This document shows, one piece after another, positions 1 to 64,000 of a DNA stretch of 64,000 bases. Both the position numbers and the translations under genes were made by a program. The notes beneath the pieces are model-generated. The model made no database searches. It saw only the letters and a program-made list of their open reading frames with translations, and was not told the origin of the DNA. The stretch is from contig NC_092674.1 of assembly GCF_964355755.1 (NCBI RefSeq), positions 25,296,001 through 25,360,000 on the forward strand, written 5' to 3'. This DNA comes from Antedon mediterranea. Taxonomy: Eukaryota; Animalia; Echinodermata. Positions within the stretch are counted from its first letter, which is position 1, and every line of letters begins with the position of its first letter.

Positions 1-125
1 CAAGTAAGTAGTATACAGTATTCATGTATAGGCCAAAGTTGATAGTATTCTTTCTATAAAGAGAACTTACTTTTTAATACATATGATTTTATTCACTCGT
101 AATATGGCCTCCTTTACGTATAAAG

Positions 126-3100
126 ACAGTGCTTTTGAGGAAGTAAGGGGTGCCTATGATAACGTGGGGGGTGCCAGAAACTCTTCAAAGAAATCAGTAC
201 ACGCTGAAGCTGATGCCGAATATCAACCTGATTTTGATATTGACCAGGAACCCATGTATGGCAACACGCAATTGGAAAATCAAGAATACAAACCAATCGA
301 GTTATCCAAACTGCATGACTATGTGATGAAGCGTCAAATAAGTGTCGAAAGTGGCTTTGAGAAAGAGTTTGAGGTGCGTTAAAAAGCATTATATTGGTAT
401 TTACACTCTAACTATAATTAATATTAATCAGTTTAAAACAAAAAATACTTTTCAAACTGCTTGAATTGACACAGGTATAATATATTGTTAGTGCATGTAT
501 TAAATCCAGGATTCCAGGACAAAAAAAATAATGTTTCCTCATTTCCTTCTTTCGTCGCACAAGCCTTTATCTGCGTTAAACCATTACTTTAACCGTGAAC
601 ACTTACTCCGTCAGTTTAAGCACGTTTCTTTTTTATATCTAAAGGATCTTGGCAACAAGCCCTTATTCCCCAGCACAGTCGCAAAGTCATCAATAAATAG
701 GAAGAAAAATCGATATGCGAACGTAATTCCATGTAAGTTAATAATATTTTTTTTTTTGTATCATATATACTATTTATAGTTAATGCATTAATTTTTGGAA
801 AGATATGTCTTTCTAAAAAGTGTAGTAAAAAGAAGTAATAATGCTTGATTTCATGTACATCTAAATTCCATGCTGAACCTTTTTCCTAAAGTTATTGCTT
901 AATGAATTAATATTTTAATTCAATTTAGATGACAACACCCGTGTGGTTCTTGACAAGATTGAAAATGTCCCAGGATCCGATTACATTAATGCTTCGTATC
1001 TAGATGTAAGTTAAAAAATGTGCATACCTTTATGTTGAAATGATCAAATTATTAATACAAAAAAATGCTGTTCTGCAAAGAGTATGGTTGAAAGGAAGTC
1101 ATGGCTCTCGGTAGGGAATTCAGTACGAAGAGGGTTACACGACCAGACATAATTATAATTAATAAGAAGCTAATTTACGACAACGTTTAAATATTATTTT
1201 TGTAGTTATGATATCCTATTACTATAATGTTTAATACTTGTTCGTGTAATGGATAAAAGCTGTTTAAAAATATGAAGTTGTACTTTTTCAGGGATATACA
1301 ATACCACGTGAGTTTATCGCATGCCAAGGTAAGCTTTAATTCATATATTACAAATGTATTATCCTTCTTAGTAGAATTTTCCTTGGTGTTTGTATTGTTT
1401 AACTTATTATTTTTAATTTCCAGGACCAAATGTGGCTTCAGTCAACGATATGTGGAGAATGGTCTGGAAAGAGAAGTGTCGAGTGATTGTCGTAGTTACG
1501 AATCTTGTTGAAGGAAACCGAGTAAGGCCTACTATCGTTTTCTAGTATTTGACAGTGCGAAGGTGTCAGTGATAAAAAAGTGTTTTACTGAATACTATAA
1601 AACAATCCATATATTTGCTTGAACAAAGGTTAATATTGTTATTTCTGGCATGTCAGTAAAATGAAAAATGTGTGTCCTTACAGTATAACCCAATTTGTTT
1701 GTTTGTGTAAGTTCCGTATAATTATATGTGGTTAGCTAAATAAAACACACACATATTATTAGAGAGGTTTCGCAATCTTACGAATACGATAACGAAAACG
1801 GATACGTCACGCACACGTATTCGTTTTCGTAAGCCATAAAACAATCTGTTTCGCATGGCAACGAAATATTGAGGCGCGTCCAAAATATGACTGCGGTAAA
1901 TTTGAGCGAAGCGCAGGTACGTGTTGCTTTGTGCTTGGCTGCCTAGGCCTAGCGTAACATCAAAGCGAGTGAGGACTTTAAAAACTATCAAAATTGACTT
2001 GACATTTTAGTAAATTACTTTAGTAAATTACTTTCAATAAATCTATAATTATATTATAATCATGAATCATTCCTGATTCAAATGCAAAATGTGCAAAATA
2101 GATCAAAAACTATACTCGTTTTGTAGTTACGAATATGACTGGTGATATTCGTCAACACGAATACGCTTTACGAATATAAAATGGGGATCAGCTCAAAAGT
2201 TTCACAAATGTATGACGTATCCGTTTTCGTTATCGTATTCGTAAGGTTGCGAAACCTTCCTATTATAATACGGAACAGGTTCGGTTGTATTCGTTTATGT
2301 ATTGTCATATTTTATTTTTCAGAAAAAATGCGAACAATACTGGCCTGACTTGAACAATAGACAGGAATATGCAGAAATATCTGTAACAAATGCTCGTGAA
2401 ACTAACTACGGGCATTATGTGACCCGAATTTTTCAAGTTCAAAAGGTAAAATGCGATAACAGATAGGTTCCTATTTCTTCTACTGATTTTAATACATTTT
2501 ATTTGGAAAAATGTTTTGTTTATTTCTTACTTCAGATTGTATTTTTGTTACTTCATTGCATGCAATAAACCAACTTATTCTATTCTTTAAACGTATATTA
2601 GGCTATGAACTGTTGAACTGTTGACAGTATTAAGCGTTCGTTCCAGTAGGACGTAACGCAAGGACGAAACGCAACACAAGCGTGTTGACCAATGACAAGT
2701 GTCAGTTTGAATAATCCATCGCTTGTCATTGGTCAACTTACTTACGTTGCGTTACGTCCTTGTGTTGCGTCTCTAGTGGGAACCAAGCTTTAGGCCTAAT
2801 CCGGCGCATCCGACGCATAAGTAATTTATCAAACGTCTAATGGTCTATCTATATGATCTATCTATATAGTTTATAGTGTAACTGTTTTTTTTTAAATGAT
2901 AAAAATCGTTCTGTTTTAATCTTGAAGGTAGAAGATGAAGACAGTATATATAACGTATACCAGTATCATTTCACCGAATGGCCCGACAAGAGTGTTTCCA
3001 ATGCCGTTCCGCAGTTAATCAACTTTATCCAAACGTTTAGAAAAACTCAGCAGAAGTTTTCTAGCAACAGTGTACCAGTTATTGTACATTGCAGGTAATA

Positions 3101-6100
3101 TAATCATAATAATACTTTCCACAACAAAATGAGAGAAACTTGTTGAAAAAAACGTTTGTCTGAATTAACAGCCAAGAGTGTTCATTCAGTTCATCATTAA
3201 GATTGATTTATGTATGTTTTACAAAGGTAGCTCTATCAGCTCTACTACAGCAGTACAGCTGACTTGTAGAGGCCCCCTTAAAAGCAGCAATACGAAAATA
3301 TACAAACAAATGATGTTGTGCAATTATTTTAGAAGAATAAAAGACACTTAGCTAGTGAAACAGTTTGTAGAGGAGAAACTATGAAATTATATTCAAACTA
3401 AATTGAGATCTAACCACAAATTTGACTCCTTTTTTTACATTTTTGGTAATATTCAAAATATGTTAGTGCTGGAGCTGGTAGGACGGGAACTGTGATCGCC
3501 ATTGCAGCCATGTTGGATATGTCAAAAGATCAAGGCAAAGTGGATGTGTTCAATTTTGTACGGAATATGAGGCAGAACCGTATTCAAATGGTTCAAACAG
3601 AGGTTAGTCAAATCAGTTATTTCATTTGATTATGTCTATAGATATTAAATTCGTAATTAAGTATACTTAATTACGAATTTAATGTGTAGTGCCATATGAC
3701 AAAATGTCCTACTGCATTTTGTTTATATTGATTGCTTAAGGTATTTTTGGTACTTTTTACCGCCTGCAATAAACTTTTTTCGTGAACAATCACTTAGTCT
3801 AGTAACATTTCGTCATTTGGCACACGAAAACACACAGATCCGCTTATGGCTTTATTAGTAAACAATTCAATTGCATTACTATTTTTAGGAACAATATAAG
3901 TTCATCTATGCCGTTATACTTGAAGAGTTGTTTTGTGGAGAGACTGTGATTCCTGTAAATGATTTACAAAACGAAATACAAAGACAGGCTCAACACACTC
4001 CATCGAGTTTTGATTATCAACTCAAAGTGAGCATCATGATTTTTTGTTGTTGAATATAATATATTGTATAACACAAATAAACTTAAATATAGAAGCACTT
4101 CCTCTTTAACTGTTAGTACAGTTTGCAAATGCTACCATAAATAATAATAATACAAAATAAATGATGGACAATTAATTTTGTGTTGAAAAATGTACCTGAA
4201 ACTCGTATACAACCGTTACACAATTACGTGTTACCAATTTAAAAAACAAACAACTATGGGAGATTATTATGATCTGATCTATTGTATTGTATTGTATTGT
4301 GTGAAACAATAAACTTGAATCCGCACTCTATCAACGAATTAGATGACAATTGACGGTCTACTTTTGTAACCCGTCACTACACTGTGTCTACTGGGAGCAA
4401 TCTTGTGCGATATCATGAATGGACATTTGCTGTGATTTTCTTCTAACCGAACACACTTAATTTGTATATTTTCAGACGTTGAACTGTCTGTTTCCCCTTC
4501 CCGTTGATGATCTTACTTCACACGCACGACAACCTGAGAACGTTTCCAAGAACAGATTCTATGACGTGGTTCCACGTAAGTAGTTTTTGTGGTTGACAAG
4601 AAAAAAAGTGTTAGTCGAGTTTTGCTGATAAAACAAAGCACTGATAAAACCTGATATTATTCAGAAGTTTGTATTCAGAAGTCATGTATTATTATCTCAT
4701 TAAACGTTATCATCAATTTCTACATCAACACGAGCTATACATCTTCTTCATCGTGACAGGATATTTTCAGAATGCATTTGCGAGTAGAGAACCTTCGTCA
4801 ACCGAGTTCTGATTGGTCAGTTTACCAATACTATTAATGTCGGTTACCAAACGGAAAGTTTAGAAATGTCATTTCTTTTCGGTTTTTTTTTGCAGTTAAT
4901 AGAGCTCGTCCATTGTTAATGTCACCATCCGACCGTGGCACTGATTATATCAATGCATCTTTCTGTAACGTAAGAAAACTATATTCTATTTTTAAGCGTA
5001 GAATTTTAATACCATAATAAGCTATTCATCGTATTATCCGCATTAGATCTTCCAAGAATGTTATTTAGTTTTCTAAGTTTTTATTGTCAGGTTCACAAGA
5101 AACCCAACGCGTACATTGTGACACAGGCTCCATTGGCTAAGCCAGCTAATACTGCTGAGGACTTTTGGCGTCTGGTGTTTGACTATAAATCTGAAGTCAT
5201 TGTGCAACTGAATGACAAAGACCAAACCTGTGCCGCCTACCTTCATAAGCAAATAAAGCAGCCAATAAAATTCGGGCAATTTACTGTTACTGTTGTATCA
5301 GTGGTTAAGAAAGAATTTATGATTGAAAGAAAAATATCACTAGAAAATGTAGGTTTTTGTTACTGATATATTGATATTGTTACTGGATTTCGATTTTATT
5401 TGTTACAATAACCACATATGAATTGTTGACGAATTATAATGATCTTCGTGGTACACGTTTTACGATTTATACAGATAATAATTATTTATATCAGAAAAAA
5501 CAAAATTCACAGTCATACTTACTTGTGTGTTTCTTCTTAGGATAACAACGTACGGGAAATTGTTCACTTCGAGTTTAGACAATGGCCAAATGGGAAGAAC
5601 GTTCCCGACGTTGATCCGTTTGTGAGGTTCATCACAAACATTGGAGAGGGAACTTTGTCTAAAAATAAACCAATCATCGTTCACTGCCTGTAAGTACACA
5701 TCGTATTATCTAATGCTGTTTTTATTTTGAGTTAGAAAAGGATAATGCAGAGTCCTATATTAAGACACCTTTGGAATCGTAACAACATGGGGTCCCCTTA
5801 ACAATACGGTATTTAGTCCCAATGAGTTGGTTGTAGTACGCTCCTCAGTCGCTTCGCGGAAAACTTTCCCCATAATAGGAATATCTCAAATACTGTAAAT
5901 GAGTAGGTTAATTATTCAAATGAAATGTATAGGCCTAAAGACATATAATAAATAATAACAAATTGGAGTTATTTCAAAATAGGAAAAACCCACGAACTGA
6001 AAAACGCATTCTGAAATTCAAAACTGTATTTCATTTCTAAAACCACGTTTTTGTTTTACTATAATTATTTCATTTTTATAAAAGGGATGGAGTTTGTAGA

Positions 6101-6640
6101 TCTGGATTGTTCTGTCTAATTCATTCAATGATCGAGAAAATGAGAGAAGACAAGGTGGTGGATGTATTCCAAGCACTTAAAACGTTTCGTTCAACGTGCC
6201 CTACAATGCTGAAAACCAAGGTACTGTATCGTATTTTGTTTATGCTATTTCTACACTTTATACTACAAAACAGAAAAAAAAATAGTCTTTAATTCACCAT
6301 TAATCACCATTGTTGTTAATATATTGAAAACTAAATCTTTTATTGTAAAATATCCTAATTATCTTTTGGTCATGTCTGGTTACAGACTTTGATGATAATT
6401 GGTCTACAAGAGTTTGAAAGAACTTGTCGTTGAAGTGAGCTGTTGCTTGTGTAGAGAGATAATGTCAAACGTTGAAAGCCATGACTTCTATTCTTCTTAT
6501 TTTCACCTTCATTATTGTGTTGCCAAAACTTTTTTTTACTTTTAATGATTCTTATTTTAATTGCATAGGTTCAGTACAATTTCTGTTATGATGCAGCCAA
6601 ATGCTATGTGCAGAATTACCAAGAATATGTCAATGTTTAA
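126..6640 (+). CDS. Receptor-type tyrosine phosphatase, tandem copy 1 (juxtamembrane, D1 and D2 exons; 5' part lies left of the window)
   Basis: Frame-consistent GT-AG exons: 126-373, 645-732, 929-1005, 1292-1328, 1424-1521, 2323-2445, 2928-3094, 3467-3602, 3889-4026, 4476-4575, 4896-4969, 5091-5348, 5541-5689, 6085-6220, 6569-6640 (TAA). D1 motifs KNRY, DYINAS, IACQGP, KCEQYWP, WPD, HCSAGAGRTG, QTEEQY. D2 motifs KNRF, DYINAS, WPN, HCLDGVCRSG. Confidence 0.93.
1762..2260. mobile_element. MITE with ~48-bp terminal inverted repeats in a PTP copy 1 intron
   Basis: Left end AGGTTTCGCAATCTTACGAATACGATAACGAAAACGGATACGTCA mirrors the right end at 2213-2260. It sits in a (TAT)n tract, so the duplication length is ambiguous. 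The paralogous intron (about 28111-28130) lacks it. Confidence 0.85.
2632..2790. mobile_element. Palindromic MITE, family AAGCTTGGTTCCCACTAG
   Basis: Ends CTAGTGGGAACCAAGCTT with internal inverted ACCAATGACAAG/CTTGTCATTGGT. Related copies at 45569-45749 and 53577-53713, degenerate copies at about 6716-6880, 32745-32900 and 50785-50940. Confidence 0.8.
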
Positions 6641-7779
6641 TGCAGTGAGGTTATATTGGAGATTTGAAGAAACCGAACACATTGGGAAAAATTATATTTT
6701 AAAATAAAGTTTCTTAAAGATATTTCTTCCCACTGCTTGACAAAACACAATGACGTAAGCTGCGCAAACGCAAGCAAATTGTCAAAATTACAAGAGAAAA
6801 TGTTGAATAACCCATCTCTTGTGATTGGTCAAGTTACTTGCGTTGCGCTTTCGTCATTGCATTCTAGTAGAAAACCAAGTATTAATAAGTGAATACATCT
6901 CTACTACAGTAATACATATCCTCATACACATTCTATCGTATTTACATAATGCCAACATTTTTATTATTATTTTATGTTGTATTTCATTCATTTTTACATC
7001 TGCAAAAAGTAACTTGTTACAACTTGTAACCAGGATCGCAGTGTGAAGACATCATCAGAGACGCCATTTCTTTTGTTCCGAGATGTTCCGAGTTTTTACT
7101 GCGCATGTGTAATTGTCCTGGTATTTTACTGACTAATCATAGTAATTTAATAACAATAATATTATTGTCATGCAATCTATGCAGTGTGAAAACGGTATAC
7201 GTTGTGCGTATTGTATTACCCGAGTATTTAAAAAAAAAAAAAAAAAACATCAATAACAACAAAGAGTAGTTATAATTTACATATTTGAATATAATGTTAT
7301 ATTTTAGCTCTGATGAAGGATTTGTGTTAGATAGGATAAGATAAGATAATATTTATTGGTCCATCATAAAAAATATGTTGGAAATTAATTTTCCAAATGG
7401 CGTACACATAAACATTCATTACAAATATAAAATTTATGTTTTTAATATAATAGGCCTATGATGTACTTAAAAATAGTTGACCTGGATTATTATAATTCAT
7501 CAAAACGTCTGTTACTGTATATATATTTACTATTAATATTTATATTAAAATTAATAAGCTTATCGTATTGCACACGGATTATATAATCTTATTGAGTTCA
7601 TTGCAAATGAGAAATTATGTATGTTATATGTTGAACTAATAACTAAATAGTTGTTCCTTATAAGAAGCATACGTATTATGATATTGTTTTCTTGTTTTAA
7701 ATTCACTACTATTGGAAGGTTTGCATGACGGTGGTAATATTATGTTATTGGTATTTTTTTACGATTAATTAATATTCTA

Positions 7780-9263
7780 CTAGATGGTACGCTCGCTTCG
7801 CTCGCGCACCATCTAGGTCGTTCCCATAGATGGTTCTCGAATACACAGTAATTTCAGCGTAACAAAACTGGTGATTTCAAATGTACGTACCGCAGAACTA
7901 TAATACATTGTCGTTTACATAAACGAATAAATAGACACGATGATTTATGTAGTCAACTAAAATTAGCACCCTGGGAATTACTTCCGAAGGAGAAACTTAT
8001 CACAATGAGTCCAAATTTTTGATTTTGACTCATTTAAAGAAACCCAATTTGTGTTTTGTATGTAACATATAGCCTATAGGGATGGGAAAGCGGATAGGTA
8101 CAAAGAGGAACCATTTTTAAATATATTCTTTATCCACTCAGTAACGAAATATTTTTTTCATGTTTTATAGGCCTATAAATAATATACCTCTAAATACAGT
8201 AAAACATTTGCGATTTAATACTTTGTTAAAACTTTCACTGTCATAATCGATTGAAATATTAAAGTACATGTCACGATACACCACTACGACGTTTATATTA
8301 TTGGTAATTAGTAATTAATACAAACGTTGAGAAGGAACTGTCAGTATAAAGTTTATTTGTATATAATAATGTGTTTATATATCTAACAGTAGCCTATCCA
8401 CAATCTCAGTAATAAAGTTTACTCTGTTTACTCACAGCTTTATACTTTGTTTGTTTATAAAATTATATATTTATTTTAGTTAAGATCATGGGACTGCTGA
8501 CTCTTGTAGTTTTACTTTAGCAGTCCCTTACCAATTCATCTTTGTACATTGTATATTATGTCACTTTGTTGGTCAAATAAATAAATGAAATGAAATGAAC
8601 AGTACGAACATTCACAGTAAGAAATGTTCGATTGAAATGAGGACCAAAAATAGTTAATAGGTATTTACAGTATTGTCAAAGTATTGCAAATTTATTCTCA
8701 AAGGGCCCATATATTTACCTGTCGTATGTGTTAAACCAAGGGCTCATAAATTGACAACCTACTTGTGTTAAACCAAACTCTGGCAGACCGAGAGATTGGG
8801 ATGTTCCATTCATCGCAAATCAATACATTTGTATAATCGTATATTAAATCTATCAAAATAGTATTTTCTTAAGAAAATCGGCCTGTCTTCAACATTATGA
8901 TGCTGTACTCTAGCTGTTCAACCGGTTTTCAGCTATTAAAAACAATTATCGTAGGAAGAGATAGGAAAATGCGAAGCCTCCTCGCATTTTTGTGGCGGGT
9001 ATTTTTCAAGATGGACATCCATTAGGCAGTGTATACCACGATCGGAAAACACCCGGCCTATTTGGTGCAAATCGTTGAACCTAAATTCGTTTTAATCGTC
9101 AATAACTAATTATCTAACTTAATTTAATTAGTAAACATGGTTACATCGGGTGGTTAAAATCAGTACCGAAAGTACGAACCAACTTTATATACCATCGAGT
9201 AAAAATTCTTGAGGTAAGGCGCGATTTACCGAATTTTACCCTTACGTAAATTTATATATTAGA
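7780..9263 (-). mobile_element. Non-autonomous Helitron-like element, family A
   Basis: On the minus strand it begins TC(TAATATATAAATTTACGTAAGGG) and ends CTAG between A and T, with a subterminal palindrome CTAGATGGTACGC...GCGCACCATCTAG. Similar to 10848-12002 and 20878-22174. Carries a LINE-like 3' tail with (GAAAT)n at about 8440-8600. Confidence 0.75.
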
Positions 9264-9419
9264 TAAGACGTCCAAACTTTATAACATGCCAAAATCAGGT
9301 ATAACCTTGTTTACTATACAAAGAAGTAATAACCAACAATGACTCCCTTTGCTTCTTTATTTGCTTTTCTTTTCTCTAGTTTGCTGTTGCAATAAACAGC
9401 TATTAGTATTATTGAATCA

Positions 9420-10762
9420 CTAGAAATTATACCCGCCCCAGGGTGGGTTTCAAAATTAGTTTACAGCCTTCTCAGTACATAACAACCGACGGCAGTATCT
9501 GTCTATACTCACCAACCTCCACCCCTCTTCAATAACACCCCATACTCTTTCTTAAAAACAAATTCTTCCCAGTGATGGACAAATTCAATTCAACCTAAGC
9601 TTCGAATTGAGAGGAGTATGCATAGCTACGATGGGTCTAATAATGGTTGAAGTACGTTGTAAATTGTGTAAATAAATAGGTGTCATATTGACTGATAATT
9701 AAAATATGTAATTTAGATACTGCGGTCCCCCAGCCTTCTTTCTCCTTTCAGCACCCCAGCCACCATCAACAAACCTTAACTCCTCCCCTGGACAGTTCAA
9801 ATTTAGTAACTTTTCCTAGTACAATCCAATCATATAGGCTACTTCATTACGTTAGTATTTTCGCTCCTCCTCCCCCTACAAACACTCCCCAGATACACTG
9901 GGTGATGTGTTGAAGCCGGTTCCAGAACAAATTATGTTATTATCACTCCCAACCCATAATACCTCAGTGGCAGTTTTCAAATGTAGTTTAAAACATTCCA
10001 AATACAGTTTCGGTCATTGTGATAGGCCTACATCCCCACCCCAAACTCCCATCCGCTTCCCAGGGATGATTAAATACTTTAACATTTTCCAACCACAATT
10101 CTGGTGTAAGCAATCAAAATCCCCATTATCCCCTGAACCCAAACTCCCAAACTCCCAAACTCCCAAACTCCCAAACTCCCAACCCCACTGGGTCTGTAAT
10201 GAGACAATCCAAGAGACCGATACATAGCTGGATAATGGTAAAAGTACTTTGCTAAATGTGTAATTGAATAGGTGTCATATTGGTTAATGGATAAAATATC
10301 TATATCTATATCTATATTTCCCCAAACGCCTTGCTGAGGATAATTCAAATACTGTAAAACTTTTGTAGTATAACTTTACAATTCGATAGCCTACAACCTC
10401 GAGCCCTAGCAAAAAATGACATCACAAACCACCACACCACCTCCGCCCCAACCCCTCCCACAAAAACCCCAGGAGTACAGTCGGGGGATTTTTTTTTAAT
10501 GTAGTTTAAAACCTTCCGGGTACAATTGCCATCATTTTGATACCCCATACGTATGGTTACGTGCAGAAACAGGAATTTGTATAACGAACAAACATCGAAA
10601 GTGGGGGTTTTTACCACATTTTGGTCCCTAACTTGGATCCTAGGTGGCGGATGATGTTGAAATATAGCTTAGAACATTCCCGGTACAATTGCAGTCATTT
10701 TGATACCCCATATGTAAGATTATGTGCAGTAAAAAAAATTTGTATATCGAACAAACAAACAA

Positions 10763-10793
<31 letters not shown>

Positions 10794-10816
10794 AACTCTC
10801 TCACTTATAATATAGA
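9420..10816 (-). mobile_element. Non-autonomous Helitron-like element, family B
   Basis: Minus-strand 5' end TCTATATTATAAGTGAGAGAGTTTGTCTGTCTGTCTG with a (GTCT/GTTT)n microsatellite. 3' end CTAG at 9420-9423 with the hairpin ACCCGCCC-CA-GGGTGGGT nearby. A^T insertion site and degenerate internal repeats. Confidence 0.65.
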
Positions 10817-10847
10817 TGGCGGAATTAGTTTGAATTGTTTGAACAAT

Positions 10848-12002
10848 TGCCCACAGATGGTTCTCGAATACATAGTAATTTCAGCGTAAAAAAACTGGCG
10901 GTTTCAAATGTACGTACGGCAGGACTATAAAACATTGTCGTTTACAGAAACAAATAAATAGACACAATGATTTATGTAGTCAACCAAAATTAGCACCTAG
11001 AAACTTGTCACAAAATGAGTCAAAATTTGTTATTTGGACTCATTTAAACAAACCCAATTTTGTTAAATTATTCTTTATATTTCTTTATTATCCAATCATT
11101 AACGAAATATTTTTTTTATAGGCCTATAAATAATATACCACTAAATAGAGTAAAACATTTCCGATTTAATACTTTATTAAAACTGTCTCATGGTCGATTG
11201 AAATAGTAAAGTACATTTAAAGACCACTAATACGTTTATATTTTTGTAATTATTAATTAATACAAACGTTGAGAAACAATTGACAGTAATAAAGTATTAT
11301 ATAATTATGTGTTTATAATCTAAAAGTAGGGGCTACCCACACTCACAGTGATAAAGTTTATTAGTATATTTGTTTATATTATATCTAACAGTACCAACAC
11401 ACTTTTGATTCAAATGGCGATCAAAAGTGGTTAATACCTATTTGCAGTATTGTATAGCATTACAATACTATTTCTGTTTATTCTCCAAGGGTCTATAAAT
11501 GTACCTACTTGTGTTAAACCATGGAGGTATGCAATAATTTGGAATGTTCCATTCATTGAAAATCAATACATTTCTATAAACGTATATTAAATCTATCAAA
11601 ATAGTATTTTTTTTAAAAAATCGGCCTGTCTTCAACATTATGATGCTGTACTCTAGCTGTTCAACCGGTTTTCAGCTATTAAAAACAATTATCATAGGAG
11701 GAGATAGGAAAATGCGAAGCCTCCTCGCATTTTTGTGGCGGGTATTTTTCAAGATGGACATCCATTAGACAGTGTATACCACGATCGGAAAACACCCCTA
11801 TTTGGGGCAAATCGTTGAACCTAAATTCGTTTTAATCGTCAATAACTAATTATCTAACTTAATTTAATTAGTAAACAGGGTTACATCAGGTGGTTAAAAT
11901 CAGTACCGAAAGTACGAACCAACTTTATATACCATCGAATAAAAATTCTAGAAGTAAGGCGCAGTTTACCGAATTTTGCCCTTACGTAAATTTATATATA
12001 GA
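10848..12002 (-). mobile_element. Helitron family A copy lacking the 3' hairpin and CTAG
   Basis: Colinear with about 7822-9263 (CCCACAGATGGTTCTCGAATAC...CTTACGTAAATTTATATATAGA), but the terminal ~40 nt are missing. Confidence 0.72.
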
Positions 12003-12236
12003 TTGTATTCAAGTTTCGTACCGGGTTTAGCGACGAAGTATAAAGGACTATTGTTAAGTAATCTAAATAAAGCATTCCATGGATAAATCTATCACGGATT
12101 GACAACGAATACATAAGGAAGTATTTGCAATATTTATACTGTACTGACTATGAATGTGTGTAGTAGGCCTACATTCATTTATTAATTGTCATTGTAGGCC
12201 TATGTAAGACGATCGAAGATATAAACTTTAGTAAAG

Positions 12237-15200
12237 ATGTTGGCTAAATGTTTTCCAAACTGCATTCGCCTGTTTATAGGCCTAGCTTTCTCGTCATTGA
12301 CGTTTCAATCCGGGTCATCAGGTATGCTACATAGGGTTAGTTTTCTAGACCTAAAAACGTTTCCTCGTCGACCGTATCCTTTTCCTCTTATTTTGTTATT
12401 GTTCAGTCTTTTCACTTCTTATAACCGCTGTTTAAATTTCATTAAACTTGTTTTTCCCCTTTTAGATGTCTGTTTGAATGTGTTTTAAACATTATTTTTG
12501 GTTACTAAATTTTCCTATCTTTGTAATTGCAAAGAAACAGAGTTTCAATGTAGTGATCTAATTCACGTAAGCGATAGACTATATTTCACTGAATCGAGGG
12601 TGGTACTAGAAATAGGATAGAGGTACTGGAAAACAGCACAATAGCAGATACTGTATAAGTCGGTCATTTAGGCCTATAAACACGTACATACCAATTAAAA
12701 CACTACTTTCCTCTATGACTCACTGTGCAAACAATTAAGTGAAAATCTGTAACTTTTCGTACGCTGTGTGGTAAACATTGTGTTGGCGAGTAGACGTGCA
12801 GAACTTCCGCACACAAGCTCGCGTCTCACCCGTCATCACCAGTGTGTTCGCCACTCTGTGCGTCCTTGAGCAAGTACGTGTATAGGCCAACTTGTGAGTG
12901 GCGTACGAGCGAGAACAATATTTAAAGCGGGAGCTAATATAATATACGAAAATGTTTGCATAATCAGAATATTCGTTAGTTAGAAATATTCAAATATTCA
13001 AAGTAAAAAGTAACTTCACAGGACTACAAAGGTAATAATATCAAACTCGAGAAAATAGACCGTACCATCATTTACTCGCCGTTTTTACGAGATTAACCTA
13101 GTTGCAGTAAAGTGACTGAATGTAATAAAGTAACCATAACTTTTTTTTATAGATCCATTAGATATAACATGTTTTTCTGCCACACCACTGACGACATCTA
13201 ACACTAATAGTTGGTTTCGAGGATACGCACGTTACGGAGACATTCGAGAGTTATCCGTTTCAGTTTTAAACAAGAACATTGATGGGAAAGACAACGTGAC
13301 TTGGGATGATACTGGCCATTCAGTTGGGAATATAAAGCGTCAAGCGATAGATATGCCAGACGGTAAAGTATTTCACACAAATAGCAGAATTTTATACCGA
13401 GTAAGCGATGCTTTCAGGTATCTAGGTGTTGAAAGACTACAGCAGACTGAGAGAGTTGGTGTATTTTCATTTCAAGCAAAGAGAGACGAAGTAGTCGCAC
13501 ATTCAGCTATTGTATTGACATCCACTTCTGGTGAGTAATTCGGTAATGACTTTAAATATCTATAATAGAAGAGGGAAGTTTACGTTTGTTCATTAAACAA
13601 ATGTTTCCTTTTTTGCGTTGGTATTAGGCCTACAGTTGATATTTCAACAACACTTGAAACAGAAAAGAAAAAAATTACCAGTATAGGCCTACAAAATGAT
13701 ATTCTGAATCTTGAACGGTATTCAAGGAGTTTTTACAAATGTACAAACTTTCAACAATTAGTTGTCAATAGTCATGCAGATGATTAACAAAGAAAATAAG
13801 CTAGCATACATTACTGGTGATATGAACTTAGACATTAGCCAACACATGAGAGACAAAAACATCGAATCCCACCTTGACAATATCCAGTCCCAGTCCTTCA
13901 CTTTTCTTATTAATAAGCCCACAAGAATAACAGAAAACTCTGCTTCCATAATAGATAATATTCTCTACAATTCCCATCTAACAAATAACATAAACACTGG
14001 TATCATATATTCGGATATATCCGACCACCTTCCAATGTTCTGCATAAACACATCCGAAACTCACCATTATCATAACAACGTATACTGTTATAAACGCGAA
14101 AACAAACAGTATCAACATTGATCATTTTAAGCATGAACTTGCAAATCAACAATGGCAGGATGTCCTAGAATCAAATGACGCAAACAAAGCATATCAACAT
14201 TTTTCCACAACTCTGCAATCATTAGTTAATATATGCTTTCCAATAAAAAAGATAAAACTCAAAGCTAATAAACTTCAATCTCCTTGGATAACGGAATCAA
14301 TTGCTAAGTCAATTGTTACTAGAAACAAATTATATAGCAAATACAAACGTAGACCGACAAACATAAATAAATCTAAATATACAAACTATAGAAACGTACT
14401 TACCAATATTATTAGAAAACGAAAAAAGGAATACTATTTTAATAAATTTGAAAAAAATAAAAATAATATGAAGAAACGTGGAATGCCATTAATCAACTTT
14501 TAGGTAGGAAGAAAAAATCCAAACTGCCATCAAACCTAAAACATGTGACAGAGACATACACTAACCCAGAAACAAAATCCGATGCATTCAATTCTTACTT
14601 TATTAATATTGGGAAACAATTAGCTGACAAAATTAACCATGATAACAACCCTGCCATTGATCCAACGTCATATTTGACTGGTAACTACCTTAATTCTATG
14701 TATTTCAGACCCACAACAGAATACAAAATAATGACATACATTAATAAATTAGAAACAGATAAAACACCAGGTCACGATGATATCAGTGCTCACTATATCA
14801 AGTACAATTCCGTCTACCTTACAAAACCTATTTCACACTTAATAAACGTTTCACTCGCCACTGGCCGATTCCCTGATGAACTAAAATGTGCCAAAACTAT
14901 ACCTGTTTTTAAAAGTGGCGATAGGCAAAACCTTAATAATTATCGACCCATATCAATCTTACCATGTCTTTCTAAAATATATGAAAGAGTTGTCTACGAC
15001 CAAACCATTTCATACCTTAATAAATACAACATAATAAATCAATCTCAATATGGATTCCGACAAAAACATTCAACTGCACATGCTCTACTACACACACTAG
15101 AAAAAATAACATCAGCAATTGATAACAACTCATTCATTATAGGTGTTTTCCTAGATCTGTCGAAAGCTTTCGATACGATCGATCATAGAATTCTAATCAA

Positions 15201-18200
15201 TAAAATGGAATGCTATGGCATACGTGGTATTGTGTTAGACTGGTTCAGGAGTTACCTAAACCACAGAACTCAGTATGTTACTATTGAATCACACAAATCA
15301 ATAAAAAGAGAAGTAAAAGTTGGTGTTCCACAGGGATCTATAATTGGCCCATTGCTATTTTTGTTATTTATAAATGACATATTTTGTGTAAGCAAAGTTG
15401 TCGAACTTATCATATTCGCGGACGATACAAACATATTCCTCAAACATAATGACCCCATAGTTGCATGTAATATACTAAACTGCGAATTACAACGACTAAC
15501 CACTTGGTTTAGAGCTAACAAACTCTCAATTAATACAAATAAAACTAAATATATAATCTTTAGAGGGCGCCAGAATTTAACCGACTTCACAGACATGCAA
15601 CTATACGTAAATAACACCACACTCGAAGAGGTAACCCATATCAAATTCTTAGGAGTTACCTTAGACAAATTTTTGTCCTTCTGTACCCATATTGATGGCA
15701 TTGCAAACAAAGTTTCAAAGATAATAGGAATTCTGAATAAATTAAAGTATTTTTTACCATATATGACTCTATTGCAAATTTATAAATCTATAATCCTTCC
15801 CCATTTAACGTATGCAATAGTAGTATGGGGCTCCTTCGAACCAAGTAAATTAAACCGACTTCACATCCTCCAGAAAAAAGCACTACGAATTATATGCAAA
15901 GTCCACTATCAACATCCTTCCCAACCGCTATTTATACAAACCAACACATTAAATATATTTGATCTTTATGAAAAACATATGGCAATACTACTCTTCCAAT
16001 TTTATAATAAACAGCTCCCAATTACGTTTGACACTTACTTTCAAACAATTGAATCAACACATAATTATGATACCAGGAATAAAAAAAACTATACCACTGT
16101 ACTAAAGAGAACCAAAATAGGACAACAAAGTATATGCTATAGGGGTGCCAAGATATGGAATAGCCTTGAAAACTCAGTAAGAGAAATCAAGAGTATAGGA
16201 CTATTTAAAAAACAATTCATACTAATCTCCTCAAAAAATATTCTAATACCTAAAATCACATCGTATTAAGAACAAAAAATTTTTTATTATCGATTTCTTT
16301 TTTTCTTTTTTTTATGAATGATCTATTCTGGTCATATTTTTGAAATTGTTATTACATGTATAATAATATATATATATTTTTTTTTTATTCAACTGTCATT
16401 TATGATTATTGCTTATTGTCTCTATTGTTTACATATATATTTACTAATTGTTATTGTTTTTATTGTAATTTATTTATTTATTTAATTTTTCCAATTTTTA
16501 ATTCTTACATAGGACATCACATTTTAAAGCTTTGCTTATAGTGATGCCCGATTAAATCAATCAATATATAACTTTTGCTTAAAACCATGTTCAACTGTAG
16601 GCCGTTGCCAATATACAGTAATCTCTCTAAACAATGCTACTTTTAATACTTACAATATTATATGTTTTCATCTTTTCCATTGATTGTAAACCTCTAACTA
16701 AACTTTCCAGTATTTTATTATTCAACTTCTGTTTCCAATAATAGTCAATATAAACAATTAATTTTTATTTTTATCATTACTGTAACTAATCATTGTATAT
16801 ATTTTATAATTTATATTTATATTGGTCTTGTTTTTTTGTTTGTAAAAATCTACTGTAATATTATACCTTATTGTGGTTACCATTATAACAAATGTACGAT
16901 TGATTGAATAAAGTTCACATATAAAAAAAAAAATGTTACGGTGAATGTTTAGATAAGTTTATAACATTTAATATAGTGGCTAAAAATGAGTCTACATACA
17001 TCCCTTTTCCCACTTAAGTTATTTTTTTCATACAAATTACTATTGCTGCACGCATTTTCTCAGAGTGAGGGGGCTAAAGGGTAATAGGCGGTGTTGCTAG
17101 GGATAGTGGGGTATCAAAATGAATTGAAGCACCTCCGGGAAGGTTTTTATGTTGTGGAGTAAAACAAAAATTACCAGAATTGTACTGGGAATGTTATAAA
17201 CTACATTTAACAACCGTTGGGTTGTTTGGGTTTGGGTGGGTCGAACCAGAATTTGTATTAAGAATGTTTTATATTTTATTATATATTTTTTTAATAACCT
17301 GGTTGCTTGGTGTGTCGTAGGATAGGTGAGGGGTGCGTTGTGGATAGTTAGGCAACTATATAAAAAAAAATTGTTAAGTAACCCTGTTACATACAGGGTT
17401 TGCTAATACAGTCATTGTTACTACAGTATAAAGAACGATACCGTTAGTATTGGAGATGTCATATATCGATCCAAGTGAACGTGGTTGAGACATAACTACG
17501 GTAAGGAAATTTACATTTTATCCTTCCAGTATTGATACCAGTATGTATTTATTAATACTGCACAATTATATTACAGCCACTATTGTTATGGAGTACAGAA
17601 CGATAACCGTCGGTATTGGAGAATCTGTCACTATTAATCTTAGTGAAGGAAGTAATCTGGACGATTTACGTTGGAGATTTAATTATGGCGAAGAAATTGC
17701 CACTCTGGGGGGTAGTACGTCTACTGTGATTGATAACATACGGATGAAAGATGATGGCGTATATGAATGTTATACAGGAGATAGCCCAGATGGTAACCAT
17801 GGTATCATGAGACTTATTGTTAGAGGTAATTATAACCGTTTTCACAAAGTAATCATAATTTACGTACCTTCTTATCTTTCAATTATGTTAAAAGCATTCA
17901 TTATGATAAAACATACAGTAACTCCACATTCGTGTCAAACATTATAAAAAGAAAATCACATATAGACATTATGTGAAAGATCTTAATTGTAAAAGCAATG
18001 ATGTACCTATAAAGCACAATAGCAATATTTGAATTATTTATATTTGAACTAATTATATCACAATTTTTATTTCAATTTTATTTTTGTCATTTAGCTTGTC
18101 CGTTACCAAAATGGAATCCTCCAGATTGTGAAATGGATTGTCCCGTATGTTATAATGGAGGAATGTGTGACGATAATACGGGTGTCTGTATTTGCCCAGC

Positions 18201-21200
18201 AGGATTTAAAGGCACTGATTGTCTACAAAGTAATAACATATTTAATTATAAAATAAAATATAAGATAAATAATTATAAATAGCTTATTGTCGCTATTCTC
18301 TCAAAGCCTCATATCTCCACAAAACATAATTTTACTGGATTTTTTTTTGTTTGCTCTTGTAAATGTGTATGAATTAAAAAATCACAGATTCCAGTAAAAT
18401 GTAGAAAAATAATCAAAAGGTAAACACTATATAGTATTTAAGTTATTCTAAATTATTAAACATGATTTTGGTGACTTTTTCTAGGAATTTTGATGTACCA
18501 TATACCTTATAATTGTGAGCATCAACAAATATGTGTGTTCTAAAATATAATGGGTACTCGATTTTAGGAGAAAAATGAGATATCATCATAACATAATTTA
18601 TGTTTTAATGCATTTTAAGCGTGATTCGATTACGTCCAACAAATTCAATGTGTATTTACTCATTTTCCGTTAGGCGGATTATAGTTCCTCTATGCCCGTA
18701 AATTTATGAAAATAGATTTCTTTGTGGATATGTATTTCTGTTGTTTCCTTTTTTAAATGTGTCTTTAGATCAAACCATGACTTCAAAGTCTTTTAACAGG
18801 TTGTGGTCATAATCGGTGGGGTCGTGAATGCACCAGTTCATGTAGTAGAAGTGGATATTGCGATGAATTTCTATTCTGTCCACCGGATCCATTTGGATGT
18901 GCATGCAGCAATGGTTTTGGAGGAAACGATTGTAAAACAGGTTTGTTGTCAAAAAGCCACCTAATCAGTTTTTACTTTAGGTTGGGGTTATCTTACCTTT
19001 ATCTGATTCCTTTCAATTCTCGGACATTTTGACAATCGTTATAACATTTCAGCTTTAATGTGCTAGAGCAAGTTTCTTTGCTCTATTAATTATATTTTTT
19101 ACCTTACTGCTTGTGCATTTTACTTTGTGAAGTTAAAATAACTTGAATTGAATTCTTGTTTAGGCATGCTTGAAAATATGAAAAAAAAAGTATATCTGAT
19201 ATATGGTATTTGGAAATTACAAAAATAGACCTAATTTTTATTGATATTATAATTATTGATTAGTGAAAACTGACGTATTCCGTAAATCAACAGATGTAAC
19301 TTCTCCCTAGCAGTTGTCATCCCTGAAACTGTACTGAACGTCAAGCATTACGTATCTGACGTATCTGTTCTTCAGATTTAGATTTTTAGAATCGTACAGA
19401 AGAACTAACCGGACATCTCCGGAAAAGAAATTACAAGAAGGAATACAGCGAAGCAACTACCGGTATAAAGAAAAGATATTCCTCGCTGTACAAACCACGT
19501 CAGTCAAATTCGACAATCACCTTAGGTTGCCTCCATTACGGCTATTATTGAGAAACATATGCCCATTCTACAGTCCACAAAACGTCTCAGGACTCAGTTC
19601 CCCACCTTCGTGATATATTAGTAAGATCTAAATTGACTCTCACGAAAGCCCGAATTTGGGCTGTCAATTTTGCGGCAAATACTGAAAAATTTAAGAGTAA
19701 CCAAACTGGCGACCGCAGACAATACATTTTGTCTAAAAAAAACGTCATTTATCTTAATTAATGTAAAATTTGTGGAAAACAGTACGTCAGAGAAACCAAA
19801 AACACTCCATATGAGAATAACACAACACAAATCATCTATCAAAACATTAAAGATTGATCAACCTGTAGCCGAATGTTTTAATTCAGCTGGTTACTCGATT
19901 GCAAATTTCAATAGAGACTACGATGTCAAATGGAGACAAAAATAAAACCACTGAGAATTACTACTTAAAACCAAAACCCCTATTTGGACATTTGAACATA
20001 CTCCCAGATCGGTAAAATTATTCCATTGACTATTCCTAGAATTTAAGTTTCAATATTAACCACTATTTGAGTTGTTTTTTAGTTCCATTCTTAAATTCAA
20101 TTCAATTCAAAAGACATTATATTTACGTCCAAAAGACAATTTCTGTTAATTTTTCTGGCTGTTTTACTTTATAGTTTTGCCTTAGCCTTTTGCTTATTTT
20201 ATTTTCTATCTACATTGATATCCAGCCACTGATACCCACAGCATTGTCAATTTTTTTCAGTAATTTGTCTTTGTATTTATAATATCCTTATTAGTGTTAT
20301 AGACTACACAGTAGTTTAGGTATAATATTTCATTATGAGAATAAAATCAATTTTCAGTGTCTTCATAAAATCAAAAAGTGTCTTGAACCTATTATGTTTT
20401 TAAGCATGTGAAGATTTATACTACGGAGCAGATTGTCGGCAAAAATGTAACTGTGCTAATGAAAACTGTAAGCAACTCGATACAAGCGATCCCACTAAAG
20501 ACATAGGATGTAGTGCCGGGTCACAATGTTCACCTGGTTACACTGGAGACAAATGTCTAGGTACGGTAATTATTAATATATTATTATATTTTCCATAAAA
20601 CCTATAACATTTCGATTTGACTGAAATTAAAAGTTCCCATCCATGACTCTGTAATCTAGTGGGCGTGGTGCTATCACTGTTGGACCGAATTGGTAAAAAG
20701 CCAGGCTATTGTATGTAGCTTAGGCCTGGCCTATATCCTTAACTTTCTGAATAAAAGGCTTTCCAGCAATAAGACCCACGCAATAACCTCAGCATTAAAT
20801 CCTTTATTTAAAATTACCACTGAAAATTGATAATTAACAATCATTTTATGATAATTAATGTATAATTATTTAGTAAACTAGATGGTACGCTCGCTTCGCT
20901 CGCGTACCATCTAGGTCGTGCCCACAGATGGTTCTCGAATACACAGTAATTTCAGCGTAACAAAACTGCTTTTTTTTAATGTACGTACTGCAGGATGATA
21001 ATAGTTATTATTGTTTACAGAAACGAATAAATAGACACGATGATTTATGTATTAAACTGAAATTAGCACACTGGGAATTACTTCCGAAAGAGAAACTTGT
21101 CACAAAATGAGTCCAAATTTGTTATTTGGACTCATTTAAACAAACCCAATTTGTGTTTTGTGTGTAACATTAGGGTTGAGGGATGGGGAAGAGGATATGG

Positions 21201-24200
21201 GTACAAAGAAGAACAATGTTTTAATATTCTTTATCTACTCAGTAACAAAATATGTTTTTCATGTTTGATAGGCCTATACCACTTGATACAGTAACACATT
21301 TGCGATTTAATACTTTGTTAAAACTGTTCACTGTTATAGTCCATTGAAATAGCATGTACATGTAACGATACACGTACCACTACAACGTTTATATTCTTTG
21401 TAATTATTAATTAATACAAACGTTGAGAAGCAACTGTCAGTACTACAGTTTATTTGTATATTGTACGTTCTATATAACAGTAGGGCCTACACTCACAGTA
21501 ATACGTTTATTTGTACATGATTGTGTTATAACAGTCTAACAGTACCCACACTCACAGTAAATTCAATGGCGACCACAAATGTTAATACGTATTTACAGTA
21601 ATGTCTAAGTATTGCAATACTATATATATATATATATAGGTTTTAGGTTAATTCCCCAAGGGCCAATAAATTTACCTACAGCTGGTGGTACTTGTGTTAA
21701 AGCAAAGAGTTATTATTGGAATGTTCCATTCATCGGAAATCAATACATTTGTATAAATGTATATTAAATGTAACAAAATAGTATGTTTTTAAAAAAATAG
21801 GTTTGTCTTCAACATTATGATGCTGTACTCGAGCTGTTCAACTGGTTTTCATCCATTAAAAACAATTATCGTAGGAGGAGATAGGAAAATGCGAAGCATC
21901 CTCGTATTATTGTATGCGGGTATTTTTCAAGATAGACATGCATTGGACAGTGTATACCACGATCGGAAAACACCCCTATTTGGGGCAAATCGTTGAACCT
22001 AAATTTCGTCAATAACTAATTATCGAACTCCATTTAATTAGTAAACAGGGTTACATCAGGTGGTTAAAATCAGTATCGAAAGTACGAACCAACTTTATAT
22101 ACCATCGAGTAAACATTCTGAAGTAAGGCGCGATTTACCGAATTTTGCCCTTACGTAAATTTATATATAGAAGATACAAGTAAGATGCCATTAGTACACC
22201 CCCCCCCCCCACCCCCAGAAAATCATCGCGAGATTATTCTCTGCCATGATTTTGGTCAACTTTTTCATTGTTATGACTTTATAGCCTACGTCCACTCGTT
22301 CTCAGTCAGAGAGCAAACGGAAAAATTCCACACATGAACAAGTTCTCAATCAAATGTGACATATCACAATGACGTCATAGGGTATCAATAGAAATATTGG
22401 ATGTACAAATCTAATGATGATGGAAGTATTCACTTTATTGTTTTTAAACATATGATATATGTGATAGTATGATACTTCGGATATAAAATATGAATGTAGG
22501 CCCCTATTGACCACTGTTAGTATAAAAATAAAATTACTATCTTTCAGGGGAGAAACATAATTATCTCTAATATATTTCATTGCTGACATGTTAATATGAA
22601 AAAATAAGCCCTCTAAGCTTGGTAATTTGCAAAATATTTCATTTTACACTGATTTAACTTTTACTTTACACAATAATTTAATTTACTTTTGATTGGTGAC
22701 GTATTATATTACTGTGTCTGTGTACAGAGCCTGTGTCATGTCCTTCTGGATTCTTTGGTGTGTTGTGTACCTTTCCATGTCACTGCAAAGACACTGACGA
22801 TTGTAATCGAGATGGAAGTTGTCCTAATGGATGTCACGAGGCTTGGGCTGGAACAAACTGCAGCATAGGTAATGAGACACATATAGGATTCGTTATAAAG
22901 TATCTCTATGATATGATGAATGTAAGCCTGAATGAAAATTGGAGCGAAAAAAAGTGTGTTATTATTAATGTTATGAGGCTACTAGGACGATAACGATTGA
23001 CGATAAATACAGTACAGTTTTTCTACAGCAAAGAAAAGTTTTCATTTCAAAACCATAGGTAGTAACCATATTTAATAATAAAAATAATATTTACGTTTAT
23101 AAGTAAAATAAAGTAATATACGATAGCAGAGAATTGACCACATCTATTTGTTAAAATATGCCTGGTGCTTTTCTTTTCTTTAATCATTAGCATTACCGTA
23201 CCGCTCTGAACCGCCAACTGTTGTAAACCAGACAACAACTACTCTAACGTTTGACGTCACTTGGATTCTTGGTGAAGACTATGGAACAGGCACAATTACA
23301 AAACGGAAGCTTTTGTATAAATTATCGCAAATGGATTCATTTACATTAATAACCGAAGAACCAGATAATAATTTAATAATTATCGATAATCTCATTCCAA
23401 ATACAGAATATCAATTCTATTCTCAATTTTCGAGGATGGTTGATGGTATTGAGGTTGATGGACCAGCAAGTGCCATTGGATCAACAAAAACCATATGTAC
23501 AAGTAAGTTATTCTACAAGAATTGTTAAAATCATTTAAGTAAACTACACATACTGACGCGGATCACAAGAACAATTAGAAATTTCAGGAAAATATTATTT
23601 ATTTAATAAAGTAAAAATTATAAATTGGCATATGAATTCCACCGATTCTTTTGGTACAACGTCACACATTCTACCACATTTTACACCAGTGCCATGGGAA
23701 CAATGTCAAAAGTGAGACGGTACTCTAATGTTTAACGAAGATTATTTTTACCCATCAAGATTGTTGGCCAATTGATTGATACTGGACTATTTAAAATAAT
23801 ACTCAATTTGTCTAAATAAGAGAGAAAATCCGAAATTGTATAAGAACAATACAGAACCCTAAAGCATATTTCCTGGATTGCTTCGTAAATTTGTTGTCCT
23901 AATATTGTTTCCTTTTTTCTCAGTATTATTCAAGTTTTATTATTTATATTTTATCTTATATAGAGCCATTGGATGATCCTGAGATTGAATTGAAAACCAT
24001 TGATGACAATCAGGCCACATTGAGTTTAAAGGTATTTCAAAATATCTAGATTTATTCTATATTGCAATAAACTGGGAGAGTCGTTTCTATGTTTTATAGA
24101 AATGTTTTGTTATAGCGGTTTAAATGCATTATTTTAAATCAATACAATGGCCCTTTGCCCGTTCTACCTTAAATATTATATTTTGTTATATATTATTCTT

Positions 24201-27200
24201 AGTCGGTTTCTGGTTATGATCGAATCCAATGTAACTCTATTATTCAATATCAAGTGCGATATTTGGACATAGATGGAAATATACATGGTATAATCAACAC
24301 AACAAGTTCTCAATTAGAAGTTGAACTATCAGGATTATCAAGTTGTACTGCTTATGTTGCCAACGCTCGAGTTGTTAATAATCTTGAGATAGCTGGTGAT
24401 TGGGGACCGGACACAACGATACAAACAGCACCGTCAGGTACCGTAACTAAAATAACACAATTGTATTTATTTATTTATTTAACAACATACAGGATTACAC
24501 AATCAGGTAAAAGAACACCAGATTTGCATTGTGAAACGTAAATGCAAAATAAATCAAGGGAAATGTTTAGTTTTGTGGTAAAAAGATGAGATTGATAATA
24601 TCTAGCTTTGAATGAAGAAGAATTGTTAGGTAATATTTAATTTAAGTTGGTATGTTATTCCACATTTTACCGCCTCCAACTTTGAATGACGAGTTCATTT
24701 TATTAGTATTATTCATATAATCCAAAAGAAAACTTAAACTAAATTAACCCTACAACCTGTACACAAACATTTTATCACTATAGAAAATAGAAATACTCTA
24801 TGAAAAGCTTATGCATATAAAATACTTCCATCCATAATCAATTTTAGAGTCAGAATGCACAACGTAGATTGGCATTTTGAAACAAGAAGTATGAATAGGC
24901 CTATTATAGTGTACACTCATTAAAAAGTTTGAAATATAAAAATATTTTATTATGGTGTAAAAATGTATAAAAGTTAAATTAAATGTTAAAAGATAAAGTA
25001 AACTTATATAAGAAACATTAATTGTGATTTTCTACCTATTGTAGAGCCATCGATAGAAAGTAATCCATTCAAAAATGGAACACATTTACAGATGAAATGG
25101 GAAGATTCTACGTGTGACAACCAAGATTATCAGGTGACCTACCATTATAAACTGTCAGATGACGAAGTATTTCAGCAAGGAATAACAACAGAAACTGAAG
25201 TTGTTTTTCACGAAGGAATCGAGTCATGTAAAGAATATATATTCACAGTATTGGCGTCATATTTGAATGTTACTGGGACACCTGACGCAATGCAAATTAT
25301 GGTTGAATCCGGTTGTGACAACCCTGGCAACTCGGACCAGAAGGAGGGAGAAGGTTTCCAAAATACTACAATTTTTCTTTTTTTTTTTCATTTGGTATCT
25401 ACAGTGTATAAGTTCTTAAAAGAAAACTAGATATCTTATCTCAATGTAGATAACATAGTGTGATTGCTTAAAGAAAAGCTTGGTGTTTCTATATTCTACT
25501 ATTAACAAAAACAAACAAATGTTGAGGTAAAAATGTAAAACAATTAATTTTAGGCCCAAATCATTCATAGATATTAGCAAAACTCGTGCGGTGGTCAGTA
25601 CATTCCTGCAATATAATACATTGCTGCATAGTCTATGTCTATATTTCCCTGATCTAGCTGTCATGTCGACAAACTTTCAGATTATATTTTATTTGGTTAT
25701 ACCCCTATATTTAAAAAATTACTATTACTATCATGGATATAGGCCGGAATAAGTTGTTTAATAAAAGTATCCGCATTACTTCTATTATTATTATCATTAT
25801 TATATAATAATAAATGGAATCTGTATCTGTAATTTCAGAATCTGGATCACCAATAGATGTGATAATTGGCTGCCTGGTTCCTGCATTGTTGGTACTCGTT
25901 CTTGTGCTGATATTAATTAAACGGTATATATATATAATGTTATTATAATTGGCATTATGTTGTTATTAATATCTAATAATATACCTTTGTTCCAATTATT
26001 TTAATTGTATTAGCCTTTTTCTTACGACCTCAAAATCAGTCACAACAATTAGCATCTCTTTCAATTTTTTGTAACATTTAGACGTAGAAGCTATAAAGGT
26101 AAGCCTATTGGTTTATCAAGCCATGCCGTGTCCATCGGTGGTGTATCTCGTAAAACAAAACAAGAGCAAGATATTGGAGGTAAGTTACTGATTGTGGGAA
26201 GGGAGATATGAGTGAAGTAGGATTAACGAGTAGTACAGTAATCGTGTGTAGGTCAAAGATGATTTTGCGATATGAGTGATCTACAGTAGTGACTACTCTT
26301 TCTTTATAGAGAACTTACTTTTAAAATGTTATATTTATACATATGATTTTATTTACTCATAATATGATCTCCTTTACGTATAAAGACAGTGCTTATGATG
26401 AAGTAAGGGGTGCCTATGATAACGTGAGGGGTGCCAGAAACTCTTCAAAGAAACCAGTACACATTGAAGCTGATGCCGAACATGAAAATGATTATCAACC
26501 TGAAATTGACCAGGAACCCGTCTATGGCAACACACAATTGGAAAATCAAGAATACAAACCAATCGAGTTATCCAAACTGCATGACTATGTGATGAAGCGT
26601 CAAATAAGTATTGAAAGTGGCTTTGAGAAAGAGTTTGAGGTGCGTTAAAATGCATTTTATTGGTATTTACACTCTACAATAATTAATATTAATAATGTCC
26701 AGTTTAAAACAAAATGCTTTTCAAACTGCTTCAATAATTACATTGACACAGGTATAATATATTGTTAGTGCCTGTATTAAATCCAGGATTCTGATTTTCA
26801 AACTACGTAACAACAAATAAAGCGAATGCTTTCCCATTTCTTTTCTTCTCATCATGCGTCGCACATTCAAGCCTTTTATCGCTCTCCGATAAACCATTAC
26901 TTTAACCATGAACACTTACCCCGTCGCGGTTTAATCAAACTTATTTCTATTTATACATCTAAAGGATCTTGGCAACAAGCCCTTATTCCCCAGCACAGTC
27001 GCAAAGTCATCAATAAATAGGAAGAAAAATCGATATGCGAACGTAATTCCATGTAAGTTAAAAATGTAATAATTTTTCTGTATCATAATTCATAGTCATG
27101 TCTTTCTAAAAAGTGTAATTTATTATACTTTTTGCTAGCTAAAAAAAGTAAAATGAAGCAATATGTACATTTATCAGCTGAACGTTAATTGCCTAATTAA

Positions 27201-30200
27201 CTTTATTTTATTTTTATTTAGATGACAACACCCGTGTGGTTCTTGACAAGATTGAAAATGTTCCAGGATCCGATTACATTAATGCTTCATATCTAGATGT
27301 AAGTTTAAAAATTAAAATGACTAAACAAATTTGTTAAAGTCATATTTTTCATACATTTATGATCAAATTGTCAAATTATTGTTTTTAGTAAAAAAAATGT
27401 TTAAATGCTGTCCTGGGAAGAGTATGGTTGAAAGACTCTCTGTAGGGTATTCGGTACTTATTTATACAACCACATAATTAACAACAATTTATAATTATTG
27501 TAGTTATAAAATCATAATACTATATTGTTTAGCATCGTTCGTGTAATTGTTTTAAAAATGTTAAGTTGTACTTTTTCAGGGATATACAATACCACATGAG
27601 TTTATCGCATGCCAAGGTAAGCTTTAATACATATATTACAAATGTATTAGCCTATTCCTTCTTAGTAGAATTTTCCTTGGTGTTTGTATTGTTTAACTTA
27701 TTTTTTTTAATTTCCAGGACCAAATGTGGCTTCAGTCAACGATATGTGGCGAATGGTCTGGAAAGAGAAGTGTCGAGTGATTGTCGTAGTTACGAATCTT
27801 GTTGAAGGAAACCGAGTAAGGCCTATAATTTTCTAGTATGTTTGACAGTGCGAAGGTGTCAGTGATACAAATTATGAAATATGCATAGGTATTAATGATA
27901 CTGACACTGAATAAAGTCTAAATAAATCGTTTATTTTACGCAACTCCGACCGCCGGTAGGATTATTCCAACAAACAAACAAATTAAGTGTGTTACTGAAT
28001 ATTATAACACAATCCAGATTTTAAAAACACTCAATGTGTGTCTTAACATTTTAACTCAATGTGTTTGTTTGTGTAAGTTCCGGCAATAATTATATGTGGT
28101 TAGCTAATCACACTTATTATTATAATACGGAACAGGTTCGGTTGTATTCGTTTATGTCTTGGCATATTTTATTTTTCAGAAAAAATGCGAACAATACTGG
28201 CCTGACTTAAACAATATGGAGAAATATGGAGAAATATCTGTAGCAAATACTCGTGAAACTAACTACGGTCATTATGTGACCCGGATTTTTCAACTTCAAA
28301 GGGTAAAATACGATTTTATTAAGTTACATTCAGTTAATTGTGTTAAGAAATAAATATGCTAGAATATGATTATGTTAAGAAATAAATATGCTAGAATATG
28401 AATTGTGTTAAGAAATGTATGCTAAAATGATTATGTTAAGAAATGAATATGTTTGGTAAAATGAATACGCCAGGAATAAATATAATAATAATAAAACGTA
28501 CAACGTAATAATAAAAAAGTACTTTCAGCTTAAACTTTATAATATGAAAGCAATTTAAATGTAATTAAATTTTAACAAACAGTTTATAGAATCAGTTCTC
28601 TTAATTTAGAAGTTATTTATAGCTTATTATTTGAGTGAGAGCATTTTGTTTTAATCTCACAGGATGAAGATGACGAGCCTATCTATAATGTATTCCAGTA
28701 TCATTTCACCGAATGGCCTGACAAGAGTGTTTCCAACGCCGTTCCGCAGCTAATCGACTTTATCCAAACGTTTAGAAAAACTCAGCAGAAGTTTTCTAGC
28801 AACAGTGGACCAGTTATTGTACATTGCAGGTAATATGATCATAATGATACTTTCCACAATATACTGAGAGAAACTTGTTGAAAACGTTTGTCTTAATTAA
28901 CAGCCAAGAGTGTTCATTCAGATTTATTTATTTACTAAACTTTGTTTTACAATGGTATGCTGTACTTCAGCAGTAAAGCTGACTGGAAGAACAATAAACA
29001 TATACAGGCAATTGATGTTATGCAATTATTTTAGAAGAACATCAGACACTTAGCTAGTAGAACAGTTTGTAGAGAAGAAACTATGAAATTATATTCAATC
29101 TAAATTAAGATCTAACCACAAATTTGAATCCTTTTTTTACATTTTTTGTTATTATTCAAATATGTTAGTGCTGGAGCTGGAAGGACAGGAACTGTGATCG
29201 CCATTGCAGCCATGTTGGATATGTCGAAAGATCAAGGCAAAGTGGATGTGTTCAATTTTGTACGGAATATGAGACAGAACCGTATTCAAATGGTTCAAAC
29301 AGAGGTAAGACAAATCAGTTATTTCATGTTATCTACTTTATTACGAATTTAATGTGTGGTGCCACATGACAACTACTGTACTAACAAGAACATTTCCTAC
29401 TGAATTTTTTAAAACGACATTTTTTAACAATCCAATATTTAGTCTAGTAACATTTCGCAATTTGTCATTTGGCACACGAAAACACACAGATCCGCTTATG
29501 GCTTTATTAGTAAACAATTCAATTGCATTGCTATTTTTAGGAACAATATAAGTTCATCTATGCCGTTATACTTGAAGAGTTGTTTTGTGGAGAGACTGTG
29601 ATTCCTGTAAATGATTTACAAAATGAAATACAAAGACAGGCTCAACACACTCCATCGAGTTTTGATTATCAACTCAAAGTGAGCATTATGATTTTTTGTT
29701 GTTGAATATAATATATTGTATAACACAAATAAACTTAAATACAGAAGCACTTCCTCTTTAACTGTTAGTACAGTTTGCAAAAGCTACCATAAATAATATT
29801 TATTAAACAATACACAAAAATGATGGACAATTAATTTTGTGTTGAAAAATGTACCTGAAACTCGTATACAACTGTTACACAATTACGTGTTACCAATTTA
29901 AAAAACAAACAACTATGGGAGATTATTATGATCTGGTCCGCACTCTATCAACGAATTAGATGACAATTGACTGTCTACTTTTTGTAACCCGTCACTACGC
30001 TGTGTCTACTGGGAGCAATCTTGTGCGATATCATGAATGGACATTTGCTGTGCTTTTCTTCTAACCAAACACACTTAATTTGTATATTTTTAGACTTTGA
30101 ATTGTCTATTTCCCCTTCCCGTTGATGATCTTACTTCACACGCACGACAACCTGAGAACGTTTCCAAGAACAGATTCCATGACGTGGTTCCACGTAAGTA

Positions 30201-32669
30201 ATGTGAGGTTATAAAGGAAAAACAGATATGCTGATAAAACAACGCTCTATAAATTATTATTCAGAAGTTTGTTTTCAGAAGTCATGTATTATTATCTCAT
30301 AAAACGTTATCATCTCATAAAACGTTATCATCAATTTCTGCATATGTATACAACACGAACTACATCTTATTTTCAGAATAATATTTGAGAGTAGAGAACC
30401 TTCGTTCTGATTGGTCAGTTTCACAATGCTATTGATGCAGGTTATCTGACGGCAAGTTTAAAAATGTCATTTCTTTTCTTTTTTGTTTGTCTTGCAGTTA
30501 ATAGAGCTCGTCCATTGTTAATGTCACCATCCGACCGTGGCACTGATTATATCAATGCATCCTTCTGTAACGTAAGAAAACTATATTCTATTTTTAAGCG
30601 TAGAATTTTAATACCATAATAAGCTATTTATCGTATTATCCGCATTAGATCTTCCAAGAATGTTATTTAGTTTTCTAAGTTTTAATTGTCAGGTTCACAA
30701 GAAACGCAACGCGTACATTGTGACACAGGCTCCATTGGCTAAGCCAGCTAATACTGCTGAGGACTTTTGGCGTCTGGTGTTTGACTATAAATCTGACGTC
30801 ATTGTGCAACTGAATGACATAGACCAAACCTGTGCCGCCTACCTTCATAAGCAAATAAAGCAGCCAATAAAATTCGGGCAATTTACTGTTACTGTTGTAT
30901 CAGTGGTTAAGAAAGAATTTATGATTGAAAGAAAAATATCACTACAAAAGGTAGGTTTTTGTTACTGATATATTGATATTGTTACTGGATGTCGACTTTA
31001 TTGTTACAGTAACCACTTGTGAATTGTTGACGAATTATAAATGATCTTCGGGGTTAAAGACATAAAAACAGAGGTGCACAGTACACTTTTTATGATTTAT
31101 ACAGATATTAATTATTTATATCAAAAAACAAAATTAACAGTCATAATTACTTGAGTGTTTCTTCTTAGGATAACAATGTACGGGAAATTGTTCACTTCGA
31201 GTTTAGACAATGGCCAAATGGGAAGAACGTTCCCGAAGTTGATCCGTTTGTGAGGTTCATCACAAACATTGGGGAGGGAACTTTGTCTAAAAATAAACCA
31301 ATCATCGTTCACTGCCTGTAAGTACACATCGTATTATCTACTGCTGTTTTATTTTGAGTTAGAAAGGATATATATTAAGACACCTTCGGAACCGTAACAA
31401 CATTAACAATACGGTATTTAGTCCCAATGGGTTGGTTGTAGTGTGCTCATCAATCGCTTCACGGAAAACTGTCCCCATAATAGGGGTATCTCAAATACTG
31501 TAAATGGGTAGGTTAATTAGCTAAATGAAATTTATAGACCTACAGACATATAATAAATAATACCAAATTGGAGTTACACCAAAATAGGATAACCACACGA
31601 ACTGAAAAAGTACGCACTTTTAAATGTTAATTGAATTTCAAAACTGTATTTCATTTCTAAAACCACGTTTTGTTTTACTATAATTATTTCTTTTTTATAA
31701 AAGGGATGGAGTTTGCAGATCTGGATTGTTCTGTCTAATTCATTCAATGATCGAGAAAATGAGAGAAGACAAGGTGGTGGATGTATTCCAAGCACTTAAA
31801 ACGTTTCGTTCAACGTGCCCTACAATGCTGAAAACCAAGGTACTAGGCCTATATCCTATTTTGTTTGAGATATTTCTACATTTTATACTACAAAATAGAA
31901 GAAAAAGTCCTTAAATCACCATGTATAAAATAAACAAGTCAAAAAATACTTTTTACCACTATATGCTGACTAACAGCTTTGTTTATGGGAAATGACTGAT
32001 TTATCTAAGTTCTATTTACTTATATTTTCTTATGTAAAAGGGTCCTACAAAAAACGAAGCTACAGCTTTTTTATGCAGAATCCTTGTTATCAGTTGTATT
32101 GCAATTATGATTTAATTGATGACTAAATAAATGTGGAATAATAATAATAATAATTAATCACCATTGTGGTTAATTTATTGAAAAATAAACCTTTGATTGT
32201 AAAATATCTTAATCTTCTTCTTCTTGTGATCATGTCTGGTTCTCGGGACCGTTCTATGGTTACCACCAGTAGGCTTTCTTCATCAAGGCTTCTATGAATG
32301 GATGACGAGTCAGAGCAGTAGTAGTAGACCATACCCAGTACCGTTTTGATTATGATCAATCGGGAAATTACCTTACGACATACTTTGAAGATAATTGTTC
32401 TACCAGAGTTCCCTATTTATGCAGTTTGAAAGAACTGGTCGTTAAAGTGAACTGTTCTTGATTGTGGCAAGATATGTCAACAATTTAAAACCATGACTTC
32501 TTCTTTCCACGTTTACGCAGTGTTAGCAGTATTCCCTTCATAATTGTGTTACCAAGACCTTTTGTAACTTTTAATGATTCTTTTTTTAATTGCATAGGTT
32601 CAGTACAATTTCTGTTATGACGCAGCCAAATGCTATGTGCAGAATTACCAAGAATATGTCAATGTTTAA
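12237..32669 (+). CDS. Receptor-type tyrosine phosphatase with Tie-like ectodomain (SP-Ig-Ig-EGFx4-FN3x3-TM-PTP D1-PTP D2), tandem copy 2, apparently complete
   Basis: Exons: 12237-12321 (signal peptide MLAKCFPNCIRLFIGLAFSSLTFQSGSS), 13153-13530 (Ig1), 17577-17825 (Ig2, DDGVYEC...RLIVR), 18095-18229, 18800-18940, 20405-20560, 22728-22868 (EGF-like), 23191-23502, 23964-24031, 24203-24437, 25045-25353 (FN3), 25839-25923 (TM VIIGCLVPALLVLVLVLILI), 26082-26179, 26386-26639, 26965-27052, 27222-27298, 27580-27616, 27718-27815, 28180-28302, 28663-28829, 29169-29304, 29541-29678, 30094-30193, 30498-30571, 30693-30950, 31169-31317, 31704-31839, 32598-32669 (TAA). All splice phases join without stops. 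The first exon is the least certain. Confidence 0.88.
13762..16933 (+). mobile_element. 5'-truncated LINE (CR1/L2 group, Crack/L2-like) with frameshifted ORF2 (AP endonuclease C-terminus plus reverse transcriptase), in PTP intron 2
   Basis: EN motifs ITGDMNLD, PTRIT..SASIIDNI and SDISDHLP (13762-14121). Frameshifts near 14100 and 14475. RT ORF 14545-16269 has NYRPISILP, QYGFR, FLDLSKAFDT, GVPQGSIIGPLLF and FADDT. AT-rich 3' UTR, AATAAA at about 16907 and an A-tail ending at 16933. Confidence 0.93.
17060..17406 (+). mobile_element. Fragment of Helitron family B (3' end)
   Basis: GGGGTATCAAAATG and AATTGTACTGGGAATGTTATAAACTAC are reverse complements of repeats at about 10500-10710. Ends in the hairpin AACCCTGT-TACAT-ACAGGGTT followed by CTAA. 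Confidence 0.5.
19270..20000 (+). mobile_element. Degenerate Penelope-like retroelement fragment (RT thumb plus GIY-YIG endonuclease)
   Basis: Across frameshifts it reads QALRI.RICS, then NVIYL..CKICGKQYV(R)ETKN..HMRITQHKSSIK...DQPVAECFNS, the PLE GIY-YIG pattern. Confidence 0.75.
20878..22174 (-). mobile_element. Helitron family A, complete non-autonomous copy in a PTP intron
   Basis: Minus-strand 5' TCTTCTATATATAAATTTACG and 3' CTAG, inserted between A and T. Perfect 13-bp arms CTAGATGGTACGC/GCGTACCATCTAG at 20878-20914. Confidence 0.8.
28335..28455. repeat. Short tandem repeat, ~31-33-bp units (TGTTAAGAAATAAATATGCTAGAATATGA)
   Basis: Three to four consecutive, progressively degenerate units in an intron. 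Confidence 0.75.
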
Positions 32670-33077
32670 TGCAGTGAGGATGGAAGGTTTGAAGAAGCCG
32701 AACACACTGGGAAAAGTTATATTTTAATTAAAGTTTCTTAAAGATTTTGCTTCCCACTGGACGAAACACAATGACGTAAACTGTGCAACGCAAGCAAATT
32801 GACCAATGACAAGCGAAAGTTTGAATAATCCATCTCTTGTGATTGGTAAAGTTACTTGCGTTGCTCTTTCGTCGTTGCATTCCAGTGGGAAACCAAGTAT
32901 TAATAAGTGAATACATCTCTTTATAGTAATACATTTCCTCATACACCAACATTGTTATTATTATTATTTTTATATACAAAAGTTGTATTTCATTCAATAT
33001 TGTTTATTCTACAATAATATCATTTTTGTTGATATCAAGTTTGCGGTATACTACGTATATTAGTTCTGGAAAGAACT

Positions 33078-33125
33078 GTTGAGTTTCTCGATGTTTCGAT
33101 ACTTTGATCGTCCTCAGGAGTGAGA
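33078..33125 (-). ncRNA. Minimal hammerhead-ribozyme-like motif of Penelope pLTR type
   Basis: Minus strand reads CUC-CUGAGGA-CGAU(CAAAGU)AUCG-AAAC-AUC-GAG: core CUGANGA, stem II, GAAA and a CUC/GAG stem I. Confidence 0.5.
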
Positions 33126-34383
33126 ATGCAGAAAGTCCAGAAAACTTGGAATATAAGTGGATAAGGGTGGGACTGGTGTGAAAGCGAGAAATAATGGCAA
33201 GTTCACAACTGCAAAAATGAACTTGTTACAACTTGTAACCAGGATCGCAGTGTGAAGACACCAGAGATGCATGTTCTTTTGTTCCGAGAAGTTCCGAGTT
33301 TTTACTGCGCATGTGTAATTGTCCTGGTATTTTACTGACCAATAACAGTAATTTTATGATTATATTATTGTCATGCAATATATATGCAGTGTGAAAATGG
33401 TATAAGTCGGGCGTTGTATTACTGGTATTTAAAAACAGTAAATAAACCATCATTACGAACAAAGAGTATATATAGGTACTTATAGTTATACTTGTCATAT
33501 TTGAATATAATAGTTATATTTTAGCTCTGACGAAGGAATAGTGTTTTACGAAGACATTATTGTCTTATTTCTAGCTTTTTTACTTTTTACCGTTTTCATT
33601 TAACCTTTTGCTTTAAAGGCCAGGTGCGGGCAAAAAATTTCTATTGATCATACATTCCATTAATTATCAATCTATAGTTTCCCCTATGTTTCATAATTTT
33701 GGGGATTTTATTTGTGTTACACTTTCTTATCAGTGGGAGGATAGTTCAAATTACACAGTATGATCTCTATTTGTTTGTACACACATTTTGTAAATAGAGA
33801 GGCATTTTAAAAAGCTATGAAAAATAAACCGTGTGGTAAAAAATGTTATCAGATGACTAAATATAGGTAATATAACTTGAATATTACATTTCTGATATTT
33901 TTATTCAACTTCAGATTTTTATTTTCATGCTATAGTAAAAATTATCCACCGTATATCCACCATCTTTTTTCACCGTCTAGGGAGTCATCAGACATGTTAT
34001 TACATTAGGTTAACTACCTAACTACTGAAAAAAAGTCTTCCTGGTTTTTATGGAAGAATTTTGCCAAATTTTGTATTTGACCATATTAAGTGAAATTCAT
34101 GTTTTTTCGTCTCGATTTCTGTTACAAATATTTGATTTATGTACAATTAACCAAATATTAAATTTAAACTTCATGCCTGTATCTGAGCTTTAAGATCCAG
34201 CCACTGATGATTCTTTGTTTTCTACATTCTTATTATAGGCTTTCCGTTTTTGTAAACTTTTCATTAAACTAATTCATATTTTTGGTATTTTAATACTCAG
34301 TCAGTGAATTGAAATTACATAATAATATTGTAACAGTATAACATAAAACATTGATTGACATTACACAATTAAATCAATTTAGA

Positions 34384-34480
34384 AACAAGGCCATATACAT
34401 GGCTGCAGTCGCGTGACCTAGTGAGCTGTAGAGTCGCGTTGCACGCGATGGATGGATGGACGGGAGGCAATCGATTTTTG
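34384..34480 (-). mobile_element. Short Helentron/DINE-1-like (HINE) non-autonomous element fragment
   Basis: Reverse complement matches 63501-63632 (CAGCTCACTA...CACGCGACTGCAGCCATGTA...TATGGCCTTGT). Adjacent (GGAT/GGAC)n microsatellite. Confidence 0.45.
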
Positions 34481-34882
34481 AGTACGTATCATCAATGATA
34501 CATGGCTGCCACATGTCCAATAATAGAAAATTACTAATATATTTAAAGAGGTTAACAATTTAAATAGTTTTTTAAAAAGTGCATTTTTGTGCCTTTAAGT
34601 TATGTGTTTCTTGTTGAATTCAATCTTAAGTAATACATTTATGTAATAATTTATAGTTTATATTGTTTAATGTAATTTGTGGATTTCACATTAGCTATTT
34701 TCCATCAATTTATTAATAAAAATATGTTTTAATATAATTATTATTTATAATTATTTTTATGCACCCCGTACGCATGCACCCCGTACCTTGGGGTTATCCA
34801 ACGCATGCGCAAACAACACAAAACATAGACTGCCCTGCTGCTGATAAAAAAAAAAATAAGCAGAATTGAGAGAAAAAATATT

Positions 34883-37800
34883 ATGGCATTGAAATTGTGT
34901 AGTGTGACCACCTGGAATCGAGTACGTATTATAATCTTAATCGTCTTCTTTCTTTTCTTCTTATTGGATCGATCTCTTCTTTAACATAATAGTAAATACT
35001 TACCAGGCGGCCTGTCTAGTCTATAAAGGCTAGGCTAAGCCTGCATGGTTTCAGCCGACACAGCCGCCGACTGAAGAAACGGCCGCCGATCGAAACACAT
35101 CCAATCATACATAGCATAGGCCCCCCATAGGCCTAGGCCTATATAAGCTAACTTAGGTAGGCCTAGGCCCAGCCTACCTTCTGGCCCTAGTTATTAAATA
35201 ATATAACCTAACGATATCATTAATACTGCCTAGTAGGCACAGTCTAGTAGTAGTAGGCCTAATGCAGTAGAGTAAGTAAAGCGGCCGGGCGCCTATCTAC
35301 AGTATTCTAATTTCTATAGTATACTAGGCCGGATGCTAGTTAAGTCGCCCCATCGCAAAGTCGCCCCATACAAAGTCGCCCCTTACACAGTCGCCCCATC
35401 GCAAAGTCGCCCCGACACAGTCGCCCCATTGCAAAGTCGCCCCAATGCAAAGTCGCCCCAACGCAAAGTCGCCCCATCGCAAAGTCGCCCTATCGCAAAG
35501 TCGCCCCAAAACGTTAAAAAATAGTTTACAAGTGCGTAAAATGTCGCAATGATACACAAAATAACACGGAAAGTCTCAGGTCACACGATCGGCGCGCACC
35601 TCCATCATCAGAGAGGAAGCCCCCAATCACTCCGCGGTCGCACTAACGTGCTAGCTTTACCAGAGGGAAACCCCGTAATTACTCCGCCGTTGTCGCACTA
35701 CAACGCACCATCTGAAATGGGGAAACCCCGCCGGAGTTTTACGATGATATCAGTCGCGTTCGAAATCGGTCGCGTTTAATTTTGGTCGCGATAAAATGAT
35801 GTTATACGATCTAGATTATTTTTACTTTGGTCGATGAATATTTATTATTATTATTAGGCCTATATTAATAATTGATTTTTGTTTTTATTTTACATATCAG
35901 TATGATGAGAAAGATGTTTACAAGATGATTACAATTTGTAAACATAGTTTAAGATTATAGTATTATCCAGCATAATGTCATTTAACAGTACATAATTATT
36001 TAAATGTGAAATATTTTATAGGAAACGTAGGCTACGTCTGTGTCTTTTATTTTATACGTAAAACAATTTATTTATAAAAATTCAGTTTACTATTATATAC
36101 ATAGTATTACAATGAACATTGATTGTAAGCCTGGAAAGGCAATCCCATCATTATATCCATTATAAAATGGCATCATATCACCACTATGTCGTATATAAAT
36201 GATGACGTGCGTGTGTATTCGTTGTACGTCCGTGTACGTATTATTCCGTGCCTCTTCACTGTCTTGTTTAAATTTAAATTAAATAAACACCCGATATGAG
36301 GATATTTATTAGGCATGATAATTAGAATGTTCTATAACCAAAAGGGTTGAAAAGAATGTCTTCAGTAAAATGATCATTGTGCTGTTGAATAAAAGGCGAC
36401 TCGCCATCTGAAACATTCTCTGAAACCAATCGGAGCCGCGCCTTCTGGTATCTGCAGTTTCCTCACAGCTGCTACGTCTTTCTGCTGACCGTCGGGGATT
36501 CCCCTTTTTAAAAAACACGCACACGATACTGTACGATGGTTTTTCCATGGTCAAAATGTAGCGTTTAAATTTTACTAAAATACCTGCATGTAAAATATCG
36601 GCGATGAAATCCTTTTTTTTTTTATTTCTTCATTTTGAAAAGTCATTATAAAATTAAGACACATAACTTGTCAATAAATGCAAAATGATCAATAAGTAGC
36701 CTATAACACTCATTGTTTTAACTACTGTAAATCTATACGAAGGCCTACTACACATGTATACATTTATTATATTATCCTAAAAAATGAGCTGGTATCCACG
36801 CGTAGGTTGAAAAAAGATTCGTAATTGTGGCTCTGGTAGCTAATTTTAAAATCCTATTAAATTAACATTTTCAAAAATATAAATCGGGGATAATCTTTTT
36901 AGAACTTTCAAACAAGGGACTATTTTTTTAATGATTTTTAAAAAGCACATCACTCCATTAAAACCTGTAAAATAAAAATTAAAACACAAATTATAATAGG
37001 ATAAACATTATAATGTATACGACATTTAGCGCGACCAAAGTAACAACGCAATCGATATCAAACGCAACCGATATGGTTAAAACCGTGGGCGACTTTGCGA
37101 TGGGGCGACTTTGCGTTGGGGCGACTTTGCGATGGGGCGACTTTGCGATGGGGCGAATGTGCCGGGGCGACTTTGCGATGGGGCGACTTTGCGATGGGGC
37201 GACTTTGTATTGGGCGACTTTGTATGGGGCGACTTTGCGATGGGGCGACTTGACTGGATCCCACTAGGCCTATAGGGCTTCTTATTTATTAGGGCTTAGG
37301 CTAGGCCTACTGTATTATGATTTAGGATGGAAAATATGGCCTTAGCGTCAATTATTAATATTTTTATTAATAATTATTGGTCGTCTTGTCTTGATTCTTC
37401 CACATTTAAAGCATGGAGCTGATTCTTGTTTCACATGATTTTATTTTTTTATCTTGTTATCAGGCTGTGACTGTCTGCAAACATTTTGCAAGCTTTCCAC
37501 CCAAAAGTGAACCTCAAATTCCCGAGTGGAAGAAACCAGAAAATGAAGATGAAAAGTTAACCAGGGCAAGATTGTTATATCAAAGTCGCAAGAGAGGCAT
37601 GTTGGAGAATGGACTTCTTCTTAGGTAGAGTAGGTTGTATAATTGTTATGGCTAAAGATACGGTACCGTATCCATACTTCTAAAAACTAAAGGTACGGTA
37701 ATTTTAGAGGGCACTATTTAAGGTGGATGTTAATCAAATAGGTTATTGTATTGGTTTTCTGCAAGCCAGCTGTGTAGCCTAATGGGTATGTGATGAGGCT

Positions 37801-40486
37801 TTGGTCTAAGGGGTTGGAGGTTCGATACTCTGCTTGACGTCTTTTTTTTTTTTTTTTAGTTTTTAATTTAAGAGATTATTTAGAGGGTTAGGTTTTAAAT
37901 ATTTAGGAAGGAGTTTTAATATTTAGGAAGGAGTTTCAATATTAGGAACAAGTTTTATATTTAGGAACGAGTTTTAGGAATGCAATTTTACCGTACTATT
38001 AGCAAACGGAAGCGCCCTCTATAATTACCTATCTTTAGAATCATGGATACGGTATCGTATCTTTAGCAACGGCATTGTATAGTATACAAAGTCGTTACAA
38101 TACCGGCAGAATCAACGCAATTGAAAATCGCTCATGCATACACATTTTCATAACGTCATGTACACAGTTTAACACCAGTTTTTCCGACTATTTGGTTTGC
38201 TTACTGGTGTGTTACTGCGGCTAGGGGTCTAGTGGTTTTGTACGTTCAATTCTCGATCAATTTTTTAAGTTTTTTTTTTAATTAAAAAATTGTATTTTAT
38301 TCACCATCGTCTTTATCCATCATCGTCTTTACCCAGCATTGCCTAGAGGGATGTTTTTTTTTTAGTTTTAGGTCTCAGTGTTAGTTTCTGTCAGAATCTG
38401 CAGTTGAGTTCCGGTGCCGGAATCCTAACCATGGCATTTAATATATTAGTATTTATTACACTACTCAACTACTGTAGGTGCCATGATACTCACTCTTGAT
38501 TACTAAATGATACTAGGCTTACTTGTTTAAGGACCAAACTAATGACTTTTTTTTTTTTTTAAGAGTTAAATTATAATATAATCAAATCCAATTCTGGTTG
38601 ACTATTTTTGTTTGTTTAATTTACGGTTTTATCAGATAAAAAAATACTTAATTGAACAAACATTTTTTTGTAGAAAGTAGAGATCTAATTTTGTTTTTAT
38701 TTATATTTTCAGTTCATTTGCTGACCAATATCTATCATCCATGACAAGTAAACAGCTACATCAATACGACACATTGATAAACAAGCCGTCAAATGATTGG
38801 GATATATATTATTGGGTAACAGGCAAGTAATGAAGCAAATGAAATTGACTCAATGCACTGTCAATTGTATGACCCACTATATGACCCCCGGGAGAGGTGT
38901 GTCACTTACTCTGTGAATACCAAGACGCACCCTGCATCAAAAAGTACCTCTAGGTTTTAAACCATGGTGCATCCATTTTGAAGAACAATTACCATTTTGT
39001 TCGTGATATGGTGGGTGGTAAATTGACACACCATTGTTCATTGATGTGATGTATCATTTAGGTTTTTTGACACACCCCTGCATCAATAATTATCTGTAAA
39101 TGACGCATCTCTCCTGCGGGTCGTATAGTGGGTCATACAATTGACAAGTGCATAAGGAATTGGAGTGTTTAGAGAGCCTTCGATTTGCGTCCACCGACGA
39201 TCAAAGCATGTCATGTTAAGTTATTGTGCATGTGTGGTAATGTTGGCCGTGTTATCTTGTTTACTTGTTTCCCGTACACTTTCGTCTACGGGATCGAGGC
39301 GAAGCACGCGGTGCTTAAAAGCCCCTCTTAGCAATAAAATCATATTCTATGTAGGGTGAAAACTTCAGCAGGTGGTTGGACCATGCGACGTTAAGTTTTG
39401 CTTTGAACAAGTTCACCGTAGCACATGAAACTACATCCGTATGCAGAGCATTCCATAGGAGAATAACTCTCCTGGAGAACGTGTCCCTCCTAATATTAAG
39501 ACGAGAGCTTTTAAACTTGAGTTTATATAGGTGTCCACGGGTCCGAGATTCTAGATCAAATTCAAAAAATGTGTTGATCGAAATACGATCGAAACCTTTT
39601 ACAATCCTAAAAACTTGGATAATATCCGCTCTCTGCCTTCGATATCTCATGGTAGGAAGACCAAGAATTCTCAAACGTTGTTCATAAGGGATATTACGGT
39701 ACCTAGGAATCAATCTTGTTGCTCTTTGCTGGACCTTCTCTATTTCAGCCTGATCTCGTTTTGTAATAGGATTATAAACAGTATTACAATATTCAAGCGT
39801 TGGCCCGACAATAGACTTATACAGCTTTAAAAATCCATCTTTATTCAAGCATTTAAAAGATCTATAAATCATTCTTAGTTTCTTATTAGCTCTTTCACAA
39901 ATATCCGGTACATGCAAATTAAAGATTGTTCCTCACTTTGCCATAGATTTAAAGGTTTCTAGGTCGGTCCAGTTGACAACACATCAGTTGACCTTTAGGT
40001 TGTGATAAATCGCAAAATGTAGGTCAAGTTTACATATCTGGCTTGTGTGCATATCACCCAATTTATCTTTTAAAGGAGTAGGCCTACATTTGTTCTTGCT
40101 AATCTAATCCCTGTCTTTAATCCTACTTTATCATTCTGAATCAATCGGATATGAACTTGTAACAATCCTTTGATCTTATGTCTGGCGACAAATACCAGTA
40201 CTGTACTATTTACATATTCTCTACTAAACGTGGTGGGGAACTGATTGTGTCGCAGCCACAGTTAAACCCTTTGATCTCCTGTTGTTAGATTTCCTTGATT
40301 AAACCAAAAATTTAAATATATGGCATATCACAATTAATAACTGCATTAACTTATAATTCCATTTGTTTAGGAAATTTGGAAACTCCTGCTGACTTTGAAT
40401 GTGAAGTAATGGACCTTCTTAAAGAACATGCAAAAAATACAAATAAGGAATCAAGAATAACGCAGCCAAAGTTAAAACCAAGTTAA
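34883..40486 (+). CDS. SDHAF2: Succinate dehydrogenase assembly factor 2 (Sdh5)
   Basis: Exons 34883-34921 ([13 protein letters not shown]; less certain), 37464-37624 ([21 protein letters not shown]), 38713-38822 ([19 protein letters not shown]), 40371-40486 ([20 protein letters not shown]...TAA). Confidence 0.92.
35331..37262. mobile_element. Foldback/Mutator-like non-autonomous DNA transposon with TIRs made of tandem AAAGTCGCCCC units, in SDHAF2 intron 1
   Basis: About 11 units of ~15-16 bp at 35342-35510 and the inverse GGGGCGACTTT array at 37086-37252. Direct repeat ACTAGGCC at 35323-35330 and 37263-37270. Confidence 0.88.
37644..38074. mobile_element. Mutator-like MITE containing a tRNA-like segment
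   Basis: TIR GCTAAAGATACGGTACCGTATCCAT / ATGGATACGGTATCGTATCTTTAGC. 9-bp flanks TTGTATAAT/TTGTATAGT. Internal A-box/B-box-like sequence at about 37766-37835 (GTAGCCTAATGG...GGTTCGATACT). Confidence 0.75.
38853..39153. mobile_element. MITE with ~35-bp TIRs
   Basis: TGCACTGTCAATTGTATGACCCACTATATGACCC mirrored by GGGTCGTATAGTGGGTCATACAATTGACAAGTGCA. Confidence 0.8.
39170..39920 (-). mobile_element. 3' fragment of a CR1-group LINE, antisense in SDHAF2 intron 3
   Basis: ORF 39315-39917 has [54 protein letters not shown] and [12 protein letters not shown], the post-RT C-terminus of CR1-type ORF2. Confidence 0.88.
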
Positions 40487-41030
40487 TGAACATACATTGT
40501 TCTAAATTATAATTAATTAAAACATTGGTGTGTAATTAATTGTATTGGTTCTCATTCTAATATCTTAGTTCAAACTTTTTAAGAGAGAACAAAAAAAAAA
40601 CACTCTCCCAGAATTATGCCATTACCAGATATGTATTTGAATGTTTGGTATTTGGTATATTAAGACATACTTGAAGAAGTAACAAGTCTTCTAGCCTGGA
40701 AGGGTTACCCTGAAATTGAAATTTAAAAATAAATAGTTGCTGTGTGATGGTGGTGTCCTTGTGGCGGCAATTACTATTGCCATATCCATCTGTCATTTGA
40801 TGTGTAAATAAAGATTTAATTTATATGAGATTTGATTTTTTTTTTCATTTGCAAAAGAATTTGTTTGAATATTGTTACCGTATTTATTTTTACTCCCCGT
40901 AAAATCAAAGTTGTGTAATTTGAAAAATATAGAGGGCGGTAAAACAAATCAAAACAATTTGCCCAGGGCGGCTAGGCTAGCTAGGGGCTATGTGTTTTTT
41001 TTTTTTCGTTTATTTTCTTAAATATTAATT

Positions 41031-44000
41031 ATGACAGGAAAATCAGTCTTTACGTTCACTTTTAAACAAATAAGTAACAAGTACAAACTCGGGGCCAGCT
41101 GTTTACCAAGGTCTAATCATGTTTTTTGTGTGCGAAACGCTAAGCCTAGATTTTCTTCGACTTTATCGTCGTTGTTATTGAGAGGCCCCGCGGTAGAAAG
41201 GTGTTTAGATCGGGAACTCGTTGAACCTATACGTAAGTATTTCTAGTCAAATAATTGCAATGTTATACTTTAATTTCCGTGATTTGTATTGTACTGAAGT
41301 AGTAAAAATTCATTCTAAATTAAGATCTAGGCCTAACTAAGATTGACCTAATTTTTTTACAATCATAATCAATATTTATTAGCCTAGCCTAGCTAGCTAG
41401 CTAGTAGGCTATACTGTACGCCGTGGTTAGGATTCCGGCACCGGAACTCAACTGCCCACCGTTAGGGAATCCGACACGCTATTGCGCATGCCCAGAGCTC
41501 TGAGAGGTGAATTATAGCTTGCACTAATAGTAATAGTGCCACACACACACCACACCACCGAGAGTCGGGAGTGTTATAGGGATTTACTGTACTATAGCCT
41601 AAATAGTCGTTGCGCGAGCGAGAGAGCGATGGATGAAACTTGGCCTATATGCCATACATGAATTAATAATTAAAATACGACTACGCCACGCGTTAAAATA
41701 ATTATAATGATATTAATAAGTATCAGTATCTATCTAAGAATCGTAATGCTGTTTTTAGCGTTGCGACCCTGACTTCCCGAACAGTTTTTTGCCGTCAACA
41801 AATCAACTTGTGATTGCATGTTGTTATCAGTATAATGCATTATGAAAAATCATAAAACTAGTCATGTAATTATATAATTCATAATGATATGAAGTTTATA
41901 TATGAATGAAGCAACCACTTTTTAATTACAAAATAAATAGGACCCACTGGTCACGTCAAACTGGTAGCCCTAGCCTAGATTAGTGGATCCCGTATTTAGT
42001 ATGCATCATCTAGGCTAGTTCGCCGTGTGGCGCAGCAATGAAATGATCTATCGCTGTTGATAAGTATAGAGTCGCCGATTACCTCGCTCTGGGCATGCGC
42101 AATAGCGTGTCGGATTCCCTAACGGTGGGCAGTTGAGTTCCGGTGCCGGAATCCTAACCACGGCGTATACTGTATATTAATATTATTTATTAAACCTAAA
42201 TTTAGGCCTAAACTTACAATTTACATATTAATAAATATAGGTATAGTATGAAGACCAGGATAAGTTATGAGTTAAAGGCCTAAGTATATACCTACTGTAG
42301 GCCTGTAGTAGGGCCTACAAAAACAGTCTAGGGCCAGGCCTATCTAAAATACATAATACATTTTTTCCCACAGAGAGTTTAAATTTTTCGAAATTGTATG
42401 CAACCCAGTCAAATGACTCATCAGTAGTGCCTTTTGAGGAATTGGAGAAAATAATAGACGAAAAAAAAAACCAAATAGTTGATGTACGAGAACCTGCAGA
42501 GTTGGAAGAAACTGGGCGTATTGGACAGGCTATGAACATTCCAGGTGAATTTATGTTCCATTGCAGGCTAATTGTGTATATTTTGCAGACCCTATTGGAA
42601 AAAAATTTGGCCATTACGTCGGGAATCATTTTAATTTTGTATGTCATTTCAATCTTTATGTTTTTTAAAAAATTCATTTTTTTCTAATCATTTTTGTCTA
42701 AACCAACAAAAAATTTGACATTTTGTAATTGCCGAGGTACCTTACCACATGCATAAACCCAGAAGCCTTTTGTTTGTTTTTAATAATTTTCCATAAGTTA
42801 ACATAGTATTTAATTTAGTAAGCAGCAATACACATTTTAAAATTGTGAAAAAAAATTTAATTGCAGTTGGTGAAGTTGGCGACGCTTTTAAGATGTCAGC
42901 CGAGGAGTTTCAATCCAAATATGGGCATAAGAAACCAAACGTCAAAGGAACGAATGTAATATTCTATTGTCTGGCTGGCAAAAGAAGTAAAAAGGCTTTA
43001 GAGGCAGCTCATGCTCTGGGATATGTTGAGTAAGTATTATTCAACGTTGAACCTATTATATTAGAACTCCTCCATTGGGACACTGCTATTCATTGACACT
43101 CACATACATGCCAACACTCCCTTTTTGGCCGGAAGACTCCATATTTTAGATTAACATCATGGTCCCAGTTTTCTACATTTTCTCCCTGATTACAATGATA
43201 ACTGAATTTTGACCTATTGTAATATTATTAAAAATGAGACTATAATTATATGATAAGGTAAAAAATAATGATACTGTAATGTAGTCGGTACTTTCCGTGC
43301 AGGATAAACAGTTTTTGGCCAACAAATTTCATTAAAAACGTATTGTCCCCCTGAAAAAATAATTCTTAAAAATTTTTTTGTTGAATATTCCATTTTAATG
43401 TAACATAATAGTTATCCACTTTGACCAAAAATTAGATCGAAAAAAATGTATTTACCTGAAGAAAAAAATGTAATTTAAAGCAAAAAATTGTCAAATTGGC
43501 TGCCAGCCAATGCATTTTTGGTTGAATTTACCCATTTATTTTGTCATTTTACAAGTGAAAACATTTTTTTTTTCTTTTTTTTTTCTATGGAAGTGATTAA
43601 CTTTATTAAAACTACAAAATAACCTATTCAAAGTCTGATTTAATTAATCTTAATTTTTCATGTTTTGGGGGGACAATACATCTTTAATGCTTTAAATTGC
43701 GTTATAAAACTTGCACATTTCTTGCGAACAACCACATGTGCCAAACTAACCATCTTACTAGATTGAGTTGTTCTTTTTAAACGGTTTTCACGATGACCTA
43801 AAAACTACGCCCTATAGACTACATAAAGACGGTCAAATGACATTATTATAAATGACATTATTATAAATGACATTATTATAAATGACATCATCTTAAAAGT
43901 AAATAAATGTATAGTCTCAGTGGCAGGATTTCATACAATCACAGAAATGTACAAACAGTAAATATGGTTTTGTCCAGATACAGTTTTATTTCAATACTAA

Positions 44001-44448
44001 ATATAATACAGTCTGTTCTGGCTATCTCACATACGTTTTCTCTCTCTTTATAAACATTTTATTCTATCAAGCTCTTCTTTTCCTTCTCTCCTTTCTTACC
44101 AGTATACACATTCATATTTAAGGAACGGTCCTAATTAATAAGCATGTACTGGGAGGGGGACTATTTAGTAAAGGGAACATTCCTTGATGATGAGAAAACA
44201 GTAATTGATGTGGGTTATAGGATAGTGAACAAAGAGTACCTAGGGATAGGAAGAAACCACTAGGAATGTTAATAGATAGAGTAGGGAGAAATAGTGAAAA
44301 AGGGTTGTTGACCTGATGGTCAGAGTGTTACCTTACAGTAGTAATTATGTTGTACTTTAATTGTTATATTGGTTGTTTATTTTTTAGAGCAAAGCACTTT
44401 CCAGGCGGTTGGATGGAATGGGCTTCAAACAAAGGCTTGCCAGTTTAA
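41031..44448 (+). CDS. Single-domain rhodanese/thiosulfate sulfurtransferase (TSTD1/TSTD3-like)
   Basis: Exons about 41031-41232 (start uncertain), 42374-42544 (IVDVREPAELEETGRIGQAMNIP), 42867-43029 (VIFYCLAGKRS active-site loop), 44388-44448 (HFPGGWMEW...TAA). Confidence 0.87.
41419..42165. mobile_element. Mutator-like MITE with perfect ~80-bp TIRs and a 9-bp TSD
   Basis: TIR CGCCGTGGTTAGGATTCCGGCACCGGAACTCAACTGCCCACC...GCCCAGAGC. TATACTGTA at 41410-41418 and 42166-42174. A solo matching end lies at about 38400-38436. Confidence 0.92.
43336..43683. mobile_element. Kolobok-like MITE (TTAA-flanked)
   Basis: TIR GTATTGTCCCCC/GGGGGACAATAC with TTAA on both sides. Close second copy at 58481-58833. 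Confidence 0.75.
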
Positions 44449-44552
44449 TATGGAGTACTAGGGTTATCACAACTTTCTCCATCACCAACGCTATTTAATC
44501 ACCAAATCAAAACCCCAACTCCAAATCAAAACCTCAACTGTTATTTAATAGT

Positions 44553-44706
44553 AAGCTCTGTCTACACTATCAAACTAGTTTGACAAAAGAAATTTATAAT
44601 GTGGAGGAGATATGCCCAAATACGGTAGTGATATGATATAATCATGTCCATTAAGGGCACATCACATTTTGTTGTCACATAAAGTTTGATAGTGTAAACA
44701 GAGCTT
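44553..44706. mobile_element. MITE family AAGCTCTGTCTACACTATCAAACT
   Basis: Right end AGTTTGATAGTGTAAACAGAGCTT. Other copies at 47868-48003 and partial copies at about 61535-61612 and 63155-63224. Confidence 0.8.
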
Positions 44707-45043
44707 TACTCTAGGTTGTAAATGGCGATGATTTGACATATTGGTAATAAAAAGATTTATTCTGGCACACATGGCGTTTCATACGTATAACACTATTAAA
44801 CTAACTATTAAACATAAAACTAGACAACATAAAAAAAGATAACTAACTAGAGAACACTATAATAGTTTAATTGTGAAAGGTCAACGTTGCCAATAGAAAA
44901 TATGTATTATATTATTATTGTAAAAGTTTACCAAGTTGATAGAACACATTTCAATCGACTCTGCCTATGCAATTATAGTTTCTTCCCCTCAGGATACTAT
45001 TTTATGTAGTTTTAGAAATAAATTAAAGAAAAGATGATGACCC

Positions 45044-45232
45044 TTAAGCTTGTTTTCCTGTCGACGCTATCGTAAACAATAATCGGCAATCTTCTACGTA
45101 AACATTGAAATGTTAACGATTTACAGGAAAAGGTACTCGCTATCGTTATCATTCCAACTTAATCATTTTCAAACGATCGTCGTTGAACTGTTACGATCAA
45201 CGACGATAGCGTCGACAGAAAAACAGGCTTAA
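45044..45232. mobile_element. Small MITE
   Basis: TTAAGCTTGTTTTCCTGTCGACGCTATCGT mirrored by ACGATAGCGTCGACAGAAAAACAGGCTTAA. Confidence 0.75.
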
Positions 45233-45568
45233 GGAACAAAGTGTATATTATCAAGTATTGGTGCCAAGGGTGTATTTCTTTCCTATTATATAAAAAAAAA
45301 ACATTTTTTGGAGGGGGCTAACCCTAATTTTGGGAGAGTTGATAAATAATGTTTAGTATTGAAATTGAATAAAATATAAATACCAGATAAAATAAGTTAT
45401 TGAATTCTTATTTCATCAAAAGATTTACAATAGTTGGTTAATACAGTATAGTGTACTACCTCATTAACTATCTTTAAAATTTGAATAAAACAATGCAACA
45501 ATATTAAAATATTAAAATAAATAATTAAGATTGTGTGTTGTATTATATACAGTCAAGCATTTGCACTA

Positions 45569-45749
45569 AAGCTTGGTTCCCACTAGAACGTAACGCAAGG
45601 ACGTAAACGCAACGCAAGCGTTTTAATCAATGACAAGCGAAGTTATAGACAGTTAGCAATCAAAAGCGAATAAGCCATCGCTTGTGATTGGTCAATTCAC
45701 TTGCGTTGCGTTACGTCCTTGCGTTGCGTCGCTAGTGGGAACCACGCTT
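45569..45749. mobile_element. Palindromic MITE, family AAGCTTGGTTCCCACTAG
   Basis: Long inverted arms flanked by TA; same family as 2632-2790. Confidence 0.82.
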
Positions 45750-45825
45750 TAGTGAGAAATCTATTGTTTTTAGATAAGTTCATACCAGTAGCTGATGAAT
45801 TTTCAATAGACTTTTTAATACTATT

Positions 45826-46053
45826 AGAGCTGTAGCTTGGTGGTTAACATGCTTGCCTTTCAATCCCAATGTACAGGGTTCAATCCTAACCTAGTGCCAG
45901 GATAGTAACTCACGACTCTTTCAACTCCACTCCCTAAACCTCATTTAATGAGACTCAGTTTATAAGCACGATAGATTATTAAATAGTTGATCCATCCTGT
46001 AATTGGCGAGTTACTCGCTGTTGGATGCGTATGAAATAAAAAAATTAATAAAT
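45826..46053 (+). mobile_element. tRNA-derived SINE
   Basis: A-box-like TAGCTTGGTGG, B-box GGTTCAATCC, a non-tRNA body and an A-rich tail. Confidence 0.55.
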
Positions 46054-47867
46054 ATATACTAGCTATTTGTGCTAGGAAAAAAATTGTTTAACATGTACAT
46101 CTCAGGAGTGTACTTATTATACACTATACAAAAACATTTTCTGAAGAATAGATAATGATCAGAGTTTCATTGAAGGATTCCCACATTTTATCCAGCCTGC
46201 CCTATCTTACAAACAAGACCTATGTAAAGTGTTTACTCCTTCTTCCAATACAGTAATAATTTATTATCCCAAGGATTTGAATCTCAACAAATGTTTTGAA
46301 AGTAGCAATGACATCTAAATAATAGATTTAAATATGAATGTTTATTGGTGCGATGGTACAAATAATTTCATAAGGTGGAAGATAAAATCCTATTTTCATG
46401 AACTGAGTGAAAATTTGATATTTCACGGAATATTTTTATTTGTACTATTGCACTAATATAAAACATTCATTACTATATTTGTTCAATATAACATCAAGAT
46501 AGATTCTTGTCATTGCCATCATTCTAATCTTCTTGTTGTGAATGAGAGATCGCATTGTGCGTGTCACTGCTTCCGTTCGTAGAAGCAGAGATGATGCTGC
46601 TGGATTTCATGCATATTCAAATACTATTACATGATCGTTAAATAGTATGTACTATTGCACACCATGTGACCCACAATCAAATCACAGGAATTTATTTAGG
46701 TGTTAATAGGTTATAAAATATAATAAATAAAAAACACTAACTTCAAAAAGTTTTAGGGAACAGTACAGTATATTTAATTTGTAACTGACTAACATTTTAC
46801 ATATTTATATACAAGGTTCAACAAAACACTGATATTATATAGTCAACTTTTTATTGGTGGGTTCAGTTTTCAATTACAAAACAAATGTTTTATGATATTT
46901 TTTTAAATATCTTAATTGATTGTTCAGAAAATAAAATTTTTTAAAAAGGCAATTGAAATAAACTTTCATTTCTAAATTGAAAATTTTTTATTTACCAAGT
47001 TACCGTATGACTTATGTATTGACTTTTGGGAAATTTACCAAACTTGTGTCAGAATTTAGCCTACTGTAAAGCAGGGGATGGAATCAGTCATTATACAGTA
47101 GTAGTATTAATAACCACATTATTGTGAAAATACAGTACAATAACCCTTAAAGGGGGATAGTATTTCCCTATTGTTAAAAGAGAATAGTAGTTGAATAACC
47201 CCTATTAAAAGAGGATGGTATAGTATGTTAAAACACACATTTTACCTTGTTGTTTCACACGGATGTGACCCTTTAATGGATGTCCCAAAGCAGGGGTTCT
47301 AGTGCCACTACAAAAAAAAGCAATGGCTCCACAACGGTGTTAATTGAAACTTTGCATGACATGATAGATTTTGAGGAGTCAAATTATGTTCCTCTTTTTG
47401 CTTAATGAAAACTTATTGATGACAACTGTCATAATGAATGCATAAATATTGTTTTAATGTACAATTACAAAATGATGTAAATAAAATGTACCACAGTAAT
47501 AATATTAATAAGTAAATTCCTAATAAAATACAATATTTTAGTTGGCTTTGGTGTCGCTTAACATTAATTAAAACACACATTTTGGTATTTAAAGATTAAT
47601 ATACCAATTATTAAATCCTTATTTACAATAATTACAAAGTACGGCAACATGTATAGGTTATTTTGTAATGTAGAAAGGGATGTTAAGTTACAAAAAGTAA
47701 GTGCCCAAAAAAAAGTAGGTAACAAGTTGGGTTCTTAGGAAGAATTCGGTGAGAAAATGAGGTGGATGGAAGTAGGAAGAACTAGACTACAGTAGGTGAT
47801 TCTTCTCAGAAAAACTACTGTGCATCCACACTACTAGTAGTACTAGTCATCTTTTGTTGGTTAACAA

Positions 47868-48003
47868 AAGCTCTGTCTACATTTCCAAACTAGTTTGACA
47901 AAAAAGTGTGATGTACAGTACTACCCAAATATGGTAGTGATATGACATCATGTCTATGGGCACATTTTTTGTAACGTAAAGTTTGATAGTGTAAACAGAG
48001 CTT
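47868..48003. mobile_element. MITE family AAGCTCTGTCTACACTATCAAACT
   Basis: Same termini and interior as 44553-44706. Confidence 0.75.
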
Positions 48004-48532
48004 AACAGTGGGTTTGAATTAGTATTACTATTCAGTAACATTCTTGATAATTAAAGTGTGAACTCGGGAAACTATTATTCACAAGTGCAGATGTCAATCT
48101 TAAGTTGAGTTTTGACAACACAATTGTCATTAGACAATAGCTAGTACAATAATACACATAACAGTGATACATTCACCACATTTGAATAAAACCCTATTAA
48201 AAACACTATTGTTGTAACACATTAAGATTTTGCTATAGGTGTAATATTAACAAGACTAATATTATTGTACAATGGAACCTGAAAAGCACCCAGTTGGAAG
48301 TAGAAGTTGTTGATAGAACTTGTTTAAAAATAGCATTTATATAAATAAATATTTTTTGATACCTTTGAAATCTGTGGACGGAAAGAGTATGGAAGAATAG
48401 ACAATTTGCCTTCAGTTATTTATATATTCTGTATTAATTCATATTGATAATAGTTAATACTTTATAAAAATAATAACTAGCAAATGTAATAGAAAGTAAT
48501 ATCATTTGAAACACGGCTGATAATTGTCTGAC

Positions 48533-49652
48533 TTAGTTCATTATGCACGATTCATATGTAGGAACCATATATTTGATGTTGATAAATGCGTCATCTCCTC
48601 CATGTCGTTCAAATGCCTCTAGCGTTTCTTGAACCAAATCCCCAACGTTCATTCTCTTTTGTTGGCTGTAATCAATTCCGTCTCCTGAGTTTAAGTTATC
48701 ATTCTTGAAAATGTTAAGAACCGGAAGGATCTGTCTGTAGTAAGGAACCAGAGCCTCGCCAACAACTTCAGCGGACACAACCAGATGCTGGAGGATTTTC
48801 AGAGTCGTGCAGATTACAAAACGATTCCTCATCTGCAGAGCTTCTTTGATGGGAATAATCAGTTGAGGGATGACCGGTAGAATCTTGTTTCCACCATGTT
48901 CCAGCATGTCATGAACCCCTTGTTGAGCAAAAAAGTCACACGGATGCGACGTCTCGCACAAACCAGCGAAGAACATTGGCAGGTAGTGATGGTAATCTAA
49001 TTTTTCGATCTCAACCTGTAATTGTAACAAAACAAAGATGCAAGATAAATAATGTGAGTGTTTAGCCTACACTGTTAAATTAAATTAAATCTTCATACTG
49101 TCTGTACATTGGCTATTAAAAAAAACAAAGGGGAGGATAAAATAATGTTTAACTTTTATTTTAAATACTCAACAAATTGATTGTTGGCGGAAGGATGCGG
49201 TAGTAATAGTATTATGTCAGGCTTAGCCTACATCTTCACATTCCCTTATTTTTTAGGATCCTCTAGCTAGGCCTACCTACTCTAGTAGGGCTAGCCTGGC
49301 CTAGCCTAGCTAGTAGTAGTAGTAGGCTAGCTAGAGCTGGGGAGGCTAACCCTTTAGTCCCAATAAAGAATTAAATAAAAAATCTAGGCTAATATCATAC
49401 CTTCCACGCAATCTTGTTTCCCTTCGTATCATGATCCAAGGCAATTGGGAAATCACCTCTTTCGTAAAATTTCTTGAATACTGTGGGTTTTGTAAGCGGT
49501 CTTTCCACAAATGCACCAGCGGCCGGTGGAGATTTAACTTTGGTGTTTTTCATTCTGGATTTTGTCGAGAACCCATCGGCATCTAAGTTCTTTTCTACTT
49601 TCGTGGTTTTCTTCTGACCAGTGACAGCAAAATCTGGCTTTGAGACAATCAT
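48533..49652 (-). CDS. PACRG: Parkin co-regulated gene protein (ciliary inner-junction protein), 244 aa
   Basis: Exons 49652-49401 and 49015-48533. Motifs [26 protein letters not shown]|[30 protein letters not shown] and [16 protein letters not shown]. Confidence 0.97.
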
Positions 49653-49789
49653 ATTTCACGTCTGTTATTGCTAACTACACCTTATATATCTTCTAAGTTC
49701 AGAAATATGAACGTTCTTGTCACCAAAACAACCTACGTTCAGCACGCGACTAACACCTTTCACAAAATAATGGCGAAATCTGTATGTAC

Positions 49790-50275
49790 TCGGTTGCTAA
49801 GACAATACAATACACATAGCAACAATAGCCTCGTTCACAATGATTATTTATAATTTATTATTATTTTTATTTACATTCCAAACATTCTTTATAAAAAGGA
49901 ATATTATTGTTGAATTAGGTTCTATGAATAAATACATCATAATCTGATAATTGTTTGAGTTTATCCCTATTTTGTTAAAATGCGTAATAGCATGTAGGAG
50001 GCCTACTACGCCTACTAACTAGCTGTCTTATAAAAAAATAAGCAAACTAATACGTTTTTAGAGTAGATTTGAGAATTTAAATGGATAGTGATTTTTATTT
50101 AAATTAATTAAGATGTTGTCATTGATTTACTAATAAATTGTTAGATTTTTTTTCTTCAATAAATGAACTTTCTTTATGTGTAAATCAATACTGGAAAATG
50201 TAGTCTAGTATCGTCAAAGCCATTAGAGCGTATAATTCAGAATACGTCATTATCGTCATGGTACCATGACGCTAT
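49790..50275. promoter_or_regulatory. Putative bidirectional promoter with RFX X-box-like motifs
   Basis: Lies between divergent ATGs (49652 and 50625). GTTGCTAAGACAAT at about 49793, CATAGCAAC at about 49815 and the palindrome CGTCATGGTACCATGACG at 50254-50271. Confidence 0.45.
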
Positions 50276-50624
50276 TAGCCCTACCAGACATTATTAAGCC
50301 TGTCTTATTCGACATTCAGCATATTAATATTATTGTGTTTTGAGAAAATTGACTGAAAGCAGGGCTTCGAGGAGGCCTATCAAAATTGAGTAGGCTGTGA
50401 TACTAACTATAGGTATATACTTAGCTAGGTTTAATACTGCTCGGGGTAATTTTCTGTCAAGACGCAGCAGTGTATTTTGTTCAATTTATTAAACCATATG
50501 AAGAATGAGCTTATAATTCAAGCTATGTTCATTTTACCGTGATGATGTCGACTTCTACTGAACCTATGTGACTCGATACGGATGTATACGTAATGGAAAG
50601 GCCATCGCCGGCGTGTGATCAACA

Positions 50625-53600
50625 ATGAATGAAGCGTTAATCCCGTGTTCCAATTGTGGAAGAACATTTGCACAATCAAGAGTGGTAATATTTCGCGCCG
50701 CTTTTACTTTTATAATTAAAATAGATCTAGGGATATAGACATGTTTAAAATGGTTGGCCTAGTAGTAGTAATAGGCATAGTTTCGTTCCAACTTGGACGC
50801 AACGGATGGGAAAAACGTAAGAAGAGTTGGACCCATCAAGCGACAGTTGGAATATAATAGTAGTTCAAAGCGTCTTGATTGGTCCAATTATTTATGGCGC
50901 GCTTACGTCGTCCATGCGTTGTCTAACAAAAGGGAACAATGGTAGGGTTGCCGCTGTTGCCTAGGTCAGTTTTGACCGTGTTGACATTACCGGATTATCG
51001 CCGTATCAAATTAAAGAAATATCTTGATTTGTAAATAGCAATATTGTAGGCTAGGCCCCTACGCCATTGATCGATTAATTATCATATTTATAGAATCAAG
51101 ATTAATCAGATTGTGCGCATTGCTATTATAGGCCTACTTACATCATTATTAAATAATAATTATAAATAATTGTTTGCAGAGTAAGCATCAGAATATTTGC
51201 AGAAAATCAAGTAAACGGCGGCCGACTTTTGATTCCGGAAAGCAGCGAGCAGAGGGAACAGACATTCCGTTCTCGGTGACGAAGAGAACTCGTCAAAAAG
51301 TTAGTGATAAATGTATTGAAATCTAATATTACCAATTAATCATGAGCTAGTACAGGGCCGTACGCAAGATTTTATTTGGGTGCGCAAGTTATTTAATTGG
51401 GATCAACCATAAGTATACTATATGGGCTGGTGGGTCAAGGGGATCGTCAACGGTTAATTTGGTAAATTTCAATCGGTTAACCGGGCACATAAATACGGAA
51501 AATGTCTTCTACCTTTAAAAATGTTAAGACGTAACAAAAATAATGGTGAACAATATTAAACAAAATAACATTCTTGTATATTGACGTTCTTCTTGATATT
51601 ATGTACGCACCTGTCATCGGCTAATAGTATAATTCTGTAAAATGATCTGTTAGCATTTACGAATTTTACCGTGTGATTCCTGTCTTTATGTACAAAAATA
51701 GTAAATGGCCCTGAAAGTACGTTTTACAACTGTATAATTTCTGTTATTTGTGATAACGAATTAACTATTTGAATAAGCTGTTCCTATTCCATTGGAATCC
51801 TCTAAGGGTATCACAGATAGAGGTTATGGCAAAAGGAAAGAGAGTAGGGATTGGCCGTATGATAAAACTTTTCCCCTTTCGTTTCGGAGGAAAGTGTCCC
51901 ATCAGAGTGTCTCAAAAGGATGGACTGTATTAAGTAAGCCCAAGTATAATTACAGTAAGCAAAATGAGCGGAGATGTGTACGTCGTTGTTATCGTCTTCG
52001 TTCATTACAGAATGGCATTACAAAAACCAACTGGCGTCAACGGCATCAGGAATTCATATCAGCAATACGCAATGCAAGGAAAGCAGTATTAGCGGTTCGT
52101 ACAGGGCAGCCGTTACCCCCACCTCCCCCGCCAGCAGACAATCCAGGTACGCCTTTTTTTGTTTTTGGGTGTTTCTTTCATGAAAATCGGCAGTTACAGA
52201 ATAATATTGCACCAATACACGAGTGGGACAGTATCATATAGGCCTATATAATTATATATAACTTTATTCTCAATCTCAGATTAAAAGTATACATTATTAA
52301 TAATAAATGTATTTTGAATATTAACAAATACAAAATGATTGGAAGTTGTGAATGTGGTTAAGCTGTATAAGCACAAGCTTTAGACGCAAAGCCCCTTTAA
52401 TGAATACATTTTTAAAATAAATAAATAAGTAAATAAATAAATAAAGTAAAAATTTCAGTAAAATGTACCATAATAATTGTAACGATAATAATAACAATAC
52501 TAATAATAGCAATAATGCAATGATGATAATAACAAATCAAATGTCGAGAGAAAATTAATTAACCAGGAACTTATAATTAAAGATAACTGGTGACAAACAT
52601 ATCATGAATTTTATATTTGAACATACCAATACTGGTTAACATATAAAAAATAAGTTCATGTGTTTCATATATATTATGACGTATGTTCTTCGCAGATTAT
52701 ATCACATGTAGATCCTGTTACAGACGTTTCAATGCGCAGGCAGCGGCACGGCATATTCCCGTGTGCACCAATAGAAGAAAAGAACTCGGAGAACCAGTGT
52801 CATTTGCCTTTAGGACTGTTCCAGGAGACTATGGAAGCAAAAACTACTATGCAAAACAGGTAACTGTCAATACACAATTCGACAGCCTATGGGCCTACAT
52901 AGTATACTTGTTTCTTTCGTACTGGAAAAACAATGAAAAGACGTCGTCGATAATGAGATGGTGCACACATTGAGAGAGAGATAACGTATGCGTATAGGCC
53001 TACTGTAGGCCTAAGATTGACCATGTGCATCATACTTTAACCTTTTTATTACTTATTGATAATTGTCCGCCAATCAATAATAATAAAATAATAAACAGTA
53101 TTTATATAGCGCCTAATGGATCACTGACCCCTCTAGGTGCTTTACATAGGACCTTAACTAATGGTAATAAACTATCCCCCGCCGGACACCATTCCGGTAT
53201 TTCTTAGTCGAGGTTTCGGGGATGGAGACAATCAATAATGTGAAAAAAAAAAAAAAAATGTAACAAAGCTTAACTATGCTTAACTAAGGTAAAACTATCC
53301 CCCGCCGGACACCATCCCAATATAAAACACTATGTTTCTTCTTCCTCTATTGGTCATCCCATTCCGAAATCTTGAAGCAGTAAGAAAAATGGCCTATGCT
53401 CAAGACAGTTATGGACACAATAAATTAAAACACGATGAAAGTTCTTTCTAAATGGTCAACTTAACTTTATTAATGCCATAGCTTAAGCGCTTCTCACCGA
53501 TCGATCGACTTCCTACTTCTATGAGAAGAAGAAGTCGTGTCACGTGACATAAGAATAATAAACGGCTGTGATTGTTAAGCTTTGGTTCCCACTAGGACGT

Positions 53601-55395
53601 TCCGCGTAATTTTACCAATCACAAGCTATGGATAATCCAAACTGATGCTTGTCATGGTCAACTCGCTTGTGTTGCACTTGGTCTTTGCCTTGTGTGTAGT
53701 GGGAACCAAGCTTTAGCGCTATCTACCATTCATTGTATCATAGAGATAATATCTCTATGATTGTATTAATACTACACGCCTTTATGTTGGGCCCGGTAGT
53801 GATATTTATTTCCGTCCATAAGTTACTGCTCCTAAAACGTCACAAAACAAACATGAATATTCAAAAGTCATATCCAAAAAGGTGTGATGTAAGAATTGGG
53901 CTAACTACAATTCGCTAATGCAAATGCTTTCTGTCGAGCCGACTGTTTAGTCGAATGGATTAGCCTAGACTATGGACTTTACATGTCGAATTTTGAATAT
54001 CATGAGCAACTTATTTTTAATTTATAGTAAGAGAGAGGGTTAGGTTTTAGTTATATTTAGGAAGTAATTCGGCTATCTTTCACATAAGTGGTCCCCAATT
54101 TATGTACGAAAAAAAATCGCGGCCCCGTAATTCAGTTGTGTGCTTTTCACATAGGGCCTACAGTATAAGCCTAATGCGAAATTTTGTAACTGGAGAGATT
54201 TGAATGAAACCTAACCACAGTGACCCTAACTCATGATTTTGTTTTCACGAAACAGTATGCTAAGACAGTACCGAAGCCATCAGTAAAATCAAGCATTTCG
54301 AGAAGAAACTTAACTGATGTTTCCCATGAAGATGAGAGTGTTTGGCCATTTTCAATGAATGGAAACATGTCATCGAATTCTTCCATATTCCCGTACAACG
54401 GCTGTAGCACTAGTAGTGAAAGACGGTATCAAGGTATATGCATGCACCTACAACTGATTTCGAGTCACACGCAATGGCTGATGTAAAACGGCATTTGAAT
54501 CATACCTGAAATCATACATAATATAGCATGATAATTTAAATTTTCCAGATCAACCTAACGTTTTAACCAATACCGGGTTATCGCCTGTAATGTTATCTGG
54601 TAATCGTTACAAACAGTATCAAAGACCTAGTCCAGGATTCGCTGTAGCACCACGTCTACGTCTGCCAAAGAAACCAGTACCACAACCTCAAGGATCAAGA
54701 TCAATGTCTGGCTCTTCAGTTATTCGTTATAACATACAGCGAGGTGGTCACCCACAGTTAAGGTGATTTTTCAGTAGCTAAACATGTATCTTTAACTGCC
54801 ATGAAACACGTATGGAACGCCGTTACTGCCTTCTTCGGCTCTTTTTACAACTTTCGGCCCTTTACCATTTGGCTCTTTCATCATTTTATACGGCTCTTTT
54901 ACCATTACGTTCGGGCACTTTCACCATTTTATACGGCTCTCTTTCATCATTTCATACGGCTCTTTCATCATTCCATACGGCTCTGGTAAAAGATCCGTAT
55001 ACAATGGCCAAATGGGAAACAAGCCGAACAAGGCAGTAACGGCGTTCCACACACACGTCTGAGACTACAGATGACTACAATAAAATCATTGGTCGTCGAA
55101 AAATCAATAAAAATACATAAAACAACCTGTTTAGTTACCATAAGCATAATAATAAAAGGATGCTGATCAGTATTATCTTTATTTATACAGCCGGTCACTA
55201 CCAACTCCAACAATCACGACGCCCAGGTCACGTTGTAAAATTAGTAAAAACTCTTCTGATGATGCCTTCCAAGAAGGCAGGCCTAAAAGTCGATTACCCG
55301 CTCGGCGCGAAAGACTTTTGTCAGCAAGGGAACCCCACAACGAAGGCCCAAGGATAGTATATACTTTTGGAAATATGCAAGTGTATGAAGACTGA
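50625..55395 (+). CDS. Zinc finger C2HC domain protein (ZC2HC1A/B, FAM164-like)
   Basis: Exons 50625-50684 (PCSNCGRTF), 51180-51299 (KHQNIC...FDSGKQRAEGTDIP), 52011-52146 (NWRQRHQEFISAIR...PLPPPPPP), 52696-52859 (DYITCRSCYRRFN..AAARHIPVC), 54256-54433, 54549-54762, 55191-55395 (TGA). The last three exons are supported only by splice and frame consistency. Confidence 0.85.
53577..53713. mobile_element. Palindromic MITE, family AAGCTTGGTTCCCACTAG
   Basis: TTGGTTCCCACTAG...TAGTGGGAACCAAGCTT termini. Confidence 0.75.
54813..55049. mobile_element. MITE with internal ~23-bp tandem repeats
   Basis: TIR TGGAACGCCGTTACTGCCTTCTTCGGCT / AGCCGAACAAGGCAGTAACGGCGTTCCA enclosing repeats of TTCATCATTTTATACGGCTCT. 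Confidence 0.78.
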
Positions 55396-56645
55396 AGGCC
55401 ATTTATAAGTAATTAATATTATTAGAATGTAAGATATATTTTAAAAATCTTTGTCTTTAAACCGCCATGGAAGGACCGAGAGCCTTCCAATATCATTCGT
55501 GCAATATAATAAGATAGGCCTAAGTTTTAAAAAAAATACAACTTATAACCACAATATTTCCCCTGTCGTAATCAGCTCCACAGTCGAGACCAAAGCCAAT
55601 TAAAAGTGATATAAGGCTAATATCATGTTTTGATGAAGAAATGATTACCTATCATTATAAAAGTAAACCAATTCAACCTATTCAATATAAGCGGAAGTAC
55701 ATAATATTAATAATAAATTAAAGCTATAATAAAGATGATAAAATATTGATAGCAATTAGTAGGCCTATGGTAGGGCAAATACATTGTGTGGAAAATTGAC
55801 TAGAGAATTATAAAAAACTGGATTCAAATATATAAACTAATGCATTAAACGGAATGTTTGGGAACATGAACTTAGAAAAAACACATGATCGATACTGGAA
55901 CCGTTAGTTTATCCGTGGTATACTTGTATAAACACATTACCATGTGCATGAATAGAGATAGTTAGTCTGGGCTGCAGACGGAGTTTTGTCTTAATATTAG
56001 TAAAAATATAAATATTTTTGCACATATGGCGTTTCATACGTGTATTACTTGAGTTTGGATACTCCGACAAAAATCGCGGTCGAAATAAAAACAAATAAAT
56101 AAAAAAAAAGACAATAAATACAGACTTGGGGCAAGTCTAAGAGATAGTCTATGCACGGTGTATATCAACGTAAGAACAGACGGCTGGATTAAAAAAACAA
56201 CCCCAAAGACTTAACGTATCTTATGGAGGCTAATTATTCAAAATTTCAAACCGTAGTAAAATCACGAGAGACAGAGCTGCTCAGTCTTAAATGTAAGTAT
56301 ACTTCGATTTTAGAGAAACTTTTATTTATTATGTACTGTAAGTTTATTCAGGTTTCCGTGACAATCCAGCACTTAGTAAAGTGATAATGGGATGATAAAA
56401 TAAATGATTATTTGCTATCTTCTGTAGGCCTACTCGCTGTTGATAGTCATTTAGTTCATTATTTTGTTGTTTGTTATAGGCCTACTATGTGTATTTGTTC
56501 TGAATTACGGTATAATAACAGTATGTGATTAGTAATGTTTAATTGAAGTTGTATTATTTTATTGCTCAAAATACATCAATAACTCGACGTGAGGCCATTT
56601 CAGTTTCAGAAGAACTTTCTTTTATTTCGCCAACTACACGCTAAA

Positions 56646-56810
56646 GCTTGTTACACAAAGCAATAGCATCATCTACCGTATATTTTTAATAATGAATATC
56701 ATTTGTTAAGAAAAATATATCCAGTATAGCTTGTTACACAAAGCAATAGCATCATCTAACGTATATTTTGAATAATGAATAACATTTGTTAAGAAAAATG
56801 TATCCAGTAT
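56646..56810. repeat. Direct tandem duplication of ~82 bp downstream of the NC1-like gene stop codon
   Basis: AGCTTGTTACACAAAGCAATAGCATCATCTA...ATCCAGTAT occurs twice head to tail. Confidence 0.85.
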
Positions 56811-56850
56811 AGGCCTAATTATAGCCTCAAAATCATAAGAAGATAGTATC

Positions 56851-59800
56851 TTATCTTGTGCACACAACGCATGATAACTCGTGGTAATCAACATATGGCG
56901 GACATTTGAGTGACCCACATTTTCCTACGGCAGGATAGAGTAGAAAGCCATTTTTATTCGTTTTAGAATTATCCCTACTTTGAGGAGAGCCGTCGACGCA
57001 AAGGTATTCATGGGCGGCGTTGTGATGAGTACAACCACCCATCAATAAACCCCCGTATTCTTTTGTCCAGCCTTCAGGGCATGTACGTTTAGCTGGGATC
57101 ATTATACTTGCTGATCGACCTTTTGCCAGACACACCGCGCAAGCTGGATCCGTTTGATGTACGTCACGCCACTGAGGGTATTGTTTGAAATTCGTTTCGT
57201 ACTCAGCACCATACACGTTAGCCCTATGCGAGCCGTTCGCCACCATTCGCTCGTCGTATTCAGGTATCTCGGGTAAACACAGTGGGTTTGTACCTGCTCC
57301 AGTGTCCATAAAGTACCCTCCTCCAAGATACCCTAAATATAATTATTCAAAACAGAAAAACAATAAACGTGGTGAACTATTATTTTAAATCAACTCAATG
57401 TGAATCATAATGTAAGGTGTAACAAAATTGTTGGTGGCCAAATCCGACGCAACCATACAATTTCTAGAAATAGGATCTGCTTTTCGTAGTTGAGAATTTT
57501 TAACAAGCCGACACTTGATAATAGGGACTTCACGAAACACGACGGGAAGCCACAGGACGGTGCTCATGAATAATTTAAATTCCGTCATCTTAACTTTTTG
57601 GGGACGATAAAGTTGCCATTTTCCCGTTTACGGAGAACGACTAGAAATAATATACATAACCTTAAATAGACAGTTCAAATTACATCTAAACGTTGAAACT
57701 CTAAATAATATTTTAACTTAAAATTTAATTGTTTAACAAAATAACATTTTTAATTGGTTAAAATGGCTGTGTTAAAACAATAGGCCTACATATTCTGCGA
57801 GGCGTTTGAATGCGAAGCTCTAGCTAGGAAGGTAGGCCTATGCTGTTTCACCAGAGCCAAGCGATTCAGAAGGGCCCACGCCACAAGACGTGGGCCCTTA
57901 CAGAGAGGGGGAGAGATATTGTAACTGTCGGCGCAAGGGTTCGTAACTAATAAAACGGCTATGTTGACATGATTTTACGCTCTACCGAACACAGAATATA
58001 TTCGTCGTCCTCCCCAACCGTCGTGTTTCTTAAAGTCCTTTATGAGGTGGACGAAATTGAAATTCGCTGGTGACGTTCGGGAAATTTAAAGGCAAGGATA
58101 GAAGGAGGAACGATGAAACCGAAAATAAATATACAGAGTGTAAAGAAAAATAATGTTCAAAACAACATTTTATCACAAGTTTTATGTAAATTCATAAATT
58201 ACATTTTGTTCAACTTTTTATATAACTGTACACATATAGGCCTAGTACTATGGGTTTGAATGGTGGGTCTTATGAATAATAATGCTGTTTGTGATTTTAA
58301 AATTAATAATATAGATTTATTTTCACTTACCAACGTATACGATTTCTGAAGAATTTGGGGTGCAGTCCTTCCGACCCCAATGAGTATACTCAACATAATT
58401 GTTAATGTTATTTGTAAAAGCTGTAAATATTAAATTACATTATATTTATGACAGATATTCCTTCATATCATTACTCTTAAAGATATTATTGTCCCCCTAA
58501 AAAATAATTCTTAACAAAATGTTTGTTAAATATCCCATTTTAATGCAACATAATAGTTATCCACTTTGACCAAAAATTAGATCGAAAAAAAAATGTATTT
58601 ACCGGAAGAAAAAAACTGTTTTAAAGCAAAAACAAAATGGTCAAATTGGCTGCCAGCCAATGGGTTTTTGATTGAATTGAACCATTTATTTTGTCATTTT
58701 ATAAGGGAAAAAAAATATTTTTTTTCTATTTGTTTTCTACTCAAGTGATTAACTTTATTAAACTACAACATAACATATTAAAAGTCTGATTTAATTAGTC
58801 TTCATTTTTCATGTTTTTGGGGAAAATACATCTTTAGGGATGTAATTGTGAAATAGAAATATAACTGTAAACTTGTTACCAAATGTAATGCGAAATTTGA
58901 CCAACCACAATCTCGCCCCCACCCCCCCCCCCCAACCCAGTGTGAGAAAAACGGAGAGTCTCCTATCTTTTAACACTTCTAGCCGGTCTGAAAATAATAT
59001 CATTTTTGTTATTTGTAAAGTTATTGATAAACCAATTTTATTGATTTTCAATAGGCATGGTCTGAAAGTATATACCTATCTACACCCAAAAATCACGAAC
59101 GATAACTTGAATACTGTAGGCGCTACCGTGCTAACAAACAAATGAAAGCACTCAGAAACGAAAAGAAAGAGTGAAGTACTTGGCAAAATATATCCACTGA
59201 TTGGGAGTCTTAAAGTAATACGTAAAATAAAATTACATTTTCTCGAGAACTACTTGTCCAAAAAAACTCATTTTGGACAAGAGGCAAGGGTTATAATTTG
59301 TGATTTGTAATCTTAAAACAATTTTTTAATGTACCGGCTTTTTCATACGAGTAGTTTAAAAAAAACTATTTCTTTTCAAATTCACCCGTTTGTTTTAGGC
59401 GTTGCTGTTTAATTGTTATTCAAATTAAACTATTGTTAGTTGATAATTAGTTTTTTTAGTACCAGCCTGTTTCCTTACTTATTTCATTCTGTACATATGT
59501 ATATACTTACAAAACATGCCTATTGATTTTCAGGAAAATTGATATATTGGTCATGTCACAAAAGCTTATCTTCAGTACGATATATTAAATACCACGCATT
59601 CTGTCTTCTTTTAACATGGACATATTCTTTGATATGGACCAAAATTAGTCGATTGGTCAAGAGGTTAAGCTTACTACATGGGTTAAGGCGGAGGCGCCGC
59701 AAATCGGCACAGCTTAAGATACTTCTCGATCATCATTATTCTGGTCAATCTTGATTTTAGAAAGGTCATTGTTGCAATGCCGAAATTGTTTGTATCAAGA

Positions 59801-60810
59801 AATTATGTAAACAAATTATTAACCCCAGCAGGATTTTAACCATGTAAAGCTAATACATAAAGCAAAAAATGTATTGTTAGTGCTATTGTTAGTCAACTGA
59901 AAGGCTTGTTATATAACCATTACAACAAACTCACATACACATGCTCCGAGTGAAATTAGCCTAAATCAAACAGCATTAACACACACACAAATTTATATAT
60001 AGGCCTATTTATATTTTCCCGGAGAAATCTTATGTAGGAAAATTTTACAGTAGGCGGAGGTATGCGCTCTCGGGTGGATTTCTAGTTGTGTAATAGTTTT
60101 GAGAAATTCTCATAGCTTATTAATTTTGTATTAGTTTAGAGCAAATCACGTCACATAACGTATCCACACTTAGAATTTTAAAGAGGTTATGAATTTCAGG
60201 CGTCCAATTGATTGTAAAATAGGATATTCTCAGTGTAGAAATGGTTGATGAGAATAACAAACAGCACGCGGTCTAAAACTCGATAACTAATTGAAAATGA
60301 TATATTTTTTGTAATTATTAAGAGCAATGTCACAATTAGATAATTTTTATTGTCTAAAAAAACAAAAATCAACACACAATACGCTTACCTTTGTCACCGA
60401 AAAGGAAATTCCAGATTACTCCGCCATTGTTTTTAGAGGCCTTTATAATAATAATTATTACAAAATATTATGATTAGTTTAATTCTTCACCATCCATAAG
60501 ATAATTAATTTCAAGTATACATAAATTTGTCTTTTCAAAACTTTAATTAACGACTAACCGTGGCCTTATTACAAAGCTAAATCAAAACAAGAGTTTTCGG
60601 GCTAGAGCAAAACTATTATCATCAGTGCAAGTTAGAGTACTTGGACAAAGTAGATAGTATAAATAGACAAGCGCTGCTTGAGTGGACTTGAATAATTATA
60701 ATAAAAAAGAGTTAATAAAAAGTCTTAATCTTGATTAAAGTTCTTACCTTGGCTTCGGTTAGCAAAATCAGGCAATACCAAAAAATGACGGTACCTTTGA
60801 AGATCTTCAT
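56851..60810 (-). CDS. Secreted short-chain collagen C4/spongin NC1-like domain protein, ~228 aa, without collagen repeats
   Basis: Exons 60810-60748 (signal peptide MKIFKGTVIFWYCLILLTEAK), 60440-60389, 58420-58331 (YTHWGRKDC), 57332-56851 (GTNPLCLP, VYGAEYET, PACAVC, MIPAKRTCPEGWTKEYGGLLM, YLCVD, CGSLKCPPYVDYHELSCVVCTR). Confidence 0.87.
58481..58833. mobile_element. Kolobok-like MITE, second copy
   Basis: Follows TTAA, starts AGATATTATTGTCCCCC, and its interior is colinear with 43336-43683. Confidence 0.72.
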
Positions 60811-62425
60811 TTTCTTGTTGGTTGTTCTTGGTTTGTACACCTTTAAAGCTGATGTAATGAAAATGTAAAACGTATTCTGTTTTTATAGGCCTACTAACAG
60901 CAGGTGCGCGGTCAGTAATTGGTGCTAGGTGTTGCAAAATAAATAAAATCATATTTCTAATAATATTGAAAATTAGTGTTCAAATAATATTTCTAATTAA
61001 AAACTAATCTGATTTAGTTATTGAATACAAAAATGTGTACTGTTCCAGTTACATAATATAGTGTGTGTTTTGAAAGGTGTCCAAATTTCGTTTTTCCTCG
61101 AATATTTACTATTCAAAATAACAAATCTAAAAATGTCACTCTAATTGGTTGAGTATTACTTTCCCGGAATTACTAGGGTCTAGAATACTAGTTCTTTTTC
61201 TGTTGGTACTCTTTTTGATATTCGTCAATGCAGAACAGAATCTTCTTTTCAATCATAATAATATATCCCACTTGTCACCAGAATCTGGAATAACTTACCC
61301 GGTGAAATTCGCAATAAGATATTTCTGTTAGTTAGTTAAACTATCTCAGTACTTATTTTTTAAATAGTTTTGATGATGCTTTAATTGTAAAATGTAATTT
61401 TGTTGTGCTCTTTTCTGGGTTGACCAACTAGCATAGATGTTTAGCACCTGTTTGGTCTTTCCTTGCCGTTTATATTTTGTTTGTTTTTTTCTATGTATGG
61501 CAGAAACTGAATAAAATAAAAAAATAAATAAAATATTTGGGAACATCACTACCATATGGGTACATCACACTTGTTTGTCAAACTAGTTTGATAGTGTATT
61601 AGACGGAGCTTTATAAGCTTAAAATTTTTTTCTTCACAGTGATATACCGTAATATATAAACGGTAATTAAGTAATGTTCATACCATCAATGTCTCATTAA
61701 ATAATACCGTATCATTTACATCGCAGACGTTTGTACTAATTCAGCAACCAGTGATGAATTGATAAAGTTTTGCATAAGAAGCATTTAAAATGTTTTAAAT
61801 AAGCGTGTTTCCACCTGAAATTTCATCAGAACAGAAATTACATAGGATACATAATCACAAAAATGTGATTGAAACATTATAAAAATCTTAAAATGTAAAA
61901 AAAAAACACAAAAAACTGTATTAATAAAATATGTATTTTCTAAAAAGGTGTCGCTCTGCTCTTTGAGATGCGCAAACGCAATTTTTTATGATTTTTGGAA
62001 GGGTTGATTACAGTATGTCAAACCTTTTCTGACTAAGGTTATACCACATCAGATTAACCAGGGAACATTTCACTCATCCCTGTACCAAAGATTGTATAGC
62101 GCCGCTATACAATCTTTGCTTTAACCTTGTTATTTTATTATCTGTACTCAAAGTAACCAGTTTGTTCAAAAACACATTGCTTTCTTCTGTGATGTTTAGA
62201 TCACCCGGTTTCTAGGTACTGTATGTTGTGAATAAACAGTAATTAAAATGTGAATAATTGTAATGATCATGGCATCTGTGATACCGCGAAAACTGCCAAA
62301 GTGGCTATGGATGAATGCAAATTCCAATGAGGCCTTTTTAACTGTTTGCATGTCAGTGTACTGTTATTGAACTGATATAGCCTTAGCCTTGAATATACAA
62401 ACGACTGAACAACCACAACAAATTG

Positions 62426-63030
62426 CCGTAAAACCTCGAAAAGAAGCCCGTTTTTTTATTGCTCTTGGGTGGGCTTCTTTTCGAGATGGGCTTCTTTTCG
62501 AAAGTACTTTTGCAAACTGTAGAGGGGGCTTCTTTTTGAAATGAATGCTGTAAATTTTGTGAATTTCTTCTACAAACAATAATATGACTTTGAGACATTT
62601 TTTCAACAATGAAATTATGTTTAATATACCAATTAAAAAACAATATAAAAAGCAAAAAACAGTCCTATGATTCACCGTCAAATACACTCATTTCGTTATC
62701 ATCGTCATAAATGTATGATAAACACGATCATACATATTAATTATTATCATCAGTCTTCATCACAAGTATCTGGCATTAAATTATCCTACTACAGTAACTC
62801 TTAATGTTTGTATTGTTTATTTCTGTTCCTTTGACTAAATTAATGAACCTATATTGTAGTCTATCTCGAAAAGAAGCCCATACTATCTTGAAAAGAAGCC
62901 CAGGGGCTTCATTTCGAGATGGGCTTCTATTCGAGAGTACTTTTGCAAACTGTAGAGGGGGGGGGGCTTCTTTTCGAGATGGGCTTCTTTTTGAGGTTAA
63001 GCCCATGGGCTTCTTTTCGAGGTTTTACGG
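62426..63030. mobile_element. Tc1/mariner (pogo-like) non-autonomous element
   Basis: TIR CCGTAAAACCTCGAAAAGAAGCCC / GGGCTTCTTTTCGAGGTTTTACGG, then TA. Internal GGGCTTCTTTTCGA repeats. The duplicated flank at about 63771-63790 lacks it. Confidence 0.8.
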
Positions 63031-63500
63031 TATACGAATAATGAACGAATAATTAATGTTTCTCTGAAAGGTTTACTTGCGAAAAGTAGGTAAGCGGGGC
63101 CGTTGTACAGCGGTCTTTAATTTGAGAGAGTCTTTAACTTGATGGAGACACTGTATTTGGGAATATCACTACCATATTTGGGTACTTTTTTGTCAAACTA
63201 GTTTGATAGTGTAGACGGAGCTTTATAAGCTTAGAATTTTGTTTTCTTCATAGTGATACTGAGTTTTTTTCTAAACGGTAATTATGTAATTGCCATACCA
63301 TAATGTCTCATTAAATAAAACCGTAGTTCACCCGGTTTCTAGGTACTGTATGTTGTGAATAAACACAATAATTAAAATTTGAATAATTGTAATGATCGTG
63401 GCATCTGTGATACCGCGAAAACTGCCAAGGTAGGTAAGCGGGGCCGCGGTACAGTGGTCTTTCATGGGAGGGAGTCTTTAACTTGAGGGAGACGATTTAT

Positions 63501-63632
63501 TTTTAGTCGTGTGCAACGCAACATATGTTACGCGACATTACAGCTCACTATATCGGTCTGTAGGTCGGTCGGTCAGTAAACACTAATTTAAATTTGAGCA
63601 CGCGACTGCAGCCATGTACAGTATGGCCTTGT
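63501..63632 (+). mobile_element. Short Helentron/DINE-1-like element
   Basis: T-run start, subterminal GTCGTGTG/CACGCGAC inverted pair and (GGTC)n microsatellite. Matches 34384-34480 in reverse. Confidence 0.45.
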
Positions 63633-64000
63633 ATTGTTTAAGCACGTGAAAGAAAACAAAGTCAAGTGGATAGAATGAATGCAAATACAAATGATGCCTT
63701 TTAAACTTTCCGCGTGCCAATATTTATTGAACTTATATAACCCTAAATTATTTTAAATATACAAACTTCTGAACAACCACAACAAATTTAAGAAAATATT
63801 ATTGGTTTATTATTTCAACCAATATTTACTTTTGTACCAAAATAACATGCATCATATTTGTTTGGCCAAATTGCAAGAATTGCGACCCTAGTAATGGCGC
63901 CAATTCCGTGAGAAAGTAATTTTAGATTTATTTTGAATAGTAAATATTCGAGGAAAACTAAAATGTGGCCACCTTTCAAAACACACACTATATTATGTAA

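Follow-up and report, generated by a model that had tools for sequence, protein, structure and literature searches.

A predicted Tie-headed tandem receptor tyrosine phosphatase in an expanded receptor family of the feather star Antedon mediterranea

Ig2 is the ligand-binding domain of the receptor kinase Tie2, and the vertebrate R2B receptor tyrosine phosphatases (RPTPs) require a MAM domain for adhesion. Tie1 has the Tie2 architecture yet binds no angiopoietins, and VE-PTP (PTPRB) is a receptor phosphatase that opposes Tie signalling (PMC13162719); a sea-urchin Tie kinase is elevated in coelomocytes and the axial organ (PMC12113024), and a snail parasite-resistance locus contains clustered EGF-rich RPTPs (PMC12297450). 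Here we describe a locus in a 64,000-nucleotide window of the Antedon mediterranea genome (contig NC_092674.1, positions 25,296,001 to 25,360,000, forward strand). We consider it reasonably probable that its 28 exons encode, in a single open frame, a one-pass receptor in which a Tie2-type head is combined with tandem tyrosine phosphatase (PTP) domains, and that this receptor belongs to an expanded crinoid family likely serving as a varied set of recognition receptors that damp tyrosine signalling.

Gene model and extent of the gene

The exons assembled from the window sequence run from the ATG at 12237 to the TAA at 32669 (Table 1); all 27 introns are GT-AG, and the coding sequence of 4257 nt (1418 aa) is free of internal stops. 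The product comprises, in order, a signal peptide, two Ig domains, four EGF modules, three FN3 domains, a transmembrane helix, a tyrosine-rich juxtamembrane region, PTP D1 and a degenerate D2, so the in-frame chain read by the initial annotation holds throughout. The transmembrane helix forms the sole hydropathy peak above 2 in the protein (3.35), and the signal peptide, single transmembrane segment, D1 and D2 of classical tandem RPTPs are all present. The juxtamembrane YGNT is kept in 5 of the 12 other family members listed, and the C-terminal YxN resembles that of receptor phosphatase alpha. The LINE-type element in intron 2 is no part of the receptor.

Table 1. Features of the locus, in window coordinates
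Feature	Position	Strand	Description
Tandem paralog, 3' half	126..6640	+	15 exons, juxtamembrane-D1-D2, open frame; 597/632 aligned residues identical
Exon 1	12237..12321	+	Start codon; signal peptide predicted at aa 1-28; RefSeq start identical, paralog leaders similar
Exon 2	13153..13530	+	Tie-type Ig1 without canonical Ig cysteine pair; hypervariable between paralogs; profile alignment to Tie2 Ig1
LINE-type endonuclease/reverse transcriptase element	13762..16266	+	Intron 2, three frames; Pfam RVT_1 E 3e-36, Exo_endo_phos_2 weak
Exon 3	17577..17825	+	Tie-type Ig2, RLIVR at its end; family profile alignment
Exon 4	18095..18229	+	EGF1; top PDB match Tie2 EGF1
Exon 5	18800..18940	+	EGF2, CPPDPFGC motif; top PDB match Tie2 EGF2
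Exon 6	20405..20560	+	EGF3
Exon 7	22728..22868	+	Fourth cysteine-rich EGF-like module, at the Tie Ig3 position
Exon 8	23191..23502	+	FN3-1; motif common to Tie2 FN3-1; donor read through in the RefSeq model, which then stops
Exons 9 and 10	23964-24031 and 24203-24437 (23964..24437)	+	FN3-2
Exon 11	25045..25311	+	FN3-3; Pfam match weak
Exon 12	25839..25923	+	Single transmembrane helix, aa 731-749
Exons 13 and 14	26082-26179 and 26386-26639 (26082..26639)	+	Juxtamembrane, 7 tyrosines including SAYDEV, YDNV, YGNT
Exons 15-22	26965..29678	+	PTP D1; KNRY, WPD, HCSAGAGRTG and Q-loop (QTEEQY) intact
Exons 23-28	30094..32669	+	PTP D2 (KNRF, WPN, HCLDGVCRSG; likely regulatory), C-terminal YVNV, stop 32669

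The RefSeq model XP_071950905.1 (540 aa) is identical to exons 1-8 over residues 1-532 and ends in intron 8, with neither transmembrane segment nor PTP. Read literally, it divides the locus into a gene for a secreted Tie-like ectodomain and a separate PTP gene downstream; several paralog models likewise end after EGF2, EGF3 or early FN3-2, and among the contigs listed none assigned to this very copy crosses junction 8-9. Such a division nevertheless appears very improbable. Intron 8 (461 nt) opens with a GTAAGT donor and closes with an AG acceptor that keeps the phase, the downstream sequence showed no second signal peptide, and two close relatives are full length: Anneissia XP_033097302.1 (1493 aa; 784 of 1378 aligned residues identical, 57%) has a counterpart for every exon, and the Antedon paralog XP_071950701.1 (1410 aa) keeps the module order unchanged. 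Splicing evidence comes from the contigs of one same-species run, taken to be RNA since depth falls to zero in five intron-only bins; in two other runs the introns are covered, a DNA-like behaviour. Joints occur in the RNA-type run at eight of the nine introns between exons 7 and 16, five of them (including 8-9 and 11-12) with more than 31 letters on the short side, while the transmembrane-to-juxtamembrane joint (12-13) is absent among those listed. Only 2 of the 153 aligned contigs of this run are at least 99% alike to this copy and the listed pieces show many differences from it, so the joints derive mostly from paralogs, in whose contigs 8-9 is spliced with 66 letters on the short side. The full-length relatives and these paralog contigs support the earlier contention that ectodomain and phosphatase belong together, and the Tie-type ectodomain and the tandem PTP are very probably parts of one gene; a soluble form may be a real additional isoform rather than a separate gene.

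The Tie-type head

By sequence and modelled structure, the head is of the Tie type and not a generic MEGF/SREC array. With a family profile, the alignment spans residues 3-277 of Tie2 (E 1e-57; next match 7e-15), and single exons searched against the PDB recover Tie2 first for both EGF1 (E 4.3e-9; next family WIF1, 7.9e-7) and EGF2 (E 5.1e-6; next 7.1), which correspond in order to EGF1 and EGF2 of Tie2. With their motifs present and Tie2 the top match of each exon, the Tie-specific patterns named by the initial annotation at the Ig2-EGF junction and in EGF2 are borne out. A generic MEGF/SREC origin of the EGFs was rejected, SCARF1 reaching 29 bits against 199 for Tie2 with the family profile. 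The Ig1 exon alone matched no Pfam family and gave no meaningful PDB match, and the Ig2 exon alone retrieved generic Ig matches only, contactin first; both align to Tie2 Ig1 and Ig2 when the family profile is used. The AlphaFold model has a mean pLDDT of 57 (41 with just 8 close paralogs), Ig1 being poorly modelled at below 50. Structural searches agree with the profile in ranking Tie2 first: the top three Foldseek matches of the head are all Tie2 (E 1.8e-14, TM 0.58), and in a VIA fold comparison Tie2 leads with Z 13.5 (rmsd 4.9, 253 aligned; next Z 9.3), while an atlas structure reaches TM 0.76 to a Tie-1 cluster. The FN3 region matches Pfam fn3 weakly and, by profile, Tie2 FN3 structures at E 3e-5. 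The profile's Tie2 match breaks off behind EGF3 and is picked up again at FN3-1; exon 7 itself is EGF-like, as expected from the earlier proposal that a fourth EGF takes the place of Ig3; a second crinoid clade of three proteins has an Ig3-like segment, judged by eye.

Phosphatase domains and crinoid paralogs

D1 retains the complete classical catalytic set (KNRY/WPD/HCxxGxxR/Q-loop), and D1 and D2 are, on sequence evidence, under purifying selection (dN/dS against the upstream copy 0.28 and 0.21, respectively). Against an active D1 stands its WPD loop, WPDKSVS, which departs from the usual consensus WPDxGxP. Among single-D1 structures, the D1 of a crinoid relative scores best with PTPRK, PTPRT and PTPRM (291, 275 and 262 bits; alpha 252), as does that of a tick protein (282, 282 and 277 bits), a ranking by bit scores and not by a tree, the PTP tree of the family having been built without outside references. 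These matches, together with a PTPRU-type membrane-proximal FN3 in starfish and tick members, could point to homophilic adhesion like that of the vertebrate R2B enzymes kappa, mu and T, in which heads would self-bind across cells and the variable Ig1 would supply a paralog-specific self-recognition code. We regard this as unlikely: domain searches of the gene and its relatives gave no match to a MAM domain, the N-terminus being taken up by the Tie head, the PTPRU-type stalk is missing from this gene, and the R2B placement is itself that bit-score ranking.

The tandem paralog sits 5.6 kb upstream of the gene, and its ectodomain would fall upstream of the window. Altogether 44 relatives were collected, with 14 from Anneissia and 19 from Antedon, nine of the latter on a contig equal in length to that of this gene, and clustered paralogs with variable ectodomains are present in the Antedon family. 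Its most variable head domains are Ig1, with a mean paralog identity of 60% (28 pairs) and loop-length indels, and EGF3 (61%); Ig2 averages 79% (36 pairs), EGF1 85%, FN3-2 65%, the transmembrane segment 45% and D1 90% (only one pair). Given that EGF3, FN3-2 and the transmembrane segment are similarly variable to Ig1 or more so, relaxed constraint could explain the variability of Ig1.

For the tandem receptor with its Tie head, we propose that Ig1, Ig2 and the EGFs fold as a compact head on an FN3 stalk, and that variable Ig1 loops might let paralogs bind different extracellular ligands. Ligand binding would alter clustering such that D1 is exposed or occluded; D1 would dephosphorylate tyrosine kinase targets, D2 would be regulatory, and the juxtamembrane and C-terminal YxN sites could, once phosphorylated, recruit Grb2-type SH2 adaptors. 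By analogy with the snail and sea-urchin receptors, the most likely setting would be an immune or self/non-self one.

Relatives in other animals and comparison with known systems

A PTP is found on 9 of the 44 relatives (from crinoids, starfish, brittle star and tick), and the gene models of 28 have no catalytic domain. A kinase occurs on none of 33 crinoid Tie-head relatives, and the word-based searches returned one protostome only, with no mollusc and no hemichordate; these searches equally missed vertebrate Tie1/2, which the profile matches so strongly, and such absences are therefore no evidence. In starfish, whose members also carry galactose-binding-type domains, a kinase whose catalytic domain, compared with single kinase domains, lies nearest to that of Tie2 (281 bits versus 243 for Ret) is collinear with a tandem PTP through the galactose-binding domains, head (58%), FN3s (42%) and stalk (48%), the two being unverified gene models from different species. 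The starfish kinase head groups with PTP heads (support 100/98), and a clade of the two kinase heads is rejected (p-AU 0.001) in a test that used 21 of 47 heads and a kinase group named after a quick tree had already been seen.

The starfish collinearity and head grouping would favour a receptor that has an angiopoietin-like (fibrinogen-domain) ligand in common with a Tie kinase, or forms a pair with one, and gives the opposite signal, and Ig2 is the more conserved Ig between paralogs. However, the Ig2 segment that we take to be the Tie2 ligand contact site is not conserved in the crinoid family in the profile alignment, which leaves angiopoietin-like ligand binding by the crinoid head unsupported. 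The kinase-free crinoid set from an incomplete search and the provenance of the starfish pair also count against ligand sharing. Furthermore, Tie1, though built alike, lacks angiopoietin binding, and vertebrates oppose Tie2 through the unrelated R3 phosphatase VE-PTP (PMC13162719). We judge a shared ligand or pairing improbable. Of the paired kinase/phosphatase system put forward in the initial annotation, the existence of both versions of one ectodomain within echinoderms stands, in starfish, but the 33 crinoid proteins of that search provide no Tie-head kinase. Its exon-shuffling origin does not stand as a single local event, the family being present in a tick as well as in three classes of echinoderms; the direction, Tie head onto PTP, is therefore not established and the reverse is possible, and since deep head-tree branches are weak and long branches meet, the trees give no direction of transfer. 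We tentatively entertain a history in which the Tie head predates the kinase receptor, having been an RPTP ectodomain in the last common ancestor of tick and echinoderms that was later captured by a kinase; vertebrates would have kept the kinase alone, and echinoderms would still swap the head among kinase, phosphatase and non-catalytic tails as a paired activating/inhibitory recognition system.

Tie-headed RPTPs are likely an old, overlooked family damping tyrosine signalling that multiplied in crinoids, probably for recognition; a literature search of limited reach found no published description of it. Its architecture lies beyond the vertebrate R1-R8 scheme and is masked by automatic annotation as 'T-like', 'U-like', 'Tie-1-like' or 'uncharacterized', and an ectodomain-based 'Tie-like' label in invertebrates does not imply a kinase. 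Because a tick phosphatase has it, the origin of the Tie/angiopoietin receptor ectodomain is reopened. The family is a natural example of a single ectodomain coupled to enzymes with opposing effects, and its large, variable crinoid branch is a candidate immune or self-recognition system.

Among described phosphatases, VE-PTP is of the R3 type, with an FN3-only ectodomain, one PTP domain and no head in common with Tie. R2A (LAR, sigma, delta) and R4 (alpha, epsilon) give the best whole-protein PDB scores against the family because, apart from R1/R5, no other subtype is represented by a D1+D2 structure among the matches listed; R2A shares an Ig and FN3 ectodomain with the crinoid gene, but neither group has EGFs or a Tie head. 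R2B (PTPRK, PTPRM, PTPRT, PTPRU) likewise has tandem D1-D2 and gives the family's D1 its best scores among single-D1 structures, and RefSeq names relatives accordingly; the crinoid gene differs in lacking MAM and in having a Tie head, EGFs and a tandem expansion. The Biomphalaria SudRes1 MEGF/galactose-binding RPTPs resemble the crinoid family as invertebrate tandem PTPs with EGF repeats, clustered paralogs and variable ectodomains, but the available part of their account describes no Ig or Tie head (PMC12297450), whereas the crinoid EGFs are Tie-specific. The molluscan-type generic multi-EGF array and galactose-binding domain are absent from this gene in the domain search, its four EGFs being Tie-specific. 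Tie2/TEK, Tie1 and sea-urchin SpTie1/2 share with it the Ig1-Ig2-EGF1-3 head, three FN3 domains (with a common FN3-1 motif) and one transmembrane segment; unlike them, the crinoid gene has EGF4 for Ig3, an Ig1 without its cysteines and a tandem PTP for the kinase, and belongs to a set of many variable paralogs.

Structure and continuity of the gene

Rebuilding the gene from the sequence yields 28 exons with GT-AG boundaries at all 27 introns, and a reading frame of 4257 nt, free of internal stops, that encodes 1418 residues. The encoded modules are a signal peptide, Ig1, Ig2, four EGF-like domains, three FN3 domains, a transmembrane segment, a juxtamembrane region with seven tyrosines, the phosphatase domains D1 and D2 and a C-terminal YVNV, which bears out the in-frame exon chain of the initial annotation; the Ig3 of Tie is missing from the head (Ig1-Ig2-EGF1-3). 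Pfam searches with single exons recognised Ig, EGF, FN3 (weakly) and Y_phosphatase. Exons 2-8 and 11 are of phase 1 at both ends, which is compatible with module shuffling. An active D1 paired with a regulatory D2 is the usual pattern of receptor tyrosine phosphatases (RPTPs), and it is also the one predicted here from the motifs: D1 retains KNRY, WPD, HCSAGAGRTG and QTEEQY, and D2 has KNRF, WPN and HCLDGVCRSG.

The initial annotation had raised the alternative that the ectodomain and phosphatase exons belong to separate genes. All 28 exons have collinear counterparts in Anneissia japonica XP_033097302.1 (1493 aa), which is identical at 784 of 1378 aligned residues and carries one additional FN3; the modules of Antedon XP_071950701.1 (1410 aa) also occur in this order. 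Furthermore, assembled contigs of a same-species sequence run (X5), taken as RNA because five intron-only bins have zero depth, contain listed splice joints; from exon 7 to exon 16, eight of the nine introns are represented, joint 12-13 being absent from those listed. The short side exceeds 31 letters at joints 8-9, 9-10, 10-11, 11-12 and 13-14 and is 28 letters at 7-8, 14-15 and 15-16; at three listed joints the intervening letters are known in part. Since only 2 of the 153 X5 contigs are at least 99% alike, the joints are evidence for the family and not for this copy. The collinear full-length relatives and these family-level joints favour one gene, and we consider it very probable that ectodomain and tandem phosphatase belong together. 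RefSeq XP_071950905.1 (from Antedon mediterranea, a crinoid), with which the Ig1 exon is 100% identical, agrees with the rebuilt model over residues 1-532, then enters intron 8 and ends at 540 aa; read-through of the exon 8 donor meets a stop after 8 codons. A genuine isoform acting as a soluble decoy may arise in this way, and several paralog models likewise end early. A high-copy repeat (about 1.2 kb) is present three times in the window, one copy lying upstream of exon 1 and another within intron 6.

Features of the window (positions in window coordinates unless marked aa)
Feature	Position	Strand	Remarks
Tandem paralog, 3' half	126-6640		open frame; 597/632 residues identical to this gene
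Repeat, about 1.2 kb	7779-9264
Repeat, about 1.2 kb	10848-12002
Predicted Tie-headed receptor phosphatase	12237-32669	+
Transmembrane segment of receptor	aa 731-749		single
LINE-type endonuclease/RT element	13762-16266		intron 2; across three frames, RT frame open for 600 codons
Fragments without Pfam match	19338-19942		intron 5; by eye, similar to a Penelope/GIY-YIG retroelement
Repeat, about 1.2 kb	20877-22171
Exon 8 donor read-through	23503-23525
Sdh5/SDHAF2	37410		neighbouring gene
Rhodanese	42301-43030		neighbouring gene
PACRG	48536-49655	minus	neighbouring gene, few introns
C2HC zinc finger	51777-52970		neighbouring gene
ORF without Pfam match	56854-57342	minus	resembles 'short-chain collagen C4-like' proteins

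Tie relationship of the head and diversity of its tails

In PDB searches Tie2 is the first match of both the EGF1 and the EGF2 exon. A profile of 8 close relatives matches Tie2 across Ig2-EGF3 (E 4e-47; next protein 4e-10) and additionally its FN3-1, and a second profile, built from 12 heads of wider diversity, covers Tie2 residues 3-277, Ig1 included (E 1e-57), with contactin (7e-15) and SCARF1 (8e-6) next. With an AlphaFold head model of modest quality (pLDDT 57, Ig1 under 50), the top three Foldseek matches are all Tie2 (E 1.8e-14 vs 3e-6), and a wide fold search places Tie2 first (Z 13.5, rmsd 4.9, 253 aligned; next Z 9.3); the Atlas's own head model has a TM of 0.76 to a Tie-1 cluster. 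Together the profiles and predicted folds indicate that the head is Tie-specific, and the proposed comparison with Tie2 Ig1/Ig2 sustains the earlier claim of a Tie-type ectodomain.

Protein searches, incomplete in that vertebrate Tie1/2 are missing from the results, returned relatives in 44 cluster representatives, all predicted gene models. A PTP P-loop is present in nine (four from Antedon, one from Anneissia, and those of Acanthaster, Asterias, Amphiura and the tick Amblyomma); other tails are PTP fragments (4), kinases (2, Patiria and Amphiura) and a seven-TM adhesion GPCR (1, Holothuria), and 28/44 models are without any catalytic domain. The Amblyomma protein, with seven RefSeq isoforms, comprises LCCL, Tie head, FN3 array, PTPRU-type stalk, TM, D1 and D2, and Tie2 is the only PDB match of its head (E 7e-43). 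Judged from these models, the Tie-head phosphatase is a family and no one-off.

The ectodomain of the Patiria kinase is collinear with that of the Asterias tandem PTP, at 38% in the galactose-binding domains, 58% in the head, 42% in the FN3s and 48% in the stalk; Tie2 is nearest to the catalytic domain of this kinase among single kinase domains, a two-domain EGFR construct being higher in summed score. A 21-head tree joins its head to those of the Asterias and Acanthaster PTPs (100/98), and forcing the two kinase heads together is rejected (p-AU 0.001, the choice of the kinase group having followed inspection of a quick tree built on 47 heads). If the Patiria model is no false fusion, echinoderm kinases and PTPs have therefore exchanged ectodomains at least once. 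The PTPRU-type stalk, also present in the Patiria kinase, hints that this kinase took over an RPTP ectodomain; the deep branches of the head tree lack resolution, so the tree gives no direction of transfer. The anticipated kinases with a Tie head were encountered in Patiria and Amphiura but not among 33 crinoid proteins, in a search that was incomplete and also missed vertebrate Tie1/2.

Several other models depart from these builds. P0034 (Holothuria leucospilota, KAJ8040036.1) is an adhesion GPCR (GPS and 7TM) bearing a Tie head, which may represent a true third kind of output or else stem from the fusion of gene models. P0024 (Acanthaster planci, XP_022095017.1), with a Tie head and a single PTP domain without KNRY and WPD (WLG), is likely a pseudophosphatase, and P0043 (Branchiostoma lanceolatum, named NOTCH2), in which a Tie head is joined to EGF repeats of Notch-like type and to a reverse transcriptase, is probably a chimeric model. 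The crinoid transmembrane models P0032, P0029 and P0006 end in tyrosine-rich, enzyme-free tails (YGNV twice and YENV in P0032) and are possibly adaptor-only receptors or truncated models. P0030, P0028, P0029 and P0032 form a second crinoid clade (support 100/100 in the 21-head tree), nearer vertebrate Tie in build, with cysteines in Ig1 and an Ig3-like segment; P0030 ends in a tandem PTP. In crinoid P0013-P0016, P0018, P0011, P0019, P0021 and P0033 the head is doubled, or joined to domains of a kind common in recognition proteins (SRCR, C-type lectin, HYR or F5/8 type C).

Expansion and paralog variation in Antedon

Antedon contributes 19 of the 44 relatives, 9 of them on a contig equal in size to this gene's. 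The introns and 3' flank of the tandem copy also align with this gene at 78-85% DNA identity, which marks the duplication as recent; dN/dS between the two is 0.28 in D1 and 0.21 in D2. Averaged across nine close Antedon paralogs, identity stands at 60% in Ig1, 79% in Ig2, 85%, 68%, 61% and 80% in EGF1 to EGF4, and 65-70% in the FN3s; the sole paralog pair with tails has 90% in D1 and 85% in D2. The Ig1 differences cluster in a few segments, some differing in length, a pattern that fits varied ligands and also relaxed constraint.

Ligands, setting and precedents

The best reading is a receptor phosphatase belonging to an expanded recognition family. YxN motifs bind Grb2-type SH2 domains, and those of this receptor may do likewise. 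Weaker is the model in which the head binds angiopoietin-like ligands as Tie2 does, given that, in an alignment to Tie2, the Ig2 segment that we take to be its ligand contact site differs in this family. Moreover, Tie1, of the same build, does not bind angiopoietins, according to PMC13162719. A homophilic role like that of R2B RPTPs is possible, as D1 scores highest against kappa, T and mu among single-D1 structures. For a member of a recognition family, a head-bound ligand would change receptor clustering and access to D1, a control proposed for RPTPs generally in PMC12297450; phosphorylation of a C-terminal YxN in RPTPs is discussed in PMC5336234. By analogy, the family may have an immune setting: snail RPTP clusters are linked to parasite resistance (PMC12297450), a Tie kinase is reported in sea-urchin coelomocytes (PMC12113024), and the coelomocyte proteomes of starfish include a Tie-2-like kinase, the phosphatase named alongside being F-like (PMC13409769). 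PMC8560823 and PMC10099834 do not alter this assessment.

The full-text literature searched, with subscription papers largely outside its reach, yielded no description of a Tie-head phosphatase, and databases carry these proteins under misleading names. Byrum 2006, on sea-urchin phosphatases, reportedly names several orphan RPTP types, and this architecture may be listed there, in Stevens 2010 or in Chen 2017. We lean towards the view that the Tie homology of these phosphatases was previously undescribed; unusual invertebrate RPTP ectodomains are already known in kind.
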